A stretch of DNA of 64,000 nucleotides, taken from positions 6,688,001 through 6,752,000 of the forward strand of contig OY761556.1 of NCBI GenBank assembly GCA_963664705.1. The letters are read 5' to 3'. The notes beneath the pieces are model-generated. The model did not search any database and had not been told where the DNA came from. It saw only the letters and a list, made by a program, of their open reading frames with translations. Shown here in pieces: positions 1 to 64,000 of this stretch. Every line of letters starts with the position of its first letter. Positions within the stretch are counted from its first letter, which is position 1. The translations under genes and the position numbers were made by a program. Source of the stretch: Acidobacteriota bacterium (GTDB lineage Bacteria > Acidobacteriota > UBA6911).

Positions 1-206
1 GCGCCAACGCCGCCGGCTTTGCGCAACTCTGCGGCCGCAGGGTGCGTGTAAGCCTCCGGCAAGGGGGCTCCTGAAAACCAGGAGTCGGCGATGAATCGTC
101 CGGTTCCGGAAGGGTGCATGACATCGCCACCCCAGAGTGTGTCAATTCCAATAACGGCATCGGCAATCAGGCGATCGAGTTTTGTGACTTCCTTGACGGA
201 CCCCAT
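1..206 (-). CDS. Hypothetical protein, N-terminal part (runs off the window start)
   Basis: Not in the ORF track. Manual translation MGSVKEVTKLDRLIADAVIGIDTLWGGDVMHPSGTGRFIADSWFSG... is open to base 1; AAGGAGG RBS precedes the ATG at 206. Confidence 0.7.
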   Translation of the reverse strand, partial: MGSVKEVTKLDRLIADAVIGIDTLWGGDVMHPSGTGRFIADSWFSGAPLPEAYTHPAAAELRKAGGVG

Positions 207-481
207 TTCAACCCCTCCTTGTGTATACAACCAGGTTATTGGCTCGAAGACACGAGGATACTGAGCGACGGTCACGAGAACAGGAATTGGAGCCACTTCC
301 GGAAAACTAGTAATTCTGATTTAAAGCGTTGAAGTCATTATAGCAGGGAAAGATATTCAAGTCTGCAGCTTTGAGCACTGGCGCGGGTTTGGAGTCCATG
401 GCACATAAAAGAAATCTAATGTCCCGCCGGGCCGCGCGCTTTACAGGCGTGTTTGCAAGCGCCATCCTCCAATAGGAATTA

Positions 482-2371
482 TCATTTTGCGATGGCAACC
501 GATTGGATGAAACCCGCGAACTCCTGCCCTGTAACAGTCAGATACTCAATCTCGACTCGACTGCCCGGCAACTCTTCGCAGGGTTCAAAGCCGGTTTTGC
601 CAGGCGCGCCCACGGCGTAGTACTGGACCTTGTAGTAATTTTCGGCGCGCAGCATCTTTTGTTTTCCGGCCGATTCAAGAACAACAATCATCGTGGCGGG
701 GAAGTCGCAATAAACGGATTTGACGATTCCCGCGACTTTAGCGGCGGGCCCTTTTTTTACTCCCGACAGATCGGGTTTGGGCGGTGCGGGGGGCAAAGGT
801 TCTTCCTGGCGCTGCCGTTCGAGCTGGGCAACTCTCCGGGCATATTCCTCCTGCTCCCGCCTTTGAAATTCCTCCTCCTGCGACTGCTTGCGTCGATTGG
901 ACTCGAGCACCCATTCCTGGTGCTTCTTGATTCCGAATAGGATCGACTCGGCCAGGTTCTTCTCTGCGTCTGTTTTTGCCAGCTTGAGAACATCTTCCGC
1001 GATGCGGGAGGCTTCGTCATATCGTTCCATGGCGGCCAGCACCTGGCTTTCATTGATGCGGTACCTCAATTCGGCCGGTTCGAGTGCGGAAGCTTTCCGG
1101 GTCAGGGCAAGAGCTTCCGGCAGTTTCGTTTTCTGCATGGTCAGAATCTGGGCCAGCATATTGATGCCCGGCACGAACTCGGGATTCAAAGCGAGTGCGG
1201 CGCGAAGATATTGTTCGGCTGCGGAATAGTTCCTTCCGTTTTCAAACTCCATTTGTGCGGCATAAAATTGTGCCAGCAGACTCCTGGAATTCTGCCTTGC
1301 CGCCGAGAGAAAGAAACCGCGGGCTTTATCTCGGCTCCCAAGTCTTAACTGCAGCAGGCCCATGCCTTCGTTGGCTTCAGCGTTTTGGGCATCCAATTGA
1401 AGCGATCGCTCCAGCATTGCCTGGGCATCGGGCAGGCGATTCGAACTGACAAGAAACTGCCCCCGCAGCGCTGTTGATTCAGCTTCGGTCAATGTTTTTA
1501 GTCCGTATTCCTCCTCCCTCATCCCCAGCTTTGCCGGCACCTGGTAGGCATAGAAAGCGAGGTCATTGATGTAGCTGCCCAGTTTTTTCTCCAGGCTGCT
1601 CATGTCGCCAAAGGCCTGGGTCGCAGCCTGCTCATCCGGAACGCCCTTCAGCAGCAATGTCAGGAAGGAAGCCATCTGCTCCCGATGCGCTCCCTTGTCT
1701 CCAATCATGAGGTAGTGTGTAAGAGCCCACGATTGGGCATAAAAGACCTGGGCCTTCTCCTGCTGGTTGTAATGCGGGGAATCGCTGCTGATGCTCATCA
1801 GCGTGGAGAGCGGGATCATGGAGAGTCGCTTCAAAGTTTGAATCAATTCCGGGCTTGCCATCCCCAGCGTCGATTCCCCTTCGCCGATCTTTGCATAGGA
1901 AAAAAATTCGGCAAGTCCTTCCATGAGCCAGAGCGGCAGCTTCCCAAAATTCAGTCCCATGACCTTATGAACATATTCATGATAGATGACGTGAAATGCT
2001 CTTTCCTCGGGAAGGTCGAGTCGGACCGCAACAAAACTTCTTTCAGGATTGCCGAGAAACACGCCGGACCACTCCGCCGCATCCTTTCCCTGTCGTATGG
2101 GAAGAAGAGATTTCAGCCCTTTCAGGTCGCGGGTCGCGAAGATTTCGAGCGGGGCACCCGAGTCGACTTTCAGATTGGGCTGCCACGCCTGGAGCAGGAG
2201 GCGGAACTGTTCGAAGGATCGGGCTGTGCGCCGGGCTTGAGACTGGCTTGCATTGCTGATGACGATGAAATTCGGGCTCTGCACCTCGATCCATGATTCC
2301 TCTTCGGATATGCCTGTTGCAGGTAAGATCAGCCACACCAGGCTGCACAATATCCACGCTCGCAGATGCAT
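482..2371 (-). CDS. Secreted DUF1570-like (gluzincin-type) metallopeptidase domain plus TPR protein
   Basis: Signal peptide; HEYVH...PLWLMEGLAEFF (HExxH plus EG); several TPR-like helical repeats; charged coiled coil and C-terminal beta domain. Confidence 0.75.
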   Translation of the reverse strand: MHLRAWILCSLVWLILPATGISEEESWIEVQSPNFIVISNASQSQARRTARSFEQFRLLLQAWQPNLKVDSGAPLEIFATRDLKGLKSLLPIRQGKDAAEWSGVFLGNPERSFVAVRLDLPEERAFHVIYHEYVHKVMGLNFGKLPLWLMEGLAEFFSYAKIGEGESTLGMASPELIQTLKRLSMIPLSTLMSISSDSPHYNQQEKAQVFYAQSWALTHYLMIGDKGAHREQMASFLTLLLKGVPDEQAATQAFGDMSSLEKKLGSYINDLAFYAYQVPAKLGMREEEYGLKTLTEAESTALRGQFLVSSNRLPDAQAMLERSLQLDAQNAEANEGMGLLQLRLGSRDKARGFFLSAARQNSRSLLAQFYAAQMEFENGRNYSAAEQYLRAALALNPEFVPGINMLAQILTMQKTKLPEALALTRKASALEPAELRYRINESQVLAAMERYDEASRIAEDVLKLAKTDAEKNLAESILFGIKKHQEWVLESNRRKQSQEEEFQRREQEEYARRVAQLERQRQEEPLPPAPPKPDLSGVKKGPAAKVAGIVKSVYCDFPATMIVVLESAGKQKMLRAENYYKVQYYAVGAPGKTGFEPCEELPGSRVEIEYLTVTGQEFAGFIQSVAIAK

Positions 2372-2407
2372 AGAGCTTCCTCAGGTAAACCGATGGTGAT
2401 CCGGGAA

Positions 2408-3031
2408 CTACGAGTCCGCAATCAGAGCGGCAATTCCAAGCCAGAGTTGATAGGTTCCCAGCCCCGCCAGTGCAACGGACGATATTCCGGTCAGGCTTTT
2501 CCTTATCCCGGGTGCGAGTTTCCTCGCGGTTGCAAAGAGAACAACCATCGCAATCATTGTTCCTATCATCGTAACATAGAAGCCGAGCAGCGGCACAAGT
2601 CCCATGGAAGCCGATTTCTTCCAGCCGCCCAGAACGATGGGGCCCAGAACAATGCTCCAGGAAAGATAGACATTGGGATTAAACCAGTTCACTACAGCGG
2701 CTTTCCATAAATTATCCGAGCCGGTATTGACCGACGTCGGACCGGTTGCATCGTTCGCCGCCCAGGATCTATAGGCTCCATGCGCAAGATAGAAGATAAA
2801 CAGGCCTCCGGGAATCCTCAGGAGTTCAACCGAACTTGATGGGACCTGGCTCAGAATTGCCAGGACAAGAATGGCAATCGGTCCGTCGCTGATCAGCGGC
2901 GAAAAGGCAACGGGAAGGGCACGGCGCCATCCGGCCGCCATCGCCTGGGAGATAAGATAGATAGCCAGCGGACCGGGAGTAACCGCGGCGGCAAATCCAT
3001 AAGCAATTGCCGGAATCACAGATGAAAGCAT
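2408..3031 (-). CDS. LysE family translocator
   Basis: N-terminal TPGP motif, NWFNPNVY motif, about 6 hydrophobic segments, 207 aa. Confidence 0.85.
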   Translation of the reverse strand: MLSSVIPAIAYGFAAAVTPGPLAIYLISQAMAAGWRRALPVAFSPLISDGPIAILVLAILSQVPSSSVELLRIPGGLFIFYLAHGAYRSWAANDATGPTSVNTGSDNLWKAAVVNWFNPNVYLSWSIVLGPIVLGGWKKSASMGLVPLLGFYVTMIGTMIAMVVLFATARKLAPGIRKSLTGISSVALAGLGTYQLWLGIAALIADS

Positions 3032-3236
3032 TCGTTAAGCTCGCTGAAAAGGAACAGGTATATCATGATCAAAGATAGAAAATGAAGCGCACATCGGGAG
3101 TATTCGACAGGAGATTCCAGGCACTGGAGGGGGGCCGTCTCTCCGGCAAGGTGTGTGGCTGCTTGCATGGTGCTGGCTGCCGGGACAGCTACGGCTGCAT
3201 ATTATTTGTTTGAATCCCTGGGACGCGAGCGAAGCA

Positions 3237-3420
3237 CCAGGCCCGGAGGGCCGAAAGAGAGTAGCCGGAGGTGAGCGCTTTTTGCGAACCCCCGGTAGAG
3301 ATAAGCGCGAGAAAGAGCCCTGAAGGGACGAAAGATCGGCATTCTGCCGCCCCCTTTGGGGCTTGCTACTGGTCTAATCAAAATCCAGGCGTTCGCTGCG
3401 CTTCGCCCCTTCGGGCCTGG
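3237..3420. repeat. REP/MITE-like palindromic element, copy 1
   Basis: Terminal inverted repeats ccaggcccg...cgggcctgg; internal blocks (gaaagatcgg..ttctgccgcccc; gggcttg.tactgg.ctaatc.aatccagg.gttcgctgcgct) are shared with 9123-9454. Confidence 0.75.
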
Positions 3421-3496
3421 CGCTTCACTCGCGCCGCAGAGCTCAGAACAATTAGCATGCGGCATTAGTCGGGGCGGCGGCGATTCCAGTGGGGAT

Positions 3497-4483
3497 TCAG
3501 TGCAACACTTGCCGACGGGACGATCGTGCTCCCAGTTGCCCGATTTTTTGCGACAAGGCAAAGAGGTGTCCGACTTTTAACAATCCTCCGATGCGGTAAT
3601 TTGCCAGACCTGCAAAGCCTGCGGCCGCAATGCAGCCGCATTCGCTGCACTCCGGCTGTCCTCCAATCTGGCAGGGCCGAACCGGCGTGTCGAGGTCAGC
3701 TGCGACGCATTGTGTGATCTGGGCAAAGAGACATTCAGCCGGTGATTTTGGAGGCGTGCGCATGCCATCGAGCAAAATGTCCGGCGCATGTACTTTGGGA
3801 TATCCGGTTCGCAGTCTGGCAATTTCGTGAATGGCTTTCCTGCGCTGCTCCGGGTTAAGCCTTTGCCTGGAAGCATCCTCTCGTTGCGGTGTGAAAAGGC
3901 TGAACCATATTTTGCGGGCGCTTGCCTGCGCGGACCACAGGGAGACAAATTCCTCGAGGTAGCCGGGGTCATCAAGAAACTGGGGCAGAACGGTGCAATG
4001 GATAATGACGCGGTGCCCCTGTATGTTTTTCAGTATGCGTTCATAGGTAGCGGGGAATCGCCGCGCATCATGGTCGGAGGTCAATCCGTCCACAGAAACA
4101 ACCAAGTGAAGATTGGGAATCCTTGCCCATTCTTCCGGGATGGGTCGAACCGCGCTGGTAACGATTTGCACTTCGATCCCCCGTGTGTTGAGCTGCGGGA
4201 TCACCTCATTTAGCTCCCGGTGGCGCAACAGTGGTTCTCCTCCCACAAAGGAGACATGCAGCGGGCGGCACGCCCGGATCAGTGCGAGCGTTTTTCCCAC
4301 AAGTTCTCCCCCTTGCCATTCGGAAAGCTCGCGCATAGTCTGCCCATTGCCCAGGTGAGCCGAATCGAATGCATAACAGCCGGGGCAGCGGAGCGGACAT
4401 TGTTTGGTAATTTCGACTGAAAGAAAGGGCCGGTATCCACGGAGAATACACGCCCATGCGGGAAGAATGGCGCTGGCACGCAT
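3497..4483 (-). CDS. Radical SAM protein with Cys-rich C-terminus
   Basis: CPLRCPGC motif, GGEP, C-terminal C...PCQIGGQPECSECGC. Confidence 0.9.
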   Translation of the reverse strand: MRASAILPAWACILRGYRPFLSVEITKQCPLRCPGCYAFDSAHLGNGQTMRELSEWQGGELVGKTLALIRACRPLHVSFVGGEPLLRHRELNEVIPQLNTRGIEVQIVTSAVRPIPEEWARIPNLHLVVSVDGLTSDHDARRFPATYERILKNIQGHRVIIHCTVLPQFLDDPGYLEEFVSLWSAQASARKIWFSLFTPQREDASRQRLNPEQRRKAIHEIARLRTGYPKVHAPDILLDGMRTPPKSPAECLFAQITQCVAADLDTPVRPCQIGGQPECSECGCIAAAGFAGLANYRIGGLLKVGHLFALSQKIGQLGARSSRRQVLH

Positions 4484-4519
4484 CGGATGATTTCCTTCCT
4501 TTAGGGGGGGTAAACCTGG

Positions 4520-5818
4520 TTACTCTCCAAAACTTCCGGTTGTTCCGCGAAATCCGTTCAGAGCCTGTTTCAATGTCCAGCGGATAGCGCGGCTGGCATG
4601 GTAGCAGTAAGCCAGATTATGGTTCAGCGTTGAGAAACAATGGGGCTGACATTCCCGTTTCAGCTGGCGGAGCTGCTCATGTTGGAATTGTGGATTCCTG
4701 ACAACACCCCAGTCGTGGCTGGCTGAATACATCGGGAAGCATGGCCCCAGTGTCCCGTCAGTTCGAATGATCAGGGAGTTTTGTCCCGCACGGCAGTCCC
4801 AATCCTGCAGTTTGCCCCGCATAAACTGTTTCATCTCCTCAAGACGATGCACTGAATTGACCATTTTGTAGCCCGAGCGATTTTTGTCGATCAGCCAGTC
4901 GATCAATGCATCCACTTCAGGCCAGTCCTCCCGCATGATGAAGGTATTGTTACGATCGTTGTGCCGGAAGTGCGGCTGATCCAGCATTGGAGATTCGTTG
5001 ATGTGATAATCGGTGGCAATCCCGTTGTCGTGCGCAATTTCCGTGAGCTGCCTTACATCGTTCAGGTTAATGCGCGTGATGTTGATGTTGAAGAAAACGC
5101 TGAAGCCGTAGACGTATTGTTTCTTTAAAAGGTATCTGAAATACGGCAGGATCGGATTCAGGGCTTTCGGTAACTCCACACGATCGTCGACCGAATCGAC
5201 CGCCAGATTGACGGTAGCGACTCCTGCGTCCCCCAGCCGATCGATAACTTCCTCGCGCAGCAGCCGCCCATTTGTGGGGACGTAGACCCAGAATCCCCTT
5301 TTCGCTGCGGCATACACAACTTTGTGGGCGAACCCGGGACGGAGCAGCACTTCGCCTCCCATGAGGGCGAGCACGCGGCATCCTGTGTCGTGCAGCCAGT
5401 CGATCGATCTCCTGGCAATATCCTCTGTCATCCCCTGAACTCTGTTGTTAAAAGCCCAGCAATAATGACAGTCCAGGTTGCATTTCCATTCTGTGAAAAG
5501 GTACGCAATGATGGGGTGCAGGTCTCCGGGTGCAAGCCTGGACCGCACATAGGGATAAAGCCAGCCACGCAATGCGCGCCTCAGGATGAATGGAGTGATG
5601 CGTGTACGATAGGGGTTTCCATTCGATGGGATGTACCTGGTGTCGGGTTCCACATTGCCCAGCAGTTCCGGGTATTGAGGGAATACCGGTTCAGGCAAGG
5701 CCGTGGTGTTTTCCGGTACCGGCGATTCCAATTTTTGAACTCCCTTTAGCTGATCGAGGGCCTTGCGGGCCAGCCTGAAATGCGGTTCAGGCGCTGCCGT
5801 CGATTTATGCTCTAACAT
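4520..5818 (-). CDS. Radical SAM protein with Twitch/SPASM-like C-terminus
   Basis: CNLDCHYC, MGGEV, CRAG...DG...PCFP...CQPHC. Start moved to ATG 5818, which has an AGGAG RBS. Confidence 0.9.
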   Translation of the reverse strand: MLEHKSTAAPEPHFRLARKALDQLKGVQKLESPVPENTTALPEPVFPQYPELLGNVEPDTRYIPSNGNPYRTRITPFILRRALRGWLYPYVRSRLAPGDLHPIIAYLFTEWKCNLDCHYCWAFNNRVQGMTEDIARRSIDWLHDTGCRVLALMGGEVLLRPGFAHKVVYAAAKRGFWVYVPTNGRLLREEVIDRLGDAGVATVNLAVDSVDDRVELPKALNPILPYFRYLLKKQYVYGFSVFFNINITRINLNDVRQLTEIAHDNGIATDYHINESPMLDQPHFRHNDRNNTFIMREDWPEVDALIDWLIDKNRSGYKMVNSVHRLEEMKQFMRGKLQDWDCRAGQNSLIIRTDGTLGPCFPMYSASHDWGVVRNPQFQHEQLRQLKRECQPHCFSTLNHNLAYCYHASRAIRWTLKQALNGFRGTTGSFGE

Positions 5819-6054
5819 GAGATGCAATCTCCTTGCAGGTCGGATGAGCGGGGGGCAGGAATAACAAGCTTGAAAATAAAATATAAGAACGAGGCAAAAA
5901 TACAAGGACCTATTTGAATCGAAATCTGAAATTTCTTTCAGGCTCAAAGCTCCGATTAGCTAGGGTCTTGCCGGGGCTTTCGGTGGAAAAAGATTGTTTG
6001 AATATACCCGGGACATCATAATGCCGTGCGAAATCATTCTATGGAGGTGCGGCT

Positions 6055-6885
6055 GTGAAAATTGCGGATCTCTTCAAAGTGGAAGGATACGGAGTTGTCA
6101 TCACGGGTGGCGGAAGCGGGATAGGCTTGGGCTATGCGGAAGCGCTCGCCGCGAACGGCGCACGCGTAACGATCCTCGATGTGGATTCCAAGCGCGTGGA
6201 AGCGGAGGCGAAACGGCTGTCCGGGGCCGGATATGACGTTCGCGGGCAGGTCGTAGATGTCACGGATCATAACGGGCTGGATGCCGCTATCGATGAGGCC
6301 GTGCGTATTTACGGGAGACTCGATGTCGTTTTTGCCAATGCGGGCATCGATCCCGGTGTCGGATTTATCGGCGGATGGCCTGGCAATGAACGGCCTCGCG
6401 TTCCGGAAGGCGCGCTGGAAAACTATACCGACGAGCGGTGGAACCGCCTGATTGAGATCAACCTGAATGGCGTGTTTGCAACGGTTCGTGCGGCCGTTCG
6501 GCATATGAGGCCGCGAAAGTCCGGGCGCATCATCATTACGACTTCGCTGGCATCAACTCGCGTGGAGCCCGCCATTGGAGCCGCTTATATGGCTGCCAAA
6601 GCCGGATCGGCAAATTTCATGAAAAGCGTGGCCCTGGAGCTTGCGGCATACAACATCACGGTTAATGCGATTGCGCCTGGCTACATTGTTACCAATATCG
6701 GCGGAGGGCATGCTCATGATCCTGTCGAGCAGAAAGCCGTGGCATCCACAATACCCATGCATCGCGTTGGCTTTCCGGAAGATATGCAGGGGTTGGCGCT
6801 CTTCTTTGCATCCCATGCCTCTGATTACATCACCGGTCAGGAAGTAATCGTGGATGGCGGTCAACACATCGGCGTGGCGGACTGA
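6055..6885 (+). CDS. SDR family NAD(P)-dependent oxidoreductase
   Basis: TGGGSGIG, ANAG, YMAAK catalytic motif, VNAIAPG, DGG. Confidence 0.95.
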   Translation: MKIADLFKVEGYGVVITGGGSGIGLGYAEALAANGARVTILDVDSKRVEAEAKRLSGAGYDVRGQVVDVTDHNGLDAAIDEAVRIYGRLDVVFANAGIDPGVGFIGGWPGNERPRVPEGALENYTDERWNRLIEINLNGVFATVRAAVRHMRPRKSGRIIITTSLASTRVEPAIGAAYMAAKAGSANFMKSVALELAAYNITVNAIAPGYIVTNIGGGHAHDPVEQKAVASTIPMHRVGFPEDMQGLALFFASHASDYITGQEVIVDGGQHIGVAD

Positions 6886-6895
6886 TTCTGCCTGC

Positions 6896-6926
6896 CGGAA
6901 GCGCTGGCGCCTCGCCGGCGCTTCCA
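6896..6926 (+). terminator. GC-rich hairpin after the SDR gene (terminator or REP-like)
   Basis: ggaagcgctggcg-cct-cgccggcgcttcc stem-loop just after the stop codon; no U-tract. Confidence 0.45.
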
Positions 6927-7027
6927 GTGCGCTCTTTCGCTATTCCCGGAAGGATCTTCTGCCGATATTACAAGTGAATCAATGATCGGCTTGAGATTCG
7001 ACTGAAGATTGGCCGAAGGAGGCAGGA

Positions 7028-8971
7028 TTGAGAAAGAAAATCGGCGAGACTTTGGTCGCTCAAGGTGTCATCAACGAAGAGCAGCTGCAACGGGCTCGTC
7101 TGGAGCAAAGACGGTCCGGGGGGCGCCTGGGCGACATTCTCGTTCGCCAGAAGGCTGCCACCGAACTTCAGATTGCCAAAGCCCTGGCAGAACAAAACAA
7201 CATTCCCCTGATGAACTTTGACCGGGAAGAGTGTGACCCGAGCGTCGTTAGGCTGATTCCCCGGCAATTTGCCGAGAAATACCGCTGTATCCCGCACCGG
7301 ATTGTCAACCAGGAGTTGTGGGTGGTAATGGCAGACCCGCTCTCCCTGTCGGTCATCCACGACCTGGAATTTGCCACGGGCAAGCGCATCCGATTGTGTC
7401 TTTCCACTCCCTCTCAAATCCTGGCCGCGATTGGGAGGTTCTATTCGGAAGGCGGGGCAAATCCCCAAAAGCAATCCGGCAGGGATTCTTTGCAACCTGA
7501 CAATGAACCGCCGGAGCAGAGTCCGATCGAAGTAGTCGCCGACTCGCAGGATCGTGGTCCGGAGGCCACGGGGCCGGTTGCGGAGATGGTCGATGAAATA
7601 CTGGAGCAGGCCATTTTGTCCGGCGCGAGCGATATCCACATCGAAGCCTGTGAAAATGAAGTGACGGTACGTCATCGCCTGGATGGCTTGCTGAAAGAGG
7701 TGTCTACAGTTCCGAAGCTGGTTCAGGACGGTTTGGTCAGCCGCCTGAAAATCATGGCTTCGATGGATATCGCCGAGAAGCGGCTCCCGCAGGATGGAAG
7801 GTTGAGGATCTGGTCAAAAGAAGGGCGCAAAGTGGATTTCAGAGTCTCCTCTTTGAGAACCCTCCACGGAGAAAAGGTCGTTCTGCGAATGCTGGACCAT
7901 TCAAGGGGATTGCCTTCCCTGGATACGCTTGGATTTTCCGCGGGAGATTTGAAGCAGGTGCGGAGCTTTTTGAAGCATCAATATGGAATGATCCTGACGG
8001 TCGGACCCACGGGAAGCGGCAAATCCACGACCCTTGCGGCTGCCCTGGCAAGCATACGCACTCCCGAGGTCAATATCGTGACCATCGAAGACCCGGTTGA
8101 ATATGAAATTGCCGGGATCAACCAGACGCAGGTCCACGAAAAGATCAAGCTCACGTTTGCACGATCGCTGCGGGCCATTCTGCGACAGGACCCGGATGTA
8201 ATTCTGGTTGGCGAGATCCGTGACCAGGAAACGGCCAGGATCGCTATGCAGGCGGCGCAGACCGGGCACCTGGTCTTGTCAACGCTGCACACGGATGATG
8301 CGCCGTCCGCCGTGACCAGGCTCTGTGATATGGGCATCGAGCCCTATATTATCGGTTCAACGCTGATCGGAGTAATTGCGCAGCGGTTGGTCCGAAAACT
8401 CTGCGAGCATTGTCGCAAACCATATGTTCCTTCCGATGATGTACTGAAAGAGCTGAACATTACCCGACGCGATCTGTCCTGGCCTATGTATCACTCGGTA
8501 GGCTGCCCGGAATGCCGGCATACCGGCTATCGCGGACGCACAGGGATCTATCAGCTCATGGGTGTCAGCGACAGGATTTCCCGGATGATATCCCTGCATG
8601 CCGATGAAAATGCCATCCGCGATGCCGCTCTGGAAACCGGCATGATGACGCTTGGCGAAGATGGACTTGCCAAGGTGAAGGATGGCATCACCTCCCCGGA
8701 CGAATTGCTGCGTGTGGTGACGGAGGTGAATGAAATTCGGACGGTTTGCCCTTCCTGCGGGTGTTCCATCGGCGTGGATTTTCATGTTTGCCCCGATTGC
8801 GGCCGACGAATCGGAGGCGGGTGCAACCACTGCGGCCGTGCCTTGAAACCCTCCTGGCACTACTGTCCGTTCTGTTCGAACCCGGTTTCTCCGCAGCGAG
8901 CGGCTGTCGGAGGCAATGCCGTGGAGTTCCGTGAAACCGGGAACGCCGCCGCCGAAGCTCGTCATCGCTGA
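7028..8971 (+). CDS. GspE/PilB-family assembly ATPase with MshEN N-terminus and C-terminal double zinc ribbon
   Basis: KKIGETLV...GRLGDILV (MshEN-like), ASDIHIE, RLPQDGR, Walker A GPTGSGKS, Walker B LVGEIRD, CEHC/CPEC, then CPSC/CPDC/CNHC/CPFC. Confidence 0.93.
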   Translation: MRKKIGETLVAQGVINEEQLQRARLEQRRSGGRLGDILVRQKAATELQIAKALAEQNNIPLMNFDREECDPSVVRLIPRQFAEKYRCIPHRIVNQELWVVMADPLSLSVIHDLEFATGKRIRLCLSTPSQILAAIGRFYSEGGANPQKQSGRDSLQPDNEPPEQSPIEVVADSQDRGPEATGPVAEMVDEILEQAILSGASDIHIEACENEVTVRHRLDGLLKEVSTVPKLVQDGLVSRLKIMASMDIAEKRLPQDGRLRIWSKEGRKVDFRVSSLRTLHGEKVVLRMLDHSRGLPSLDTLGFSAGDLKQVRSFLKHQYGMILTVGPTGSGKSTTLAAALASIRTPEVNIVTIEDPVEYEIAGINQTQVHEKIKLTFARSLRAILRQDPDVILVGEIRDQETARIAMQAAQTGHLVLSTLHTDDAPSAVTRLCDMGIEPYIIGSTLIGVIAQRLVRKLCEHCRKPYVPSDDVLKELNITRRDLSWPMYHSVGCPECRHTGYRGRTGIYQLMGVSDRISRMISLHADENAIRDAALETGMMTLGEDGLAKVKDGITSPDELLRVVTEVNEIRTVCPSCGCSIGVDFHVCPDCGRRIGGGCNHCGRALKPSWHYCPFCSNPVSPQRAAVGGNAVEFRETGNAAAEARHR

Positions 8972-9122
8972 ACTGTGACCGGGGCCCCACCGGGAGCGCC
9001 GCCGTCCCGGCCAATGCTGCATGATATTCGCGCAAGGAACTTGCAAGAGCAATGCATTGCAGCCCCGGCAAGGGGTGCGGTTAGAAAGGTCGATAATCAT
9101 TCCTCGTTGGGTCGAATCCAAT

Positions 9123-9454
9123 CCAGCCCCGGCAGGGGCGATCAGAAATTAGCCAGGGGTGAAGCGAAGCGAACCCCTGGTAAAGACAAGCGGGAGAATG
9201 AGCCCCGGTAGGGGCGAAAGATCGGTCCTTCTGCCGCCCCTTCAGCAGCCCGCCCACCGGTGGTGTTCCAAACATCAAGGGAACTCGATTTATTTTTTGC
9301 TTTTTCTCTGTTTAGTTAAATACTTGGAACAAATATAGTTATGATTCCCGATTTGCATCGAGCGCCTTAGGAGGGCTTGTTACTGGCCTAATCCAATCCA
9401 GGGGTTCGCTGCGCTCACGCCTGGATACTCGCTTTCGGCCCCCTCCGGGCCTGG
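9123..9454. repeat. REP/MITE-like palindromic element, copy 2, with an internal insert
   Basis: gccccgg.aggggcg palindromes. The reverse complement of 9399-9454 matches 3237-3295; 9210-9242 and 9373-9415 match consecutive blocks of copy 1. Confidence 0.7.
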
Positions 9455-9537
9455 TGCCGACAAATATTCCTATTCCCGGCTGGAACATAGACTCTCTGTG
9501 TCTTTGCAGTGTATGCTGGCGCTTTCCGAAAGGGTCT

Positions 9538-10098
9538 ATGAAATCACTGCGGCAATACATCCTTCACAGTCTTCTCATGCTCATTGTTGCCGGTGGCTTT
9601 GCATCCATTTCTGCACAGCCACGGCGAGAGGTGCAAGCGATCGGATGCTACATAGGCAAAAGCGCGGATGGAAATAAGCCCGGGTATTCCGTGCCGCTCT
9701 GGTCATGGAACAGCCAAATCATTGGATTGATCGAATACCGGCATAATCGTCCGGGTGAGCAGCGGCCGCAAGGCCTGTTGACCGAGGTCCAATACGATTC
9801 GGGCACGGGCCGGATTTCCTTTGAGACAAAGATGACGACCGGCGTGCACTCCTGCCCGAAGCATCGCAAGGTTCCTTCGCATGACCTGTTGTCTTTCCGT
9901 GGAGTATTGAAGGAAGACAGGCTGGAAGGGGATCTGGTGCTTTGGGATCAACTCGATGCTCCGCCCGTAGCCCTGGACCGCCATCCAGGTTTTGTGCTTC
10001 CTTTGGATGAAAGCTGCCGTCCGATGACCTTCGAAGCCTATGAAGTATGGCATTGGTTTCTGAATCCGGAATATCAGTCGCGCGGCCCTAAATGGTGA
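9538..10098 (+). CDS. Hypothetical exported protein
   Basis: MKSLRQY... signal peptide ending ISA-Q; sits directly before the carboxylesterase gene. Confidence 0.65.
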   Translation: MKSLRQYILHSLLMLIVAGGFASISAQPRREVQAIGCYIGKSADGNKPGYSVPLWSWNSQIIGLIEYRHNRPGEQRPQGLLTEVQYDSGTGRISFETKMTTGVHSCPKHRKVPSHDLLSFRGVLKEDRLEGDLVLWDQLDAPPVALDRHPGFVLPLDESCRPMTFEAYEVWHWFLNPEYQSRGPKW

Positions 10099-10136
10099 GA
10101 TATTCGAACCGCTATATTGGTACTGGAGGAATTCGC

Positions 10137-11714
10137 ATGCGCATAGTTCTTGCGGGTTTGGTTTTGTTGGCATTGGTTGTCCCGTCGCTTCCTGCCGCCA
10201 TAAAACAACCGGTCAAGGTGGACGGAGGCCTGGTATCCGGAGCGCCCGGCAAGGATCCCTCGGTCACCGCCTTCAAGGGCATCCCCTTTGCCGCGCCGCC
10301 TGCAGGCGCACTGCGCTGGAAAGCTCCCGCTCCGTTGGTCGCATGGAAAGGGATCCGGAAGGCGGACAGCTTCGGGCCCAGCTGCATCCAGACAATTGCA
10401 AAGGAGCGCAAACCCTGGACGTATGAGTTTATGACGCACGGGGAGATCAGCGAGGATTGCCTGTCGCTGAATGTGTGGACTGCGGCGAAATCCGCAGACG
10501 AGAAGCGGCCGGTGTATGTGTATTTCTATGGCGGCGGTTTCAATGAAGGTTCAGGCGCCGTTCCGGTTTATGACGGCGAGGGATTGGCGAGGAAGGGAAT
10601 TGTTGTCGTAACCACGAACTACCGCGTTGGCGTGCTTGGTTTTCTTTCGCATCCGGAGCTTTCGGCGGAAACCTCCCCTAAGGCCTCGGGAAATTACGGT
10701 CTGCTGGACCAGATCGCGGCGCTGCACTGGGTGCAAAACAACATCCGGGCATTTGGCGGCAATCCCGCAAGCGTCACCATCGGAGGGCAATCCGCCGGAG
10801 GCATGTCCGTGCACAGCCTCATCGCTTCGCCCCTGGCCAAAGGGCTCTTCCACCGCGCCATTGTTCAAAGCGGCGGCTCCACCATTGGCGGCGCCGGCAT
10901 TTCCCTGGGAGGCCGAAACCTTGCGGATGCTGAAAAGGATGGATTGAAGTTTGCGGAATCCAAGGGCGCGAAGTCCCTGGCTGAGCTGCGAGCCATGTCT
11001 TGGCAGACACTGACGGCGCCAGCGGGAGCTTCGGCTTCACCCGCCCCGATGCTGCGTTTCTCGCCGATTGTCGACGGATACGTTTTGCCTGCGGCTGCGC
11101 AGCAGGTTGTGATTGAGGGCAAACAAAATGATGTTCCGGTTCTGACGGGGCAAAATACGGGTGAACTCGGCGGGCTTATGGCACCGCAGGCACGCATGAC
11201 TGCCGAGTCTTTTGCCAAGCAGGCACGCCAGCGCTATCGGGATGCGGCCGAGGAGTTTCTGAAGTTGTATCCGGCTGCAACGGACGCTGAAGCGGAGGCC
11301 GCGCAGGCGAAGAGCAGCCGCGATCAGGCGATGGTTGCAATGTATCTCTGGGCGCAGCAGCGGGCAAAGACCGCAAAAACAAAAGCTTTCATTTATCTCT
11401 GGGATCATACGCTGCCGGGACCGGATGCGGCTCAATATGGCGCCTTTCATACCGGTGAAGTGCCCTACGTGATGAATACGCTGTATATGTCCGATCGCCC
11501 CTTTGTGGCTGCCGACCGGAAGATCGCGGAAATGATGTCTTCCTACTGGGCCAATTTTATCGCTGCGGGAGATCCGAATGGAAAAGGTCTGAACCGCTGG
11601 CCCGAAGTTGGGGATAAGAAAGAGGTCATGGAATTGGGCGACGTCACTCAGCCCGTACCGCTGGCGGGAAGCGATGCCCGGTTCGAATTCTTCAAGCGGT
11701 TTCTGACTCGCTAG
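10137..11714 (+). CDS. Type B carboxylesterase family protein, secreted
   Basis: FKGIPFA.PP.G.LRW, SEDCLSLNVW, YGGGF oxyanion hole, GQSAG nucleophile, AFHTGE; GGAGG RBS before ATG 10137. Confidence 0.95.
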   Translation: MRIVLAGLVLLALVVPSLPAAIKQPVKVDGGLVSGAPGKDPSVTAFKGIPFAAPPAGALRWKAPAPLVAWKGIRKADSFGPSCIQTIAKERKPWTYEFMTHGEISEDCLSLNVWTAAKSADEKRPVYVYFYGGGFNEGSGAVPVYDGEGLARKGIVVVTTNYRVGVLGFLSHPELSAETSPKASGNYGLLDQIAALHWVQNNIRAFGGNPASVTIGGQSAGGMSVHSLIASPLAKGLFHRAIVQSGGSTIGGAGISLGGRNLADAEKDGLKFAESKGAKSLAELRAMSWQTLTAPAGASASPAPMLRFSPIVDGYVLPAAAQQVVIEGKQNDVPVLTGQNTGELGGLMAPQARMTAESFAKQARQRYRDAAEEFLKLYPAATDAEAEAAQAKSSRDQAMVAMYLWAQQRAKTAKTKAFIYLWDHTLPGPDAAQYGAFHTGEVPYVMNTLYMSDRPFVAADRKIAEMMSSYWANFIAAGDPNGKGLNRWPEVGDKKEVMELGDVTQPVPLAGSDARFEFFKRFLTR

Positions 11715-11726
11715 GAGACGAAAGTC

Positions 11727-12344
11727 TTGAGTTTACAATCTTCCTGCAAAGTTCTCGCCCTGGATGCAATGGGCGTCATCTACGCTGAAGCCGATGATGG
11801 CCCCAACCTGCTTTATCCCTTTATCGTCCATAAGGGAGGGTGCGGCGATGTGCGGGAAGTCATCCGGCTTTATATTGACGCCAGTGCGGGCAGGATTTCA
11901 TCGTCCGAGTTCTGGCGTTCTGTCGGCCTGGATCCCATGCTGGAGGACGAGTATCTCGAGCAGCACCGGTTGTCGGAAGGGCTGCTCGAGTTTCTCGACA
12001 CCATGGCGGGTAAGAGAATGGATCTGTGGTGCCTTTCCAATGATGTTTCAGAATGGTCAAGAAAGCTGCGTGAAAAATTCAACCTCGGACGCTACTTTCG
12101 AGGGTTTGTCATCAGCGGTGATGTGGGCGTTCAGAAGCCGGATCCCGGTATTTATCGCAGACTGATGGAAAGGACCGGGCGCGGGCCAAACGAAACCGTC
12201 TTTGTCGATGACCGGCTGAGAAACATTGAAGCCGCGGCTATCCTGGGAATGAACGCCATTCTCTTCAAGCCCGCCGCAAAAGAGCTGCAGGGACACTCCT
12301 ATCCTATCGCCTTGAATTTCAGGGAACTCCTCAACTACCTCTAG
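11727..12344 (+). CDS. HAD-superfamily hydrolase
   Basis: LDAMGV motif I, LSND, KPDPGIY, FVDD motif IV. Confidence 0.88.
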   Translation: MSLQSSCKVLALDAMGVIYAEADDGPNLLYPFIVHKGGCGDVREVIRLYIDASAGRISSSEFWRSVGLDPMLEDEYLEQHRLSEGLLEFLDTMAGKRMDLWCLSNDVSEWSRKLREKFNLGRYFRGFVISGDVGVQKPDPGIYRRLMERTGRGPNETVFVDDRLRNIEAAAILGMNAILFKPAAKELQGHSYPIALNFRELLNYL

Positions 12345-12356
12345 CGTTGCGAAAGC

Positions 12357-13619
12357 TTAGGCCGAGATCGCTTCCTTTACATTATCCGGATTTTGGGCGA
12401 GCGCTCCGGTTTTTACCGGGGCTGTTTCCTTCAGGAACAGCGCCAGAAGCGTTCCACCCAGGGCACACACAGCGGCGATTTGAAGCGGGGCAGCCAGCGT
12501 GGTTGCGTCGGCAATCCGGCCCGCGATGAGAGGCGCACAGGAACCGCCGACTACTTCTCCGACTAAAGTAACCAGCCCCATGGCTGTGGCGGTATAGCGT
12601 GCCGGAAGTGTTTCACCCGGGACGACCGCCATGAACAGAGCGAACGCAGCAGTCCCTACCCAGCCCACAACCATCAGCGCGGTCAGGCTTGCCAGGGAGC
12701 CGTGAAAGAACAGTCCGGAAAGCGGCGTGATCAGACTAAGGAGACACGTGCCGATGATGACCGGCTTTCGACCAAGGCGGTCGGAGATGCCGGCTCCAAC
12801 GAAACCAACGATTGCCGCGCAATAGCCGGTGGCACTCATGACATCTCCGGCCTGAACCTTGGTGGTACCACGAACCGTCGTAAGGAAAAGGGTCAGAAAA
12901 TTCTGGTGCAGCATCAGCCACGAGACCATGAGGCATGCAATCAGGCAGCACAGGCGGATGTTGCGCTCTTTAAGCACAAAGGAAACGGCTTCCAGCGTGG
13001 TCGAATTTTTGGAGCTTCCGCCGACAGGCGCGGTAAATTCAGGCTCACGGACCCACCGGAGGATGGCCAGCGCACAGAGTATCCCGGGGATTCCCGAAAT
13101 AAAGAATGCGATGCGCCAGCTGAAAAGTGCGGCAAGCCGAACCAGCACCGAAGGAGCAATGGCTGCTCCAAGGAGCGAAGCGAACAGACTCTGCACGATG
13201 CCGATGTTGAGTCCGCGACGCTTTGGCGAGGATTCTACCGTCAGCAGCGCAACGCAGATCGGCATGAAGGGGCCCTCTGCAATGCCCATCAAAAGCCTCG
13301 ACGCGAGCAGGGTAGGAAATGACCTTGCCAGGCCCGACAGGATCGAGCAGACGGAGAAAACCATCAGGATCCCTACCAGAAAGGGTTTGCGAACTCCGAC
13401 CGCATCGGACCACCGGCCGATGACAAATGCGGATATCGCCCAACTGAGCGCCAGCGCAGATCCGAGCATGCCGACCTGAGTGTTGTTCAGTCCAAGATCC
13501 GGAACAATGAAGGGTGCCAGGTAGTTGATGGCGTTGCGGTCGAGGAAGGCAAACCCAAAGCTCAGGCCAAGGAGGAACAATAAACGGTTTTCGTAAGACC
13601 AGAAACCTTTTAAGGACAA
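12357..13619 (-). CDS. MFS transporter
   Basis: DRNAI, GRWSDAVGVRK and GISDRLGRK motifs; about 12 hydrophobic segments. Confidence 0.93.
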   Translation of the reverse strand: MSLKGFWSYENRLLFLLGLSFGFAFLDRNAINYLAPFIVPDLGLNNTQVGMLGSALALSWAISAFVIGRWSDAVGVRKPFLVGILMVFSVCSILSGLARSFPTLLASRLLMGIAEGPFMPICVALLTVESSPKRRGLNIGIVQSLFASLLGAAIAPSVLVRLAALFSWRIAFFISGIPGILCALAILRWVREPEFTAPVGGSSKNSTTLEAVSFVLKERNIRLCCLIACLMVSWLMLHQNFLTLFLTTVRGTTKVQAGDVMSATGYCAAIVGFVGAGISDRLGRKPVIIGTCLLSLITPLSGLFFHGSLASLTALMVVGWVGTAAFALFMAVVPGETLPARYTATAMGLVTLVGEVVGGSCAPLIAGRIADATTLAAPLQIAAVCALGGTLLALFLKETAPVKTGALAQNPDNVKEAISA

Positions 13620-13810
13620 GCGGCACCCCCGTGCGTAAATCCCGTCGCGGGAACTTCACAAGCAATGCAACTGATCGTGTCTTCTCAACAAGTTGAATCG
13701 GGTGGCGCCATTCTTACGGAGCCGCGGGGAAAAAGCAACACAAACCAAATTGGGTGTACGGCGAGCGCCGCCGTTCCGGCCGCATCGGTGTTGTGGAAGA
13801 CACGGTGTGT

Positions 13811-13846
13811 GGAATTTGGAATCTGGAATCTGGAATTTGCAATTCC
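13811..13846. repeat. Short tandem heptamer repeat (GGAATYT)n
   Basis: ggaattt ggaatct ggaatct ggaattt gcaattc; reverse-complement relatives at ~18372-18393 and ~54932-54946. Confidence 0.6.
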
Positions 13847-13870
13847 GCACGTTCCCAGTCGGCTTCCTTC

Positions 13871-14644
13871 TTACTGACGGGAGGCTGACGCTTCCGATAG
13901 AATCTTTTCGAGCTCGCGGACTCGTTCGGAGATCGGTGGATGAGATGAAAGATACTCTGCCAGCCCTGAGGGATCGGAGCCGACCTGCGCCAGGCGCTGC
14001 AGCGCAGAAACCGAGGCGCGGCTGGCAAATCCCGCGGCCGATGAAAGCCGAAGTGCTTCCCGATCTGCTTCGAGCTCCTGCAGTTGCGAATATCCCTGGC
14101 TCAATACCGTGCGAAGCAACTGGCCGGCTGCCGGGACTCTCGACATTACGGCGTTGAAGAAGGTGTTCGCCGTCATTTGATCTCTTGCGTGTCCTCGCAG
14201 GACATGCCCCATTTCGTGCCCCAGAAAAAAGGCAATCTCATCTCTATCCCGCCCGCACAGATCCAGAAGGGCCGTGGTTATGAAGATAAACCCTCCGGGG
14301 AGGGCAAAGGCGTTGGCTGCAGCGGTTCCGGCGACCTCAATGCGGAAACTGCGGCGCGAATCCTTGACCGCCTGCGCGAGCCTGGCGCCGACGCTATCCA
14401 CGAGCTCCCGGTCGCCGCGAGATGTTTTGCCGGAAAACTGTGCCGCAAAGGCGCGGGCACACTCCGCCCCATATTCGTGCTCGGCCTGTATCGTTTCATC
14501 CTCGGTTCCCGCAAATGAACTCCAGACCCATTTGGCCTGGCGGTACGGTTTTCGGGATTTTCCGCCCAGCCAGCTTCCGAGGCCCGGTAGAATGCCCGGG
14601 TTGAACAGAAGAATCAGGATGATGATAATAATCAGTGCCGGCAA
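13871..14644 (-). CDS. M48 family metallopeptidase
   Basis: NAFALPGG, HEMGH, ELEAD, SSHPP..ER; N-terminal membrane anchor. Confidence 0.93.
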   Translation of the reverse strand: MPALIIIIILILLFNPGILPGLGSWLGGKSRKPYRQAKWVWSSFAGTEDETIQAEHEYGAECARAFAAQFSGKTSRGDRELVDSVGARLAQAVKDSRRSFRIEVAGTAAANAFALPGGFIFITTALLDLCGRDRDEIAFFLGHEMGHVLRGHARDQMTANTFFNAVMSRVPAAGQLLRTVLSQGYSQLQELEADREALRLSSAAGFASRASVSALQRLAQVGSDPSGLAEYLSSHPPISERVRELEKILSEASASRQ

Positions 14645-14818
14645 TGCAGTCCCTCCTCCAAGTCATCCAGAGCAATGAAACAAGCCACAAATTACATGAA
14701 TTCCGCCCAAAGGGGAACCTTGGACTTTTTCTCGCGCAAAATGAGACCTGAACCGCTCTCCCTCATCCAATCAGGAGGATGAAGAGAAGTTAATATCCCG
14801 GTGTTGAGGCGAAACTCT

Positions 14819-16708
14819 ATGACACAGCCCGTGCGCAGGAGCATTGGATTAGCGGTCATGATCGTTTTCGGTTTGCCCTTCGGCAATCCGTTGTTTGCGC
14901 AGTCGGATTCGCCGGCGCCGGCCGCCGCCTCCCTGACAGTCCTTTCGGGCCAGAAGATAATCATGCAGCTCGACACTCCCATGCATAGCCGTACTACCAA
15001 AAAAGGGGAGCGCATTGAGTTCACGGCGGCGGGGGATGTGTATGTCGACAACCAGTTGGCGATTCCGACCAAAAGCCTCATCCGGGGCACCGTCACAAAG
15101 TCGAAGCGCGCCGGCCGTCTCTTTGGGCGCGCGGAAATTCTGTTGCGCTTCGACGATATCAAGCTCGCCGACGGCAGCATTGTTCCCATGAAGGCGACCA
15201 TTACCCGCATCGGATTTGACCCGGTTGATCCCAAGACCGGGGAGGATACAAAAATAAAAGGAGATTCCGGCGGGACCGGCGGCGATGTCAAAACTATTGC
15301 CGGCACGAGTGCGCAGGGTGCCATCATCGGCGTACTGACCGGCGGTCTTCGCGGCGGGATGTACGGGGCGGGGGCAGGCGCTGCGGTTGCAGTTGCGCAG
15401 GCGGCCATGCGTCGCGGGCCGGACATCGATCTGCCGCGCAGCACCATGTTTGAAGCCCGTTTCGATGCACCGCTGAGTGTGTCCGGGACGGCGGTTCTGG
15501 CGGCCCAGAGGCCGATCGTGGTTCCATCGGGAAAGCAGCCCCGGGTTGCCGACAATTCCGGCCGCGAAGATCGGCCGCAAATCGCCGATGTCTCTCCCTC
15601 AACGACGGGCGGTTCTTCCTCCGACGAGGAGTCCGTCACCGCCAGGCGTCCTGTGTTGAAACGACGCAGCGCTTCTCCGGAAGAACCGGCGGTTGCCGAT
15701 GCGACCACGCCGCCTGTGGATTTGCCTTCGGAAATGCCGGATAAACCGCCGGTGGAATCGCGCCGGGTGTCTGTGGAGCCATCCCCCATTGATCCGACGG
15801 TCCCGACCATCAGCGTGAAGGTCCGGATGGTTCAGGTGGATGCGGTTGTTCGGGATCGCAGCGGACGCATGATGGAGAATCTCCGGTCGGAGGATTTCCG
15901 GATTTACGAGGATGGCGTCCTGCAGCAAATTCAAAACTTCTCGCGGGACGAACTCCCGATTGCCGTGGCGCTGGTGGTGGACCGCAGCGGAAGCGTCGCG
16001 CCGTACATCAACGAATTGCGCCGGATAGCCTCCCGTGCGTTGAACCAGCTGAAACGGGGCGATGAGGTGTGTCTTTTCTCGTTTGCGGCCGACGTCGAGC
16101 GGCTGGAGGATTTGACGACCGATCGGCAGCGGGTTGTAAATGCACTCGACCACATTCACGCGAGCGGAGGAACCGATATCACCGGCGCGCTGTATGCGGC
16201 CGTCAAATACCTGTCCCGAAGCGCTTCCGGACGGCGCCATGTTGTCATTCTTATTTCTGACAATCAGCAGACGGTGAATTCCGGAGCCAGCGAATCGGAA
16301 ACCATCAAAAGCGCCATGGAAAGCGAAACGGTTGTATACAGCCTGAAGACCGCCGGAGCGCCGTTTCAAATCGGGTCTCAACTCCCGTCGCTGATCCTCG
16401 GCGGCGGGCCCGTCGGCAAGATCACGCAGGAAACGGGCGGTGAAGTCATCGGCGTGAATGCGATTTCATCTCTCGATACGGCGCTTGGCTCCGTGATTTC
16501 CCGGCTGAGAACGAGATACTCGCTTGGCTACTATCCTTCCGGCACGGCGCAGGGCGGCGCGTTTCACGAAATCAAGGTCCGTCTGGATGACCGCTTTGGC
16601 AAGGCGGGGAGCGACTATTACATGCATGCCAAACGCGGCTATTATGCGACCGGCGGCTCGCAGGATTACGCGGCAGACACAAAATTCCAGATTACCGACA
16701 ACCGGTAA
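14819..16708 (+). CDS. Acidobacterial VWA-domain protein with N-terminal TrbI/VirB10-like beta domain
   Basis: Signal peptide; ...AIPTKSLIRGTV...GRLFGRAEILLRFD, Gly-rich segment, Pro/acidic linker; V.V.MVQVDAVVRD; MIDAS DRSGS, GGTD, ISD, RYSLGYYP. Confidence 0.85.
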   Translation: MTQPVRRSIGLAVMIVFGLPFGNPLFAQSDSPAPAAASLTVLSGQKIIMQLDTPMHSRTTKKGERIEFTAAGDVYVDNQLAIPTKSLIRGTVTKSKRAGRLFGRAEILLRFDDIKLADGSIVPMKATITRIGFDPVDPKTGEDTKIKGDSGGTGGDVKTIAGTSAQGAIIGVLTGGLRGGMYGAGAGAAVAVAQAAMRRGPDIDLPRSTMFEARFDAPLSVSGTAVLAAQRPIVVPSGKQPRVADNSGREDRPQIADVSPSTTGGSSSDEESVTARRPVLKRRSASPEEPAVADATTPPVDLPSEMPDKPPVESRRVSVEPSPIDPTVPTISVKVRMVQVDAVVRDRSGRMMENLRSEDFRIYEDGVLQQIQNFSRDELPIAVALVVDRSGSVAPYINELRRIASRALNQLKRGDEVCLFSFAADVERLEDLTTDRQRVVNALDHIHASGGTDITGALYAAVKYLSRSASGRRHVVILISDNQQTVNSGASESETIKSAMESETVVYSLKTAGAPFQIGSQLPSLILGGGPVGKITQETGGEVIGVNAISSLDTALGSVISRLRTRYSLGYYPSGTAQGGAFHEIKVRLDDRFGKAGSDYYMHAKRGYYATGGSQDYAADTKFQITDNR

Positions 16709-16736
16709 TGCCTGCCGGTTGAGCCCGGGTACGTTC

Positions 16737-17438
16737 CTAGTATTCGAGTTTGCCTTTGTAGGTCATCTTTCTGAGGCTGAATTTTACCGCCAGGTCATTG
16801 CCTTTGATGGTTGCTTTGAACTGCAGTTCCTTGTCCTCCGCCGTTACCAATGGAGTTCCGCCCGGCAGATTTCTCGGAAAATAAAAGAGCGCGCCCAGTT
16901 CATGTTTGTCCGGTGGGATAAAGCGACTCATCCGGACATGTTTGCCGGTGTCGGTGGACAAGGTGGTTGGGGGAGTCATGTCGGCGAAGCGGGAGGGAAG
17001 CCGGTCGTCTTTGAAGAACTCTTTGCCGCCGCGGATCGTCAGGCTGACAACGATGAACCGGGCGTCCAGCTGCGCCATGAATTTGCCCTTTTCCGAAACA
17101 AGATATTTCTGCAGGCGTGCGTTTTCTTTTTCCTCCTTGGTGCCCTGGATTTCCTGCACGCTGATGGTCTGCTCGGAAGATTCCAGCGCGCCCAGTCTCA
17201 GCAATGCTTCCTCCACGGGCTTGGCCGTGAGTAGTCGAACCTGGTAAAAACCGTTGGCGGGTCCGGGGGCAAAGGGAGCGATGCTGCCGGGTTTTGCCCA
17301 TGGGGAGTCGCGGAGCACTTCGTACACGTCGTAAAGAGACCAGCGTGTGTAGGGTTTTTTATCCCATTGTTTCGCGGCGATGGACAGGGCAGGAATAAGA
17401 AGTAATGCCAGGATGCACGCAACGATTCTTTTTCTCAT
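16737..17438 (-). CDS. Hypothetical exported protein
   Basis: Signal peptide; W..KPY..WS...DSPWA start and F.L.KM.YKGKLEY end, a pattern recalled from acidobacterial hypotheticals. Confidence 0.75.
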   Translation of the reverse strand: MRKRIVACILALLLIPALSIAAKQWDKKPYTRWSLYDVYEVLRDSPWAKPGSIAPFAPGPANGFYQVRLLTAKPVEEALLRLGALESSEQTISVQEIQGTKEEKENARLQKYLVSEKGKFMAQLDARFIVVSLTIRGGKEFFKDDRLPSRFADMTPPTTLSTDTGKHVRMSRFIPPDKHELGALFYFPRNLPGGTPLVTAEDKELQFKATIKGNDLAVKFSLRKMTYKGKLEY

Positions 17439-17465
17439 GGGTAGCCCCCACGAATTTTCCGCCTG

Positions 17466-18263
17466 TTATTGGGCCTTCGAAGGAATAACCGCGCCTTTCT
17501 TCGGGAATTCTCCCTTCAGCGCACTTCGAACGATCTGTTTGATGTTCTGGCTGAACTCCCCTTTATCTGCAATCCAGACGAGATAGTCCGCGTCCTTTTC
17601 CGCGATTTCCTGGAGCAATCGGCCGCGATACTTGCCGAAGGTGAACGCCGCATTGGACCCGCTCCATTCGAATTTTCCTTCCGGGTCAACGGATCGGTTG
17701 AACAGGCTGTTCAGGCCCGATGGGTCGCGCGGCAGGTCTTCGTAGCGGATCAACTGGGCGTTGAGGACCTTCCAGGTGGCAATGACGTCATCCAGCGCCG
17801 TGTGTGCGTTTTCGTGGGCTTCATTCAGATAGAACCGGCAGGCAGCTTCGAGCGTCCTGGGTTCCTTCGCGTGGTAGATCTGTTTCGCATCCACAATGGC
17901 CCGGTCGTTGCAGAGGAATGGAATGGAAGCCCGATCGAATTCGCGCTGCAGCATGCGCAGGTCATAGCCTGAAAGATTGAAGCCGGCAAGATCGCACTCA
18001 TTCAGGAAATCGGCGATCTCCTGGGCGACTGCTTTGAAAGGAGGTTCATGCGCCACGTCCTCGTTCCGGATTCCGTGCACGGCGGTTGCTTCCGGAGGGA
18101 TCGGCATTTGCGGGTGGATCCTCCTGACGTACTGGGATGAAGATCCATCCGGGGCAATCCGAAGAATGGCAATTTCGACGATGCGGTCCTGATCCGGCCG
18201 GAGGCCGGTAGTTTCGAGGTCCAGGACCGCCAATGGGCGCTTCAGTTTGATCGACAATTCCAT
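17466..18263 (-). CDS. DEDDh 3'-5' exonuclease (DnaQ-like)
   Basis: DLETTG, VHGI, GFN...YDL, H.ALDD, C-terminal FGKYRG. Start is ATG 18263 or 18269. Confidence 0.92.
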   Translation of the reverse strand: MELSIKLKRPLAVLDLETTGLRPDQDRIVEIAILRIAPDGSSSQYVRRIHPQMPIPPEATAVHGIRNEDVAHEPPFKAVAQEIADFLNECDLAGFNLSGYDLRMLQREFDRASIPFLCNDRAIVDAKQIYHAKEPRTLEAACRFYLNEAHENAHTALDDVIATWKVLNAQLIRYEDLPRDPSGLNSLFNRSVDPEGKFEWSGSNAAFTFGKYRGRLLQEIAEKDADYLVWIADKGEFSQNIKQIVRSALKGEFPKKGAVIPSKAQ

Positions 18264-18476
18264 ATGCATGCCTCGCGTTCTCCCAGGTTCTGTTGAAAAA
18301 GCAGTTTGTCTCATACGCTGTGGTGAACGCAACTGGAATAGCGCCGGAGGTGCCGGCGTCGTCTTTTGCAGGATTTCAGATTCCAAATTCCAGACCACGA
18401 CTGGGGAGGATTTACTGGGAGATGGAAGCAGCCACGCTCTTGTCGGCGAGACGGCCGCGCACGCGGTGATTTATCT

Positions 18477-19076
18477 TCAGTTCGGCTGGCGGGACGACGG
18501 TGCCACGGGAAGCAATTGGAGGTTCTGTTCCCGGGAAAAAACGAGATCCTTCAATTCCTGATCCATATCGGCGTTGATTGCGCGCGAGTGGGGGAGAATG
18601 TAGTCCCTGGTTTCAGAGAGAATTTTATTCACGAAGGTTCGATCGTGGACATATCCAAGGGAGATGAGGTTGCTGATGCGATCGGCCAGCTTCAGAATTT
18701 TTGCGCGTTCGCTGCCGGTTTCCATGATTCGTTTCAGGTATGCGGACTTTGGTTCTTTGACCCCTTCCGTATTGATTCTTCGCGTGAGTTCGAGCATAAG
18801 CTGGTACACCTGCTCGCCGTCGGAGTCGATGGCGGCGATATCCTGATGGCTGATACCGGGCATCCCGAGGGCGTCCTCGGCGAGGTCGTGGATGATGCTT
18901 GTTTTGAGGAGCACGGGGTCGATGATCAGGTAATCCAGGAGGATGGTCAGCGTCATCATCTGGTGGCGGAACATATTTCCGCCGGAGATTCTTGGCACCC
19001 CGATCAAAGCGCGGGCTTTGCCAATGTAGGGAGCCAGTGTCATTTGTGCCAGTTGTTGGATCCAGTCCCCTGTCAT
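18477..19076 (-). CDS. Stand-alone HD-domain hydrolase, Mesh1/small alarmone hydrolase-like
   Basis: R.SGGNMFRH, IIHDLAED (HDxxED), LT, KLADRISNL; GGAGG RBS before ATG 19076. Confidence 0.8.
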   Translation of the reverse strand: MTGDWIQQLAQMTLAPYIGKARALIGVPRISGGNMFRHQMMTLTILLDYLIIDPVLLKTSIIHDLAEDALGMPGISHQDIAAIDSDGEQVYQLMLELTRRINTEGVKEPKSAYLKRIMETGSERAKILKLADRISNLISLGYVHDRTFVNKILSETRDYILPHSRAINADMDQELKDLVFSREQNLQLLPVAPSSRQPN

Positions 19077-19330
19077 CCCGGTTTCCTCCGATTCGATTCG
19101 AAGCGCGCTTCTCTTCCATGCATGACTGCAAAACTCCAAGGCTGGAAAAGTCCGTTCTCCTGGTGCTTGTTTCGATTTCAGGCTGTAAGATGCAGAGTAC
19201 AGGGATCGGACTCCAACATGCAACCGGCATCTTGCGGACATGGAACCGGAGGCGGGTGTGCGCAGCCTCGATCTGTATGGGCTGAGATAATTGGGTGCAA
19301 AGCAAAACCGTGATCCAGGGAATAGGGACA

Positions 19331-19825
19331 ATGATGAAAATTGTCGGAGTGATGGGGCCGGGTGAGGCTGCCACGGAAGATGAGAAGGGTTTGGCATTTG
19401 AGTTGGGGCATGCGCTTGCCCGGCAGGGATGGGTTTTGCTCACGGGCGGGCGCAATGTCGGGGTCATGGATGCGGCGAGCCGGGGAGCGAAATCCGCACA
19501 AGGGCTTGTTGTGGGGATTCTTCCTGGCGCGGATCACGGTGGAATTTCTTCCGCTGTGGACATTCCTATCGTTACTGGGATGGGCGAAGCCAGGGATAAC
19601 ATTAATGTGCTTTCCAGCCAGGTGTTGTTCTTTATCGGGATGAATCCCGGCACCGCCTGCGAACTTGCGCTGGCGATCAAGCATGAGAAGCCGATTATTC
19701 TGGTTCGCCCGGGCGAAGACGTCGCTCGTTTCTACAGATCCATGAGCGGCGGCATACAGGAGGTGGAGGATATCCCCTCTGCCGTAGCGGTCGCCAGTCG
19801 CATTTTGGGCGATATGGAGCCCTAG
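19331..19825 (+). CDS. SLOG/LOG superfamily protein (TIGR00725-like)
   Basis: IVGVMG, LLTGG..GVMDAASRGA, VGILPG, TGMGEARDNI, GTACELALA. Confidence 0.88.
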   Translation: MMKIVGVMGPGEAATEDEKGLAFELGHALARQGWVLLTGGRNVGVMDAASRGAKSAQGLVVGILPGADHGGISSAVDIPIVTGMGEARDNINVLSSQVLFFIGMNPGTACELALAIKHEKPIILVRPGEDVARFYRSMSGGIQEVEDIPSAVAVASRILGDMEP

Positions 19826-19976
19826 CCTGGTGGAATGCGGGAGGACGGGTGTCATTGCGATCGCACTGTATCTCGACCGGGCATTTGGGCCGGATAGATT
19901 ATTTGCCGGCCGAAGATACAAATCGGGTGTTGCGGAGTTGGGAATTATTGGCTATATTATTGCGGCTGTTTGCAAT

Positions 19977-20053
19977 GCGCCCGTAGCTCAGCTGGATAGA
20001 GCGTTTGACTACGAATCAAAAGGTCGCAAGTTCGAGTCTTGCCGGGCGCACCA
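19977..20053 (+). tRNA. tRNA-Arg(ACG)
   Basis: 77 nt; acceptor stem GCGCCCG/CGGGCGC, anticodon arm TTTGA-CT-ACG-AA-TCAAA, GTTCGAG T-loop, encoded CCA. Confidence 0.97.
20007..20051 (+). repeat. att repeat, tRNA-proximal
   Basis: gactacgaatcaaaaggtcgcaagttcgagtcttgccgggcgcac. Confidence 0.93.
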
Positions 20054-20116
20054 CAAATCCTTGATTCTTCTGTAGTTGCCCATCTTCTGAAATCCGTAGT
20101 CCCTGGCCATAAGCAC

Positions 20117-20138
20117 CTTGGGGGTTATTTGGGGGTAA
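20117..20138. promoter_or_regulatory. Putative integrase arm-type site pair
   Basis: cttgggggttatttgggggtaa is identical at 29611-29632 and 31221-31242, with a variant at 31480-31500. Confidence 0.6.
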
Positions 20139-21212
20139 TCAGGCGGTTTTCGTCTTGTCTTTCGACGTAACTGCCAGCGAAGCTCCAAGCGCATTCATTG
20201 CCGCCCGGGTGTGCTCCGACGAGAGGTGAGCATATCTCAGTGTCATCTCAAAATCCTTATGCCTGAGAATTTCCTTCACGGTCGCGAGCGGAACTCCGCT
20301 CATGACCATGTGAGAGGCAGCGGTGTGTCTCAGTGTGTGGAATGTGACGTCTTCCAGCTTTGCCGCCTTGACAGCTTCCTCGAACTGCCGCTTGAGATCC
20401 CAGTAGGGCTGCCCTTTGATCTTCCCAGTGAAGACATAAGGAGAATCAAAGCGACGTGGAATGGATCGAAGAATCTCAACCGCTCTTTTGTCCAGCGGGA
20501 TGGTGGAATATTCGCCGTTCTTCTGGTCGAGGATTTCCAGATATTCCTGGCGAAGGTTGACATGCTCCCACTTCAGTCGAAAGACTTCGCTTTTGCGCAG
20601 TCCGGTGTGAAGTGCGAGCTCAATCATCTGCTTTAAGTCCGGAGTTGGACTGGCGTCCAGAAGAATGCTGCATTCTTCCGCGGTCAGATATCGCAACCGG
20701 CGATTGTTTTCCTTGAACTGCTTTACTCCGTGGCATGGATGGCTTTGGATAACCTTCCACTCAACAGCTTTGCTGAACAGATGCCGCAGACAAGCCATGC
20801 GGCGGTTGACCGTTGCCGGTTTGAACGGCAATTTGCGCCGGCTTTCTTTGTTCATCAGTTCAGCCTGGTACTTTTCAATGTCGGCACGTGTGATGCTGCT
20901 AAGCAAAGTGCCACTTCCGAATTGTGCTTTGATGCTCTCCAGATGAGACTCCTTGCTTTTGGCAGCTTTCTGGCCGATATCCTGGCACCATTGCGAATAC
21001 CGATCGGCGAATTGTCCGAGTGTGTCTTTGGAGACTCGTTTCTTTTCCAGGTATCGATCTTCATCAATGAGGGTCTGTATTTTCCTGAGATTTGTTTCAG
21101 CCATTTCCGGGGTAGCGCATGTTTCTCTTATTCGTACCCCTTTGAAGAACGTGTCTATCCTCCAGCGGTTGCCACGAGGCGCGATGCCAGGTGGTAACTT
21201 CTTTTTGCTCAT
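20139..21212 (-). CDS. int: Tyrosine recombinase/integrase
   Basis: HTGLRKSE (R), HTLRH, ILRH, TLRYAH catalytic residues; adjacent to the tRNA att site. Confidence 0.97.
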   Translation of the reverse strand: MSKKKLPPGIAPRGNRWRIDTFFKGVRIRETCATPEMAETNLRKIQTLIDEDRYLEKKRVSKDTLGQFADRYSQWCQDIGQKAAKSKESHLESIKAQFGSGTLLSSITRADIEKYQAELMNKESRRKLPFKPATVNRRMACLRHLFSKAVEWKVIQSHPCHGVKQFKENNRRLRYLTAEECSILLDASPTPDLKQMIELALHTGLRKSEVFRLKWEHVNLRQEYLEILDQKNGEYSTIPLDKRAVEILRSIPRRFDSPYVFTGKIKGQPYWDLKRQFEEAVKAAKLEDVTFHTLRHTAASHMVMSGVPLATVKEILRHKDFEMTLRYAHLSSEHTRAAMNALGASLAVTSKDKTKTA

Positions 21213-21304
21213 ATTTGTATCTCTCCGTTGGTAAAGGATTGTCGATCAATAACATCCCTGGTTTAGGATGCACGTTCATTCATTGACACGGCTGTGTGGA
21301 GGTG

Positions 21305-21520
21305 TCAATTGGATTTTGGCTTGATCAATGCTCGTTCGCTTCTCCGGAATAAGACAAGGTATCGCCAAAAGTGCCCATTGGGATCCTGGAAGACGATGGC
21401 AGTTTCGGATTTCCAGACAATCCTGTGCACAAAATGACCATCCAAAATCAGGGCAGGGGAAACAGATTTCGTTACCTCGTGCCGGGCCAGATGGATTTTT
21501 GTCATCTCAAGAAAGCTCAT
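21305..21520 (-). CDS. Small hypothetical protein between primase and integrase
   Basis: 71 aa, co-oriented with the core module, GAGG upstream. Confidence 0.45.
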   Translation of the reverse strand: MSFLEMTKIHLARHEVTKSVSPALILDGHFVHRIVWKSETAIVFQDPNGHFWRYLVLFRRSERALIKPKSN

Positions 21521-21537
21521 GCTATTGATTCCTCAGG

Positions 21538-21590
21538 TTGCGAGAAAAGCGGGATAAGCGAGATAAGCCGCCTTTTCTCGCTTTTCACGC
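21538..21590. repeat. 9-bp iteron cluster (putative origin)
   Basis: cgagaaaag cgggataag cgagataag followed by inverted cttttctcg cttttcacg, overlapping the primase stop codon. Confidence 0.65.
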
Positions 21591-23666
21591 AGATTTCCAT
21601 ACGGTTAACGGCCTTCCTTTGGTCTGTTTGCTCTCTTTTGTCACTTTGCCCACGCGCAATAATATATCCAGAGCTAGATCTTTCTCGCGAGTTCGATGCC
21701 CTCCAAAAAGGCGCCCAATCTCATCGTCTGTCAGGGATCCATCCGCTGATTCCTGCAAGGCATCGATAATCCTATCCGCACACTGATTCCCGGTCTTGGT
21801 TCCGAAGACATAGCGAACTGATGCATCGCAATAGTCCCATACTGCTGTTGCCGCCTGGAGATGTTCAATGCGGATCACGTTGGAACAATCCATTAGCGCA
21901 TAAATCAGGCTCAGCCGAAGCACTTGTGCCTCTGCCCGATTCAATAATCCACCAGCCAACCCAGGTTGGCCTTCAGATAAAGGGAAATAGATTGTTTCCC
22001 ACATTTCATTTGCCGGCGTATTGCGGACGATCCTGCCGGCGTTTCGGGCAAGGATCACGGCTCGTTCCATCTGTTCCGTCAGGCTGTTCAGTATCTCAGG
22101 CGGCAACGCCGCGCCGTGTGGTAATGCTTTTGATCTTTTTGCCAGCAGCCACAGGAACCGATTGCCAAACCCATTGCTCTGTTCTGTCGCAGACAGACAT
22201 CGGATCAATTCGTCTTTTGTGGTATGCCCGATGATCGAGACATGAGCGCCAGTTGAGTGGATAGGATTGTTACGAGTGAGCGTGGAAAGATTTCCGCTGT
22301 CCCACGCTTGCCGGATAACTCCTGAAAGGCTGTTTCCTTCTCGCCCCATGATCTTCAGCATGTTGGAAAATTCCGACTCGATGCAAAACAGACGCTTGTC
22401 TGGTTCTCCGGAATCAACAATCTCCTCTTCATAGTCGATAATTCGCCCACCCCTTTTTACCGGGACGGTTTTCCTCAATTCATCTCTGACGTGATAGATG
22501 AGTCCCTCTCCAGATGACAGCCCGCAGCGGACTCTACCTTCGGACCACTTGCCGTCAATCCTGCTGAATATTTCCCTTGGTGTGCTCCAGGATGTTCCTT
22601 TCCTCCCTTTGGAAGATTCTCCAATCACCACGGCGAAAATCCGAGCTGGATGCAGGTCATTTTGCACGGCTGCGTGTGCGCTGGACCCAATGATGTTTCC
22701 AAACGCGGCTAACACATGGATGAGCACAGAGGCCGGATCCGCTTCAGTATATGGGTCTATCGCGCGGACAATATCGCCAGGCAATCCATATAGAGCTTCA
22801 GGAGCCAGAACTGGCCATGAAAGAACTGTCGGTTCATTTTTCTGGCGCATCGAAATGTAGGGAGTCTTTTCATATGGAGACCCCTTTTGCATATGCTGGA
22901 TCAATTGATCATAAGTGCCTCCAGCTTGAATCCAATCGGACACATCTCCCTTTTCCGGCAATCCAGGAAGCGTCACAATCCCGACTCGGTTAGCGATAGG
23001 CATCAGATTGCGGGCAACGTCTCTTGCATGCCGTTCACCTGGCTCATCGTTATCTGGAAATATGGTCACTTCTTTACCGGTGAACAATGAATTGAAGTCC
23101 GCCCTCCATTTGCCGGCTCCTCCCGGATTGCAGGTTGCGGGAATGCCAATTGACCAGAGATGATCAACGTCCTTTTCGCCTTCGACGACGCAGACCATCT
23201 TTGAATCTTTCCATTCCGGCAACCTGTAGGGCAACAGCTTCACGCCCTGCATGCATCCCTCACCGCCGATCCACCCGCTGCCGTCCGCTCGCTCCTGAAC
23301 GAATGTCTTGCCTATTTGCGTCTTGTATCTTTTCACCCGAAACAGAGGATCCCCGTTCTCATTTCTATACACATAATCACAAATAAACTCCCAGCTGTTT
23401 TTCCCATTCAGCAGCCCATGATCACGCAGCCAGGATGAGACCGCTTTCCGGTTATCGGGATGAAGGCCGGAAATAAACGCCGCCAGATCCCAGGCATTGC
23501 CTGATTTGCCACAGGGGCCGCAGAGCCAGCAGTTCTTTTCCGGATTGATTGAAAGGCTGGGATGTTGATCGTCATGGCGAGGACACCGAAAAAGCATCTC
23601 TCTTCCTAAATACCGTCCACCCAAAAGGGCAGCTGCACGTGCGATCTCTATGCATTGGAGGGTCAT
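21585..23666 (-). CDS. Primase-helicase: CHC2-type Zn finger, Toprim and DUF3987-like P-loop domain
   Basis: CPRHDDQHPSL...CGPCG; VVEGEKD; FPDNDEPG; KGDVSDW; GESSKGRKGT; LSSGEGLI; GFGNRFLW. ATG 23666 overlaps the Xis stop (ATGA). Confidence 0.85.
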   Translation of the reverse strand: MTLQCIEIARAAALLGGRYLGREMLFRCPRHDDQHPSLSINPEKNCWLCGPCGKSGNAWDLAAFISGLHPDNRKAVSSWLRDHGLLNGKNSWEFICDYVYRNENGDPLFRVKRYKTQIGKTFVQERADGSGWIGGEGCMQGVKLLPYRLPEWKDSKMVCVVEGEKDVDHLWSIGIPATCNPGGAGKWRADFNSLFTGKEVTIFPDNDEPGERHARDVARNLMPIANRVGIVTLPGLPEKGDVSDWIQAGGTYDQLIQHMQKGSPYEKTPYISMRQKNEPTVLSWPVLAPEALYGLPGDIVRAIDPYTEADPASVLIHVLAAFGNIIGSSAHAAVQNDLHPARIFAVVIGESSKGRKGTSWSTPREIFSRIDGKWSEGRVRCGLSSGEGLIYHVRDELRKTVPVKRGGRIIDYEEEIVDSGEPDKRLFCIESEFSNMLKIMGREGNSLSGVIRQAWDSGNLSTLTRNNPIHSTGAHVSIIGHTTKDELIRCLSATEQSNGFGNRFLWLLAKRSKALPHGAALPPEILNSLTEQMERAVILARNAGRIVRNTPANEMWETIYFPLSEGQPGLAGGLLNRAEAQVLRLSLIYALMDCSNVIRIEHLQAATAVWDYCDASVRYVFGTKTGNQCADRIIDALQESADGSLTDDEIGRLFGGHRTREKDLALDILLRVGKVTKESKQTKGRPLTVWKSA

Positions 23667-23863
23667 GTCCGCCCGACCTCCCGTTGTTTCATCCACTTCG
23701 TCAGATCGGACGGCTTTACGCGAAAGACCCGTCGGCAGGCTCCCTGGGACACAATCACGCTTGGGATCTCGCCACTGGCAATCATCTGGTGGATCTTGCT
23801 TCGCCGGAGATTGAGGATTTCGCCGACTTCCTTGGGCCCCAAAAGTTTTTCAATAATCTCCAT
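23663..23863 (-). CDS. Excisionase-like helix-turn-helix protein
   Basis: 66 aa, LLGPKEVGEILNL.RSKIHQMIASGEIPS...RVKPSDL..W (HTH_17-like). Confidence 0.85.
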   Translation of the reverse strand: MEIIEKLLGPKEVGEILNLRRSKIHQMIASGEIPSVIVSQGACRRVFRVKPSDLTKWMKQREVGRT

Positions 23864-23889
23864 TGTTCCAGGCTCCTTGTGAGATGAAG

Positions 23890-24300
23890 TTAATGGCCTT
23901 CTGCTTCGAGCTTTTTCCGTATTGCCGCAGCCTCTTCTTTGGGTAGCCGGTGCAGGTTGTATCGTTCACTGTAGGTGAACTCGAAAACAGGCTTTGGCGT
24001 TTCCTGACGGGGCAGCAGCGGAATAAATCGCTCCTGGTGGGGCATTTGGGGACTATCCGCCTTATGTTGAATCGATAGAGTTTTTCTAGCCTCAGCATCC
24101 TTTCGAAAAAAATACACCTTGCGCCCACCGGATCGTGCTTTGACAAATTTTGCGATGGCTGCATGCTGAATGATCAGGCCGTGCCTCTCACGCAGAATGA
24201 CGGCAATTCGCCTGTAGGAGACAGGCGGCCGTTCGCTTCGCAAATCGCTGATTTCACTTTTGTATGGGATCAAGCTTGATTGAAATGGTTTTCCCGGCAC
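23890..24300 (-). CDS. Putative DNA-binding (HTH-like) protein, first gene of the core operon
   Basis: Basic 136-aa protein with SYRRIAVILRERHGL.I..AAIAKFVK; AAAGGA RBS. Confidence 0.65.
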   Translation of the reverse strand: MPGKPFQSSLIPYKSEISDLRSERPPVSYRRIAVILRERHGLIIQHAAIAKFVKARSGGRKVYFFRKDAEARKTLSIQHKADSPQMPHQERFIPLLPRQETPKPVFEFTYSERYNLHRLPKEEAAAIRKKLEAEGH

Positions 24301-24350
24301 GGGTTATTCCTTTCTGTTTCTGCAACATGGCGCTATGGAAAGAGGCAACA

Positions 24351-24456
24351 TGTCTCCGCTTTGTATCCGCTGTGTGTCCACTTCAGCGTTGAGGATGTAG
24401 AAAAGTGGAGACAGAGTGGAGACAAAGCGGATACAAGTCTCCACTTTGTCTCCACT
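24351..24456. repeat. Eight 11-bp repeats (consensus AGYGGAKACAR) in three alternating-orientation blocks
   Basis: tgtctccgctt tgtatccgctg tgtgtccact / agtggagacag agtggagacaa agcggataca / gtctccacttt gtctccact. Confidence 0.75.
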
Positions 24457-25141
24457 CCATTGGGGCTCGATGGGATGCTTCGAGGTATTGCGTCTAGGAT
24501 TGGAAGGGACCAATCCTAGAATTTCCATCAAGGCTTCCGTGGCTAACCGGCAACATGTAACATCGAATGAATCGCGCTCGATAGACAGAAAAAGGTGGGA
24601 GACATTTCTTGTCACGGCAATCTCCAATTAATGGGAAAGCATTGGTTCTTCCACCACTCATAGACAACGAGCGGGAAAATGGCTCAAAACTTACCGGGCA
24701 TTTTTCCGTATTGTCCTTTTTATCCGTGGCTCATTGCCGAATACCGTTTTGATAAAGAGTGAATGCCGTTCCGACCACCGGTTGCAGCACGTCAGTTTAT
24801 GTACCAAGAAAGGTCGTCACGCTGTCTTTCCATGCGCAGAAAATCCAGGAAAGAGTATACAGGCGATTTGAGAACACTTTTGTGGATGGCGGCTCATGAG
24901 GCCGCGAAAGAGGCCATTTGCCGGGCCAATTGAACAATGGTGAAACATGGAGAATCGATATGAACAATCACCCGGACGCAGAATAATAAAAAAACAAAAT
25001 GCAATTACCTATTGACACATTAAAGAATAAATACTCTTTTTTTAACGATCAATGGTTCAAGAAGTCACCGGAACGAGTGACGATAATTGCCTTCTTGATT
25101 CTGCCTCATCATGTGAAAATGGAGTCAAATTGGAGGCGTGC

Positions 25142-25534
25142 ATGGCTGCGGGTGATCCCCAGAGAACGTGGTTCCCGGAGATGATCCAGAAATTGCGGTT
25201 AGAGTGGAATGAAAGCATGGCTATCCCGGATCTAGTGGCACTATGCGATTCATTAGATAGCATGCTTCATGAAATTCGCTCCACTCGAAATATTCGCCCA
25301 CCTATCGTGAAGTGTCCTAAATGCGGAAAGGTTGGACCTGCCGCAGAAAGACATGTGAGTGTTCGTGCCATGATTCTTTCGCTAAGCCGGTTCGACATCG
25401 TCGATTCGGAGCGTGTAAAAATATTAGAGAAAAAATGGGCGGCTTATCGTAAAGAAAACGGGCTCAATCTCTATGGCAAGGCTGAAACTGGCGAAGTCAG
25501 AATCAGAAGCTGTGTCGATTCCGAAGCCGAGTAA
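25142..25534 (+). CDS. Hypothetical protein with CPKC motif
   Basis: MAAGDPQRTWFPEM...; GGAGG RBS before ATG 25142. Confidence 0.7.
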   Translation: MAAGDPQRTWFPEMIQKLRLEWNESMAIPDLVALCDSLDSMLHEIRSTRNIRPPIVKCPKCGKVGPAAERHVSVRAMILSLSRFDIVDSERVKILEKKWAAYRKENGLNLYGKAETGEVRIRSCVDSEAE

Positions 25535-25718
25535 TGCGTCGCAGAATAAAGCTCCTGAAGGGAACTTTCAGGTGGTAGGCGGTCCTCACGCAATTTTTGG
25601 CGTTTTATATAAGTTAGGGACCCGACTTTACATATTGGCGTTCTTTCCCCCAATCGGACTTATCGGGACCGGTGATTCTGATTAGTGTTTTCTATGCGGC
25701 TAGAGCTATGGTAGAGGT

Positions 25719-26099
25719 ATGAACCTTCTGAATCGTTCAGTTCTCGGCTTTTTGGTTTTTGCTATCTCCATATGCTTTGGGGCATTGCTTGCGTTCTCGG
25801 CCAGTTCCGTTTTTCGGATGCATCCTTTTGGGGATAAGACTTCGGTTTTGTTTCCAGTATTAGTAGGGATACCATTGGGCTGCGCGCTTGGAAGTGCCAC
25901 GAATCTAAAAATGCATAGACCAAAGATATATGAGAATCGCGGCATCCTGGTGGCGGCGGCGATTGTGGGAGCTTTGGGAGCAATGCTGTGCGTTGTTTTG
26001 GCTGATGCGCTTGAAGGCAAAATATTGCTCCTAAGCCCCTTCATTGTGAGCATCCTGTCTTTTGGAGCATTTTGCTTTTTAATTCATTCCAGGCCCTGA
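25719..26099 (+). CDS. Small membrane protein with about 4 TM segments
   Basis: Four hydrophobic stretches; GAGG directly upstream. Confidence 0.6.
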   Translation: MNLLNRSVLGFLVFAISICFGALLAFSASSVFRMHPFGDKTSVLFPVLVGIPLGCALGSATNLKMHRPKIYENRGILVAAAIVGALGAMLCVVLADALEGKILLLSPFIVSILSFGAFCFLIHSRP

Positions 26100-26259
26100 G
26101 ACAATTACCATTATGGCGTTCTCTCCCATATTCGGACTTCCTGGGACTTGTGTCTAGAAATATGTGATCTAAAATCAATTGTTTCACATCCTACAAGTCA
26201 GCTACAGTTTAGCCTTGGTCTGCGTCAGTTACGCAATTGCATTATGTGAGGGGCTGAAA

Positions 26260-27702
26260 TTGTCTGTCCAAGCGAAATGGTGCAAATTAGCGATGCACTG
26301 TATGGTTTTTACGTCCATACTGCATTATTCTGCTTTCAGTCAATCCGAAAGTAAGAACCCGATAGACAAGGCGCAATCCAGCGGTTCGTTCAATATTCAT
26401 GTGGATGTCGATTTAGTTACTACTGACGTGACCGTGACTGGAGCCGACGCGCCAGAATTTCAGGCCAGCGATTTTGCAATTTATGAAGACGATGTTTCTC
26501 AAAATCTAACCTACTTCTCTCGTGATCAACTTCCGATTGCAGTTGCGTTGTTGGTTGACAGCAGCGGCAGCATTGAAAAGCATCTGAATGAATTGCAAAT
26601 TGCGGCGCTGACTGCATTACGGCGTCTGAAAGCGGAAGATCAAGTCGCGCTCTATTCCTTTTCAGGCGGCTACAGGAAACTGAGCAACCTCACAGCTGAT
26701 CGATTGCATATAGCCAAATTACTCAGCCATCTCTCAATCATGGAAGGCGGGACTGATATATTTTATGCACTCCAGGATGCAACGCGTTACCTAAAAAGGG
26801 CAGCTCCGCATCATCGCAGAGCGATTATTCTTATTTCCGACAATTGCCATGCCAATGGCAAAGCCAGGCCCGACAAAATGCTGAATGAGTTGCTGGAAAG
26901 TGCCACCACGCTTTATGATATTGTAACTCCCAGCGACCATAGTGACTTGCCTTACTGTTTGATGACGGATCCCGCCATAAGAAAAATTTCTGCCGATTCC
27001 GGCGGTGAAATTGTGGATGTAAGAAACTCGATGTCGCTCAAAGGAGCATTGGGAAAAGCTATATCCAGAATTCGAATGCAATACACTTTGGGTTTCAATC
27101 CATCTGATCCCAGCCCAAAGGGGACATATCATAGATTAAAGGTCCGCTTTGCCGATGAGAATCGTTGCCGAACATGCAGAATTATCGGACGTAGCGGATA
27201 TTATTCAGGAGCATCGTTATCCGTTGCAGTTTCCGGCAAGACACAAGAAATAGCGCCACCTCACTCGACAGACTCTGATCAGCAGTTGTTGCAGAGAATT
27301 ATCCTTATTGCAGGGACATCTTCGCCAGAATTTCGTGAAATTCCATTCACGGTTACAACTGAAAAGCAAACAGCTCTCAGTGGAAAAAGAGAGGTTAAAC
27401 TTGATTTGCGGATTAATCCTTCTGAAATAGAGTTTCAGATTTCCAAGGGAAAACGAACCTACAAAGTGGTTGCAGCCATTCTGCACGCAGATGCGAAAGG
27501 AGAGATAAAAGGCTGCGAATCGTGGGTACTTGAAGATCAGCTTAGCAGGGAGGAATTTGATCGCATAATTAGGGACGGAATTCATGTAACTACTACGGTC
27601 AATTTGGAGCCACAAAATCAAATGCTAAAAGCCGTAATTTATGATGAAAACAGCGGCAAACTAGGCAGTGGATTTGTTTTTGGCTCTTACGGCGAGCGCT
27701 GA
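26260..27702 (+). CDS. Acidobacterial VWA-domain protein with C-terminal extension
   Basis: IHVDVDLVTTDVTV, MIDAS DSSGS, GGTD, ILISDN, QYTLGF; TTG start at 26260 after GAGGGG (start uncertain). Confidence 0.85.
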   Translation: MSVQAKWCKLAMHCMVFTSILHYSAFSQSESKNPIDKAQSSGSFNIHVDVDLVTTDVTVTGADAPEFQASDFAIYEDDVSQNLTYFSRDQLPIAVALLVDSSGSIEKHLNELQIAALTALRRLKAEDQVALYSFSGGYRKLSNLTADRLHIAKLLSHLSIMEGGTDIFYALQDATRYLKRAAPHHRRAIILISDNCHANGKARPDKMLNELLESATTLYDIVTPSDHSDLPYCLMTDPAIRKISADSGGEIVDVRNSMSLKGALGKAISRIRMQYTLGFNPSDPSPKGTYHRLKVRFADENRCRTCRIIGRSGYYSGASLSVAVSGKTQEIAPPHSTDSDQQLLQRIILIAGTSSPEFREIPFTVTTEKQTALSGKREVKLDLRINPSEIEFQISKGKRTYKVVAAILHADAKGEIKGCESWVLEDQLSREEFDRIIRDGIHVTTTVNLEPQNQMLKAVIYDENSGKLGSGFVFGSYGER

Positions 27703-27729
27703 TCACAACCATGATGGGAGGCATTCCCA

Positions 27730-28956
27730 ATGCGAGAAGCTGATATTTCGTTAAAAAATAACCGGATTTTAATACTTCTGATAATTGGAATCGTTTTTGT
27801 TTGCTTTTCAGTGCGTGTGAATAGCAGAGAGAATCAGATTCAATCTGTGGACAGGGTGCAACAGTCCAGCGGGCCGGATGGAGATGCAAAAATCCGAGTC
27901 TCCGCTAAAGAGATAAGATTTGATGCTGTAGTTTTAGATAAGAGCGGCCATCAAGCCATTGATCTAAAATCAGCTGATTTTGATATCTATCAAGATAATA
28001 AGAAGCAAACAGTCAATTCATGCACTTATATCGCCCATAGGCCAATCCATCTTGCAGTGCCAACTCACGTGTCAAAGGGATCAAAGACGGAGTCAATGAT
28101 AGCTTCTTCCGGACTGAGCGGCGTCGATACTCGACGAAAGATAGTCTTTTTCCCAAACTATCCCGCTATGACCCTCAAGCAAAGTCATGAGACCCAGATG
28201 TTTATTAAGAAGTTTATTGAGGACGAAATGCAGGAAGGGGATCTGGTCGCGATCACAATGAATCCGCAGGGCGATACGGAGTCGCAGATCTTCAGCTCTG
28301 ATAAAGCTTTTGTTCTTTCCGTGCTGACCCAGGGTAAATGGTGGAGCGGGCCACAACAGAATATGGAAGGGTATGGCTTGCCACTTAGTAATTGTATTCG
28401 TAAATTACAAAATATTCCCGGCCGCAAATCGTTAATAGTAATCTCACCTGAGCCGGCGTATTTGGCCGGCTACGTATACCAAGTAATATCCCCTGAATTA
28501 TTAGAGAAGATGCATGAAGTACCGGCTGATGCCGCTTTCCGGGCCGGAGTTGTCATTCACATAATAGATATTAGCGAACCGAAAAAACTTGATGCGATTG
28601 ATCACACTTTTTCTTCAGCTGGGAGTATTAGTGCTGCGGAAGAAGCAAACATGATTCGCCATGAACTCGCGAGAAAAAGTGCTGAGTCTCAATTTCCTTT
28701 GGCAAAAAGAACCGGAGGCCTTTTGGCCAAGAATTTATCAGCAAAAACAATGGAAAACATAAAGGAACAATTAGGCGGTTATTACCTGCTAACTTATACT
28801 CCGGAAGAGAGCACTTTCACTCCTCCCCCAGACTTGAGTAGGAGGCCTCCCTATCGCAAGATAAAAATCAAAGTGAAGCGATCAGGTATGGAAGTATATG
28901 CGCGAGATGGTTTCTTTGGAGTGCCATCACGCGAGAACACTGTAACGGGGAAATGA
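27730..28956 (+). CDS. VWA-related protein with degenerate MIDAS
   Basis: IRVSAKEIRFDAVVLDKSGH...DFDIYQD, PGRKSLIVIS, TGG, YYLLTY.P, YRKIKIKV, ARDGFF; no DxSxS. Confidence 0.8.
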   Translation: MREADISLKNNRILILLIIGIVFVCFSVRVNSRENQIQSVDRVQQSSGPDGDAKIRVSAKEIRFDAVVLDKSGHQAIDLKSADFDIYQDNKKQTVNSCTYIAHRPIHLAVPTHVSKGSKTESMIASSGLSGVDTRRKIVFFPNYPAMTLKQSHETQMFIKKFIEDEMQEGDLVAITMNPQGDTESQIFSSDKAFVLSVLTQGKWWSGPQQNMEGYGLPLSNCIRKLQNIPGRKSLIVISPEPAYLAGYVYQVISPELLEKMHEVPADAAFRAGVVIHIIDISEPKKLDAIDHTFSSAGSISAAEEANMIRHELARKSAESQFPLAKRTGGLLAKNLSAKTMENIKEQLGGYYLLTYTPEESTFTPPPDLSRRPPYRKIKIKVKRSGMEVYARDGFFGVPSRENTVTGK

Positions 28957-29167
28957 TTTCCTCATTTCTGACCCTTTAAAAACCGCATTTTTGTCTTAAG
29001 TCCCAAGAAACGGCATTCGAGGAAACTACTCTGGCTTTGCAACAGTGGCGGATTCCATTTTTGCTGGCAGCTAAGTTTCAAGCTTTGAAAGATGACGCTT
29101 TTGTGGAATGATCTCTGGAATCGCTTCTAATCTTATAGTCCATGAAATTACTTGGCCTAAATTCGAG

Positions 29168-29216
29168 ACGCACTAAACACGCAGAATTTACGCACCATCG
29201 GCGCACCAAGCACGCA
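29168..29216. repeat. Imperfect 11-bp tandem repeat (ACGCA core, about 5 units)
   Basis: acgcactaaac acgcagaattt acgcaccatcg gcgcaccaagc acgca. Confidence 0.55.
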
Positions 29217-29308
29217 TCCGGATAAATGCCCTTCCGGAAACTTGAATTCTAAGGCGAAGCCTTAGGGATGGTGTCTTACTACAGATATTTCCACAAGCAG
29301 CAACACCT

Positions 29309-29392
29309 CACCGGACCATACCCTGACAAACACCGGACAAGCGCCGGACACCGAACAGACGTCGAACAACAGTCGAACAAACACCGAACAGT
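29309..29392. repeat. Imperfect ~11-bp tandem repeat (CACCGRACAAA-like, about 8 units)
   Basis: caccggaccat accctgacaaa caccggacaag cgccggac accgaacaga cgtcgaacaac agtcgaacaaa caccgaacagt. Confidence 0.6.
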
Positions 29393-29531
29393 AGATATCC
29401 AGAATGCCTTCTCTGTGCGTATTCTGATCTGCGTTCTGATAAAGGTTGATAGAGAACGCAAGCTGAACAATGGGGTACTAGTGGATCGATGATTGAGGCT
29501 CCGACCGGTGCTCAGTCATTCATAGCCCAGA

Positions 29532-29632
29532 CTTTTCTCGCTTATCTCGCTTTTCTCGCATGCCCGGATATTTTGAATTGTTCCCGCGATGTCGGAATTA
29601 CTTGAAAATTCTTGGGGGTTATTTGGGGGTAA
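29532..29632 (+). repeat. ~100-bp direct repeat A (3 iterons plus arm-type pair)
   Basis: cttttctcg cttatctcg cttttctcg ca...gaaaattcttgggggttatttgggggtaa; aligns along its length with 31139-31242. Confidence 0.85.
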
Positions 29633-29642
29633 ATATCGATGT

Positions 29643-29663
29643 TTATTTATTTACAATAAATAA
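29643..29663. promoter_or_regulatory. Inverted repeat in the AT-rich abiE promoter (putative AbiEi operator)
   Basis: ttatttatt-tac-aataaataa, a perfect 9-bp inverted repeat ~20 bp before the ATG. AbiEi proteins are known to autorepress at promoter inverted repeats. Confidence 0.5.
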
Positions 29664-29684
29664 CAAATATGTTAATTATTATAT

Positions 29685-30326
29685 ATGAAATATGGATCGC
29701 TGGTTGAGCTGGTTGGCTCCATGGAATGCTTCGATCTGCAGCTGCTTGTGCAGGCATTCGCTGAACCGCGAGAAATTATCCGGGTGCAGTTGTCCCGCTG
29801 GATCAGCGACCACAAGGTAATCAGTCTGCGACGCGGAGTTTATACGCTCCCAGACACCTATCGCCGCGTATCTATCGTGCCGGCAAGACTGGCGAATCAA
29901 CTCTATCACCCATCTTATCTGAGCGGCTTGTGGGCTTTGGGTTACTACGACATGATCCCCGAAAGAGTCGTATGGTTGACGAGCGTAACTCCTCGGGTGC
30001 CCCGTCGTTTTGACAATTCTCTTGGCATTTTCGATTATCGCAGCATTAAACAGAAGGCGTTTTTCGGATCTGTAACCGCACCCTACGGCGATCGGTCCAT
30101 ATTGGTTGCGGAACCTGAGAAAGCGCTACTGGATCATTGGCATCTCACATCGGGTGAGTGGACTGCAGAACGCCTTGAGGAAATGCGCTATCAGCATTGT
30201 CGGCAGGTGAATAGGGACAAGCTTCAAGCCTATGCAGATCGTTTCCAAAGCCCGCGCTTATATCGAGCAGCCGAACGCTGGCTGACGGTAACAGCCGAAG
30301 AAGAGAAAGGCACGGTTACTCTATGA
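29685..30326 (+). CDS. abiEi: Type IV toxin-antitoxin AbiEi-family antitoxin
   Basis: QLSRW...LRRGVY, PSYLSGLWALGYYDMIPE, AEPEKALLD; overlaps the toxin gene (ATGA). Confidence 0.88.
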   Translation: MKYGSLVELVGSMECFDLQLLVQAFAEPREIIRVQLSRWISDHKVISLRRGVYTLPDTYRRVSIVPARLANQLYHPSYLSGLWALGYYDMIPERVVWLTSVTPRVPRRFDNSLGIFDYRSIKQKAFFGSVTAPYGDRSILVAEPEKALLDHWHLTSGEWTAERLEEMRYQHCRQVNRDKLQAYADRFQSPRLYRAAERWLTVTAEEEKGTVTL

Positions 30327-31129
30327 GGGATCAGGCACTGGCACTTGCACGTGGAGCAAAAGATCCGGGGCAGGCGCTCAACCTGCTGCGAGAATATCTC
30401 CAAACGCTTGTCCTGCGATCATTTCATGAGTGTGAGGCATTTCGTAATCTGGCGTTTGTCGGCGGTACAGCGTTACGCTTCCTCCATAATCTGCCGCGTT
30501 TTTCTGAAGATCTCGATTTCTCGATGGTGTCTGAAAAGGGCTATGCCGGCATGGAGTGGATGTCGAAAGTCAAACGTGATTTGTCTCTGGCAGGATTCGA
30601 TCCCCACCTCACCTGGAATGATCGCAAGGTTGTTCATACAGGATGGATCCGGCTGGCAGGGCTGCTTTATGACGCCGGCATTTCCGGAGTGCCGGACCAG
30701 AAGCTGGCCATCAAGCTGGAAATTGACACTCGTCCACCGGCTGGGGCAATCTGCGAAAGAAGCATCATTACCCGTACCGTGACTTTTTTTGTCCAGCATT
30801 ACGATCTGCCGTCCATGATGGCGGGCAAGCTTCATGCTGCAATTACACGAAAATATGTCAAAGGCCGCGACTGGTATGATCTCCTGTGGTACAGGACGCA
30901 ACGTCCGCCAGTTGAACCGAACATTAATTTGCTTCAGAAGGCTTTGGATCAAACTCATCGTTCAGCCAAATACAATGCCCATGCGTGGCAAAGCTTGGTG
31001 AGTGATCGTCTGGCGTCAATCAGCATCAAAGATATTACCGGCGACGTTTATCCATTTTTGGAACACCCTCAGGATGCCGCACTCCTTACGCGGGAAAATC
31101 TGTCTGGTTTATTTTCAGTTCAACATTGA
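30323..31129 (+). CDS. abiEii: AbiEii-family nucleotidyltransferase toxin
   Basis: FVGGTAL...RFSEDLDF, IKLEID, K..A...R...GRDWYDL. Confidence 0.92.
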   Translation: MRDQALALARGAKDPGQALNLLREYLQTLVLRSFHECEAFRNLAFVGGTALRFLHNLPRFSEDLDFSMVSEKGYAGMEWMSKVKRDLSLAGFDPHLTWNDRKVVHTGWIRLAGLLYDAGISGVPDQKLAIKLEIDTRPPAGAICERSIITRTVTFFVQHYDLPSMMAGKLHAAITRKYVKGRDWYDLLWYRTQRPPVEPNINLLQKALDQTHRSAKYNAHAWQSLVSDRLASISIKDITGDVYPFLEHPQDAALLTRENLSGLFSVQH

Positions 31130-31138
31130 GGTTGCGCC

Positions 31139-31242
31139 CTTATCTCGCTTTTCCCGCTTTTCTCGCAAGCCGGGATAAGCTTGAAGTGCCCCTTGCGATG
31201 CTGGAATTTGCCGGAAAATTCTTGGGGGTTATTTGGGGGTAA
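31139..31242 (+). repeat. ~100-bp direct repeat B (3 iterons plus arm-type pair)
   Basis: cttatctcg cttttcccg cttttctcg caa...gaaaattcttgggggttatttgggggtaa; the first 30 bp match the reverse complement of 21538-21567 with one mismatch. Confidence 0.85.
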
Positions 31243-31369
31243 TTGGGAGGCAAAAACAGCTTTTGGTGAACAAGATGGACAAATCAAATATCCTAATTAC
31301 AGCTAATAACCATGAGGGTGCGACGCATATTCTTGATTTATCTGGATTTATGAAAAATGCTCCTGGAGG

Positions 31370-31414
31370 GACTACGAATCAAAAGGTCGCAAGTTCGAGT
31401 CTTGCCGGGCGCAC
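31370..31414 (+). repeat. Distal att repeat (duplicated 3' part of tRNA-Arg)
   Basis: 45/45 identical to 20007-20051. Confidence 0.93.
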
Positions 31415-31504
31415 TCTAACCCCTTCAATCCTCTTAACTTAAGCACCCGGTTCAATTCGCAACTCCTGTTCATGCTGTCCTTGGGGGCTATATGGGGGCA
31501 GTTG

Positions 31505-31654
31505 TGCTGTTTTTGCCTCTTCTTTGGGTTTCACTTTCAAAGCTTTACTCAATGCTTCCAATGCTTCTTGCCGATGTTCCGGTGATAGATGCGAATATCT
31601 CAGGGTTGTTGAATAATCCTAGTGTCTGAGGATTTCCTTCACCGTGTGCAGATC
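31505..31654 (-). pseudogene. Relic C-terminus of a second, related tyrosine integrase
   Basis: Manual translation DLHTVKEILRH*DYSTTLRYSHLSPEHRQEALEALSKALKVKPKEEAKTA versus PLATVKEILRHKDFEMTLRYAHLSSEHTRAAMNALGASL...KTA in the intact integrase; in-frame stop and missing 5' part. Confidence 0.88.
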
Positions 31655-31885
31655 CCGCAGGGAAAGCCTCAAAGCGGGATTGGTGAACGAAAACACGGAA
31701 AAGAAAGCCAAGCAACCCAAGGAGGGAAGCGGAGCATGAGCCCTGCCAGTCTTCAAAATATTCTCGCATCCGGTAGACGTTCCCCCGCATTTTGCGTTCT
31801 TGGATAGTAAGGGTTACTTGTTGGCAGCATGATTGCCAGATTCGTGAGGGTGGTGGTAGGCTCTTGAAACCCAAGGAGGTTTTCA

Positions 31886-32131
31886 TTGCGGAAGCCTTTT
31901 GATAAGAAAATGCATCAGCTTCAGAATAGCCTTTTGGTTGGCGTTCTAATATTCATTATTTCCTGCGTTATTGCCGTTACAGCAAAGAACAACATTGCCC
32001 CGATCCTATGGTCCGTGACTGTTATCATGGGGTTTGTTGGTTGCGCCGTTGTGCTGATATCGTCTTTTAGGATAGCCAATCACAGATTGGCTCATAAAAT
32101 CTTGTATCACAAATCCTCTGGTGGGGAATAA
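31886..32131 (+). CDS. Small membrane protein with 2 TM segments
   Basis: AAGGAGG RBS before TTG; two hydrophobic segments. Confidence 0.5.
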   Translation: MRKPFDKKMHQLQNSLLVGVLIFIISCVIAVTAKNNIAPILWSVTVIMGFVGCAVVLISSFRIANHRLAHKILYHKSSGGE

Positions 32132-32135
32132 CTTC

Positions 32136-32612
32136 ATGCTCCCCCTATTCCTGCTCGCTTTGTTCATGCCCGTTGGGGATGGTCTGGGACAAACGGATTA
32201 TCTTCTTAGCAGAGTAAATAAGATATTGATTCAGAAAGATGGCCTGCATGGCATAGGTAGCGGGGAACTTGGCAGGTTTCCTGTGGCTGAGTTGCTTGCG
32301 CAGGAACTATCTGCGAGAGGATATATTATCGTTGGCAATGCCTCCAATGCAGATGCCATACTTAAAGGCACACATACCGCCAAGATCACTCTTGATGCCC
32401 AGGATTTGCATAATCCCGACTACGATAGATATAAGTTTGAGCTTATAGCTAAGAATGGGGAAAGATTGTGGACAGCAACTATTACGATTTATGAAGGGGA
32501 AGCAAGGACGCTGAAAGACATTGATAAGAAGGCCTCCGTTCTGGTTGCAGATAAGCTGAACAAGGCAATTAGGTCTGCCCTACGAAAAATGGAAAAGCAA
32601 AGTGCACACTAG
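32136..32612 (+). CDS. Hypothetical exported protein
   Basis: Hydrophobic N-terminus; ..ADAILKG..NGERLW pattern. Confidence 0.6.
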   Translation: MLPLFLLALFMPVGDGLGQTDYLLSRVNKILIQKDGLHGIGSGELGRFPVAELLAQELSARGYIIVGNASNADAILKGTHTAKITLDAQDLHNPDYDRYKFELIAKNGERLWTATITIYEGEARTLKDIDKKASVLVADKLNKAIRSALRKMEKQSAH

Positions 32613-33283
32613 AATTCGATTTGATAAGTGAAACTGCGAGGGGTTGTTCAGGTTTAAGTGAGGCTGAAGAAGGTTGCTGAGAAATGAGATATAAATCTAG
32701 ATTATGTCTCCCATTGCTAGCTTTGGTCCTCATTCCGTTTGAAAGCTCATGTCGTAAATCGAAAGTGTCCCCAAACGAAAATGAACAAGTAGCTTTGGTA
32801 ACAGTAGGCGAGTTGACCAGAAACATAGCGAAGTATGCCAAGCAACTCGTTGAGGCCAAAGGAGAGATAGATGCAAATCTTATTGGCGCGAGAATTTGTG
32901 ATCAAAGCGGGTGCATTCCGATTGTTCTTCCTAAACAAGACTTTGACTTAGCAAGGGACTCCAAATATTTGGAATATCAACGTCTTTGTTTGGAGCGTAG
33001 TAGTTCTGGGGATCTAGTGCTAATTGGAAAGTTGCGGGGAAGGTACACGCGGGGTGATTTTGTGCTTCACAAAGTTGTTAATATTGAAGCTTTACGGTAT
33101 AAGCCCCCTCAAAGACCCAAACCCATCCTTGGGAAAAATATCCTTTGCAAAGTACATGGAGGGAGAATGGTGCAAGACAATGTGAAAATTGTCTATGGTC
33201 TGGTCAAATTTCCCAAAGACTATTCGGAAGCTGAAACGCGCTATTTCCCTAACTGGGGTTGACCCGAAACTGTTGACACGAAG

Positions 33284-34147
33284 TTAAGCGGCTTTGGCAG
33301 ATTCCTCATAGGCTTCAGGGCTCCGATAGCCCAGAGCCGAGTGAAGCCGCTGTCGATTATAAAACACTTCGATATACTCAAAAATATCTGATTGCGCCTC
33401 CTTTCTCGTTTCGTAATTTCGATGATAAATAAGTTCTGTTTTCAGCGTGGCAAAGAAACTTTCCATAACAGCATTATCCCAGCAATTGCCTTTGCGGCTC
33501 ATGCTGCAAAGAACTCCGCTAGATTTCAATAACTTCTGGTAATCCCCGCTGGCGTATTGGCTGCCTCGATCTGAATGATGGAGCAGACCTGGTGATGGGT
33601 TACGTTTGAAAAAAGCCATGCACAGAGCTCTTTCAACCAGATGTCGACAAATCCGGCTACCCATGGCCCAGCCAACGATCCTTCTTGAGTACAGATCCAT
33701 CACCGCGGCCAGATACAACCAGCCTTCTTTTGTTGGGATGTATGTGATATCCGCCACCCAAGCTTTGTTTGGCATTTTCACCGCAAATTCCCGGTTCAAC
33801 ACATTTGGAGATATCGGGAAATTATGTTTTGAATCTGTCGTAACTCTAAATTTCCGTTTCTGTTTGCCTTGGATCCTATTCTCGCGCATTAGCCTGGCAA
33901 TACGATTCCTGCTGTGTAATTTGGACACTGCCCGCAATTGCGCATGAATTCTGGGACTTCCGTACGCGCCCCGGCTTGCCCGATGAATTGCCCGAATTGC
34001 TAGTAATAATCGGCTGTTCTCTGCATTCCTCGGGCTCTCGGGCCGCTTGAGCCAAAGGTAGAATCCGGCTCTGGATACTTCAAGCACTCGACACATCAGC
34101 GATATCGTAAATTCATGCCGATGCGCTTGAATGAAGCCATACCTCAT
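33284..34147 (-). CDS. IS3 transposase OrfB (DDE domain)
   Basis: [38 protein letters not shown]; A7G -1 frameshift motif at ~34176-34183. Confidence 0.93.
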
Positions 34148-34437
34148 TTGGATTCTTTGGCAAAGAACGCCGTCGCTTTTTTTAATATATCGCGCTCCTG
34201 ACGCAGTAAGGCATTCTCGCGCCGTAGGCGACGGAGTTCTTCCTCCTCTGGTTTCAAATGCCCAGATCCCGGAAATGCTTGAGAGGTGTTTGCGAATTCC
34301 TTTTTCCAACGTGTCAGCATGTTTGCGTTTATTCCCAAATCTCTGCTGGCCTGTGCAATGGTGATATTTGACTCGGTGAGCATACGAACTGCTTCGATTT
34401 TGAATTCCTTCGTGTACTTCCTTCGCTGTTTTTCCAT
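34144..34437 (-). CDS. IS3 transposase OrfA (HTH)
   Basis: [13 protein letters not shown]...[15 protein letters not shown]. Confidence 0.93.
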
Positions 34438-34686
34438 GACACACCCTCTGGTGGACTAGAATGTTCCACCCTTTTCAGTGTGTCAACGGAATCGGGTCAT
34501 GGTTAAACTCTCATAAGGTCGTTTTTGCTGGATGTGTGGTCGGTCCTGAGGAATGGGAAACGGTCTTGTATTGCCCCAAATGTCGAGCAGCGGAAAGCGA
34601 ATGGCTGAGAAAACACTGAAGTCCGAACTAATGGCAGATGTTAAATCAAGACTGAAGCAGGAGGGGTTGTTAAGGTTTGAGCGGGG

Positions 34687-35199
34687 CTATTTATCCTCCG
34701 GCCAAGCGGTCGCATCCCAACACATACCGTCAATGAGTGAATCAAAATATCGGGCAGCTTCTTCCGATGCATTAGTGTAAGTGATGGTCTCACCCAAAAA
34801 ACCTACAAACCTCCACCTGTTTCCATTTTCATGGATTCCATGGTAGTCAACCCCATATGGTTTTAGTTCTTTTTTCTTAACACTAATTGAGCCTTCCAAG
34901 AGCCTTTTTGCGGGGATTCCCAAAGACCATAACGGTCCACTCCCCATGGTCAGCCATTCACGATTCTGCTCTGACCCGTAGGCGATATTAATCCTTACAC
35001 AATCATCATCAGGTTGCGTCAACACGATGGCATTTTCTGGAGGTAATACCTTCATCTTCCATCCGACCCGTTTGGAGGAATCAGAGGACGAGCAGTGTGG
35101 GTGAGTCCCTTTGTCCTCCGCTGGAAAGCAAGCGGATAATTGCAAAAGCATCACCCCAAGCACAAGTAGATGCGAAATGCAGATTGAACGAACCCTCAT
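34687..35199 (-). CDS. Hypothetical lipoprotein or exported protein
   Basis: Hydrophobic N-terminus with LSAC lipobox-like motif; GAGG upstream. Confidence 0.55.
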   Translation of the reverse strand: MRVRSICISHLLVLGVMLLQLSACFPAEDKGTHPHCSSSDSSKRVGWKMKVLPPENAIVLTQPDDDCVRINIAYGSEQNREWLTMGSGPLWSLGIPAKRLLEGSISVKKKELKPYGVDYHGIHENGNRWRFVGFLGETITYTNASEEAARYFDSLIDGMCWDATAWPEDK

Positions 35200-35209
35200 T
35201 ATTCGGACC

Positions 35210-35929
35210 TCACGGAACCACAAGTTCCAAAATGCCCGTCGTCACGATTGGTTTTCCATTCTTAAGAACAGGTTGAAACACCCATTCGTGTATTGCAGCC
35301 AAAGCAGCTTTATCTGGGTCACCCCGATCATCAAAGGGTAAAGCGCAAAGTACTTCACCCCGTAATCCAACAGCTAGGTATATGGTCACAGGATAGCCCG
35401 ATTTTGCACTGGAAGGCCACTTGGGGGAGGGCTTCACCAATGCCCGTCTTTCGAGTTCATCCGATTCAAGTCTCACAAGTAAACCGTTAACATCCCGCAA
35501 TACACTGATACCAGATATGCAGGGCAACTCCACCTTGCCCTTGTTGTGGAAGATTCCCCAGGGTTCGCAGATCTCGTTTGGCTCAGAACAACTGACGAGT
35601 CCCAGCTTAATGTATCCGAGATCCCGGTCGACTCCTGTCGATATCGTAACATCAACGGATTGAGCCATAAGCTTAGGGGCTTTGACCTCAAGGAGGTAAC
35701 TTCCCGCTGGAAGGTTTTCAATCGAGAACTGTCCCGTTTCGGAAGTCATGCCTGAGTAACTGCATTTGGAATCCTCTTTGGAATAAAGCTCAACAATGGC
35801 TTTCAAAGGCTGTGCAGTGGTCCTGTCGATCACTTTCCCATGCAAACAGCCGTAATCTTCTCCGTTGGCAAATGGCAGGATGCAGAAGATTGCAACATAC
35901 GCAAGCAGATGGGGGAGGGGTTTGGGCAT
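35210..35929 (-). CDS. Carboxypeptidase-regulatory-like domain plus TonB C-terminal-like domain protein
   Basis: GKVID.TT.QPL...G.F.IENLPAGSYLLEV; C-terminal AALAAIHEWVFQPVLKNGKPI. Confidence 0.7.
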   Translation of the reverse strand: MPKPLPHLLAYVAIFCILPFANGEDYGCLHGKVIDRTTAQPLKAIVELYSKEDSKCSYSGMTSETGQFSIENLPAGSYLLEVKAPKLMAQSVDVTISTGVDRDLGYIKLGLVSCSEPNEICEPWGIFHNKGKVELPCISGISVLRDVNGLLVRLESDELERRALVKPSPKWPSSAKSGYPVTIYLAVGLRGEVLCALPFDDRGDPDKAALAAIHEWVFQPVLKNGKPIVTTGILELVVP

Positions 35930-35948
35930 GATTTTTTAAAATTCTTAT

Positions 35949-36128
35949 TTATTTTATAATGCCATCGTTCTGTTTTGACTTTGTCAGGTTATTTCTTGCC
36001 GCCCCAATAAAGAAAAACAAGACCCCGCAAGCAATGAATACAGCCCTAGCTTTAGGCATCACAATGGCGAGAATGAGAGAAGCAAAAGTCAATGCAAACG
36101 GAAGTAGCCTCACAATATTGGGTCGCAT
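35949..36128 (-). CDS. Very small membrane protein (59 aa, 2 TM segments)
   Basis: Manual translation MRPNIVRLLPFALTFASLILAIV...FIACGVLFFFIGAA...; GAGG RBS; below the ORF-track cutoff. Confidence 0.35.
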   Translation of the reverse strand: MRPNIVRLLPFALTFASLILAIVMPKARAVFIACGVLFFFIGAARNNLTKSKQNDGIIK

Positions 36129-36729
36129 CAGTAGATCCTCTTACTGGATTCGGAGATCACGGAGCTATTTATTACGCTTGTCGTTCTGAATATGCTGTTG
36201 CCTCAAGTATGGCACTACTACAAACAAAACCACTAAAACAATGATGACGATGTATTTGGTCATGGCACTCCGTTAGCTTCACCTGTGACAAAGATACTTA
36301 CTATCTTACCCCACTCCCATGCACGGGCATTTTAAAAAATCTTTTCCTGTCAGTGCTGGAGCCTTGCACAAGCATCCGAAGGGGTGGGGGGAGAATCCCC
36401 CGGCGGGGCTTGGAAAAAGAATGCTTACGGCAAAGCAAACGGAAAAGGCAATCAGACCTAGCTTAGAACCTCGTAGGACGGCTCAGGAGGGGCAATCATA
36501 AAGGGGTTGAGAATCAGTGCCAAGCAGGGAAGGAACGCAGATTCCGTGTGGGTACAGTGTGGGTAATTGGACGGAAGATAGCGGAAGTTGTGGAATTGTT
36601 GGAACACATGGAGAGTGCAGGGAAGGCAGTTCGGCTCGACCTTCTCGCAAATAAACTGCAAAAGGGCGGTCGAATACAGGGTACAAGTTTCAGCTTTGGT
36701 TGTTATCGCACTTGGGAGTATGAATCATG

Positions 36730-37209
36730 CTATTCCAATCGCCTAAACCGGTATTTCACGGCCATGTCGCCATAGCCCATTTTCCCATCTGCTGAAGGCT
36801 TTATGCCTTCCATCCCCGGCATTTTCATTTTGTCGTATTGAGGTTCCAGAATAAGAATATTGTCCCCCTCCATGGTGCATTTGAACGTCATCGATCCCAG
36901 AACGGGGAATGCGGATGCCATATGATGAACAACCAGCTCCTTGCCATCGAACTCGTATGTCCCGGCGTCCGCTGCTTTGGAGTTGGAGGAACTTGATTTT
37001 TCCGCTAAATCCCGGATCGCGCTGTAATGTTTCTCTGTGATGAAAATCATAAATGCTTTTGGAACGATTGTTTTCCTGTTTTCAATCGTTCCAGTGTCCA
37101 TCGTCTCGATGGACCACACGCCTCGAATCTTTTTCGCATCAACAGGGGCTGCATAACATAGCGCTAGAGACAACAGGGTTACAACGAGATAGAAAGAAAC
37201 ATATTTCAT
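36730..37209 (-). CDS. Exported protein, possibly lipocalin-like beta barrel
   Basis: Signal peptide, IRGVWSI, AGTYEFDG, terminal FRRLE. Confidence 0.65.
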   Translation of the reverse strand: MKYVSFYLVVTLLSLALCYAAPVDAKKIRGVWSIETMDTGTIENRKTIVPKAFMIFITEKHYSAIRDLAEKSSSSNSKAADAGTYEFDGKELVVHHMASAFPVLGSMTFKCTMEGDNILILEPQYDKMKMPGMEGIKPSADGKMGYGDMAVKYRFRRLE

Positions 37210-37401
37210 AAACGCCTCATCTAGTTGGTGGAGGTCAGACCAGTCCCAAATTCAAGAAACTGGCATTAGATCCAATGGAGCCAATTCCCATTGCCAGGAT
37301 GACGACGGCAAAGACACCAGAGAAGTGCCTTCGTTTCTCAATTCGCGGCTTTAGCCAAAATTTGTCCTCTGATTTTGACTTTCACAGCTTTGTGACAATT
37401 G

Positions 37402-38268
37402 CTATTTTGAATCCAAGCCCCAGCCTTTGAATAGATCCTTGTAAAATTGCGGCTGCTCGAAATCCGGAAGCATGGACATATATTGATCGCGGAAGGAATA
37501 GGGTCGGCCACCGCTTTTCAGGTTTTTCATCAATCCCGATAATTTCTCTTTTGGCACTGCAAAAATCACTTCCTCCTCAGACGTCAAAGCTCTCTGGTAT
37601 TCCCCTGGATCCGGAAGCACAAGGGAGTAATTCCCGGTCTTCATGGGATCCACAACGCAGTGTGCGCACGATGGAAGCAAGAGATAGCTGCTGATCGGAG
37701 GCGCGCCGCCGAGCATCATCGGGGTAAGCAATCCTCGCAGTTGCGCGGGATTCAAATAGATAAGGATAACGTCAGGCGCAAAAGAGGCTTTTTTCAAAGG
37801 AGCGGTAAGCGCGCCGACATATTTCCCGACCTCGAAACTCTGATAGGATTCTCCCAACTTTGCCATGGAAGCCGGTGTAGGCACCATTCCATAAGCCATG
37901 AGCGCAGTCGGGCACCAATGATCCTCCTTCAACATCGCTACAGTTTTTCCTTCTCGCCGTGACATGCCAAAAGCTTGGCATTGAGCGATGTGACACTTCC
38001 CATCTTTTTTCGGGCGGAAGGCGTCTTTCGGGATATCGGCTTCCTTTTCCAGCATCTTAACTGCCACAGGGGATGTCCTCAAAAGCAGCGATGATTCCAG
38101 GTCTTCTCCATATCTATGAAATTCACTTAAAACATCTGCCGGATCTGCACCGGCGGGAACCGGCTGATTTGCGGTTTGTGTGGCTGCCATCGCGGTGCCC
38201 GATGCCGTCATGGTCACGGCTCCCAGCCCAATTTCCAGCGCTTCTCGTCTAGTGTATTTATTGTTCAT
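37402..38268 (-). CDS. DUF169 domain protein with Tat signal peptide
   Basis: TRREAL twin-arginine leader; LRTSPVAVK, CQAF, DHWC, APL..A.F.PD, PSCA, PDPGE. Confidence 0.8.
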   Translation of the reverse strand: MNNKYTRREALEIGLGAVTMTASGTAMAATQTANQPVPAGADPADVLSEFHRYGEDLESSLLLRTSPVAVKMLEKEADIPKDAFRPKKDGKCHIAQCQAFGMSRREGKTVAMLKEDHWCPTALMAYGMVPTPASMAKLGESYQSFEVGKYVGALTAPLKKASFAPDVILIYLNPAQLRGLLTPMMLGGAPPISSYLLLPSCAHCVVDPMKTGNYSLVLPDPGEYQRALTSEEEVIFAVPKEKLSGLMKNLKSGGRPYSFRDQYMSMLPDFEQPQFYKDLFKGWGLDSK

Positions 38269-38367
38269 ATATGTCTCTCCTGATCAACGAAAACGCCATA
38301 GATGCACTTTGTCGTTATCGCTTGACCGATGAAGCGGCCCATGATTGCGTGAGCCATTCAATTAACT

Positions 38368-39651
38368 TCAAAATGTTTCGGTCCCGAAATAGTATCTTGC
38401 AAGCTCGAGGAGGCGAAGGATTGGTCCGCCAACGACAATTTGGCCGATTTTTAAATCCCTGAGAAGCTTTTCAATCTGTCCTTCTCTTGAATAGCCATAA
38501 GAACCCATGAGCTCGAGTGAACGGCTCACGGTATCCCAGCCAAGTTCTCCGACGACATTCTGAACGGCACTGGCTAATGCTACGCATTTCTCTTCCCAGG
38601 GGAAACCGTATACATCGGGATGGTCCATTCTTGCAGCCGCCTCATAGAAAAATCCTTCAGCCGCAAGGATGTTCTGAGCGATGCGTCCCAACTCATGTGC
38701 AATCGCTCCGTGCTCCTTCATAGGCCTGCCTGCAATCTCGCGATTGTTCACGTAATCTCGCACTAGCTCGTAAGCTCGCTTCATAATGCCAAGCGGGAAT
38801 GCGGCGGACGTAAGGCGGCCTATGGTGATGTTTGCCAAAACCGATTTCAAATCGTCTTCAGGATCCTGCTGAGCTCGGTTTTCCTTCGGGACCCTGACGT
38901 TTTCAAACCAAATGTCGCCGTTCGTATCGATCGCTGCGCCCATTTTTCGGTACGGTTTGCCCGTAGATACCCCGGGCGCATCGGCTGGAACGAAAATCTG
39001 TGCGATGTTTTTCGGGAACTCTTCGCCTTCTACCGAACAGAGCACTCGAAACCACTTCGCTTCCCTGAAACCGGATGGCCATAGCTTATGCCCATTGATT
39101 ACCCATTCGTTTCCTTCCAGGCGAGCGCGCGTCCGGATCTGACTCCCTTTCAATTTCACATCTTCAACCGATCCTCCTGCATGCGGCTCGGTAATGGCGC
39201 TTGCGATGATGAATACTTCATTCCCGAGCAACATGGGTCCGAACTTATTGAGAAGGGATTCATTTAGCTTGGGAAGGGATAAGGCTGCAATGGACCATGG
39301 GCTGATGAAGCCTGTACTGGCAAGGCCATAGTCGCCTCGCGCAACTTCCTGGATCATCGCACCCATTTCGACGGTCGACTGGCCCCCCGATCCCCCGAAT
39401 TCCCCCGGCAGGAAGAGTTTCTGCAGGCCTAGATCGATAAGCAGTTTCTTCCATAAATCATGAACGAAAGTGTGTTCCTTTCTTTCAGTCCAATCCCAAT
39501 AATCATCCAGTTCCTCAACATGAGGCAAGACTTCATTGTCTACAAACTTCCTCAGGGTTTTACAAAACAGATGTACTTCTGCCGATATCAGATGAGTGGG
39601 TTTTATGAAGTCATCGATGCTTCTGATCTGCGATTGTGTCGGCGTTTTCAT
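38368..39651 (-). CDS. Acyl-CoA dehydrogenase family flavoprotein
   Basis: AITEPHAGG, WVINGHKLW, KMG, FENVRVP, GSYGYSRE..IEKLLRD. Confidence 0.9.
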   Translation of the reverse strand: MKTPTQSQIRSIDDFIKPTHLISAEVHLFCKTLRKFVDNEVLPHVEELDDYWDWTERKEHTFVHDLWKKLLIDLGLQKLFLPGEFGGSGGQSTVEMGAMIQEVARGDYGLASTGFISPWSIAALSLPKLNESLLNKFGPMLLGNEVFIIASAITEPHAGGSVEDVKLKGSQIRTRARLEGNEWVINGHKLWPSGFREAKWFRVLCSVEGEEFPKNIAQIFVPADAPGVSTGKPYRKMGAAIDTNGDIWFENVRVPKENRAQQDPEDDLKSVLANITIGRLTSAAFPLGIMKRAYELVRDYVNNREIAGRPMKEHGAIAHELGRIAQNILAAEGFFYEAAARMDHPDVYGFPWEEKCVALASAVQNVVGELGWDTVSRSLELMGSYGYSREGQIEKLLRDLKIGQIVVGGPILRLLELARYYFGTETF

Positions 39652-39701
39652 GCAGGGACTCCTTTAGTATTGCCCGATGCTTGCTGGAAATGGGCGAAGC
39701 C

Positions 39702-40814
39702 TTATGGCACAGTCACTTGTTTTGCTGGAACCGCACGGATTACATTGATTGTCGCAACCGATTTGACCCATCGCTCCGCAATGGTGTCATTTCCGACTAT
39801 GAGCTTGAAATTGCCTTGTTCTTTAAGGGGCTGACCATTGCAGCGATCGGCAACCAAAATCGGCGGTGGCTGTCCCGCAGAGAAGAGCTCGGCGCTCGAT
39901 ATGGAAGCGCGGAATCCATCAGCTGCTGAAACAACATATCCGACATCAGGCCCAGATGCTGCTTTGGATTCAGCGAGTATGTCTGTGAGCAGAGCGCCCT
40001 CGCACTTAACCTCGCCGTGATACCCCATGGCATCGCTGACCTCGAGGGCGCGTACCTCATGGCGTGGATAAGAGCTCAGGTTCCGTATCGTTGCTATACT
40101 GGCCGCGCCTTCGCGGATTTCAATTTCTCCGGATACGGCCGGCTGCGATTTTGATTTTGGCTGAGATGCCGGCGAATACAGCTCTGCTACTTCTATGCTT
40201 GTTACTCCTTCAAGACTTCGGTCCGCATCGAAATCGCGCGCAGCAATAAGCCGGGGAAAGGCTTGCTTCCGGTTGAGCACAGATCGCCATTGGTGGTCAC
40301 CTCTGTCCTTATGGCACGAATCGCAGCCTCTCTTTGGTATCACCGGTTCAGCATCGAAAGCCAAAACCACATCGCCGGGTGCGCGGAAAAGCAGTTCTCC
40401 ATAGGAAAACAGAACTCGTTTGCCCGAATCATTTTGAACAATAATTGCCAGGTCGGTTGGGCGCATGAAACTACTGGACTCTTTCCTTGGACCTGCCATT
40501 GAAATCAGAGTTACCAGCGGAACGCCGCGGAATTCAAAATCACCGAAGAAACCCTCGGCACGGTGATCGACACGACGGACTGAAACGGAGCCAAATGTCC
40601 TGAGATCGCGAACTCCCAGGCGCAACGACTGACGAACAAGTCCGGAGATACTAACTAGTCCCTGCGATTTGGCATCAGCGTTGTTTTGCTTACTGTTTGG
40701 AGCCCCCCCAGTGGGGGCTTGTGCACTATTGCCCGAAATTAGTCCACCCGCAATTACCAAAACCATAAGTCCCAAGATGACCAGGTACGTCGTTCTCTGT
40801 CGAGCTGAGATCAT
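39702..40814 (-). CDS. Membrane-anchored tandem sulfite-oxidase-fold (molybdopterin-binding-like) protein with CxxCH
   Basis: N-terminal TM; ISGLV, FRGVPL..L, FSYGEL, PRL; second unit AADGFRASIS.AEL, LIV..D..AERWVK.V; CDSCH. Confidence 0.65.
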   Translation of the reverse strand: MISARQRTTYLVILGLMVLVIAGGLISGNSAQAPTGGAPNSKQNNADAKSQGLVSISGLVRQSLRLGVRDLRTFGSVSVRRVDHRAEGFFGDFEFRGVPLVTLISMAGPRKESSSFMRPTDLAIIVQNDSGKRVLFSYGELLFRAPGDVVLAFDAEPVIPKRGCDSCHKDRGDHQWRSVLNRKQAFPRLIAARDFDADRSLEGVTSIEVAELYSPASQPKSKSQPAVSGEIEIREGAASIATIRNLSSYPRHEVRALEVSDAMGYHGEVKCEGALLTDILAESKAASGPDVGYVVSAADGFRASISSAELFSAGQPPPILVADRCNGQPLKEQGNFKLIVGNDTIAERWVKSVATINVIRAVPAKQVTVP

Positions 40815-40892
40815 TATTTGTCCTCCCTGCCAATGCTTTTCATAATCACCCGGCGCATGCTTTCGCAGCTTCTCGTTTAATTTGCCATTCCT

Positions 40893-41705
40893 TTATGAAC
40901 AGTTGCTGCAAAGAAATATCTGAGGTTCCTTTCTCCCCGCAGTAATTCCGTGCAGCCACTCAATTATTTTTGCGATGTTCGGGTCTTTGAGTTCCCTGGC
41001 TCTTTGAGGGCAGATCTTCACACAGGCGCAGCACAAGATGCAGGTCTCAACATGAGTGCTCGATACCTCATTAACGCTTACTGAACCTGTCGGGCATGCG
41101 CCGGCACAAGCTCCACAGGCCGCGCAGCGATTGTTGTCCGTAGCAGGCGAGGCTTGCGGAAGCTCAGCATGCGCTCGGAATGGTTTGTTACCCGGTAACT
41201 TCAGAGTCCCGACATACCCGATGTCTTGGGTTTCTTCTAACAATTTGCGGACCGACTTGCCAAATTCGTGGGCGCGGTCAATGTCCGAGGCATCAGGACG
41301 TCCTTTGGCTAGAGGCGTTCCTTCGCTGGAAAACGAATGCTCCCCGATGAATGCGCTTCCGGCAATCGGCACGAAGCCGGCCGCTGTAGCAAAATCATTT
41401 AGTTCCAGCAGTGCATCCTCGAATTCTCTGTTGCCGTAGAGGACGACAAGGACGGCAGGATTTCCCCCAGATTTCAGGCCTTGAAATCGGTGAGCAGCAA
41501 TTTCCGGTATACGTCCGGCATAGACAGGTGCCCCAATCACAAGCAATTCATTGTTATTCAATTCCGGATAAGCGCGATCATTATTGGGAAGCGTCAAATC
41601 GATATGCCTGACGTCAGTGGAGATTTCCACCGCGATACTTTCGAGTATGGTCTTGGTCGTTTTGGTGGGCGAAAAGTAGACGAGCCTGACTGTTTTGATT
41701 TTCAC
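40893..41705 (-). CDS. Flavodoxin plus 2[4Fe-4S] ferredoxin fusion (EFR1-family ferrodoxin)
   Basis: YFSPTKTT, PVYAGRIP, YGNREFEDALLEL, CAACGACAGACP and CILCCACVKICP. Confidence 0.9.
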   Translation of the reverse strand: MKIKTVRLVYFSPTKTTKTILESIAVEISTDVRHIDLTLPNNDRAYPELNNNELLVIGAPVYAGRIPEIAAHRFQGLKSGGNPAVLVVLYGNREFEDALLELNDFATAAGFVPIAGSAFIGEHSFSSEGTPLAKGRPDASDIDRAHEFGKSVRKLLEETQDIGYVGTLKLPGNKPFRAHAELPQASPATDNNRCAACGACAGACPTGSVSVNEVSSTHVETCILCCACVKICPQRARELKDPNIAKIIEWLHGITAGRKEPQIFLCSNCS

Positions 41706-41982
41706 CGGGTCCTCTCTATTTGTTTCTGCGTTATCCCAAAGCCCTGTAGTAACTGCAAGCCTTCATTGCACGCCTATTGTCTCTTTATTTCAAGAATATG
41801 TTCACAATAGTTATCTCCGGCGGGGATCGATTTTCCGATCCGATATATCAAATTGGGATTCAGTTCCTCAACAATTTGCCGGCGAATATGGATTACAGAT
41901 TGCGTGGTAGTATGGATCAGGCAAATTGCAACAGATGAGCCGCGTTGTAGTCCGTCAACCGATCCAGATAAAGGGAGGATTA

Positions 41983-42765
41983 ATGGCGACGGTAAGTGAG
42001 TTCAACCGATTTGGGGAAGAGATTGAGAAATTGCTGCTGCTGCGGACGTCTCCGTTAGCAGTTAAAATGCTTGAAAGTAAATCCGATATTCCCGAGGGAG
42101 CAATCAGGCCGAAAACTGACCAGGGCTGTCACCTCGCTCAATGTCAGGCTTTTTCCTTGTCCAGAAAAAGGGGCGTTCCTATCGCCATGCTGAAAGAGGA
42201 TCACTGGTGCTGGGGTCCCCTGATCGCCTATGGATTGGTGGATCCGGCCATTGCTGAGAAGTTTCCTGAACTGAAAGATGCGATCAAGCAAATCCCTCTC
42301 ATCGAACAGGGAAAATACATCGGGATTGTTTCGGCTCCGCTGAAGACGGCCAGTTATGTGCCGGACGCCGTGCTGGTCTATTCCAATAATGCCCAGTTAA
42401 ACAACATTCTCTGGGCTCTGTCTTTTGGAGGTGAAGGACTTATTAATTCACCCATGTGTCCGATTACCTCCTGCGCTTTTTCTGTCGTGCCTGCCCTTTC
42501 GGGGCAATACTGCATCACGTTGCCGGATCCCGGAGAACTGGGACGGGCACAGGCTGGAGAGGATGAAATCATTTTCTCTTTACCAAAGGACAAGGTCGAA
42601 GGATTGGTATCTCAATTAAGGATGTTCGAAGCAAGAAAAATGGGATACAGGCATAATGCCCTTTGGGAAATAATGCCTGATTTCCCGAGGCCTGATTTCT
42701 ACAAGAAGTTTTATCGTGAGTGTGGATTGGAGGCGGACGATAAACCGACATGGCCCGCTCACTAG
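41983..42765 (+). CDS. DUF169 domain protein, cytoplasmic
   Basis: Paralogue of 37402-38268 (LLLRTSP.AVKMLE, H.AQCQAF, MLKEDHWC, LPDPGE); GGAGG RBS. Confidence 0.82.
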   Translation: MATVSEFNRFGEEIEKLLLLRTSPLAVKMLESKSDIPEGAIRPKTDQGCHLAQCQAFSLSRKRGVPIAMLKEDHWCWGPLIAYGLVDPAIAEKFPELKDAIKQIPLIEQGKYIGIVSAPLKTASYVPDAVLVYSNNAQLNNILWALSFGGEGLINSPMCPITSCAFSVVPALSGQYCITLPDPGELGRAQAGEDEIIFSLPKDKVEGLVSQLRMFEARKMGYRHNALWEIMPDFPRPDFYKKFYRECGLEADDKPTWPAH

Positions 42766-42808
42766 GCTGGCTCTGGTCAGCCTGATCAAACAAAGGAGAA
42801 ATTTAATA

Positions 42809-43111
42809 ATGAAAGCTTTTTGTTGCCTGCTAATAATCGCATTGCTTGCCGCTACGCCGATTTGTCTATGGTCGGAAGAAAACGGAGCCGCTCTTTATGA
42901 TTCCAAATGCTCCATGTGTCATGGCGAAAAGGGCGAAGGCAATCCTCCGAGCATTCCTAAACTCGCGGGAACATCCATGACCCTTGATCAATTGAGTACT
43001 TACCTCATCAAGGGGGACAGCACTAAAACCATCCATAAGGAACCAATCAGTGATCTCAACGCCGATCAAGCCAAAGTGATTGGGGAATTTATAAAAAAGA
43101 TGAAAAAGTAG
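42809..43111 (+). CDS. Small class I c-type cytochrome
   Basis: Signal peptide, G.ALYDSKCSMCHG..GEG; distal ligand possibly His (TIHK). Confidence 0.88.
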   Translation: MKAFCCLLIIALLAATPICLWSEENGAALYDSKCSMCHGEKGEGNPPSIPKLAGTSMTLDQLSTYLIKGDSTKTIHKEPISDLNADQAKVIGEFIKKMKK

Positions 43112-43121
43112 TCGGCATACA

Positions 43122-43155
43122 GTAGGGGCGCCCGGCTTGAGGTGCCCTACTTTAT
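43122..43155 (+). terminator. Putative intrinsic terminator
   Basis: gtaggggcgcc...ggtgccctac followed by tttat, after the cytochrome c gene. Confidence 0.5.
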
Positions 43156-43396
43156 CCCATTACGTAATCCACGATAATAGGTCTCGGAATTGTAGATAGC
43201 CGCCAGCGGATTGTGACCCAATCCCCTATCTTTCACGGTATACTCTCGGATATGCCAACAATATGAGTTGGCATTTTGCATGATTTCCCTTTAAGGCTCT
43301 ATTGTATTCTGCAGGATAACCCCCCCCCCCTCACCTTGTAGTTGCGGATTACTATTACATCCAACAAACAAGGAATCATTGCGGAGTTTACTGAGT

Positions 43397-43412
43397 TGGC
43401 ACGGGCAGTGCT
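43397..43412 (+). promoter_or_regulatory. Second, weaker sigma54-like site
   Basis: TGGCAC-GGGCA-GTGCT with correct GG-N10-GC spacing. Confidence 0.45.
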
Positions 43413-43603
43413 TATCTCTTCTATCAGGAAAATTCATAATACACAATAATGTATATAAATATAGATAGTAATACATATATGTAACATGTCAAAAGGCAAA
43501 GGGAAACCTGCACCTGCTGGATGGAAGCGCTCTGCTACCCGTGAATTCAAGGAATAATGCGGTTTTTCGCTGCAAAAGCCTGCATTCATGATCCAGGCAT
43601 TCC

Positions 43604-43619
43604 TGGCACGGTTATTGCA
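43604..43619 (+). promoter_or_regulatory. Sigma54 -24/-12 promoter
   Basis: TGGCAC-GGTTA-TTGCA, a full consensus match ~75 bp before ATG 43695. Confidence 0.8.
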
Positions 43620-43694
43620 TTTTCAAAATTGTGCAGTATTGAGTTGAAACGGCTCTCGGTCCTTGCGGAGGGGACGTCCGCGCGGAGGAATGCA

Positions 43695-45152
43695 ATGCAT
43701 TTTGATTCCTACCAGACTGAAGATTATCACGATGAAATGTTCCATGCCGACGGGACGGCACGACCTGAAGCCCGCCTGCTGCTTGAAGCTATTGAATCGC
43801 TCGATGACGGCCAACTGCTTCGCTACCAGCGTGCAGCCGAGCGATTGCTCTTGCAGATGGGGATCACCTTCAACGTGTATGGGGATTCGTCGGGAACGGA
43901 ACGGATCTTCCCTTTTGATATGATCCCTCGCATTGTTCGCGCAGATGAATGGCGCCGGATAGAACAGGGCCTCAAGCAGCGTATTCATGCCTTGAACGCT
44001 TTTATCAACGATATCTATCATGATCGCAACATTCTCAAGGACAAGGTCATCCCTGAAGACCTGATTCTTTCGGCGGCTTCCTATCGACCTCAGTGTTGTG
44101 GCATCGACCCGCCCCAAGGAGTCTGGTGCCACATCACCGGGACGGATCTGATCCGACACAGCGACGGTCAGGTTTACGTTCTCGAAGATAACCTGCGAGT
44201 TCCTTCCGGCGTTTCCTATGTCCTGGAAAACAGGAACATTATGAAGCGGACGTTTTCGCTGGTCTTTGAAGGGCTGAAGGTACGTCCCGTGGATACCTAT
44301 CCGGGGAAATTGCTGGAAACGCTGCAATCGCTCTCTCCCAGCAAAACCGGTGCTGATTCCACCGTTGTTGTATTAACGCCCGGAATGTTCAATGCCGCGT
44401 ACTTTGAGCACAGTTTTCTGGCAAGGCAGATGGGAATCCAGCTTGTCCAGGGCGAGGATTTGGTGGTCGAGGATGGATATGTCTGGATGCGCACGACGAA
44501 AGGTTTATGCAAGGTGGATGTCATTTATCGGCGCATTGATGATGATTTCCTTGATCCTATGGCGTTCCGATCCGATTCCCTCCTGGGTGTACCCGGCATC
44601 ATGCAGGCCTACCGTGCGGGACATGTCGCTCTGGCCAACGCTCCCGGGAACGGCATCGCCGACGACAAGGTGATCTACACCTATGTCCCGGATATGATCC
44701 GCTATTATGAAGGCGAAGATCCGATTCTCCCCAATGTTCCCACTTTTCTTTGCTGGAGAGACAACGAGCGCCAGCATGTCCTGCAAAACCTGGAAAAACT
44801 CGTCGTAAAGGCAGCGAATGAGGCCGGCGGATACGGGATGCTGGTCGGCCCGCATGCAACACCAGCACAGCGGGAGGCATTTGCGGCCAGGATTGTGGCA
44901 AACCCGCGGAACTACATTGCGCAGCCTACCCTGGCCCTCTCCCGTGTACCAACCTTGATTGAGGATCACCCGGAAGGGAGGCATGTCGACCTCCGGCCTT
45001 ACATCCTCTACGGCAGGGACATTACTGTTTTGCCCGGCGGGCTAACCCGTGTTGCGCTCCGGAAAGGATCTCTCGTCGTCAATTCTTCCCAAGGTGGAGG
45101 AAGCAAAGACACGTGGGTTCTTGCCGATTCAGAAAGGAGTCACGACCAATGA
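43695..45152 (+). CDS. Circularly permuted type 2 ATP-grasp protein
   Basis: [55 protein letters not shown]; GGAGG RBS. Confidence 0.95.
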
Positions 45153-46147
45153 TCGGCAACCGGCCTTTGCTCAGCAGGGTGGCGGATTCCGTGTATTGGA
45201 TGGCTCGCTACATCGAGCGAGCGGAGAATGTCGCCCGATTTATTGGCGTCAATCTGCACTTGCAGCTGGACCTTCCGCAGGAATTCGCACATCAGTGGCA
45301 GCCACTGATTGATACCAGCGGCGATTCGACTCTATTCCTGGAAAACTACGGCATTCCTACCAGGGAGAATGTCATCAAGTTTCTAACGCTGGATCCAGCC
45401 AACCCGAACTCGATCTATTCCAGCCTTCGTGCCGCGAGGGAAAACGCACGCTCGATTCGCGAAACCATTTCATCGGAAATGTGGGAACAGATTAACGATA
45501 TTTACCTGCAGATACTCTCGCAGCAAACAATGCCTGAGGCGGAGCATCTTCTTGAGATGCTCCGGAGCGTGAGAATTGCCGGCCACCTGTTCCAGGGGCT
45601 TACCGATGCAACCATGAGCCACAATGAAGCATGGCATTTTTTGCGCCTCGGCCGAACTTTGGAACGCGCTGACAAGACATCCCGAATTCTCGATGTAAAA
45701 TATTTCATCCTGCTCCCTTCCATTGGAACCGTCGGAACTCCCTACGACGATCTGCATTGGGCAGCTGTCTTGAAATCCGTTAGCGGATTTGAAATGTATC
45801 GCAAGAAGCATGGACAGATCTCACCCCGAGACATTGTGGCGTTTTTGATCATGGATCGGGAGTTCCCTCGTGCGATCCATCATTGCATGCAAATATCCGA
45901 TGAATCTCTGCACGCAATAACGGGAACGCCTTTCGGTTCCTTCCGATACAAATCCGAACAGATGCTGGGTCGATTACGGGCCCAGCTCAATTTCACTACC
46001 GTGGATCAGGTACTTCGCGAAGGACTGCATGAATTCATTGACCGGCTGCAGGAGAGCATTAATGACATCGGCAACAGCCTGCATGCGGATTTCTTTTCCG
46101 GGCACCAGTTCGCAAAAGTTGCGGCAAGCGGGGAGTTTCAGAAATGA
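45149..46147 (+). CDS. Alpha-E domain protein
   Basis: [42 protein letters not shown]. Confidence 0.95.
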
Positions 46148-49100
46148 GTATTCGTGTTGCACTGTATCACAAGACAATTTACGAGTACGACCGGATGGTT
46201 TTGCTTGGGCCGCAGACCGTTCGCCTGCGGCCGGCCCTGCACGGGCGTACTCCGATAACCGGATATTCCTTCCGGGCCGAACCGAAAAGCCACTTCATCA
46301 ACTGGCAACAGGATCCACAGGGTAATTTTCTTGCTCGCCTGGTATTCCCGAATCCAACCAGTCTGTTTTCTGTTGAAGTGGATCTCATCGCGGACATGAC
46401 AGTCGTAAATCCGTTCGACTTCTTCCTTGATCCCTGCGCCGAAGTCTACCCATTCCGTTATGAGCCCTACCTTGAACGCGAATTGAGGCCCTATCTGGAG
46501 ACAACCCCCGCGGGGAAAATCCTGCAAAGATTTGTTCAAAACATCGCACCGCAGGCAGGGAACACGATCGAATTTCTCGTAGACCTCAACCGTCGTGTAC
46601 AGGAGGAAATTCGTTATGTCATCCGTCTCGAAGCGGGTGTTCAGTCGCCGGAAGAAACGCTTGCGCTGAAAAGCGGCTCCTGCCGGGACTCGGGCTGGCT
46701 TTTGACGCAGATCCTGCGACGGCTGGGGCTTGCCGCCCGTTTCGTCTCAGGGTATCTGATTCAGTTGAAGCCGGATGTGAAGCCGATCGAAGGTCCGGCC
46801 GGCACTGAGACAGATTTTACCGATCTGCATGCATGGACCGAAGTGTATCTGCCTGGGGCCGGTTGGGTCGGACTGGATCCCACCTCGGGCCTGCTTGCGG
46901 CTGAAGGGCATATTCCCCTCGCGGCAACACCCGAGCCCCATTCGGCAGCTCCGGTCAGCGGAATGATCGGCGAGTGCGAAGTCGCGTTTCGCCATGAAAT
47001 GCGGGTCACCCGCATTCATGAAGATCCGCGCGTTACCAAGCCGTATTCTGATGAACAATGGGCGGGCATTCTCTCTCTGGGAGATCAGGTGGATGCCGAC
47101 CTCGCGAACGAAGATGTCCGGTTGACCGTAGGAGGAGAGCCCACCTTTGTTTCCATTGATGACATGGAGGGGGCAGAGTGGAATACGGCCGCACTGGGCG
47201 CGGATAAGCAAAAACTGTCTGCGAACTTGCTGCTTAGATTAAGAGATGCCTTCGGGCCCAGGGGATTGCTGCATTTCGGACAGGGGAAATGGTATCCCGG
47301 TGAATCGTTGCCCCGATGGGCATTCAGTTGCTACTGGCGGAATGATGGCCTGCCGCTTTGGCGTAATCCTCGTCTGATCGCGGATCCGGCGCTTGATTAT
47401 GGCGCCGGCGATGATGAATCGCGCCGATTTGCGCTGGAGCTGTCCGCCCGCATGGGCATTGAATCCAGATATGTCATTGATGCATTTGAAGACCCATGGA
47501 TCTACCTGCAAAAGGAGCAGCAGCTTCCAATCAATGTTGACTGGAGCGACAGCAAGCTTGACGACCCTGAGGAACGGGAGCGAATTCGCCGTATCCTCCA
47601 CCATGGGCTCGGCAAGCCGGTCGGCTTTGTTCTTCCCTTAAGAAAGGGAGCAGGCCAATCCGGGCCGGAGTGGCAATCGGGACCGTGGCGATTGCGCTCC
47701 GGAAGGCTATTTCTGCTGCCGGGAGATTCCCCGATTGGATTTCGTCTCCCCCTGTCATCCCTACCCTGGGTCCCGGATTTGGCGGAAGAGAGAATTATTC
47801 CTGCCGACCCAATGCTTCCCAGAAGTCCACTGCCACCGCCTCGCCCTCCAGGGAGCCCGTTCCCCTTGCAGGAACAGAGAATCTATCGTGGCGACCCTGC
47901 ACAGTCCGAACCATCCTCCTGCTCTGAAAACCCGGTTATCCGGACCGCTCTCGCCGTTGAGTCGCGAGAGGGCAAGGTATGTGTGTTTATGCCTCCTACC
48001 GGACATGTCGAGGATTATCTGGAATTGACGGCCCTGGTAGAGGAAACGGCTGCCGCCCTCAATATGCCTGTTTTGATTGAAGGGTATCCGCCCCCGTATG
48101 ATCCCCGGCTGCGCAACCTCAAGGTGACGCCCGATCCCGGCGTAATTGAAGTAAACATCCATCCTGCGACAAGCTGGAGGGAATCGGTCGGAATAACCAC
48201 AATCTTGTATGAGCAGGCTCGATTGTGTCGCCTCGGTACCGAGAAGTTCATGCTGGATGGCCACCATAGAGGCACCGGCGGCGGCAATCATATGGTCCTT
48301 GGAGGGCCGACGCCGGCGGAAAGTCCCTTTTTGCGAAGACCCGATCTTCTCAGAAGCTTCCTCTGCTATTGGCTGAATCACCCATCGCTGTCATACCTTT
48401 TTTCCAGTGTCTTCGTGGGCCCCACAAGCCAGGCATGTCGTGTGGATGAGACTCGACCCGATTCGGTCTATGAACTGGAAATAGCATTCCGCCGCCTCCA
48501 CGATTCCCAAAATGGAAATTTTGCAGCCTGGATGGTTGATCGATTCTTTCGAGATCTCCTGGTGGATTCGGCGGGCAACACGCACCGGTCGGAATTCTGC
48601 ATTGACAAGCTTTACTCTCCGGACACTTCCTCAGGCCGGCTGGGATTGGTCGAACTGCGCTGTTTCGAGATGCCTCCGGACGCCCGGATGAGCTTGGCCC
48701 AACTGCTGCTGGTTCGAGCTCTCATCGCTGCATTCTGGCGTTCGCCTTATTTGGAAGCGCCTGTTCGCTGGGGAACTCGGCTGCATGATCTCTTTATGCT
48801 TCCCTACTACGTTGCCCGGGACTTTCAGTCAGTCATCACGGATTTGCGGAACGCGGGATATCCATTCGATCCGAGCTGGTATGCCCCTCATATGGAATTC
48901 CGTTTCCCAATCTACGGCAAGGTATGCTACGAGGGAATTGAGCTGGAATTACGGCAGGCGATTGAACCATGGTATGTTTTGGGCGAAGAACCAGGGATGG
49001 GCGGGACAAGCCGCTACGTAGACTCTTCGCTCGAAAGACTGCAGTTGCTGGTGCGCGGTCTATTGCCGGAACGATATGCCGTAGCCTGCAACGGAAGGCG

Positions 49101-49470
49101 CTTGCCGCTGCATCCAACCGGGAAAAATGGCGAATATGTTTGTGGAGTGCGCTATCGCGCATGGCAACCTGCCCGCTGCCTTCACCCCACAATTCCAGTT
49201 CACACTCCGCTCCTTTTTGACGTTATTGAAATAGCTGCAGCGAAAGCAATCGGCGGTTGTACTTACCATGTCGCGCACCCGGGTGGGCGCAATTACGAAT
49301 CGCTCCCTGTTAATTCAAACGAAGCGGAGGCGCGTCGTGCGGCCCGCTTCTTTCCTTTCGGCCACACTCCCGGAACTTTCATGACACCACCCAAAGAGGA
49401 AAACCCGGAGTTCCCATCGACATTGGATCTCCGTACGCTTGCGCCGGAAGGATTGAAACTGTATTCTTAG
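46144..49470 (+). CDS. Transglutaminase domain plus DUF2126 (putative amidoligase) fusion
   Basis: GSCRDS, DLHAW.E, GLDPT triad; GGEPTFVS, TPDPGVIEVN, GTGGGNH, HRSEFCIDKL, ELR.FEMPP. Confidence 0.93.
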   Translation: MSIRVALYHKTIYEYDRMVLLGPQTVRLRPALHGRTPITGYSFRAEPKSHFINWQQDPQGNFLARLVFPNPTSLFSVEVDLIADMTVVNPFDFFLDPCAEVYPFRYEPYLERELRPYLETTPAGKILQRFVQNIAPQAGNTIEFLVDLNRRVQEEIRYVIRLEAGVQSPEETLALKSGSCRDSGWLLTQILRRLGLAARFVSGYLIQLKPDVKPIEGPAGTETDFTDLHAWTEVYLPGAGWVGLDPTSGLLAAEGHIPLAATPEPHSAAPVSGMIGECEVAFRHEMRVTRIHEDPRVTKPYSDEQWAGILSLGDQVDADLANEDVRLTVGGEPTFVSIDDMEGAEWNTAALGADKQKLSANLLLRLRDAFGPRGLLHFGQGKWYPGESLPRWAFSCYWRNDGLPLWRNPRLIADPALDYGAGDDESRRFALELSARMGIESRYVIDAFEDPWIYLQKEQQLPINVDWSDSKLDDPEERERIRRILHHGLGKPVGFVLPLRKGAGQSGPEWQSGPWRLRSGRLFLLPGDSPIGFRLPLSSLPWVPDLAEERIIPADPMLPRSPLPPPRPPGSPFPLQEQRIYRGDPAQSEPSSCSENPVIRTALAVESREGKVCVFMPPTGHVEDYLELTALVEETAAALNMPVLIEGYPPPYDPRLRNLKVTPDPGVIEVNIHPATSWRESVGITTILYEQARLCRLGTEKFMLDGHHRGTGGGNHMVLGGPTPAESPFLRRPDLLRSFLCYWLNHPSLSYLFSSVFVGPTSQACRVDETRPDSVYELEIAFRRLHDSQNGNFAAWMVDRFFRDLLVDSAGNTHRSEFCIDKLYSPDTSSGRLGLVELRCFEMPPDARMSLAQLLLVRALIAAFWRSPYLEAPVRWGTRLHDLFMLPYYVARDFQSVITDLRNAGYPFDPSWYAPHMEFRFPIYGKVCYEGIELELRQAIEPWYVLGEEPGMGGTSRYVDSSLERLQLLVRGLLPERYAVACNGRRLPLHPTGKNGEYVCGVRYRAWQPARCLHPTIPVHTPLLFDVIEIAAAKAIGGCTYHVAHPGGRNYESLPVNSNEAEARRAARFFPFGHTPGTFMTPPKEENPEFPSTLDLRTLAPEGLKLYS

Positions 49471-49492
49471 CCAACATGGATTTAGGAATTCT

Positions 49493-52033
49493 GTGAATAA
49501 CAACAGCTCCGCTATTCCCAAAGCCACCCAATCAAGCTCGCAATACCTGCCACCGCAGGATTACTGGGATGAAGCGGTCCTTCCCAGCGGTCACCCTCGA
49601 AGGCACTGGCGGAAGATTACGGCCGCGGTCGGAAGGATGGGACTGCCGCAGTTGGCCCGCGCATGGCAGGCAGGATGCCAAATTATCCAGGATACAGGGA
49701 TTGCCTATAACCTCGGCAGCAGCGGCCATTCGGACATTCCACTGTGGCGGATGGACCCCATTCCCCTGCTGATGAGTGCTGTTGAATGGAGCTGCATTGA
49801 AGAAGCAATCATCCAAAGAGCTGCATTGCTGAATTCGATTGTCGAAGATTTGTATGGCCCGCGAAAGCTGATTCACGAACGAAAGCTGCATTCAACACTG
49901 CTCTTCGACAACCCGCTATTTCTCCGTCCCTGCAACGGCGTATCTCCGGTCGGCGGAAAGTATATCCGCACCTATGCCGCAGATCTGGTTCGATCTTCCG
50001 ACGGAACATGGCGCGTTCTTTGTGATCGGACACAGGCACCGGAAGGAATGGGCTATGCGCTGGCAAACCGCATGGTCAGCGCGCGCACGCTCCCTTCGCT
50101 TTTCAGCCGATACCACATACGCCAGTTGACTCGATTTTTCGATGTCCGGCGTAACGCACTTCTGGAAGTCGGAAGCAACCGAGGTTCCACGCCGCGAATT
50201 GTGCTGATGACGGCAGGCTCACATAATGAAGCCTACTTTGAGCACTCGTCGCTCGCCGGACACTGGGCTTTCCCTTTGGTACAGGGGGAGGACCTGACAG
50301 TGCGGGATAGCCGTGTGTTTCTCCGAACGCTTGGCGGGCTGGAACCGGTCGATGTGATCCTGCGCCAAATGGAGGACGAGTATTGCGATCCGCTGGAGCT
50401 AAAGGGAGATTCGCAACTTGGCGTCCCAGGACTCCTCCATGCGGTTCGGAGCGGCCAGGTAGCGGTCGACAACGCGCTTGGCAGCGGCATCATGGAAACG
50501 CCGTCATACATGGCCTTCACGGGGGATTTGTGTCAACACATGCTCGGCGAAGCATTGCGGATCCCATCGATAAAAACCTGGTGGTGCGGAAGAAAAGCGG
50601 ACCGGGAATATGTACTCGATCACCTGGACCAGCTGATTATAGGTCCCGCTTTCAAAGGAGTTGAGCTCCAACAAAAGGCTCCCGCGCTGTTGAGCAGAGC
50701 CGATCGCAAGGAGATGGCGGAACGGATTGCCGCCCAGCCGGAAAGATATGTCGGTCAGGAAATTCTCAATTGCTCCACGGTTCCGGTCTTTGTAGAAAAC
50801 AAGCTGGTTCCGCAGCACCTGGTGCTGCGGGTATTTGCGGCATGGGATGGGCAGGGCTATACGGTTCTTCCTGGCGGCCTGGCGCGTCTCTCCAGTCAAG
50901 GCTCTTCCGCCGAAGTTTCCTCCCAACTGGGAAGCGGGAGCAAAGACACCTGGGTATTGGGCGATCCGGAAACTGCGGAACCGGTACCGGTGCCGATTCA
51001 TCTCCAGGCGGATTTCCGTACGAGAAGCGCAAGTCTGCCCAGCCGCATTGCGGACAACCTTTTCTGGCTGGGCCGATATGCCGAAAGAGTGGAATCATGC
51101 ATCAGACTGGTTCGCGCTCTGCTGCCGGCACTCTCGCGCGAGGCGGATTTCGGAAGAGCTGTTTCGCTCGAAATTGCGGTAGGGCTTCTCTCCGGCATGC
51201 GCTACCTTCCCGCCGAACTCGCCTCCGCATCGATCGGAGAACGGCATTACCAGGTAAGGCGTTTGCTTGCCAACATGATTCATGACTCCACGCGCACCGG
51301 AGGCTTGAGCTGGAATCTACACGAAATGTGCCGTGTAGCCTGGCATCTTAAAGAGCGCCTTTCTGCCGACACCTGGCGTGTTCTCCAGAAATTAAGGGGA
51401 GATGTCATGGCATCCGCCCTGATCGATGCCGACCAGCGCTACTCGGAGGACATCAGTATCCTGGATGGTGCCATTGTGACACTCTCTTCATTTTCCGGGC
51501 TCATGATGGAGAACACAACGCGCGGACATGGCTGGCGTTTTCTCGAGATGGGCAAACGACTCGAACGGGCCCTCCAGATACTCGAGCTCCTTCATGCAGG
51601 GATGGTGGAAAATCCTTCCGATACCGCGCCCTACCTGCAGCTGCTGTTGCAAATTGCCGACAGTACCATTACATACCGCACGCGATATATGGCCATCGTC
51701 AACACCAACTATGTACTGGAACTGCTGTTGTCGGATGAAACCAATCCCCGTTCCGTCGCGTTTCAGCTTGAGAGTCTCCTGGAACATGTCAGCAAGCTGC
51801 CGGAGCATGAAACTGAAGGCCGCTACCCGCAGGAACAGCGGATTGCGCTCAAAGCTTTGACCGCTGTCCGCCTGGCATCCATGCAGGAACTCGCATCTCA
51901 CGACTCCATCAGCTGCTATGCATCGTTGAACACGCTCCTGGAAAGCCTCAAGGCGGATCTCTACGGCCTTTCCGATACGCTCACCGCGCAATTTCTTCGC
52001 CATGTTGCGGTGTCCCGGTTCACGACTTCCTAG
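49493..52033 (+). CDS. Circularly permuted type 2 ATP-grasp plus alpha-E fusion
   Basis: DRTQAP.G.GYAL.NR, YFEH, DPLEL, PGGLAR, SKDTWV, then PSRIADNLFWLGRYAER and NPRS. Confidence 0.93.
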   Translation: MNNNSSAIPKATQSSSQYLPPQDYWDEAVLPSGHPRRHWRKITAAVGRMGLPQLARAWQAGCQIIQDTGIAYNLGSSGHSDIPLWRMDPIPLLMSAVEWSCIEEAIIQRAALLNSIVEDLYGPRKLIHERKLHSTLLFDNPLFLRPCNGVSPVGGKYIRTYAADLVRSSDGTWRVLCDRTQAPEGMGYALANRMVSARTLPSLFSRYHIRQLTRFFDVRRNALLEVGSNRGSTPRIVLMTAGSHNEAYFEHSSLAGHWAFPLVQGEDLTVRDSRVFLRTLGGLEPVDVILRQMEDEYCDPLELKGDSQLGVPGLLHAVRSGQVAVDNALGSGIMETPSYMAFTGDLCQHMLGEALRIPSIKTWWCGRKADREYVLDHLDQLIIGPAFKGVELQQKAPALLSRADRKEMAERIAAQPERYVGQEILNCSTVPVFVENKLVPQHLVLRVFAAWDGQGYTVLPGGLARLSSQGSSAEVSSQLGSGSKDTWVLGDPETAEPVPVPIHLQADFRTRSASLPSRIADNLFWLGRYAERVESCIRLVRALLPALSREADFGRAVSLEIAVGLLSGMRYLPAELASASIGERHYQVRRLLANMIHDSTRTGGLSWNLHEMCRVAWHLKERLSADTWRVLQKLRGDVMASALIDADQRYSEDISILDGAIVTLSSFSGLMMENTTRGHGWRFLEMGKRLERALQILELLHAGMVENPSDTAPYLQLLLQIADSTITYRTRYMAIVNTNYVLELLLSDETNPRSVAFQLESLLEHVSKLPEHETEGRYPQEQRIALKALTAVRLASMQELASHDSISCYASLNTLLESLKADLYGLSDTLTAQFLRHVAVSRFTTS

Positions 52034-52040
52034 GAGATAC

Positions 52041-52910
52041 ATGCGATATCGAGTGCACCACGAGACGCGTTATACCTATGAAGAACCCGTTTCACAGTGC
52101 TTTAATGAGTTTCATCTGACTCCTCGAGATACTCCCGGTCAGAAGGTGCTCGAGACAGCGGTCCGGGTTACTCCCTGGCCCTCGATTTTCCAGCACAGAT
52201 CGGATTATTTTGGCAACAATGCCACCGCTGTGGAAATTCTTGAACGCCACAAATATTTTGAGGCCGTCGCGGACAGCCTGATTGATGTCGAACCTGCCTC
52301 GCTGTCGAACACGATTTCCTGTCCATGGGAGCATGTGCGCGAATTATTGCATGCGCAGGAGAGTGAAGAAACGCTCGAGGCATCGGAGTTCACATGCGAA
52401 TCCCACTTTGTCCCGTCGATCCGCGAACTCGAGGCCTACGCCAAACCAACCTTCATCGCCAACCGCCCCATTGTGGAAGCCGTCGCCGAACTTTCCCATC
52501 GAATTTACACAGAGTTCCGATACATGCCGCAATCTACATCTATTGAAATGCCGCTCGGGACCATTCTGAGAAATCGTCGTGGAGTGTGCCAGGATTATGC
52601 ACATATCATGATCGGGGCGCTTCGCAGCCATCGGTTGGCGGCGCGGTACGTAAGCGGATATCTGCGCAGCAACCCGGGGTTTCATGGTGCGGAGGCTTCG
52701 CACGCATGGGTCGCCGTCTGGATCCCCGGGTACGGATGGATGGCGGTTGACCCGACAAATGACGTGGTCCCCTCCGATGCACATGTAACGCTCGCCTGGG
52801 GCCGCGATTATGCCGACGTCGCTCCAATAAGAGGCCTGACCCTTGGGGGGGGAGCCCATAAGGTAGAAGTCGCCGTGCGGGTGGAACCGATTGCCCCCGC
52901 CGCGAAGTGA
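52041..52910 (+). CDS. Transglutaminase family protein
   Basis: H.T.Y.Y N-terminal domain; GVCQDYAH, ARYVSGY, SHAW, DPTN, GRDY.D. Confidence 0.95.
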   Translation: MRYRVHHETRYTYEEPVSQCFNEFHLTPRDTPGQKVLETAVRVTPWPSIFQHRSDYFGNNATAVEILERHKYFEAVADSLIDVEPASLSNTISCPWEHVRELLHAQESEETLEASEFTCESHFVPSIRELEAYAKPTFIANRPIVEAVAELSHRIYTEFRYMPQSTSIEMPLGTILRNRRGVCQDYAHIMIGALRSHRLAARYVSGYLRSNPGFHGAEASHAWVAVWIPGYGWMAVDPTNDVVPSDAHVTLAWGRDYADVAPIRGLTLGGGAHKVEVAVRVEPIAPAAK

Positions 52911-53227
52911 AGCAATCCTCTATCAACCGTGTCGGCTGACGGGAAAAGTCTCACCAAAAAGGCGGATGGCAGCGACTTAAAAGCCACCATTAGTTTGGTT
53001 TAACAGCAATGACCCTGGAGCTTTCGCCGGGCACTCAAGAGCAAGTAATTGCAAAAATGAGCCGCTCTGCGGGGCGGCCCGCCGCTTGGGATACCGTCGA
53101 AATAGACTGGGGACGTCCCATGCATTCACCTGGTTTTGCTGAATGATTCGGGGCTTTATTCGCGAGCACGCAGGTAAAAGCATGGGGCGTACCCAATTTT
53201 TATGCCCAGTTGCTTCGGACTGTAGCG

Positions 53228-53788
53228 CTACTGAAGGTAGCCGGACCAGAACACGCGCGCGTAGCAGTCGGCGTTCATGAAGAATCCGCGTTCGGTCGTA
53301 TCGTTCTTGGGAGCAAATCCGCTATGGAGGTGCAGTTCCCCTACGGGCTGGGTTGTGCTCAAGTGAAACATGGTGACCGGGCTGAAGAAACCGCCTGCGG
53401 TCTCCTCTATCCAGATCTCGCACGATTCCGGGCCGCTCAGAAAGCGCTCAATCCTCACGTCGGTGATCACTGCATTGCTTGGAATGGTCATGTACCGTTC
53501 ATTCCAATTGGAGGAGAGCGAGATCAGCCCGTCTGCATGGATGAGCGTCGGCGATGTAACCGTCACGCTACCCGACACCTTCTGCACGGCAGGCAGGTTC
53601 GCAACCGTCACGCTTCCGGAGACTGGTTGTACCGCGGGCAGGTTGGTGACGCTCACATTTCCGGTGACCGGGACCGGATTCGCGGCGGTGTTGTCAACGG
53701 TGACTGTCTTGGAATCGGCCGCGAAGGCCATGAAAGCGGTCAAAATCGAAGCCGAGATGACACCAAATACAACCAGTTTCTTCTTCAT
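53228..53788 (-). CDS. Exported protein with 14-aa repeats
   Basis: Signal peptide MKKK...AFA; PVTGNVSVTNLPAVQ/PVSGSVTVANLPAVQ/KVSGSVTVT; GGAG upstream. Confidence 0.7.
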   Translation of the reverse strand: MKKKLVVFGVISASILTAFMAFAADSKTVTVDNTAANPVPVTGNVSVTNLPAVQPVSGSVTVANLPAVQKVSGSVTVTSPTLIHADGLISLSSNWNERYMTIPSNAVITDVRIERFLSGPESCEIWIEETAGGFFSPVTMFHLSTTQPVGELHLHSGFAPKNDTTERGFFMNADCYARVFWSGYLQ

Positions 53789-54001
53789 GTTTTTTTTCTC
53801 TCCCCAAAAGGATTCGGTTTTATTCTTCACTCAAGTGAAAGATGCACCACTCAAAACGCCCCGGCGGATTGCAGTTGGGCCCTGACGTGATCCTCGTCGC
53901 GATACATCCATTGGCGTGTATCAGTGATAGGAGTCCGTGATGCCGCAAGCCAGCAAAAATGCGCATGAGTCTCTGGCACCTTCTAGACTGAGATCAATTT
54001 A

Positions 54002-54017
54002 TGCAAAAGATGTGCCA
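54002..54017 (-). promoter_or_regulatory. Sigma54 -24/-12 promoter
   Basis: Minus strand TGGCAC-ATCTT-TTGCA, facing the 53788 gene, with AT-rich DNA upstream. Confidence 0.75.
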
Positions 54018-54419
54018 TCCTATTCCTCCCCGCTGCAGACATGACTAATTACGGCTAACTATTGATTTTGATGAGACTTATGGATGAGTGCATCGCGAAC
54101 CGCTGGTTGGCTTCATTGTCGGCAATTGAAATAGTGTAAAAACACTTTACTTTGAATTATGAAAGTAAATGTCATATAGGGCGTAACCTATAGAATATAA
54201 TAAAATAGATCTGCTAACGCCGGTGTAGTATTTTTTTTACAAAAAATAGAGTGAATTACCTAATATTCTTTGGGGCTGTGGTGATTAATCGCGCTCCTCA
54301 CTACGCAAGTCAGTTTTGAAGAAGCGGATCCGCTTTTTTGTGATTAGCCTTGGCTGGCGGAGCTATTTGGAGGTAAATAAGGATTCAGCTTTTTGGGGCA
54401 ATAAGGAGCGGCAATCAAA

Positions 54420-54905
54420 ATGGAAATCAAAGTCATTGAGGCGGATTTAGCGCAAACCGAACATCAACAGGCGATTCTGGACCTGCTCGACATGTACGCA
54501 TGCGATCCAATGGGCGATGGCAAGCCGCTGGCCGCCGAGGTGAAACGCAATCTCATTCCCGGTCTGCAACAGCATCCAACAACAATAGTGTTCCTCGCAT
54601 ACCATGCTACGGAGCCGGTCGGCCTTGCCATCTGCTTCCGCGGCTTCTCGACATTTGCGGCCAGACCGCTCATCAACATTCACGATCTGGCAGTTTCACC
54701 CGCTCACAGAGGCCACGGGATCGGGCGCAAACTCCTCGATGCCATTGCGGACAAGGGTCGGACAATCGGCTGCTGCAAGCTTACCCTCGAGGTTCTTGAG
54801 AACAATAGGCGTGCGCGCCAACTGTACGAAGCCACTGGATTTCGACAGGCAACATACCAGCCTGAGGCCGGTGGCGCGCTGTTCATGGCCCTGCTTCTCA
54901 AATGA
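54420..54905 (+). CDS. GNAT family N-acetyltransferase
   Basis: IHDLAV.P.HRGHGIG, LEV..NN..A..LYE..GF. Confidence 0.93.
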   Translation: MEIKVIEADLAQTEHQQAILDLLDMYACDPMGDGKPLAAEVKRNLIPGLQQHPTTIVFLAYHATEPVGLAICFRGFSTFAARPLINIHDLAVSPAHRGHGIGRKLLDAIADKGRTIGCCKLTLEVLENNRRARQLYEATGFRQATYQPEAGGALFMALLLK

Positions 54906-55120
54906 GGCATTTTGAGGCCTATTATTTGTAGGATTTCAGATTTCAGTGCCACCGCTTTCGGCTTTTATGGTTTTCAAAGGCGGTAAGCTGCCGCCTCCAA
55001 GGTTCTCCCTTTGGGCACGCTCAGGCCAGCAGAATGCAGGCGCTTTCATGTTATTCTCTTGTTTATGACGGCTCACAAGCGAATATGCCGGAAATCTTCT
55101 CGCGATCAGGAAGGGAAAAT

Positions 55121-55885
55121 ATGAAACACGGGAAATTATGGTTGGTCTCGATGGCTTTAACGCTCCTTGCAGCATCCTTTGTTTGGGTATTACAGGCCAG
55201 GGCTCAGACTGGAGAAGTCAAAGAGAAGCCCCCGGTATACTCCTACATTGCCGTGTGGAATATTCCCCGCGACCAATGGCAGGCCAGAGAGAGCCAGGCC
55301 GCGGCGGCCCGGAAGATCCTGGATCGGTCTATTTCCGACGGGACCATCGTGGCTTATGGATTCGATGAAAACCCGTTGCACGACACTTTTTGGCTTTCGC
55401 TGTCCAAGGCAGGACTGCAGAACGTGCGTGACCAGTTCCAGAAGGCGGGTATATCTGTTGCTCCCAAGCAGGCCGGAGCCGCAGCTCCACCAGTGAGCAT
55501 TCTTGCCAGCCGTTATTACAACTGGCATACGGGCGTGTGGAAGAATGCCTATGTTCATGTTGGAATATATAAGATGCGCCCAGAGGCTCCGAAGGATGTT
55601 GTCGATATTCTGAGCAAAAACTATTTTGCGCCGCCGCTGGAGAAGATGCTCGCCGACGGATCGATCTTTGAATGGGAAACCGACGTTTATGCTGATCCCC
55701 AAGATTCTCCCGGGACGTTCCTGATTGCCTATCTGTCCGCCACTTCCGATGGTCTGGATAAAGCCAACAACGCCGTGCAGAAGATACTGAAGTCTAATCC
55801 GCCGAAAGGTCCGGCGTTCGATACACTGGTGGATGCAAGTGCGAGCCGTGATGTCGTGGTGCGCTCGTACGCCGCGTACAAGTAG
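55121..55885 (+). CDS. Hypothetical exported protein
   Basis: Signal peptide ending ARA-Q; internal duplication (SDGTIVAYG / ADGSIFEWE). Confidence 0.7.
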   Translation: MKHGKLWLVSMALTLLAASFVWVLQARAQTGEVKEKPPVYSYIAVWNIPRDQWQARESQAAAARKILDRSISDGTIVAYGFDENPLHDTFWLSLSKAGLQNVRDQFQKAGISVAPKQAGAAAPPVSILASRYYNWHTGVWKNAYVHVGIYKMRPEAPKDVVDILSKNYFAPPLEKMLADGSIFEWETDVYADPQDSPGTFLIAYLSATSDGLDKANNAVQKILKSNPPKGPAFDTLVDASASRDVVVRSYAAYK

Positions 55886-55913
55886 TTGGCAATTAACAGG
55901 TCTCGGACCGGGG

Positions 55914-56876
55914 TTAGTGGACTTTGAACATCGCAGGGTTGATGTTTCCGTTTTGCATCCATTGCTCTGCCGTCAGACTCCAGTGACCCAGGAACGAGCT
56001 CCCCTGCCCTTCAACGGAGTATTCCAGCATATAGCTGTGCGGCAAAACCAGGCTCCTGGTTTCGTTGCCCGTGGTGTCCTTGAATCGAACTTCCTTAAAG
56101 TTGTCGAACCGCTCGACCAGCCGATAATGGGAATCTCCGATCTGGTCCTGGATGCCTGCGTTTCGGGAGATCGCTACGGAGCCTTGTCCGCTGGCCATCT
56201 TTGCGGCATTGGGAACTCCTCGCGTGACCGTCTGGCCGGCCTGCAATGCCTGCTCCCCTTGCACCACCAGCGTGTATTCCGTTTTCACGTGACGAAACGT
56301 ATCGGGTTCGAAGAACAGTTTAACCTTAATGTTGTTCAACCCGCCCTTGGGGGTGTACTCGAGTTCATGCAGATCCCGCCCGTCTGTTCGGGTGCTGGCA
56401 TATTTAAGAGAGGGGGTTCTTTTCCCGATGTCCAGCAACGGCCAGCCCAGCGACCAGACTCCTCCCAGCAGCCCTTCCCGCATCACTCCCTTGTAGCGAA
56501 AGATAAAGTCGCCCAACGGGGATCGCTGGCCCGGGCTGATGTTGGCTACCTCTACCTCCGTTCCATCGAAGGCGAATTGCTCTCCGGGGTAGTCCAAGCC
56601 ACCGTACTTAAGGATGATGCTCAAATTATTCCCCGCAGTAATCACCATTGAACTGCCGGCCAGATTTCCAACCCCTCCCTGGACAAATTCCATGGAAGAC
56701 TTTCCGCTCATGCCCCGGTTTTTGATTTTTCCTAGGAGACCCGGATCTCCTATGGATTTCAGATGGGCGGCCACGACTTCTTCAGCCGTAAGCCCTTTAT
56801 CCTTGGCAAAGGATTGCGCCATGCCCGACAGAACAAGAGCAAACGCAATGAAGAGGTGGACCACCTTTGTTTTCAT
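55914..56876 (-). CDS. Exported beta-rich protein (possibly LolA-like)
   Basis: Signal peptide; TAEEVVAAHLKSIG, LFFEPDTFRHVK, terminal INPAMF; GGAG RBS. Confidence 0.65.
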   Translation of the reverse strand: MKTKVVHLFIAFALVLSGMAQSFAKDKGLTAEEVVAAHLKSIGDPGLLGKIKNRGMSGKSSMEFVQGGVGNLAGSSMVITAGNNLSIILKYGGLDYPGEQFAFDGTEVEVANISPGQRSPLGDFIFRYKGVMREGLLGGVWSLGWPLLDIGKRTPSLKYASTRTDGRDLHELEYTPKGGLNNIKVKLFFEPDTFRHVKTEYTLVVQGEQALQAGQTVTRGVPNAAKMASGQGSVAISRNAGIQDQIGDSHYRLVERFDNFKEVRFKDTTGNETRSLVLPHSYMLEYSVEGQGSSFLGHWSLTAEQWMQNGNINPAMFKVH

Positions 56877-57134
56877 TGTCATCTCCAACAGTTTGAAACA
56901 ATCCTGGGCGCGCCGCCGTCCCGCCTGATTCCGCATGATAATTATACTGAGCCCTGCGACGCGAGTGAATCGCCAGGCTCTCCGGGGCTGATATGTATTG
57001 CTCAGCGAGGTTCATCGGCGACATGGAAGTGGCCGCGCCCTTGCCGGCGAGACGCCTGACGGGACAGCGGCGCTCCCATTTGCCTCTTTCAGGGGTTGCC
57101 CCCGCCGAACTGATCGACGGGGGCGTTTGCGAAA

Positions 57135-60100
57135 TTAGAAGTCAAAGCGCGCCATTGCCTGGAGCGTGCGCCCTCCGACCTTATAGCTGTACTGCCCGAT
57201 AGGAGTGGTACCATTGACGTTCATGCTGGGAGCGGTCGGGAAGGTTACTCTCGTTCCCGATGAACCCAGGGTGCCGGATGCAAACGGATGATTGAAGACG
57301 TTCGTGATATCCGCGCGCAGCCGGAAGCTTTTGCTTTCACTGATCGCCACCGTTTTCGACAGGGACATATCCACATTCCATCTTACGAGGTTGCGGTAAG
57401 AGTTGTAGCCCATGTTTCCCTGTTTTCCCGGCGTCGGATTCATCAGCACGATGTTTCCGGACTTGCTGTCAACAATCGCCTGCAGCGTACACAGCGACTG
57501 GATGCTGCCGTCGATGCTGTTGCATTGCGGGTCTTTGGTGAACGTATAGCGATTGGCGAAGAGGCTGCCATTCGCGGCTCCGTTCGGCCAGGAGACCGCA
57601 ACGGCTGCGGGATCGATTCCGCCGTTGACGATATCCGGAGTGCAATTGCCATAAAGCCCGCAGAAGCTGTTACTGGTAGTACCTGCGGTGCCGGTAGTCA
57701 GATTCAATGGAGCACCGCTTTGAACCGTGGTGATCCACCCGACCTGCCACCCGCCGATGGTTTTGGCCAGGGCTCCCTTCGACTTCGACCCGATCAGCCG
57801 GTTCGGGCCGAATGGCAGATCAAAGGTACCGTAGGTTACCCAATTGTGCGGGCGATCCGAATCCAACAAGACATACCCGGTTCTCAAATTACGGGGATCC
57901 GGGCTGAGACCGCCGCTGTTCCCCATGTTCTTGGACCAGGTATAGGTTGTCTGGAAGTATATTCCGTGAGTCGGCCTGAGAGTGACCTGACCCTGGAATG
58001 AGTGATAGTTGGAATAGCCCTGGTTTTCATATAGCGTAGCCGTGGCAAACTGTGGGCTTGCTTTGATGAAGTTGACCGGGAATCCATTATCCTCGATGTA
58101 CTTGCCCCTGGGATCGCCGGCAATCGACGACCTTGTATATACATTCAACGCATTGGCCAGCCCCTGGTAGTTGCCTTGAGCCAGCATGAGATTCAGGTTG
58201 GTATACGCACCCGATTCCGTGAACGGCAGGTTAAAGGTCGGCCAGGCTGCGCTTCTCAATGCCGCCCCGCCTTTGCATGTTGAGCCGTTAACCGTGCAGC
58301 CGCCAAATGGATTCAGGTTCAACCCGTTCAGAAGCTGATCCAGCAATACCGGATCCTCACCCCGTCTGGCCGCGTTGAAGGCCTCAAGCAATCCATTGGT
58401 CAGGAAGTTGGGCACATTGATGTTTTTCGAGCTGAAATTGTGCCGCGTCAAAGTACCGATATACCGTAGGTCCACCGTAAGGTTCGAAGTCACGTTGCGT
58501 GTGACCGCGAAGGTCAGGTTCTGGACGTACGGATATTTGTAATCCGGCGCGTATGCAGTGACGCCCTGCTGTCTATCGTAAAGAGTAAATGTTGTAAGAC
58601 CGGGCGAAACCGGCGTTGAAAGGGGAACTCCGTTGGAGAACAAAGAGTTTGTCTTGAGGTCTTTGATCCCGAAGTAATCATTCGACGCCCATGTGCCGCC
58701 GTTGTTCCAGGTGTTGAAATAGTTGAAGCCCGGGCTCTGACCGGCCGCGCTCTGGATATTGCCGAAATTGCCCGACATGGAGATGTAGCTGATCTGATAC
58801 CCTCCACGGACAGTCGTCTTGCCTTTGCCCAGCCATGGGAGTTCATAGGCAAATCCGACCGCCGGACCAATGTTTTTCCAGTTCTTTGGATAGAGATATT
58901 CGCCGGGATTCTGTCCGGATGGGCCAATGGAACTCAGCGATACCAGGTTTCCAGTAGCGGTGTCACCCTTTTTGATGGGTGTGAACCAATGGTCATAGCC
59001 GCCGCTCGATCCGAAGATGGAACCGCCGCCGCCTTTAAGCCCTACCGTCATCCCGTTGCCGAGGTACGGCACGCCAAAGTAATCCCAACGTATGCCGAGA
59101 TTGAGCGTCAGATCCGGACGGATCTTCCAGTCATCCTTCACGAAGAACGAGAGTTCTTTCATGATGGTGTTGCGCACCATGTAAGGTTCTTTCTGCGGAT
59201 CGTTCCAGGCGGAGGCGTTGATGGTGTTGACATAGCGCACCTGCTTTACCGAAGCCAGAGATCCCGACATGAAGACCAGCAGATCCCTCATCGCCCGCTT
59301 GTTGCCCGAACTGGCGCTGGAGCCGGCAATCGTTCCGGTTACGTTGTCGAAGCTCTGCGGCGTAAGATTTCCCACCTCTCCTCCCTGGTACTCCGGGAAG
59401 CTATCCCCCCAGGAAAACGACGGGCTTATCAGCCAGGCCGCCTTGCTCTCAGAGGAATTGCGACGGAACTCTCCGCCAAACCTTAGTGAATGGGTACCCT
59501 TCACCCAACTGACCGTATCGCCCCAAGACCACCGGGGGCTGCTGTCGATCATGTCGCCGATGGCCCAGAAACCGCGGCTGCCGTAAGGAGTGCTGAGGTT
59601 GGCAGAACCATCGGTTCTGAACGAGCCGGTCAGTCCCATCCCGGGCTCTATGACTCCCACTTCTCCATTGGCCAGCGTGCCGAATTGCGCTAGATATTTC
59701 TTGAGGCCATCGCCGTTGGAAGGTCTCGTCGCCGGCGATAAAACGTTGCTGCCGGTTCGGGACATTCCGAACTTGAATTCATTGAGAAGAGTCGGACGGA
59801 AGTTTGAAAGGAAATTGATGGTTAGAACTTGCGGTTGACGGTTGCCGCCGCCGGACCAGGAGTTTTCGGGCCATGTTTTGAGAGTGTCATCGGCATGGTC
59901 CTTTTCAAAGCTCCAGGATCCGTTGACGCGATGCATCTGGTTGAAATTGTGGTCAATTCGAACGTTGACCTGCTTGCGGTAGGTGTCTTCTCCGACGCCA
60001 TACAGGTTGTCGGCTCCTTCCGCGGTGCGGGTCCAGCGATAGCCTGCTGTGTTCAAGCCGTCGCCAACATCATAATTGTTCGCTGCCGGCAGCTTCTGCA

Positions 60101-61370
60101 AAAAGTCGGCAATGAACCCGGACGGATCCATTGTCTTGCGAACCGGATCCCAGGTCCCGGAAATCTGCGCATTGGAACAATCGGCGGTTAGAGAACCCAG
60201 ATTGGCGATCGTTCCAAATATGCTGGCATAGCGCAATTGGCCTGTGTAGGGTGTGGTTCCCCAGGCATTGGGCTCCCATTGCGGCTTGACAGGATTTCCT
60301 GATCTGTCGACGGAAGCGATGACCGGATCTGCGCCACCGGCCGCCGAAGTCGTTGATGCGACTAGGTCATTCCCGTTATTCCAGCGGTCCCAGAAACGGA
60401 AGATCCCTTTCCGGGCGCAGGGTGTCAGAGACATCGCTGTGTACGGTTCGCGTCTTTTGGCGACCTGGCCATCAACGAGAACAAAGAAAAAGGTTTTGTT
60501 CTTGATGATGGGTCCGCCGACGCTTCCCGATAACTCGTGCAGATTTCTCCACGGGGGTATAGCGCTGGTGCGGTTGTTATCCCAGGTGTTGGGATCCAAC
60601 GCCGTGTTTTGAACGTTCCACACCGCATTCCCATGATACAGGTTGCCGCCCGCTTTTGTTGCAATCTGGACCTGCGCATTGCCGCGCCCGACTTCAGCAT
60701 CCACCGGCGATAACACCAGGCGGAATTCTCCAACCAGGTCCGGGTTGAGTCGCGTTGCGGCATTGATGCCGGTTGGATGCCGCACATCGTTGACCGTGAC
60801 TCCATCCCGCTGTACATTCACAGCGGAGGCACTGACACCGGCAAACGTTGTGTTATTGGCGCCAAAGATCGGATCGTCCGAGACGACCACTCCGGACATG
60901 ACTTTGATCAGATCCAACGCATTTCTGTTGACCAGAGGAAGCTCCTGAACAGTCTGGGCGGGAAGTACATCCCCGACCGAGGAACTTGCTTCCAGAAGCA
61001 GTTGTTCGCCCGACCCCGTGACTTCGACGCTGGTTGCCACGCCGCCTATTTCCAGTTGGAAGTTCAATCGGGCCTGTTGTCCGACTGCAAGAGGCACTTT
61101 TGTAAATACCCTGGCCTGGAAACCTTTCTGCTCAGCCTTTACTGTGTAGGCGCCCCACTGCAACTTAATAAAATTGTATACGCCCGACGAGTTGGTAGCC
61201 GCGGTCGATACAACTCCTGTGCCTTCGTTCGTTGCCGTGACCTTTGCCCCCTGGATCAAGCCTCCCGAAGCATCGGTAACGGTTCCGCTCAGCGATGCGT
61301 CCTGCCCAAAAGCCGGCATAGCCAGAAAAAGTCCTAGCAGCGCTAATGCTACAACGGTTAACCTTCTCAT
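57135..61370 (-). CDS. TonB-dependent receptor, Oar-like with N-terminal carboxypeptidase-regulatory-like domain
   Basis: Signal peptide; LSGTVTDASG; LPLVNRN; FFVKDDWK..PDLTLNLGIRWDY; C-terminal R.LQAMARFDF. Confidence 0.93.
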   Translation of the reverse strand: MRRLTVVALALLGLFLAMPAFGQDASLSGTVTDASGGLIQGAKVTATNEGTGVVSTAATNSSGVYNFIKLQWGAYTVKAEQKGFQARVFTKVPLAVGQQARLNFQLEIGGVATSVEVTGSGEQLLLEASSSVGDVLPAQTVQELPLVNRNALDLIKVMSGVVVSDDPIFGANNTTFAGVSASAVNVQRDGVTVNDVRHPTGINAATRLNPDLVGEFRLVLSPVDAEVGRGNAQVQIATKAGGNLYHGNAVWNVQNTALDPNTWDNNRTSAIPPWRNLHELSGSVGGPIIKNKTFFFVLVDGQVAKRREPYTAMSLTPCARKGIFRFWDRWNNGNDLVASTTSAAGGADPVIASVDRSGNPVKPQWEPNAWGTTPYTGQLRYASIFGTIANLGSLTADCSNAQISGTWDPVRKTMDPSGFIADFLQKLPAANNYDVGDGLNTAGYRWTRTAEGADNLYGVGEDTYRKQVNVRIDHNFNQMHRVNGSWSFEKDHADDTLKTWPENSWSGGGNRQPQVLTINFLSNFRPTLLNEFKFGMSRTGSNVLSPATRPSNGDGLKKYLAQFGTLANGEVGVIEPGMGLTGSFRTDGSANLSTPYGSRGFWAIGDMIDSSPRWSWGDTVSWVKGTHSLRFGGEFRRNSSESKAAWLISPSFSWGDSFPEYQGGEVGNLTPQSFDNVTGTIAGSSASSGNKRAMRDLLVFMSGSLASVKQVRYVNTINASAWNDPQKEPYMVRNTIMKELSFFVKDDWKIRPDLTLNLGIRWDYFGVPYLGNGMTVGLKGGGGSIFGSSGGYDHWFTPIKKGDTATGNLVSLSSIGPSGQNPGEYLYPKNWKNIGPAVGFAYELPWLGKGKTTVRGGYQISYISMSGNFGNIQSAAGQSPGFNYFNTWNNGGTWASNDYFGIKDLKTNSLFSNGVPLSTPVSPGLTTFTLYDRQQGVTAYAPDYKYPYVQNLTFAVTRNVTSNLTVDLRYIGTLTRHNFSSKNINVPNFLTNGLLEAFNAARRGEDPVLLDQLLNGLNLNPFGGCTVNGSTCKGGAALRSAAWPTFNLPFTESGAYTNLNLMLAQGNYQGLANALNVYTRSSIAGDPRGKYIEDNGFPVNFIKASPQFATATLYENQGYSNYHSFQGQVTLRPTHGIYFQTTYTWSKNMGNSGGLSPDPRNLRTGYVLLDSDRPHNWVTYGTFDLPFGPNRLIGSKSKGALAKTIGGWQVGWITTVQSGAPLNLTTGTAGTTSNSFCGLYGNCTPDIVNGGIDPAAVAVSWPNGAANGSLFANRYTFTKDPQCNSIDGSIQSLCTLQAIVDSKSGNIVLMNPTPGKQGNMGYNSYRNLVRWNVDMSLSKTVAISESKSFRLRADITNVFNHPFASGTLGSSGTRVTFPTAPSMNVNGTTPIGQYSYKVGGRTLQAMARFDF

Positions 61371-61747
61371 AGATGCTTGCCTCTCCTTTTGTGTGTCGTT
61401 TTGGTATCGCACTCTGAAGCGCAACATCGGAATCCGTATGGAATTTTCCCGTTAGAAGAAATAAGCATTCTTCCTTGCAAAGTCAGGATTGCTGAGTTTG
61501 AAGCGAAGGCCGGATAGGGTGATTATTGATGAGGATAGATAGACGATCGCTATCCTAGCGTGGGTGCAACGCACCTTGCTCGAGGTCCGGTGGTTTTGAA
61601 AACTCAGATAACAGACATGAACCTTAAGCTTCGGCGATTACACACCGGCTAAATCACGTCAATCCAGTCGCAAACTCACCTATGGCGCCAGACTAAACGT
61701 TTTTTGAGGGAGGGTCAATCAATATTCTGAATGTGGGGATGGCGAAG

Positions 61748-61806
61748 ACGTCCCACTCGCCGCCCTGTTTTTGCAATGCGCAGAACAGGTGAACGAGCGG
61801 GACGTC
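61748..61806. repeat. Intergenic inverted repeat (REP- or terminator-like)
   Basis: gacgtcccactcg...cgagcgggacgtc arms, just downstream of the SnoaL-like gene. Confidence 0.45.
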
Positions 61807-61811
61807 CCCGG

Positions 61812-62561
61812 TTAGGTCAACTTGTCCGGTCCGGCCGGATCTTCTGGATATCGCAGCGAAAACTGAGGAATAGAAATCGGCGAGGCATAGGATCTTCCGG
61901 GTCTATAGTCGGTTTGCGACAATACCCGGTATTCGAGCCTTTGAATCTTCCAACTCCCGTCCCTGGTGTCCTTGACATAAGACATTTCGCAGATTCCATC
62001 TTCGCACCATTTCATGATTCCTTCGCCATGCAGCCGCGCCATTTGTACCAATTGCGATTCCAAGGGCATGGGCGTTCCAACCTGCATGGTGTAGGGGAAT
62101 CGAGCGATCGCCGATAGACGATCCTTCGCGACCTCGATGATTTCCGATCGCAGTTCGGCGTCTGCCTGGATGCCGGGGACCGGTCCAAGCTTCTTTCCGG
62201 CTGATCCTGAGCGGAAGCCCCCGCAATAAAGCCGGGCGATCCCGCCTTTTCTGCCTTCAAAAATTCCGCCGTTGAACACGACGGTTCCGTTGTCAGCAAA
62301 CAGATCGACGACCTGTTCGTACTGCCCGCCATCAAGACAGGTCTCATAGGTCTGCTGAAGTTTGCGGATCGAGTTTTCGTCCTCCAGTATTCCAAGTCGT
62401 CGGGATAGACGATCCTTTTCGCTATCCGAACCGGAATCCACCCTGCCTTTGGACATGCCCGGGACAGCGGCTGCCAGGGCAGCGGACATGGCGGTACCCA
62501 TTTTCCACATGAACGAGCGGCGTCCTGTCATCGGCTTATTCGGAGATTTCAAGACATTCAT
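61812..62561 (-). CDS. Tat-exported SnoaL/NTF2-fold protein
   Basis: GRRSFM twin-arginine leader; LEDENSIRKLQ..Y...LD, VDLFAD, YVK...WKI. Confidence 0.8.
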   Translation of the reverse strand: MNVLKSPNKPMTGRRSFMWKMGTAMSAALAAAVPGMSKGRVDSGSDSEKDRLSRRLGILEDENSIRKLQQTYETCLDGGQYEQVVDLFADNGTVVFNGGIFEGRKGGIARLYCGGFRSGSAGKKLGPVPGIQADAELRSEIIEVAKDRLSAIARFPYTMQVGTPMPLESQLVQMARLHGEGIMKWCEDGICEMSYVKDTRDGSWKIQRLEYRVLSQTDYRPGRSYASPISIPQFSLRYPEDPAGPDKLT

Positions 62562-62562
62562 C

Positions 62563-64000
62563 TTACGCTCCTTTCCTGTGTACCTTTGGGCCATAGAACT
62601 TTTTGATGTCGAACTGCCCGATATGGCGTCCGATCGCGCCCGTCAGACTGAGGTTCACGCCTTGTGCGCCGCCGGAGAAACCGAAGCCGCAGTCGTGTGA
62701 TACCTTGGTGTTGATCAGTTCGATCATTTCAGCGCCGTTACAGGCTTCTTCATTCTGGCAGAATATGTAAATCCCATCCCGCAGTTTGACAAAGATACAC
62801 GGAGAACCCCACTGGGCGCCCATGGTCTGGTTGTCGGTAAAGATAGTCCACGTCATGGAGTGAGGCGAAGTGTAGACGTGCATGGAGGTCATCTGGTCGC
62901 TGTAGGACCATGAAAAAACATGGCCCACGAGTTCATCGGTGAGTTCATGGCGCATGTATTGCGGAGCTTCCAGCCCTTCCATTTCGCACACGCCGAAGAT
63001 CGCGCGATAGGTCGTCTCATTGCCATAATACTTGGTCCCCATGTGGGAGTGAATGCAGGTGGTGAGTCCGTTCAGGAGATCCACCGCAACCTGCACGCTC
63101 GCGCGAGGTTTGCTGTCGGTCAGGAGATGGCTGAACCACAGCAGCTTTTCATCCGCTTCATAGGCGCGATAATCCTCGTCGTGCCACTGGGTCTCATTGT
63201 CTTCACGGTATTTGAGTTTGTATTTCTCCGTGAATTTGTAATGCCGCACCGGGCCGCCATTGTCGTAGCGCAGCGTGAATTCCTTCCCGACCATCATGTC
63301 GGTAAAGGGCATATTGTGTCCGGCCATCATCTGGGGTGCCGCCGCGCCACCGCCAAAGGCTTTGGTGCTCTTTAACGCTGCCTGGTGCACCTGTTCGTCC
63401 GTCATATACTGGAAATCTCTCACCGGGCGATAAACCAGCCGCTGGCCTTTGCCGGGCGCCTGCGGGTCGTTTGCCGCCTGTACGACCATCGAGGCCTTGC
63501 CATGATTGTCGAAGGGTTCCAGGTAGGCGATCTGTCCCACCACCTTGCCGGTTCCGCGGAACATGTAGTATTCCAGCTCGTCCTTTTCATTGAATCCAAG
63601 GCGCACGCCGGCCTGAGTTTCCGAGTACAGATCCGCGATGAAGAGAGTGAAGATGCCCGAGAATTCGCACTCGGTCCTGCTATAAATAAATGTGGTGTCA
63701 TTGACCAGGACATAATCCGACGGGCTGCAGTAGCCGAGATCGTCCACGTGCCGTGTCAATTCCACAAAGTTGGACGAGACGACCGAAGTATAGAGTTCCA
63801 GCGTCTCAATGCCGTTGTCCTGCTTCCAGTGAATGCCTTTGCCTTCAATCCTGTTGGTCAGGTGATGGCGCGGCTCGGGCGCCTTCTGTCCGGCAGTTTC
63901 GACATAGCCGAAATAGATCTGACGCTGGACTTCGCGCGGATCAAGGCCGACTTCTTTGTTCGACAGGGTTTTCTCTTTTTTGTCGCTGCAAAGCCATATC
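62563..64000 (-). CDS. MoaF-like tandem-domain protein, 5'-truncated by the window end
   Basis: The frame is open from the window edge (IWLC...PREVQRQIYFGYV...RHHLTNRIEG); duplicated RHELTDELVG...W.Y unit. Confidence 0.6.
   Translation of the reverse strand, partial: IWLCSDKKEKTLSNKEVGLDPREVQRQIYFGYVETAGQKAPEPRHHLTNRIEGKGIHWKQDNGIETLELYTSVVSSNFVELTRHVDDLGYCSPSDYVLVNDTTFIYSRTECEFSGIFTLFIADLYSETQAGVRLGFNEKDELEYYMFRGTGKVVGQIAYLEPFDNHGKASMVVQAANDPQAPGKGQRLVYRPVRDFQYMTDEQVHQAALKSTKAFGGGAAAPQMMAGHNMPFTDMMVGKEFTLRYDNGGPVRHYKFTEKYKLKYREDNETQWHDEDYRAYEADEKLLWFSHLLTDSKPRASVQVAVDLLNGLTTCIHSHMGTKYYGNETTYRAIFGVCEMEGLEAPQYMRHELTDELVGHVFSWSYSDQMTSMHVYTSPHSMTWTIFTDNQTMGAQWGSPCIFVKLRDGIYIFCQNEEACNGAEMIELINTKVSHDCGFGFSGGAQGVNLSLTGAIGRHIGQFDIKKFYGPKVHRKGA

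Follow-up and report, generated by a model that had tools for sequence, protein, structure and literature searches.

A relaxase-less integrative element at a tRNA-Arg gene of an Acidobacteriota genome, with its own replication module and two predicted origins of transfer

Small islands that encode an integrase, an excisionase and a primase without packaging or transfer genes are routinely classed as cryptic phage satellites. Such an island, 11.4 kb in size, lies at a tRNA-Arg(ACG) gene in an Acidobacteriota genome, within the 64,000-nucleotide stretch that we analysed (the window; contig OY761556.1), and it raises the question of how an element of this kind would move. The initial annotation took it for a transfer-less satellite candidate. 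We conclude that it is an integrative element with its own int, xis and primase-helicase and no relaxase or secretion genes, and that conjugative machinery acting in trans likely moves it, since two of its motifs are predicted oriTs for MOBF relaxases. The best reading is a relaxase-less, oriT-only IME (iOriT) built on a phage-satellite-type replicon and having two predicted oriTs.

The tRNA gene (19977 to 20053, plus strand) is the integration target, and its 3′ part forms the 45-bp core of attL (20007 to 20051); the attR core lies at 31370 to 31414. The two cores are identical and the bases differ on both sides of each. A 30-nt att probe matched at these two places only, with a chance expectation of 0. 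The element is thus att-bounded and intact-looking, as first described. Inside it, a leftward run of genes on the minus strand comprises, in order, a 136-aa HTH protein (23890 to 24300), an excisionase/AlpA-like HTH_17 protein (23663 to 23863; PF12728, 38 bits), a CHC2 zinc finger/Toprim primase fused to an MCM-like DUF3987 helicase (21585 to 23666), a conserved 71-aa ORF without a family match (21305 to 21520) and a tyrosine integrase (20139 to 21212; PF00589, 108 bits) with all catalytic residues present (R206/H292/R295/H318/Y327). Homologues of the 71-aa ORF in sister elements are 43 to 69% identical, and the whole order, together with the first predicted oriT, is seen again in two other loci (L001 and L106). 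The cargo reads rightward on the plus strand: a 160-aa ORF without a family match (25052 to 25534), a hydrophobic 126-aa ORF (25719 to 26099), two acidobacterial VWA-domain proteins (TIGR03436; 26179 to 27702 and 27730 to 28956), and the AbiEi antitoxin (29685 to 30326) and AbiEii nucleotidyltransferase toxin (30323 to 31129) of a type IV system, whose role would be element stabilisation or host defence. The profile matches agree with the core run and cargo given in the initial annotation. AbiE is flanked by two copies of a repeat of about 100 bp, 82% identical (29532 to 29632, made of three 9-nt units and a 17-nt motif, and 31139 to 31242). The 17-nt motif, at 20119 to 20135 with exact copies at 29613 and 31223, is probably the arm-type site of the integrase.

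Scans of the element's ORFs gave no match to terminase, capsid, Psu/Sid, relaxase, coupling-protein or FtsK genes, and a six-frame tblastn of the element against relaxase, T4SS and head proteins returned nothing at E ≤ 0.01, in line with what had been reported. One of the small ORFs without a name may nonetheless encode a relaxase that escapes recognition. PICIs and cf-PICIs are defined by terS, ppi or capsid-morphogenesis/head genes, none of which was matched in the element by ORF scans or tblastn; P4-like satellites are defined by Psu, Sid, delta and epsilon genes, for which the scanned ORFs gave no Pfam or PHROG match. By six-frame tblastn, the relaxase, coupling protein and VirB4 that mark an ICE are not found between the att sites. 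The misfit to P4, PICI, cf-PICI and ICE therefore stands, but several described kinds do fit the anatomy: iOriTs, PIMEs and MGIVchHai6 as regards the logic of transfer, and PICMI as regards the trio of int, AlpA/xis and DUF3987. Nor does the element look like what deletion would leave of a larger prophage or ICE: the closest relatives with both att ends measure 7.0 and 19 kb, and ICEs share only the HTH gene and one motif with the element.

The label "transfer-less" was not borne out: two non-coding motifs are present that elsewhere adjoin MOBF relaxase genes. The first, predicted oriT1 (24466 to 24519, plus strand), sits upstream of the HTH gene and consists of a hairpin (24466 to 24484), a linker (24485 to 24493, GTATTGCGT) and a second hairpin (24494 to 24519), with a predicted nick at 24493/24494. 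The 9 nt after the hairpin, GTATTGCGT or GTATTGTGT in this oriT1 family, resemble in sequence the nick sites of R388, GTATTGTCT (PMC4176350), and of F and R100, GTGGGGTGT and GTAGTGTGT, respectively (PMC3074121). Across 21 aligned copies the linker is constant save for one position, and 7 of the 17 hairpin pairs show double-sided changes; such cells number 21, against 5.0 after shuffling and at most 2 when slid, counts that are inflated by genome kinship. In the 6.89-Mb genome the 46-nt oriT1 core has exactly three matches, even allowing 12 mismatches: one in the element (0 mismatches) and one beside each of two TrwC relaxases, the only ones that the genome encodes (1 and 4 mismatches). An exact 16-nt core lies near all 10 relaxases of the ICE-type MOBF family (51 family genomes), a co-occurrence again inflated by kinship. 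Of 137 genomes of the class, 15 contain this core, at 27 places in total and all within the element's bacterial family; its reverse, used as a control, has no match. Other readings of the motif were rejected. A 107-aa ORF over oriT1 (24304 to 24627) is probably no gene, as conservation within it falls on the DNA hairpin; Rfam detects only the tRNA, which speaks against either oriT motif being a non-coding RNA; and no sigma-70 promoter is called across oriT1.

The two loci that share oriT1 are co-resident ICEs, in each of which the motif lies beside the MOBF relaxase. Both have a complete set of type IV secretion genes and encode VirB4, VirB11, ArdC, a coupling protein of TrwB type and a MobF relaxase with YY and HUH motifs (at 5654757 and 6481418 of the genome), with a VirB9 match in addition at the locus at 5.64 to 5.66 Mb, and each is bounded by a tRNA and a copy of the tRNA 3′ end. 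The TrwC and VirB4 genes of the host genome are all outside the element. Since the two oriT-like motifs are common to MOBF relaxase loci, the helper is most likely conjugative rather than a phage. In the candidate helper ICEs, which are MOBF/MPF-T systems, oriT and repeats are accompanied by a small gene for a DNA-binding protein, one for a KGGxxKS ATPase and a third gene, an arrangement that recalls R388 stbABC and RP4 traKLM (PMC3098194). The ICE gene after the HTH gene weakly matches TraL along its length (E = 0.006).

Only the HTH gene and oriT1 are common to the element and the resident ICEs. The HTH protein is 52% and 39% identical to the product of the homologous gene that follows oriT in these two ICEs, and direct and inverted repeats of GGAGAC type at 24339 to 24457 are its predicted binding sites. 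The recognition-helix residues track the repeat type in 21 of 21 usable HTH copies. The GGAGAC-type proteins, 8 copies, form one clade (support 99/96 without the recognition-helix columns), drawn from 6 genomes and several tRNA targets, with no relaxase in any fetched stretch. The repeat and HTH types of the resident ICEs are different (GGAAAT and GGCACC), so compatibility between element and ICE would rest on the shared oriT core.

What this protein may correspond to in known systems is suggested by an embedding match only: a 64%-identical homologue resembles both TraK (Atlas score 0.92, 196/256 features; PF17273 on 34% of cluster members) and StbA (0.91; PF28167 on 91% of the cluster). No HTH member matches the TraK/StbA Pfam families, HTH_32 being the sole Pfam match (34 of 67 members), and hhalign of the HTH profile against R388 StbA was negative (probability 0.7%); no sequence similarity to R388 StbA or StbB was detectable. 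The element's own protein has no Pfam, PHROG or NCBIfam name, no relative with a solved structure, and no match among GenBank phages and PLSDB plasmids; a fold search gave generic HTH matches (best Z 6.0). In R388, stbA lies 3′ of the nick, which is said to hold generally (PMC3098194), and the predicted oriT1 register places the element's HTH gene 5′ of it. With this opposite predicted orientation, either the strand call or the StbA analogy may be wrong. A terS role for CxxC-HTH proteins of two sister elements (L229 and L004) was considered separately and dropped, as PHROGs gave no support.

The second motif, predicted oriT2 (29249 to 29276, plus strand), has a hairpin at 29249 to 29265 and a linker at 29266 to 29274 (GGATGGTGT), which puts the predicted nick at 29274/29275. 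Its geometry is that of oriT1: hairpin, 9 nt, CT, antisense to the relaxase. It is identical at 32 of 32 positions to a motif in another locus (L384), about 500 bp past a TrwC of a second, integrase-linked and relaxase-only MOBF family. The motif was found in 7 of 12 regions of this family; of the rest, contig ends truncate 3, and 2 are without it. The family was not found in the element's own genome. Both oriT types occur together, with no TrwC match in the fetched stretch, in three other genomes (G445, G006 and G017), a count likewise inflated by kinship.

For replication, the element would rely on the primase-helicase, whose ORF is open from 23696 and likely starts at 23666, overlapping the xis stop. 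Directly after the helicase stop, 9-nt repeats in inverted arrays (21538 to 21591) form a predicted replication origin (iterons). Besides the element, 12 of 27 homologues have such arrays behind the helicase stop, compared with 2 of 135 control windows; the 76 to 85% group of primase homologues is represented by L001, L002 and L106 only. Matches to the primase among GenBank phages and PLSDB plasmids are partial and below 40% identity.

How the element is built, which motifs it shares, how their hairpins covary and which genes the helpers carry were observed directly, and from this we infer a cycle of excision, replication, nicking at the predicted positions and transfer. Int and Xis would excise a circle, which the primase-helicase would copy from the repeat array behind its own gene. 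The HTH protein would bind the repeats adjoining oriT1, and the relaxase of a co-resident ICE would nick oriT1. The strand would be exported by the coupling protein and type IV secretion system of the ICE, and Int would insert it into the tRNA-Arg of the recipient. oriT2 may provide a second route, by way of the relaxase-only MOBF family. The initial annotation was right, then, to propose helper dependence with an own replication module; its satellite type falls short in that the helper is most likely conjugative, given the oriT-like motifs shared with MOBF loci.

Could a phage still be the carrier? A PICMI- or PICI-like satellite would be excised and replicated on phage infection and, itself lacking packaging genes, would enter helper capsids, its oriT motifs being passengers or a second route. 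We consider this improbable. The element does share with PICMI int, AlpA/Xis, a DUF3987 primase, a small ORF adjoining int, defence cargo and the absence of packaging genes (PMC10803314). The trio of int, AlpA (PF05930/PF12728) and primase (PF13148/PF19263) is present, with all three profiles above cut-off (PF00589, 108 bits; PF12728, 38 bits; PF13148, 28.2 against 27). An origin-like array behind the helicase has a counterpart in SaPI (PMC9371898), terminase, portal or capsid genes lie near 7 of 38 helicase homologues with known context, and the host genome has four head-gene modules (1.04, 1.93, 2.57 and 5.16 Mb). However, PICMI integrate at fis, their hallmark according to the authors, in Vibrionaceae, average 6.7 kb and are packaged by phages as concatemers (PMC10803314), whereas this 11.4-kb element has the tRNA-Arg 3′ part as its att core and carries oriT-like motifs. 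No terS, sid, ppi or capsid gene was found in it. The capsid-bearing helicase homologues are only 39 to 49% identical and cluster apart, and an IMG/VR search with the whole primase found no relative, let alone a close one. The 56 IMG/VR matches to the 16-nt core look like chance, with a hairpin, HTH gene or relaxase at 0 of 56. Packaging would also leave unexplained two conserved, relaxase-linked motifs and a cognate HTH gene.

Less probable still is an inactive mosaic or remnant, in which an ICE oriT piece came together at tRNA-Arg with parts of other islands and no transfer route functions. The site does look like an accretion hotspot: the right end is duplicated around AbiE, and beyond attR (31505 to 31651, minus strand) lies what is left of the C-terminus of a related integrase (57% over 49 aa), a sign that an older tandem element was once present. 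ICE-derived fragments with oriT1 exist elsewhere (L283, L299 and L361). No attP or attB joints were found in Logan contigs, which drop rare forms, of four runs (X1 to X4) from one sample, possibly the source of the genome, and depth of element over left flank was not consistently raised (12.5/7.9, 17.7/26.1, 24.5/18.6 and 4.8/5.6). Further runs gave short pieces only (X5, X6 and X8) or one read (X11), and no RNA data set with the element was listed. Against a mosaic, the core ORFs and att cores are all intact, the HTH lineage is a clade found only in relaxase-less stretches of 6 genomes at several tRNA targets, and the gene order with oriT1 is repeated in L001 and L106. Least probable of all is a cargo element like a tycheposon, able to excise and replicate but carried passively by vesicles or generalized transduction: cargo tycheposons have the same int/xis/primase-helicase-at-tRNA plan (bioRxiv 10.1101/2020.12.28.424599), but on this reading nothing explains why two relaxase-linked motifs, their hairpins covarying, are kept.

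Transfer in trans from an oriT has precedents. iOriTs, known from six Pseudomonadota species, are likewise att-bounded, with a tyrosine integrase, defence cargo, no relaxase or MPF and an oriT like that of co-occurring ICEs, being otherwise unrelated to the helper (bioRxiv 10.64898/2026.01.13.699239). The present element is integrated with an integrase, gave no relaxase or MPF match in scans and shares oriT sequence with relaxase-bearing elements. It differs in that its oriT families are other sequences and that it has one predicted oriT of ICE type and one of iMOB type, where iOriTs usually have one or the other; the words "primase" and "helicase" are absent from the iOriT main text (bioRxiv 10.64898/2026.01.13.699239). 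MGIVchHai6 is a relaxase-less int/xis island with its own oriT-recognition protein beside oriT, and uses the relaxase, coupling protein and T4SS of its helper, as proposed here; that system involves a MOBH/IncC plasmid, MobI and trmE, as against MOBF ICEs, an HTH factor, tRNA-Arg and a primase-helicase (PMC7449626). PIMEs have int, alpA, an own replicase with an iteron origin right behind the gene, an oriT in which the nick is conserved and the repeats are specific to each element, and defence cargo. They differ in a RepA replicon, IncP/MOBP helpers, the guaA site of the tested elements, restriction to Pseudomonadota, and relaxase or trb genes in some (bioRxiv 10.64898/2026.01.12.698999).

The case suggests that some islands classed as satellites move by conjugation, the clue lying in non-coding DNA, to which tools based on gene profiles are blind. 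From it come two candidate families of oriT, each with a predicted nick site, as well as candidate helpers that share the genome and a pairing of repeats with recognition helices; in the open-access literature searched, we found no published account of these. Tentatively, a phage-satellite-type replicon (int, xis, Toprim-MCM primase-helicase, iteron origin) may switch its transport by swapping a single module, with capsid or terminase genes near distant homologues. This lineage would instead carry an oriT with a specificity protein of its own, the repeat types numbering two among three close relatives, and a second oriT for another relaxase family. The element might then be a bridge between phage satellites and conjugative hitchers, perhaps using both routes, in an oriT network, so far unreported, that belongs to a single family of Acidobacteriota.

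The element sits at tRNA-Arg(ACG), called by ARAGORN at 19977-20053. The 45-base 3′ part of this gene (20007-20051) is repeated identically at 31370-31414, the neighbours of the two copies differ on either side, and the window is otherwise free of matches to a 30-nt att probe, which bears out the coordinates (20007..31414) and perfect 45-bp att repeats of the initial annotation. Our ORF scan also recovered the leftward core run proposed there: the HTH gene (a 136-aa ORF at 23890-24300, minus strand), an excisionase (PF12728), a CHC2/Toprim/DUF3987 protein, a 71-aa ORF and a tyrosine integrase that retains the catalytic residues. Pointing rightward are two unnamed ORFs and the expected cargo, two acidobacterial VWA genes and AbiEi/AbiEii. 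AbiE would have a stabilising role. The GC content is 48%, versus 53% for the genome. We detected no head, terminase, relaxase or secretion genes in the element, in keeping with the lack of terminase, capsid and relaxase noted earlier, but the description "transfer-less" is not confirmed, since non-coding motifs linked elsewhere to relaxases are present.

We consider it quite likely that this is an integrative mobilizable element of the oriT-only kind, lacking a relaxase and built on a satellite-type replicon, which the MOBF ICEs of the same genome carry along in trans. It has a second predicted oriT, which would serve another relaxase family. By sequence, the element fits the iOriT class, agreeing with it as described in the accessible part of the preprint (bioRxiv 10.64898/2026.01.13.699239), and its predicted mode of working resembles that of PIMEs and MGIVchHai6 in the available portions of those reports. 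It also passes all three PICMI protein profiles. However, integration at fis is given as the authors' hallmark in the accessible PICMI text, and because the element sits elsewhere, it is not a PICMI by that hallmark.

The 136-aa ORF and its upstream DNA have two homologues in the host genome (6.89 Mb). Each is embedded in a conjugation module that runs VirB11, RepB-type primase, MobF relaxase, shared block, HTH homologue, ParA/TraL-like ATPase, coiled coil, TrwB coupling protein and ArdC. VirB4 and the remainder of an MPF-T-like operon adjoin both modules. Each module is framed on one side by a tRNA gene (tRNA-Ala in one case, tRNA-Met in the other) and on the opposite side by a duplicate of that gene's 3′ end. 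These two ICEs, ICE1 and ICE2, hold the only TrwC genes in the genome. When a 46-nt core taken from the shared block was searched with up to 12 mismatches allowed, the genome gave three matches: in the element (0 mismatches) and at the ICE loci (1 and 4). ICE1 belongs to tandem islands at 5584226-5753510 of the host genome, where tRNA-Ala(GGC) is followed by five more copies of its 3′ end. A remnant in this array (5738.5-5743.9 kb) shares its arm and 9-mer motifs with the element, and the tRNA-Arg att core recurs as a 43-bp copy at 5584530. ICE2 contains a DruA (Druantia) match (L008, 24-1073) and a large cluster of helicase-type genes (6461283-6476072), likely defence cargo.

The shared block has the same layout in 24 copies: hairpin, 9-nt linker, hairpin, repeats. 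In the element it forms the predicted oriT1 (24466-24519). Reading along the plus strand, GTATTGCGT comes directly after the hairpin at 24466-24484; two ICEs have GTATTGTGT in its place. We predict a nick at 24493/24494 because this arrangement resembles MOBF sites quoted in the accessible texts, hairpin then GTATTGTCT in R388 (PMC4176350) and hairpin then GTGGGGTGT in F or GTAGTGTGT in R100 (PMC3074121). Counting against this register, stbA lies 3′ of the nick in R388, in the part of PMC3098194 available, whereas the HTH gene would lie 5′ of it here. Among 21 of the 24 copies (three near-duplicates excluded), double-sided changes affect 7 of 17 pairs, with 21 cells versus 5.0 in shuffled and at most 2 in slid controls, figures that kinship inflates. 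The exact 16-nt core occurs near 10/10 ICE-type MOBF relaxases in 51 family genomes; it has 27 matches in 15 of the 137 class genomes, and its reversed control has 0. The HTH family is present in 14 of these 137, all of one bacterial family. We examined 20 of 30 HTH-matched places in stretches of at most 20 kb, some ended by contig edges: a TrwC gene is present in eight, a ninth, truncated place shows the ATPase and coupling protein, and 11 have a tRNA and no TrwC within the stretch. Loci L281-L300 combine the oriT1-HTH module with several unrelated integrases, located at tRNA-Ser, -Lys, -Met, -Gly, -Leu and -Asn and in some cases accompanied by ParA/Rep-like or TA genes; they make up a pool of candidate hitchers across the family.

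The HTH protein has a computed three-helix HTH fold. Through a 64%-identical homologue it matches TraK and StbA clusters in Atlas, but direct comparison with R388 StbA gave no match, so the name remains a lead. Across 21 usable copies (three others have no usable ORF), the repeat hexamer correlates with recognition-helix residues. The eight copies of GGAGAC type, the element's among them, form a single clade (support 99/96 with the recognition-helix columns removed), and a relaxase is absent from the examined stretch in all eight. Both resident ICEs have other repeat types. MGIVchHai6 is similar in that, per the accessible text of PMC7449626, it supplies the factor that recognises its oriT while relying on the relaxase of its helper.

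Beside a second MOBF relaxase family, which shares about 36% identity with the ICE relaxase and was not found in the host genome, we saw a motif distinct from oriT1: a 7-bp hairpin, then GGATGGTGT and CT. It lies 0.5-0.65 kb past the relaxase in 7 of 12 regions; three others end at a contig edge and two lack it. The element carries this motif as oriT2 (29249-29276), with 32 bp identical to loci L384 and L377. A 15-nt pattern matched 22 times in 14/137 genomes (control, 1); 20 matches fall within the oriT1-bearing family and the two outside have no hairpin. These relaxase loci look like relaxase-only IMEs, since most have an integrase nearby and eight stretches from five loci gave no match to VirB4, VirB9, VirB11 or coupling protein. 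Three further relaxase-less stretches (G445:C23, G006:C107, G017:C10) bear both oriT motifs.

Structure prediction for the CHC2/Toprim/DUF3987 protein (pLDDT 90.5) gave a model that matches both MCM helicases and the DnaG primase, and helicase activity is demonstrated for a DUF3987 protein in the available text of PMC11724360. Inverted arrays of 9-nt repeats lie 3′ of the helicase stop in the element and 12/27 homologues, versus 2/135 control windows; SaPI origins are alike in position and shape, as far as PMC9371898 is accessible. Head or terminase genes lie near 7 of 38 helicase homologues with context (39-49% identity, scattered across the tree). The arrays, these head genes and the PICMI profiles argue for a satellite-type chassis bearing putative conjugative transfer signals. 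Small PICI/cf-PICI-like elements at L027, L038, L042 and L109 combine this helicase family with head genes (terL-portal-capsid, or capsid alone). The host genome has terminase, portal or capsid genes at 1.04, 1.93, 2.57 and 5.16 Mb, some beside tRNA-linked integrases, possibly capsid-forming satellites or prophages. In Logan contigs from four runs of one sample, the element is present with no sequence difference; the attP/attB junctions and raised coverage suggested as checks were not seen there, with no attP or attB joint (contigs can miss rare excision) and no consistent excess depth.

Sister elements occupy tRNA-Arg(ACG, TCG, CCT), with integrases 54-71% identical to the element's. The two with both att ends located (7.0 and 19 kb) gave no head or relaxase families, beyond weak HTH-type matches, in the subset of ORFs scanned. 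The element has its primase (82% identical), xis (88-89%) and oriT1 in common with L001 and L106, whose HTH protein is only 45% identical and of a different repeat type; this points to module exchange. A motif search found no oriT1 in sisters L229, L232, L004 and L002. The AbiE cassette (29644-31123) is 87% identical in DNA to L229 4491-5971. In that other genome the AbiE genes lie immediately beyond attR of a 7-kb sister integrated at the same tRNA; here they are inside, flanked by two copies of a ~100-bp right-end repeat, an arrangement suggestive of capture from a tandem neighbour. Right of attR lie the C-terminal remains of an integrase, together with a degenerate arm motif (31505-31651), and, beyond them, an IS3-like transposase (33284-34444); low GC continues to about 44000. 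The 19-kb sister L004 (host genome 1332197-1351240, tRNA-Arg(TCG), integrase 54% identical, xis present) has a D5_N/DUF5906 primase in place of DUF3987 and apparent type I restriction-modification genes as cargo. The L229 primase (9303-11144) is a helicase-domain swap, its zinc finger/Toprim half (59% identical) being fused to an AAA_25 helicase. In L002, whose primase is N-terminally deleted, two divergent small ORFs (512-1375) surround an AT-rich gap; they gave no family matches, look on visual inspection like TraK-like and ribbon-helix-helix proteins, and may constitute a third oriT module, of MOBP-like type.

Follow-up and report, generated by a model that had tools for sequence, protein, structure and literature searches.

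The window, a 64,000-nt stretch of an Acidobacteriota contig, carries a mobile island of about 11 kb inserted in a tRNA-Arg gene. The island encodes an integrase, an excisionase and a fusion of a primase with a DUF3987 helicase; the features are collected in Table 1. No packaging or interference genes (terS, sid, psu, capsid) were found in 13 ORFs compared with Pfam and 5 with PHROGs, and five short ORFs belonged to no family. The sequence 3' of the right att core contains an arm and an integrase remnant from an older island. Where relatives have other integrases, a different tandem motif is present at both of their own ends. The Logan unitig that covers the island corresponds to 20022-31399. 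In the Logan contigs, which break at the 45-nt repeat, depth was 12.5 over the island and 7.9-10.5 over the flanks for X1, and 17.7 and 19.5-26, respectively, for X2; contigs broken in this way would not show an attP joint, and none appeared.

Table 1. Features of the island and its ends (positions are those of the window).
Feature	Position	Strand	Remarks
tRNA-Arg(ACG), integration target	19977..20053	+	ARAGORN
Left att core	20007..20051	+	45-nt identity with 31370-31414
Integrase arm-like tandem motif TTGGGGGTTA-TTTGGGGGTAA, left end	20118..20138	+	
Tyrosine integrase, 357 aa	20139..21212	-	PF00589, E 4e-31
71-aa ORF directly after primase-end triplet	21305..21520	-	Retained among close relatives; belongs to no Pfam family
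Primase-end 9-bp triplet, likely origin half	21541..21567 (units 21541, 21550, 21559)	-	Exact CTTWTCYCG
Opposed doublet over primase stop	21572..21589	+	21572 exact; second unit, 21581-21589 (CTTTTCACG), has one mismatch and contains the primase stop
Primase-helicase, 703 aa	21585..23696	-	CHC2 zinc finger, TOPRIM, DUF3987 (Pfam; MCM-like fold), C-terminal winged helix
Winged-helix domain of primase-helicase	21588..21803	-	Contains His667, codon 21696-21698
HTH_17 excisionase-like gene	23663..23863	-	
Relic right-end module	29532..29632	+	Triplet 29532-29558 (units 29532, 29541, 29550), ~55-nt spacer and arm motif, without att core
AbiEi/AbiEii cassette	29640..31129	+	Also in G125 and G128, in different surroundings, at 85-87% identity
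Distal triplet	31139..31165 (units 31139, 31148, 31157)	+	204 nt before att core
Integrase arm-like motif, right end	31222..31242	+	
Right att core (tRNA-Arg 3' part)	31370..31414	+	45-nt identity with 20007-20051

Exact copies of the 9-bp unit CTTWTCYCG were counted 15 times in the window against 2.67 expected, and none of 100 shuffles reached 15. An earlier note on this DNA had placed triplets at 29532 and 31139, and both proved to consist of exact units, all on the forward strand. It had also described three plus two inverted copies at the primase stop; the arrangement is as described, but the fifth unit is inexact, which leaves three exact units opposed by one exact and one near copy. An exact inverted unit following the distal triplet (31171-31179, reverse strand) had been missed. 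The complementarity of 21538-21567 to 31139-31168 was reproduced on recomputation, at 29 of 30 nt (97%). Throughout the genome (6,894,879 nt), the only triplets are the island's three, even with three mismatches allowed, and the one other exact doublet falls within what remains of another such island. A common genome-wide repeat, which the earlier note had named as a finding that would count against its reading, is ruled out by this confinement to the island.

The winged-helix domain of the primase-helicase was modelled with confidence (pLDDT 89.5) and matched QsrR with a Z of 10.0; solved origin-binding domains were not prominent among its structural matches. His667 lies in the turn preceding the predicted recognition helix (39-50 of the model). 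DUF3987 was matched in 5,103 of 7,995 scored candidates, and searches of plasmid and phage collections returned distant helicases only. Among 67 loci fetched by protein homology, arrays of the form RCGnnnWAn were present at the helicase gene end in 44, with 24 of these in both orientations. Opposed pairs placed far apart, around the helicase domain, were seen in G049, G048, G020, G051, G243, L200, L277 and L316.

Comparison of iterons and primases across relatives, as proposed in the earlier note, revealed that repeat base 1 follows residue 667 of the C-terminal winged helix. Under the strict rule, by which 37 of the 67 loci have arrays, His was paired with G in 23 cases and Asn with A in 10, none was crossed, and two Asn loci were called T by phase (Fisher 1e-8). 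Residue 667 was the best of all alignment columns, with an adjusted MI of 0.90 against 0.22 for the next. Under a relaxed rule, His occurred with GCG in 26 and Asn with ACG in 19, again with none crossed and with 15 of 60 uncalled. A GC-content artefact was rejected, as gene GC does not differ (p 0.27). The best quick tree, built from a set that includes near-duplicate sequences, places seven His/Asn changes, and its strongly supported branches hold two independent pairs only, too few for a sign test. No column gave a clear signal for repeat bases 4-6 (best adjusted MI 0.47, 0.39 and 0.19). Because base 1 tracks a single winged-helix residue, the 9-mers are likely helicase docking sites, and the co-variation points to the primase-helicase as their likely binder.

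Matched arrays recur in relatives in both places, the primase end and the stretch preceding the distal att site, the second matter on which the earlier note had staked its proposal. Nineteen same-genus doublet or triplet sites were found outside this genome, 4 at primase ends and 10 preceding an arm; the reversed-pattern control gave 0 sites in 51 genomes. In this lineage the distal triplet lies some 80 nt ahead of the attR arm; it precedes the arm in ten same-genus sites and is as well conserved. Over 10 sequences compared with the window, identity was 0.89 for the triplet and 0.86 for the arm, against 0.24 upstream and 0.38 in the spacer. Most of the same-genus distal triplets are in remnants with neither primase nor integrase in the stretch examined, and because most relatives sit on short contigs, the lineage of the window island offers few complete elements. 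One island (G126:C9) carries both primase-end and distal sites. A distant circular element, L308, has a helicase of 47% identity, a different unit and an unrelated integrase; of its two cognate clusters, each with a full pair, one marks the primase end and the other lies 1.4 kb beyond attP.

The spacer between triplet and arm is near-constant at about 55 nt in most same-genus modules despite its sequence drift. Such regularity would suit a role of the distal triplet in recombination, with helicase bound about 55 nt from the attR arm helping or blocking the integrase complex, for example by stopping re-integration during replication of the circle; in phage P4, crr is comparably close to attP (193 nt). 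We consider this quite improbable, as the spacer reaches 173 nt in L062 and is extended in L354 too, the arm motif is different in L043, where the triplet lies about 250 nt before a tRNA fragment, and the second L308 cluster is far from att.

We also considered that the distal triplet is no helicase site in use, and that the excisionase, the integrase or the 71-aa protein binds it or that it is left over from an ancestral primase end. The triplet does neighbour the arm and survives in remnants without a primase, and the ~20 nt that follow it are similar to the flank at the primase end, as would be expected had it descended from such an end. This explanation is nevertheless very improbable. The distal unit has the same sequence as the primase-end unit, the unit tracks the helicase residue even where the integrases of the elements are unrelated, and the triplet is conserved equally to the arm whereas neighbouring sequence has diverged. 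Moreover, islands that combine a related integrase and excisionase with another helicase (G125:C1, AAA_25; D5 type in the window's own genome) have no triplet at the distal end, although their arm motifs differ from those of the window island too.

Among distant elements, four for which both ends could be inspected (G018:C13, G008:C4, G281:C1 and L306) had no distal cognate array, and a far cognate triplet occurred in only 1 of 38 viral loci, many of them partial. Of 35 metagenome loci with exact triplets, 16 had them in places other than a helicase end or the approach to an att signature. Among 401 genomes of the phylum, no att-proximal ACG- or GCG-type triplet was found outside this genome (17 sites listed, three being those of the window island), and an ACG-type scan of viral contigs returned mostly unrelated repeats.

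Excision had been estimated to shorten the distance between the primase-end and distal triplets from ~9.6 kb to below 2 kb; the computed values are 9,571 nt when integrated and 1,738 nt across the attP junction. AT content is 54% in the int-primase gap, 57% from triplet to core and 52% in the island. From these sequence comparisons, we favour, with a probability of roughly 0.55, a reading in which the triplets dock the winged-helix tail of the island's MCM-like helicase and the distal triplet serves as the opposed partner in a two-part origin of the excised circle. By analogy with SaPI Rep, each triplet would be bound by three adjacent winged helices of one hexamer, and an opposed pair of triplets would serve to load two. 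After excision, the pair would face each other across int and attP, in the same opposed orientation as the local pairs of relatives, which are 45 nt to 1.25 kb apart. The results above for distant elements, viral loci and metagenome loci count against this reading. A bolder version, which we regard as rather unlikely, is that the origin is gated by excision: opposed triplets at the island ends would work only once joined across attP, keeping the MCM-like helicase from firing in the chromosome, and a one-residue His/Asn switch would set the repeat that is read, so that protein sequence would predict the origins of a very large helicase family. Should the att-straddling pair be needed, it would explain in simple physical terms why the origin of an integrated replicative element does not fire in the chromosome.

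The SaPI and PICI Rep proteins (Rep2 and Repbov1, SF6 MCM-like; Rep1 and PriRep5, SF3) are self-loading helicases, and in SaPI adjacent winged helices bind adjacent iterons (PMC9371898; bioRxiv 10.64898/2026.10.17.759575). Both systems have a primase-helicase with a C-terminal winged helix and iterons directly 3' of the gene in both orientations, the island having 2 + 3 units at 21541-21589. SaPI iterons, however, are 5-7 nt round an AT-rich centre within ~300 bp, whereas the island units are abutting 9-mers. The local opposed sets of the island are 4 nt apart with a few GC-rich bases and no AT-rich region between them, and the island has one cognate set beyond att.

It is possible, if doubtful, that the helicase binds both sites but the 2 + 3 units at the primase end are the whole origin, the distal triplet being a helper or copy-control site that acts independently of distance like P4 crr. 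Both orientations are local in the window island, L001 and L038, and L308 has complete pairs at both places; the distal set therefore need not be a missing half. Many relatives have a local pair only. Against this, the local opposed doublet is absent from 4 of the 7 close relatives' primase ends viewed, where a single local triplet is found, and the distal triplet is strongly conserved in a single orientation and position.

In phage P4, the alpha protein binds both ori1 and crr, and crr acts at any distance. These P4 sites are 4,719 nt apart in both states, as would also suit a whole origin at the primase end: crr, 45 nt from the alpha stop, shares its att side with ori1, and excision therefore does not bring the two together. 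The P4 parallel drawn in the earlier note holds in that there are two separate clusters of one repeat, one of which is separated from the att core by ~200 nt on the side away from the integrase (193 nt in P4, 204 nt in the island), and in that the replicases differ, the island helicase being MCM-like and not alpha-type (SF3/D5), with no alignable similarity (best BLASTP E 0.13). It fails for the crr-style duplication, as crr is the alpha 3'-end cluster, a 120-bp tandem, whereas the distal copies of the island are 1.6 kb apart round the AbiE cassette. The island clusters also lie on opposite sides of att, whereas those of P4 are not split by it.

DUF3987 SF6 helicases of phages and islands, including AgaPH and the PICMI primases, and SCCmec Cch/Cch2 were compared as close systems. 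In the portions of the sources available, DUF3987 is related to MCM and assigned a winged helix at its C-terminus (PMC4889955), helicase function is given for one member (PMC11724360), PICMI models use DUF3987 (PMC10803314) and the C-terminal domain of SCCmec Cch2 binds downstream repeats (PMC7581432). The int, alpA-type HTH and DUF3987/DUF5906 primase of PICMI, as given in those portions, are all present in the island; PICMIs lie beside fis in Vibrionaceae, whereas the window island is in tRNA-Arg with close relatives in Acidobacteriota. Islands and phages widely carry DUF3987 helicases, and the portions of DUF3987 literature searched named no binding site or iteron for them. Nor did the literature searched yield a report of the 9-bp arrays, the His/Asn base code or the att-straddling copy, and passages of PMC9942202, PMC5812530 and PMC7145576 gave nothing further on split origins. 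The 9-bp triplet with its one-residue base code would offer a cheap direct test of origin finding by a self-loading MCM-like helicase, and the code could predict which islands replicate each other in trans.

The segment 29532-29632 forms a direct repeat of ~100 nt with 31139-31242 (82%), which includes the arm-like motif shared with 20118-20138 and had not been noticed in the earlier note. The triplet was considered as an AbiEi operator and rejected in this role, as the cassette is found elsewhere without triplets and its conserved upstream sequence begins ~10 nt beyond the arm. The triplet at 29532 is a relic of an earlier island end before the AbiE cassette, and not a duplication of the P4 type; that end would have been left in place when the cassette and a new end were added.

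The repeats lie within an 11,363-nt island that is inserted at a tRNA-Arg(ACG) gene and bordered by a 45-nt repeat; close relatives of the island occur in Acidobacteriota assemblies. Inward from the tRNA, the minus strand carries genes for a tyrosine integrase, a 71-aa ORF, a 703-aa CHC2-TOPRIM-DUF3987 protein and an HTH_17 excisionase-like gene; a VWA gene and an AbiEi/AbiEii pair belong to the cargo. The structure model places an MCM-like AAA+ domain in the DUF3987 part (pLDDT 84; best Foldseek E 4e-8, to MCM subunits) and a winged helix in the last 72 residues (pLDDT 89.5), the latter matching QsrR with a VIA Z of 10.0 (rmsd 2.7 over 71 residues). The accessible text of PMC4889955 and PMC11724360 describes DUF3987 as a helicase related to MCM that has a winged helix. 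Within the window's genus, tRNA-Arg(ACG) is a hotspot for tandem insertion.

Coordinates of island features and related loci (G000:C1, the window's own genome; L, fetched loci; all others, window)
Feature	Position	Strand	Remark
Left att repeat	20007-20051		
Arm motif, left	20118-20138		beside tRNA
71-aa ORF	21305-21520	-	after triplet; candidate regulator or loader
Primase-end triplet	21541	-	
Primase-helicase	21585..23696	-	703 aa
Residue 667 codon	21696-21698	-	His
136-aa ORF, inverted repeats	23890-24560		upstream of excisionase
Homologue of 23890-24560	G000:C1:5657835-5658484		beside MobF-like relaxase region
Homologue of 23890-24560	G000:C1:6484514-6485122		
Middle triplet	29532	+	
AbiE cassette	about 29640-31123		
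Distal triplet	31139	+	
Additional 9-mer unit	31171	inverted	
Arm motif, right	31222-31242		
Right att repeat	31370-31414		
Arm motif, integrase C-terminal remnant	31414-31651		directly past right att core; from older island
Close relative (80%)	L002:2054-3295		primase domain missing; helicase directly after excisionase
Remnant island L395	G000:C1:5738440-5743915		
D5/SF3 island L394	G000:C1:1332273-1351195		
9-mer clusters, tailed-phage contig	L159:3840 and 10485		
Mixed 9-bp arrays	L089:900-1300		

The CTTWTCYCG copies were found where the earlier note had placed them, except that the fifth primase-end unit carries one mismatch; the unit at 31171 had not been listed. The 30-nt inverted match between the primase-end and distal triplets was confirmed at 29/30, and the objection that the triplet might be a common genomic repeat fails, as the 6.9-Mb genome has no triplet beyond those of the island. 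The middle and distal triplets each open a direct repeat of ~100 nt (82%) whose far end is a tandem motif; another copy of the motif lies beside the tRNA. The motif most likely serves the integrase as its arm site, since both ends of islands with diverged integrases are likewise marked by a tandem motif particular to each island. The AbiE cassette also occurs, at 85-87% identity, in two further genomes where no triplets flank it, so the middle module most plausibly represents a former right end of the island; a comparable module in G127:C7, a contig of a comparison genome, lacks an att core.

The earlier note had proposed co-variation of iteron and primase sequence as a check. We collected 75 distinct helicase C-termini and set aside eight from the triplet-based scan, leaving 67 that include the window and some near-duplicates. 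Abutting 9-bp arrays of the form RCGnnnWAn were present at the helicase gene end in 44/67, in both orientations in 24. The first base of the repeat followed residue 667: under a strict rule the 67 rows comprised 23 His/G, 10 Asn/A, none crossed, 2 Asn called T (a phase artefact), 2 Arg and 30 uncalled, and under a relaxed rule the 60 His or Asn rows gave 26 His/G, 19 Asn/A, none crossed and 15 uncalled. This column ranked first in the whole alignment (adjusted MI 0.90 versus 0.22 for the next). The pattern was first spotted by eye in 36 rows; among loci fetched afterwards, inspection by eye gave 9 His/GCG cases and 9 of Asn/ACG, with L321 in the Asn group carrying a GCG doublet as well. Gene GC was alike in the His and Asn groups (p 0.27). 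The state changed seven times on a quick tree made without the winged helix, and strongly supported branches left just two independent His/Asn pairs, below the need of a sign test. In the model, residue 667 is number 36 of 72, in the predicted turn preceding helix 39-50. In standard protein-DNA chemistry, Asn reads adenine and His reads guanine. The C-terminal winged helix of the SaPI helicase binds iterons just past its gene, with adjacent domains on adjacent iterons, according to the accessible parts of PMC9371898 and bioRxiv 10.64898/2026.10.17.759575. The co-variation and this precedent point to the island's own helicase as the likely binder of the 9-mers. Two loci (L319, L328) have Arg at this position with GCGC-type arrays, a possible third code state. 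An M-x-YL-x-IAR-like start, as in the 71-aa ORF, recurs after the array in 9/67 relatives, and genome G125 has a TubC_N-fused form of that ORF.

Among 51 family genomes, the doublet pattern occurred in the window's genome and 10/29 others of its genus; a reversed-pattern control occurred in none of the 51. The 19 doublet or triplet sites outside the window's genome were 4 primase ends, 10 preceding an arm motif (in 8 of these a tRNA fragment follows after ~250 nt) and 5 neither. Between the window and the ten distal modules, identity was 0.89 in the triplet and 0.86 in the arm, versus 0.24 in the 43 nt upstream and 0.38 in the spacer, a contrast that indicates selection on the distal triplet. 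The same-genus distal triplets lie mostly in remnants with no primase in the stretch examined, which speaks against a general rule and would suit a fossil; given the conserved triplet, a fossil or a site for another binder seems very improbable. A metagenome scan returned at least 121 stretches, giving at least 35 loci with exact triplets; those listed comprised 9 helicase ends, 5 microsatellites, 5 sites that precede an arm motif or a tRNA fragment, and 16 others, including one ~550 nt from a helicase end (L036).

The expectation of matched repeats at both places in relatives held in part. Contig G126:C9 has primase-end and distal sites within one island, its primase frameshifted, and the 9.1-kb contig L308, which has a terminal repeat and an attP, shows its own unit as full opposed pairs in two places, one the primase end and the other 1.4 kb beyond attP; however, four elements with both ends visible (G018:C13, G008:C4, G281:C1, L306) have no distal array. 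Genome G131 probably has both sites, on two contigs each ending at tRNA-Ala sequence. In G020:C5, where no att was found, a second cognate cluster lies 10 kb off. Among 38 viral loci, a far cognate triplet was present in just one, which speaks against a general pattern. As controls, two islands with related integrases and other helicases were compared: the distal end lacks the triplet both in G125:C1 (integrase 56%, AAA_25 helicase) and in a second island of the window's genome (integrase 54-56%, D5 helicase). The distal position next to the arm motif would suit a role in recombination, which we consider improbable.

We conclude that the att-straddling 9-mer arrays are a real feature, probably a variant of the satellite-type helicase origin. 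Opposed arrays in relatives face either inward, around a short GC-rich centre, or outward, with 45 nt to 1.25 kb between them; in eight of the outward cases they sit within the gene on either side of the helicase domain. The outward-facing form, together with the single triplet at 4/7 close primase ends (L002, L135, G126:C18, G126:C9), speaks for an origin in two parts, the second of which has come to lie beyond att in the window's lineage (probability roughly 0.55); an opposed doublet persists at the primase end in the window, L001 and L038. Excision would shorten the spacing, as previously anticipated, from 9,571 nt to 1,738 nt across attP, leaving an outward-facing triplet pair. A two-part origin need not mean that excision gates replication, since the window's primase end by itself offers both orientations, each of the two clusters in L308 is complete and a DNA loop could span 9.6 kb.

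The proposed parallel with phage P4 applies to two clusters of one repeat, but not to their union by excision: P4 crr and the ori repeats, 4,719 nt apart, lie on one side of att. Alpha and the 703-aa protein do not align, in keeping with the earlier note's view of an unrelated replicase. P4 alpha binds both ori and crr repeats, and crr works independent of distance. In the P4 record, crr lies on the side of attP opposite the integrase, 193 nt from its core, close to the 204 nt of the distal triplet; crr is also 45 nt from the alpha stop, whereas the distal triplet lies past att from the primase. By analogy with crr, a distance-independent helper site is conceivable for the distal triplet, if rather unlikely.

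Our literature search, largely confined to open-access main texts, found no account of these 9-bp arrays, of a His/Asn code or of a repeat pair on either side of att. L395 is a same-lineage remnant at tRNA-Ala sequence with both arms, an integrase C-terminus only, a doublet preceding the arm, a large cargo gene and a Fic gene; it could be mobilised in trans. In L394, whose integrase is related and whose primase-helicase is of the D5/SF3 type, the gene end likewise bears opposed doublets (GCGAAGG, 9-bp-phased), and the arm motif differs. In L159, which has no helicase, two clusters of the window's 9-mer flank packaging genes, one near tRNA-Met, and both this 9-mer and a second 9-bp unit form arrays within one short region of L089, as though sites for several replicases had been gathered there.

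Follow-up and report, generated by a model that had tools for sequence, protein, structure and literature searches.

An AbiE pair in the right-end cargo slot of a small tRNA-Arg island of an Acidobacterium, with the inner copy of a doubled end unit as the likely leftover of a fused sister island

In the stretch of Acidobacteriota DNA analysed here, 64,000 nucleotides in length and called the window in the following, an AbiE toxin-antitoxin pair is enclosed by two copies of a unit of about 100 bp, one of which stands at the right end of a small island. The question that the locus raises is what the doubled unit means. An earlier note on this DNA regarded the pair as a swappable cassette, gained by recombination at the end region and removable in the same way, with the two copies coming from two related elements. 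We hold, with moderate confidence, that AbiE fills the variable right-end cargo slot of a small tRNA-Arg island and that the internal copy is the likely leftover end of a sister island fused with it; as for the doubled end, a one-off scar is the most likely reading, not the dedicated border of a cassette. The origin of the copies from two related elements is part of our preferred reading too.

The island and the AbiE pair at its right end

The island, of about 11.4 kb, is sited in an Acidobacterium at a tRNA-Arg(ACG) gene (19977-20053, + strand; ARAGORN and Rfam) and is bounded by two identical 45-bp core copies, with the attL core being the 3' part of the tRNA gene (20007-20051) and the attR core being the copy of that part (31370-31414, +). 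The tRNA was the only match of the Rfam scan. At the left end a doublet of 11-bp direct repeats (20118-20138, +), likely arm-type integrase sites, abuts the stop of an open-frame tyrosine integrase of 357 aa (20139-21212, - strand; Pfam Phage_integrase, E 4e-31; PHROG 1). Two inverted sets of 9-bp iterons (three and two; 21538-21591), likely the replication origin, overlap the stop of a 703-aa primase in which a Zn-finger/Toprim part is fused to DUF3987 (21585-23696, -; Pfam and PHROGs). Next to the primase lie a 66-aa HTH_17 protein, likely an Xis-like excisionase (23663-23863, -; Pfam, E 2e-9), and a 136-aa ORF (23890-24300, -), for which sequence comparison gave a homologue in the relative L088 and the profile scans gave no family. 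Internal cargo, composed of two small ORFs and two VWA genes of the Acidobacteria type (NCBIfam TIGR03436), occupies 25052-28956 on the + strand. To the right of AbiE a conserved linker (31243-31369, +; 70-79% identical in other right ends) leads from the terminal doublet to the attR core, behind which lies the left-end remnant of another related element (31415-31645, +), with a variant doublet and the last 49 integrase codons (57% identical). The contig depth of the element relative to its flanks, 0.7-0.9 in run X1 and about 1.4-1.5 in run X3, was inconsistent and was left unused.

Some further features of the region are noted here. Beyond the origin lies a 71-aa ORF (21305-21520, -) with no Pfam match and no usable Atlas match; by eye, similar sequence is seen in relatives at the same spot, and it is present across elements of differing primase types. 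Upstream of the 136-aa ORF there is an imperfect inverted repeat with 45-bp arms (24339-24457; compare 385-449 of L088), which could be an operator, an oriT or a structured RNA; part of the sequence adjoining it recurs, conserved, in relatives and at other places of the genome, and no Rfam family covers it. Outside the island, an IS3-type transposase gene (rve, HTH_21; 33284-34444) lies 2 kb beyond attR, and the stretch 43557-52907 holds a gene cluster with circularly permuted ATP-grasp, Alpha-E, DUF2126 and transglutaminase, which we take to be an operon of the peptide-tagging type.

The two units of about 100 bp that the earlier note had placed on either side of abiE are indeed there. The internal one, U1 (29532-29632, +), is a coreless copy of the end unit, with its iterons at 29532-29558 and its doublet at 29612-29632, and the terminal one, U2 (31139-31242, +), has its iterons at 31139-31165 and its doublet at 31222-31242. 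They are 82% identical over 104 bp (BLASTN), each being composed of three 9-bp repeats CTTWTCYCG, a spacer of 53-56 bp and a 29-bp block identical in both (29604-29632 and 31214-31242), which occurs exactly twice in the 6.89-Mb genome, with the next-longest exact match being 15 bp. The abiEii stop precedes the start of U2 by 10 bp, and U1 ends 12 bp before the inverted repeat of the abiE promoter. The linker and the attR core continue from U2 only; U1 has neither, in the window as well as in the metagenome contig L033, which carries the same order of U1, abiEi, abiEii and U2 at 83-99% identity. In L033, U1 has one repeat of the doublet left, continues for 6 bp of linker sequence and is separated from the promoter by about 95 bp more than in the window, implying that the right border of U1 is not a fixed junction. 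Junctions of the L033-type layout were seen in runs X5, X6 and X7. Around U1 the window and L033 are 83-86% identical, and over the pair they form a mosaic, 86-89% identical over most of abiEi and 92-100% from about 30165 on, which indicates that sister elements recombine inside the block from U1 to U2. It is also observed that at positions 1-100 of L033 the sister element has U2 and the linker but passes into unrelated sequence 10-15 bp ahead of the tRNA core, and that run X6 has a loose end at 31360, at the L033-type divergence point near the core; such a divergence ahead of the core points to a different target or an insertion.

The pair itself is a bicistronic antitoxin-toxin operon with overlapping frames, where abiEi (29685-30326, +) encodes an antitoxin of 213 aa (PADLOC AbiEi, E 5e-46) and abiEii (30323-31129, +) a nucleotidyltransferase toxin of 268 aa (PADLOC AbiEii, E 5e-65; Pfam AbiEii). 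The abiE promoter is marked by an imperfect inverted repeat (29644-29686, +), likely the AbiEi operator, with a self-inverted match in homologues on both strands; a sigma70-like site at 29650-29679 was not above chance, and the promoter and terminator scans gave chance-level results. All of the motifs I-IV are present in AbiEii, at residues 46 (VGGT), 59 (RFSEDLD), 169 (KLHAAITR) and 182 (RDWYD), with the definitions of the toxin motifs in PMC3985639 being hGG..DhD, K..A...R and +DxxD. By these features the pair would be classed as an AbiE type IV toxin-antitoxin system. We predict that it probably adds to the stability of the island and that it may act against phages by abortive infection. 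AbiE is reported to have stabilised an ICE.

Two signals in one unit

The earlier note took the unit for a right-end signal. This holds for U2, which is the right-end block, but the doublet stands also at the left end and the iterons also at the 3' end of the primase gene. We consider that the unit combines two signals, an origin-type iteron triplet and an 11-bp doublet, and is not purely a right-end mark.

Arm-type sites are short tandem repeats on either side of the core, varying with the integrase. In the window's element and in two other complete elements, L069 and L027, the left doublet matches the right one, while the doublets at these two places differ from element to element. Since the doublet changes with each integrase at both ends, the 21-bp doublet is likely a pair of integrase arm-type sites. 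Among other genomes of the genus, 6 of 29 have it, and none of 31 more distant genomes does. As a separate observation, the same or nearly the same arm doublet is found at different tRNA cores (Arg-ACG, Arg-TCG and Ala-type) in L088, L022, L019, L085 and L026, the last of which lies in the own genome (C1:5738400-5743900).

The CTTWTCYCG repeats are probably origin iterons bound by the C-terminal domain of the primase. This domain of the window's primase is found in all four primases that lie beside these iterons (61-79%) and has no match in the three other elements, and elements with other primase types carry other iterons at the primase-stop position. As for cognate iterons near attR, none was found in L027, and L069 has a single match, 7 bp long and some 1.3 kb away from the core; the additional triplet beside attR seems specific to the window's clade.

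In our estimation it is rather unlikely that the iteron triplet in the attR arm is bound by Xis and not by the primase, with all else being as in the preferred reading. The distance between triplet and doublet is nearly constant (in 22 of 24 units the first G run is 55-58 bp away), as in an intasome, and Xis partly co-varies with the iterons, at 88-89% in two iteron-bearing elements and 42-62% in two others. Against these two points, the repeat tracks the primase C-terminal domain, and the triplet lies outside the arm sites on the core-distal side, where Xis sites of the lambda type are not known to lie. Moreover, the repeat forms inverted sets at the primase stop, which is the place of the PICI origin in PMC6092414.

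Origin of the internal unit

A swappable cassette between paired ends is not supported. We collected 26 right-end units, 18 of them with at least 1.7 kb of upstream sequence, and a second unit within 4 kb occurs only in the window and L033 and in none of the 16 other informative ends. Weak upstream iteron hits in L022, L038 and L077, without spacer and doublet, were dismissed as chance. Because U1 is coreless, the integrase cannot cut at it, and because L033, the sole relative with two units, has the same AbiE, the shared layout speaks for inheritance, not swapping. The window's AbiE clade has nine other loci, eight at 75-89% DNA identity and one at 65%, which align only from the promoter at about 29640 to about the stop. 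The end unit is absent from the downstream flank at all nine and from the upstream flank at the six where that flank is on the contig, and the pairs of G006 and G014 are found on the outer side of an attR, at distances of 2.4 kb and about 0.2 kb. The earlier note had named AbiE-bearing relatives with a single end unit as evidence against its proposal, and the nine loci, with no unit downstream, go largely in that direction.

The signs of swapping that the earlier note had suggested looking for did not appear either. Different cargo was always beside a single unit, with neither other cargo between two units nor an empty allele at the 16 other informative ends, and the deletion of about 1.6 kb that would leave a U1-U2 joint or an empty allele was not found in six contig runs (X1, X3, X5, X6, X7 and X10), in which rare variants are invisible since contigs drop them. 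A skip of 1562 bp in X5 (28946 to 30509), with the units untouched, was set aside. A search of the phylum with the end region, over 401 genomes with no more than 3 others of the same genus, gave a match in the own genome only. Viral contigs gave 7 doublet matches, all without iterons or element genes, and no primase relative in a search sensitive to close relatives only.

In the reading that we prefer, two sister elements would have stood in tandem at the tRNA gene or have undergone recombination in circular form. A deletion starting just behind the arm sites of the first element and ending just before abiE would have removed the junction core. What would be left is the left part followed by U1, abiE, U2 and attR, so that the observed order would arise in one step. 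The integrase would then excise the entire 11.4 kb via U2 only, while the RecA-dependent loss of abiE between U1 and U2, across 29 bp of perfect identity, would be possible in principle, rare and opposed by the toxin.

Several observations argue for this leftover end. U1 is without linker and core, and its right border is shifted in L033; doubling is absent in 16 of 16 other informative ends, and the AbiE clade is unit-free at all nine other loci; and U1 is directly preceded, on its 5' side, by a fragment of a different mobile element. The tandem fusion is suggested by the tandem piles that are common at these tRNAs: besides the left-end remnant after the window's attR, L017 has a pair of units separated by 13 kb, both accompanied by linker and core sequence, L021 holds two cores as well as an orphan unit that is truncated, and iteron sets without a doublet are found in L020, L078, L090 and L091. 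For SXT/R391, PMC5812530 describes tandem arrays that collapse into hybrids. Neither a remnant of the integrase nor a fragment of the core of the lost junction was found between U1 and abiE, and with no trace of the junction remaining the fusion history is inferred, not seen. Two further points count against a relic. The layout is present in two lineages about 15% apart at U1, a span over which a neutral repeat might no longer be expected to survive. Moreover, all 4 differences between the U1 iterons of the window and L033 fall at the two degenerate positions (P ~0.0009 if random), with the spacer differing at 10 of 53 positions, and the U1 iterons thus look constrained.

The piece 5' of U1 is the scar of another mobile element (29170-29400, +), in which a conserved 27-mer (29249-29275) lies between 11-bp-phased repeat arrays. 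The 27-mer is found in 7 of 137 genomes of the class and, at 6 of 9 other loci, beside AAA_30/UvrD_C_2 (relaxase-helicase-like) genes, near their 3' end; it probably serves a second family of mobile elements as a site of the att, res or oriT type. At the 27-mer loci (the window and L109-L118) a short hairpin is also observed, and phased repeats precede the 27-mer in every locus and stand on both sides in the window and L111.

A fairly unlikely alternative is that U1 is a local duplication of the island's own end unit, made in the course of abiE capture, by a process such as template switching or illegitimate repair at protein-bound iterons, and diverged since. Among the spacers of 24 units, those of U1 and U2 are each other's nearest non-orthologous matches (72-79%, with the next at 68-72%), and the homology among units stops at the first iteron, the very edge where the cargo changes. 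The margin, however, is small (0.72-0.79 versus 0.68-0.72), and the FastTree tree of the 24 short units, which is poorly resolved, has no supported clade of U1 and U2; no other cargo comes with a duplicated unit (0 of 16), and sister elements at one tRNA are also expected to share similar spacers.

We regard it as quite unlikely that U1 is functional, with its iterons kept for the primase-helicase as an extra origin half or a recombination point and the block from U1 to U2 being a cassette gained or lost between the units. The substitutions in the U1 iterons respect the consensus, the layout is kept in L033 with junctions in three runs, and the mosaic means that sisters recombine within the block. 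By contrast, there is neither an empty allele nor other cargo between two units in the sets given above, the unit does not travel with the AbiE clade (0 of 9) and the doublet of U1 is broken in L033, while consensus-respecting changes are also expected from once-functional ends or from conversion between adjacent repeats.

An extended form of this idea, which we likewise regard as improbable, is that the triplet at attR is a detached second origin half, its outer edge a replication-linked point of cargo addition and the U1-abiE-U2 block a trapped intermediate of a swap. P4 uses two separated iteron sites, ori1 and crr, which parallels the window. If it is true, new cargo together with an end would be joined outside the old end and the intermediate would resolve by loss of either abiE or the old end, giving a visible mechanism for the turnover of defence hotspots in satellite-like elements and making the cargo swap testable on a 2-kb substrate.

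Finally, an assembly artefact, which the earlier note had named as something to be checked, is rejected and keeps practically no weight, with no point found in its favour: 20022-31399 is covered by a single 11,378-bp unitig with zero differences, running through both copies, in X1 and X3 (two runs of one sample, possibly the source), the copies are merely 82% identical, and L033 has the layout with differences of its own.

The cargo slot behind the iteron triplet

At 20 of the 26 right ends, the nearest or next gene is of a toxin-antitoxin or defence type, of about seven kinds. By the family scan, the cargo is the window's AbiE at 2 ends, another AbiE clade at 3, Fic/SoFic-like at 5, AAA_14-DUF4143/PDC-S01 at 4, Gp49 RelE-like at 3 and DUF5615 at 1, and 2 ends have an antitoxin-like protein 84-97% identical to the Gp49 partner. 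Six of the 26 ends (L023, L029, L038, L077, L079 and L082) have no gene of such a type. For comparison, none of 36 window ORFs outside the element matches such families in Pfam; this control covers 36 of the 44 called ORFs, with a stricter cut-off and Pfam without PADLOC. As the right ends are kin, the counts are to be read as about seven independent kinds of cargo, not as 20 events. The defence hotspot that the earlier note had proposed is therefore real as a position, though beside a single unit and without doubling.

The border of the slot is sharp. The homology among 25 aligned units ends exactly at the first iteron, with the column conservation being 0.28-0.56 before it and 0.72-1.0 inside. 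The cargo mostly reads away from the unit; the window's abiE and one AAA_14 gene in L021 read toward it.

The following observations were also made at these ends. Mini-islands of 1.3-5.5 kb (L022 at 10270-11690, L019, L085 and L026) hold an end unit and a toxin-antitoxin-like or defence gene, with the primase and most or all of the integrase lost, and are possibly mobilised in trans. Unassigned or HEAT-repeat proteins occupy the end slot in L082 (10118-12174), L079 and L038 (410-2131), and are candidate defence genes. In L023 (G006:C56), the stretch 6341-10065 after attR holds an HTH/peptidase-type repressor-like gene, two small toxin-antitoxin-like genes, an ATPase-like ORF and an AbiE homologue, appearing as a graveyard of islands with clustered toxin-antitoxin modules, where all labels except AbiE were given by eye.

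What emerges is a family of small PICI-like islands that is confined to one genus of the Acidobacteria. Their right end is sharply bordered by an iteron triplet of the origin type, and the modules found immediately behind it are two AbiE clades, Fic, two AAA_14-DUF4143 types, RelE-like pairs and a PIN-like gene. The end slot is a place to look for untested defence genes, which we consider a more useful outcome than the doubled end.

Comparison with known systems

In the limited literature searched, we found no publication on this island family of Acidobacteria. The AbiE pair is like that of S. agalactiae, as given in PMC3985639, in being bicistronic, in having motifs I-IV and a promoter inverted repeat, and in lying on a mobile element; it differs in belonging to another subfamily (PADLOC PDLC02241/PDLC02293), with no Pfam AbiEi match at E 0.001.

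By the order of its backbone genes, the island resembles PICIs. A backbone of the PICI type is present (integrase, Xis/HTH, primase-replicase and origin, with att repeats), and the size lies within 10-15 kb. Compared with the Gram-negative PICIs of the EcCICFT073 type, as PMC6092414 describes them, the island is alike in its size of about 11 kb, the left-end integrase, the small HTH gene, the fused primase-replicase, the iteron origin immediately 3' of the primase, the core genes reading in one direction and the accessory genes at the far end. It differs in that the iteron sets of its origin lie 4 bp apart with no AT-rich gap, such a gap being present at the origin of the relative L027, and in that the attR arm has an additional triplet. 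No terS, capsid or interference genes were recognised among the 9-10 element ORFs scanned with PHROG, Pfam and NCBIfam, three of which are without a family.

With the P4-like satellites, as presented in PMC13586616, the island shares one variable end-adjacent slot with unrelated defence modules and the retention of intact defence genes by defective elements. Its primase is different (Toprim-DUF3987), its host is an Acidobacterium and its cargo is mostly small toxin-antitoxin-like modules, and none of the P4 core genes psu, sid, delta, ash and alpha was recognised in it with PHROGs and Pfam. In that paper, the mechanism of the cargo swap at the P4 and P2 hotspots is stated as open.

While the window's elements are without conjugation genes and the leftover is a coreless arm block, they are like the SXT/R391 arrays and the ICESt1-related elements, as described in PMC5812530, in that related elements pile up at one site and collapse to hybrids with leftover ends.
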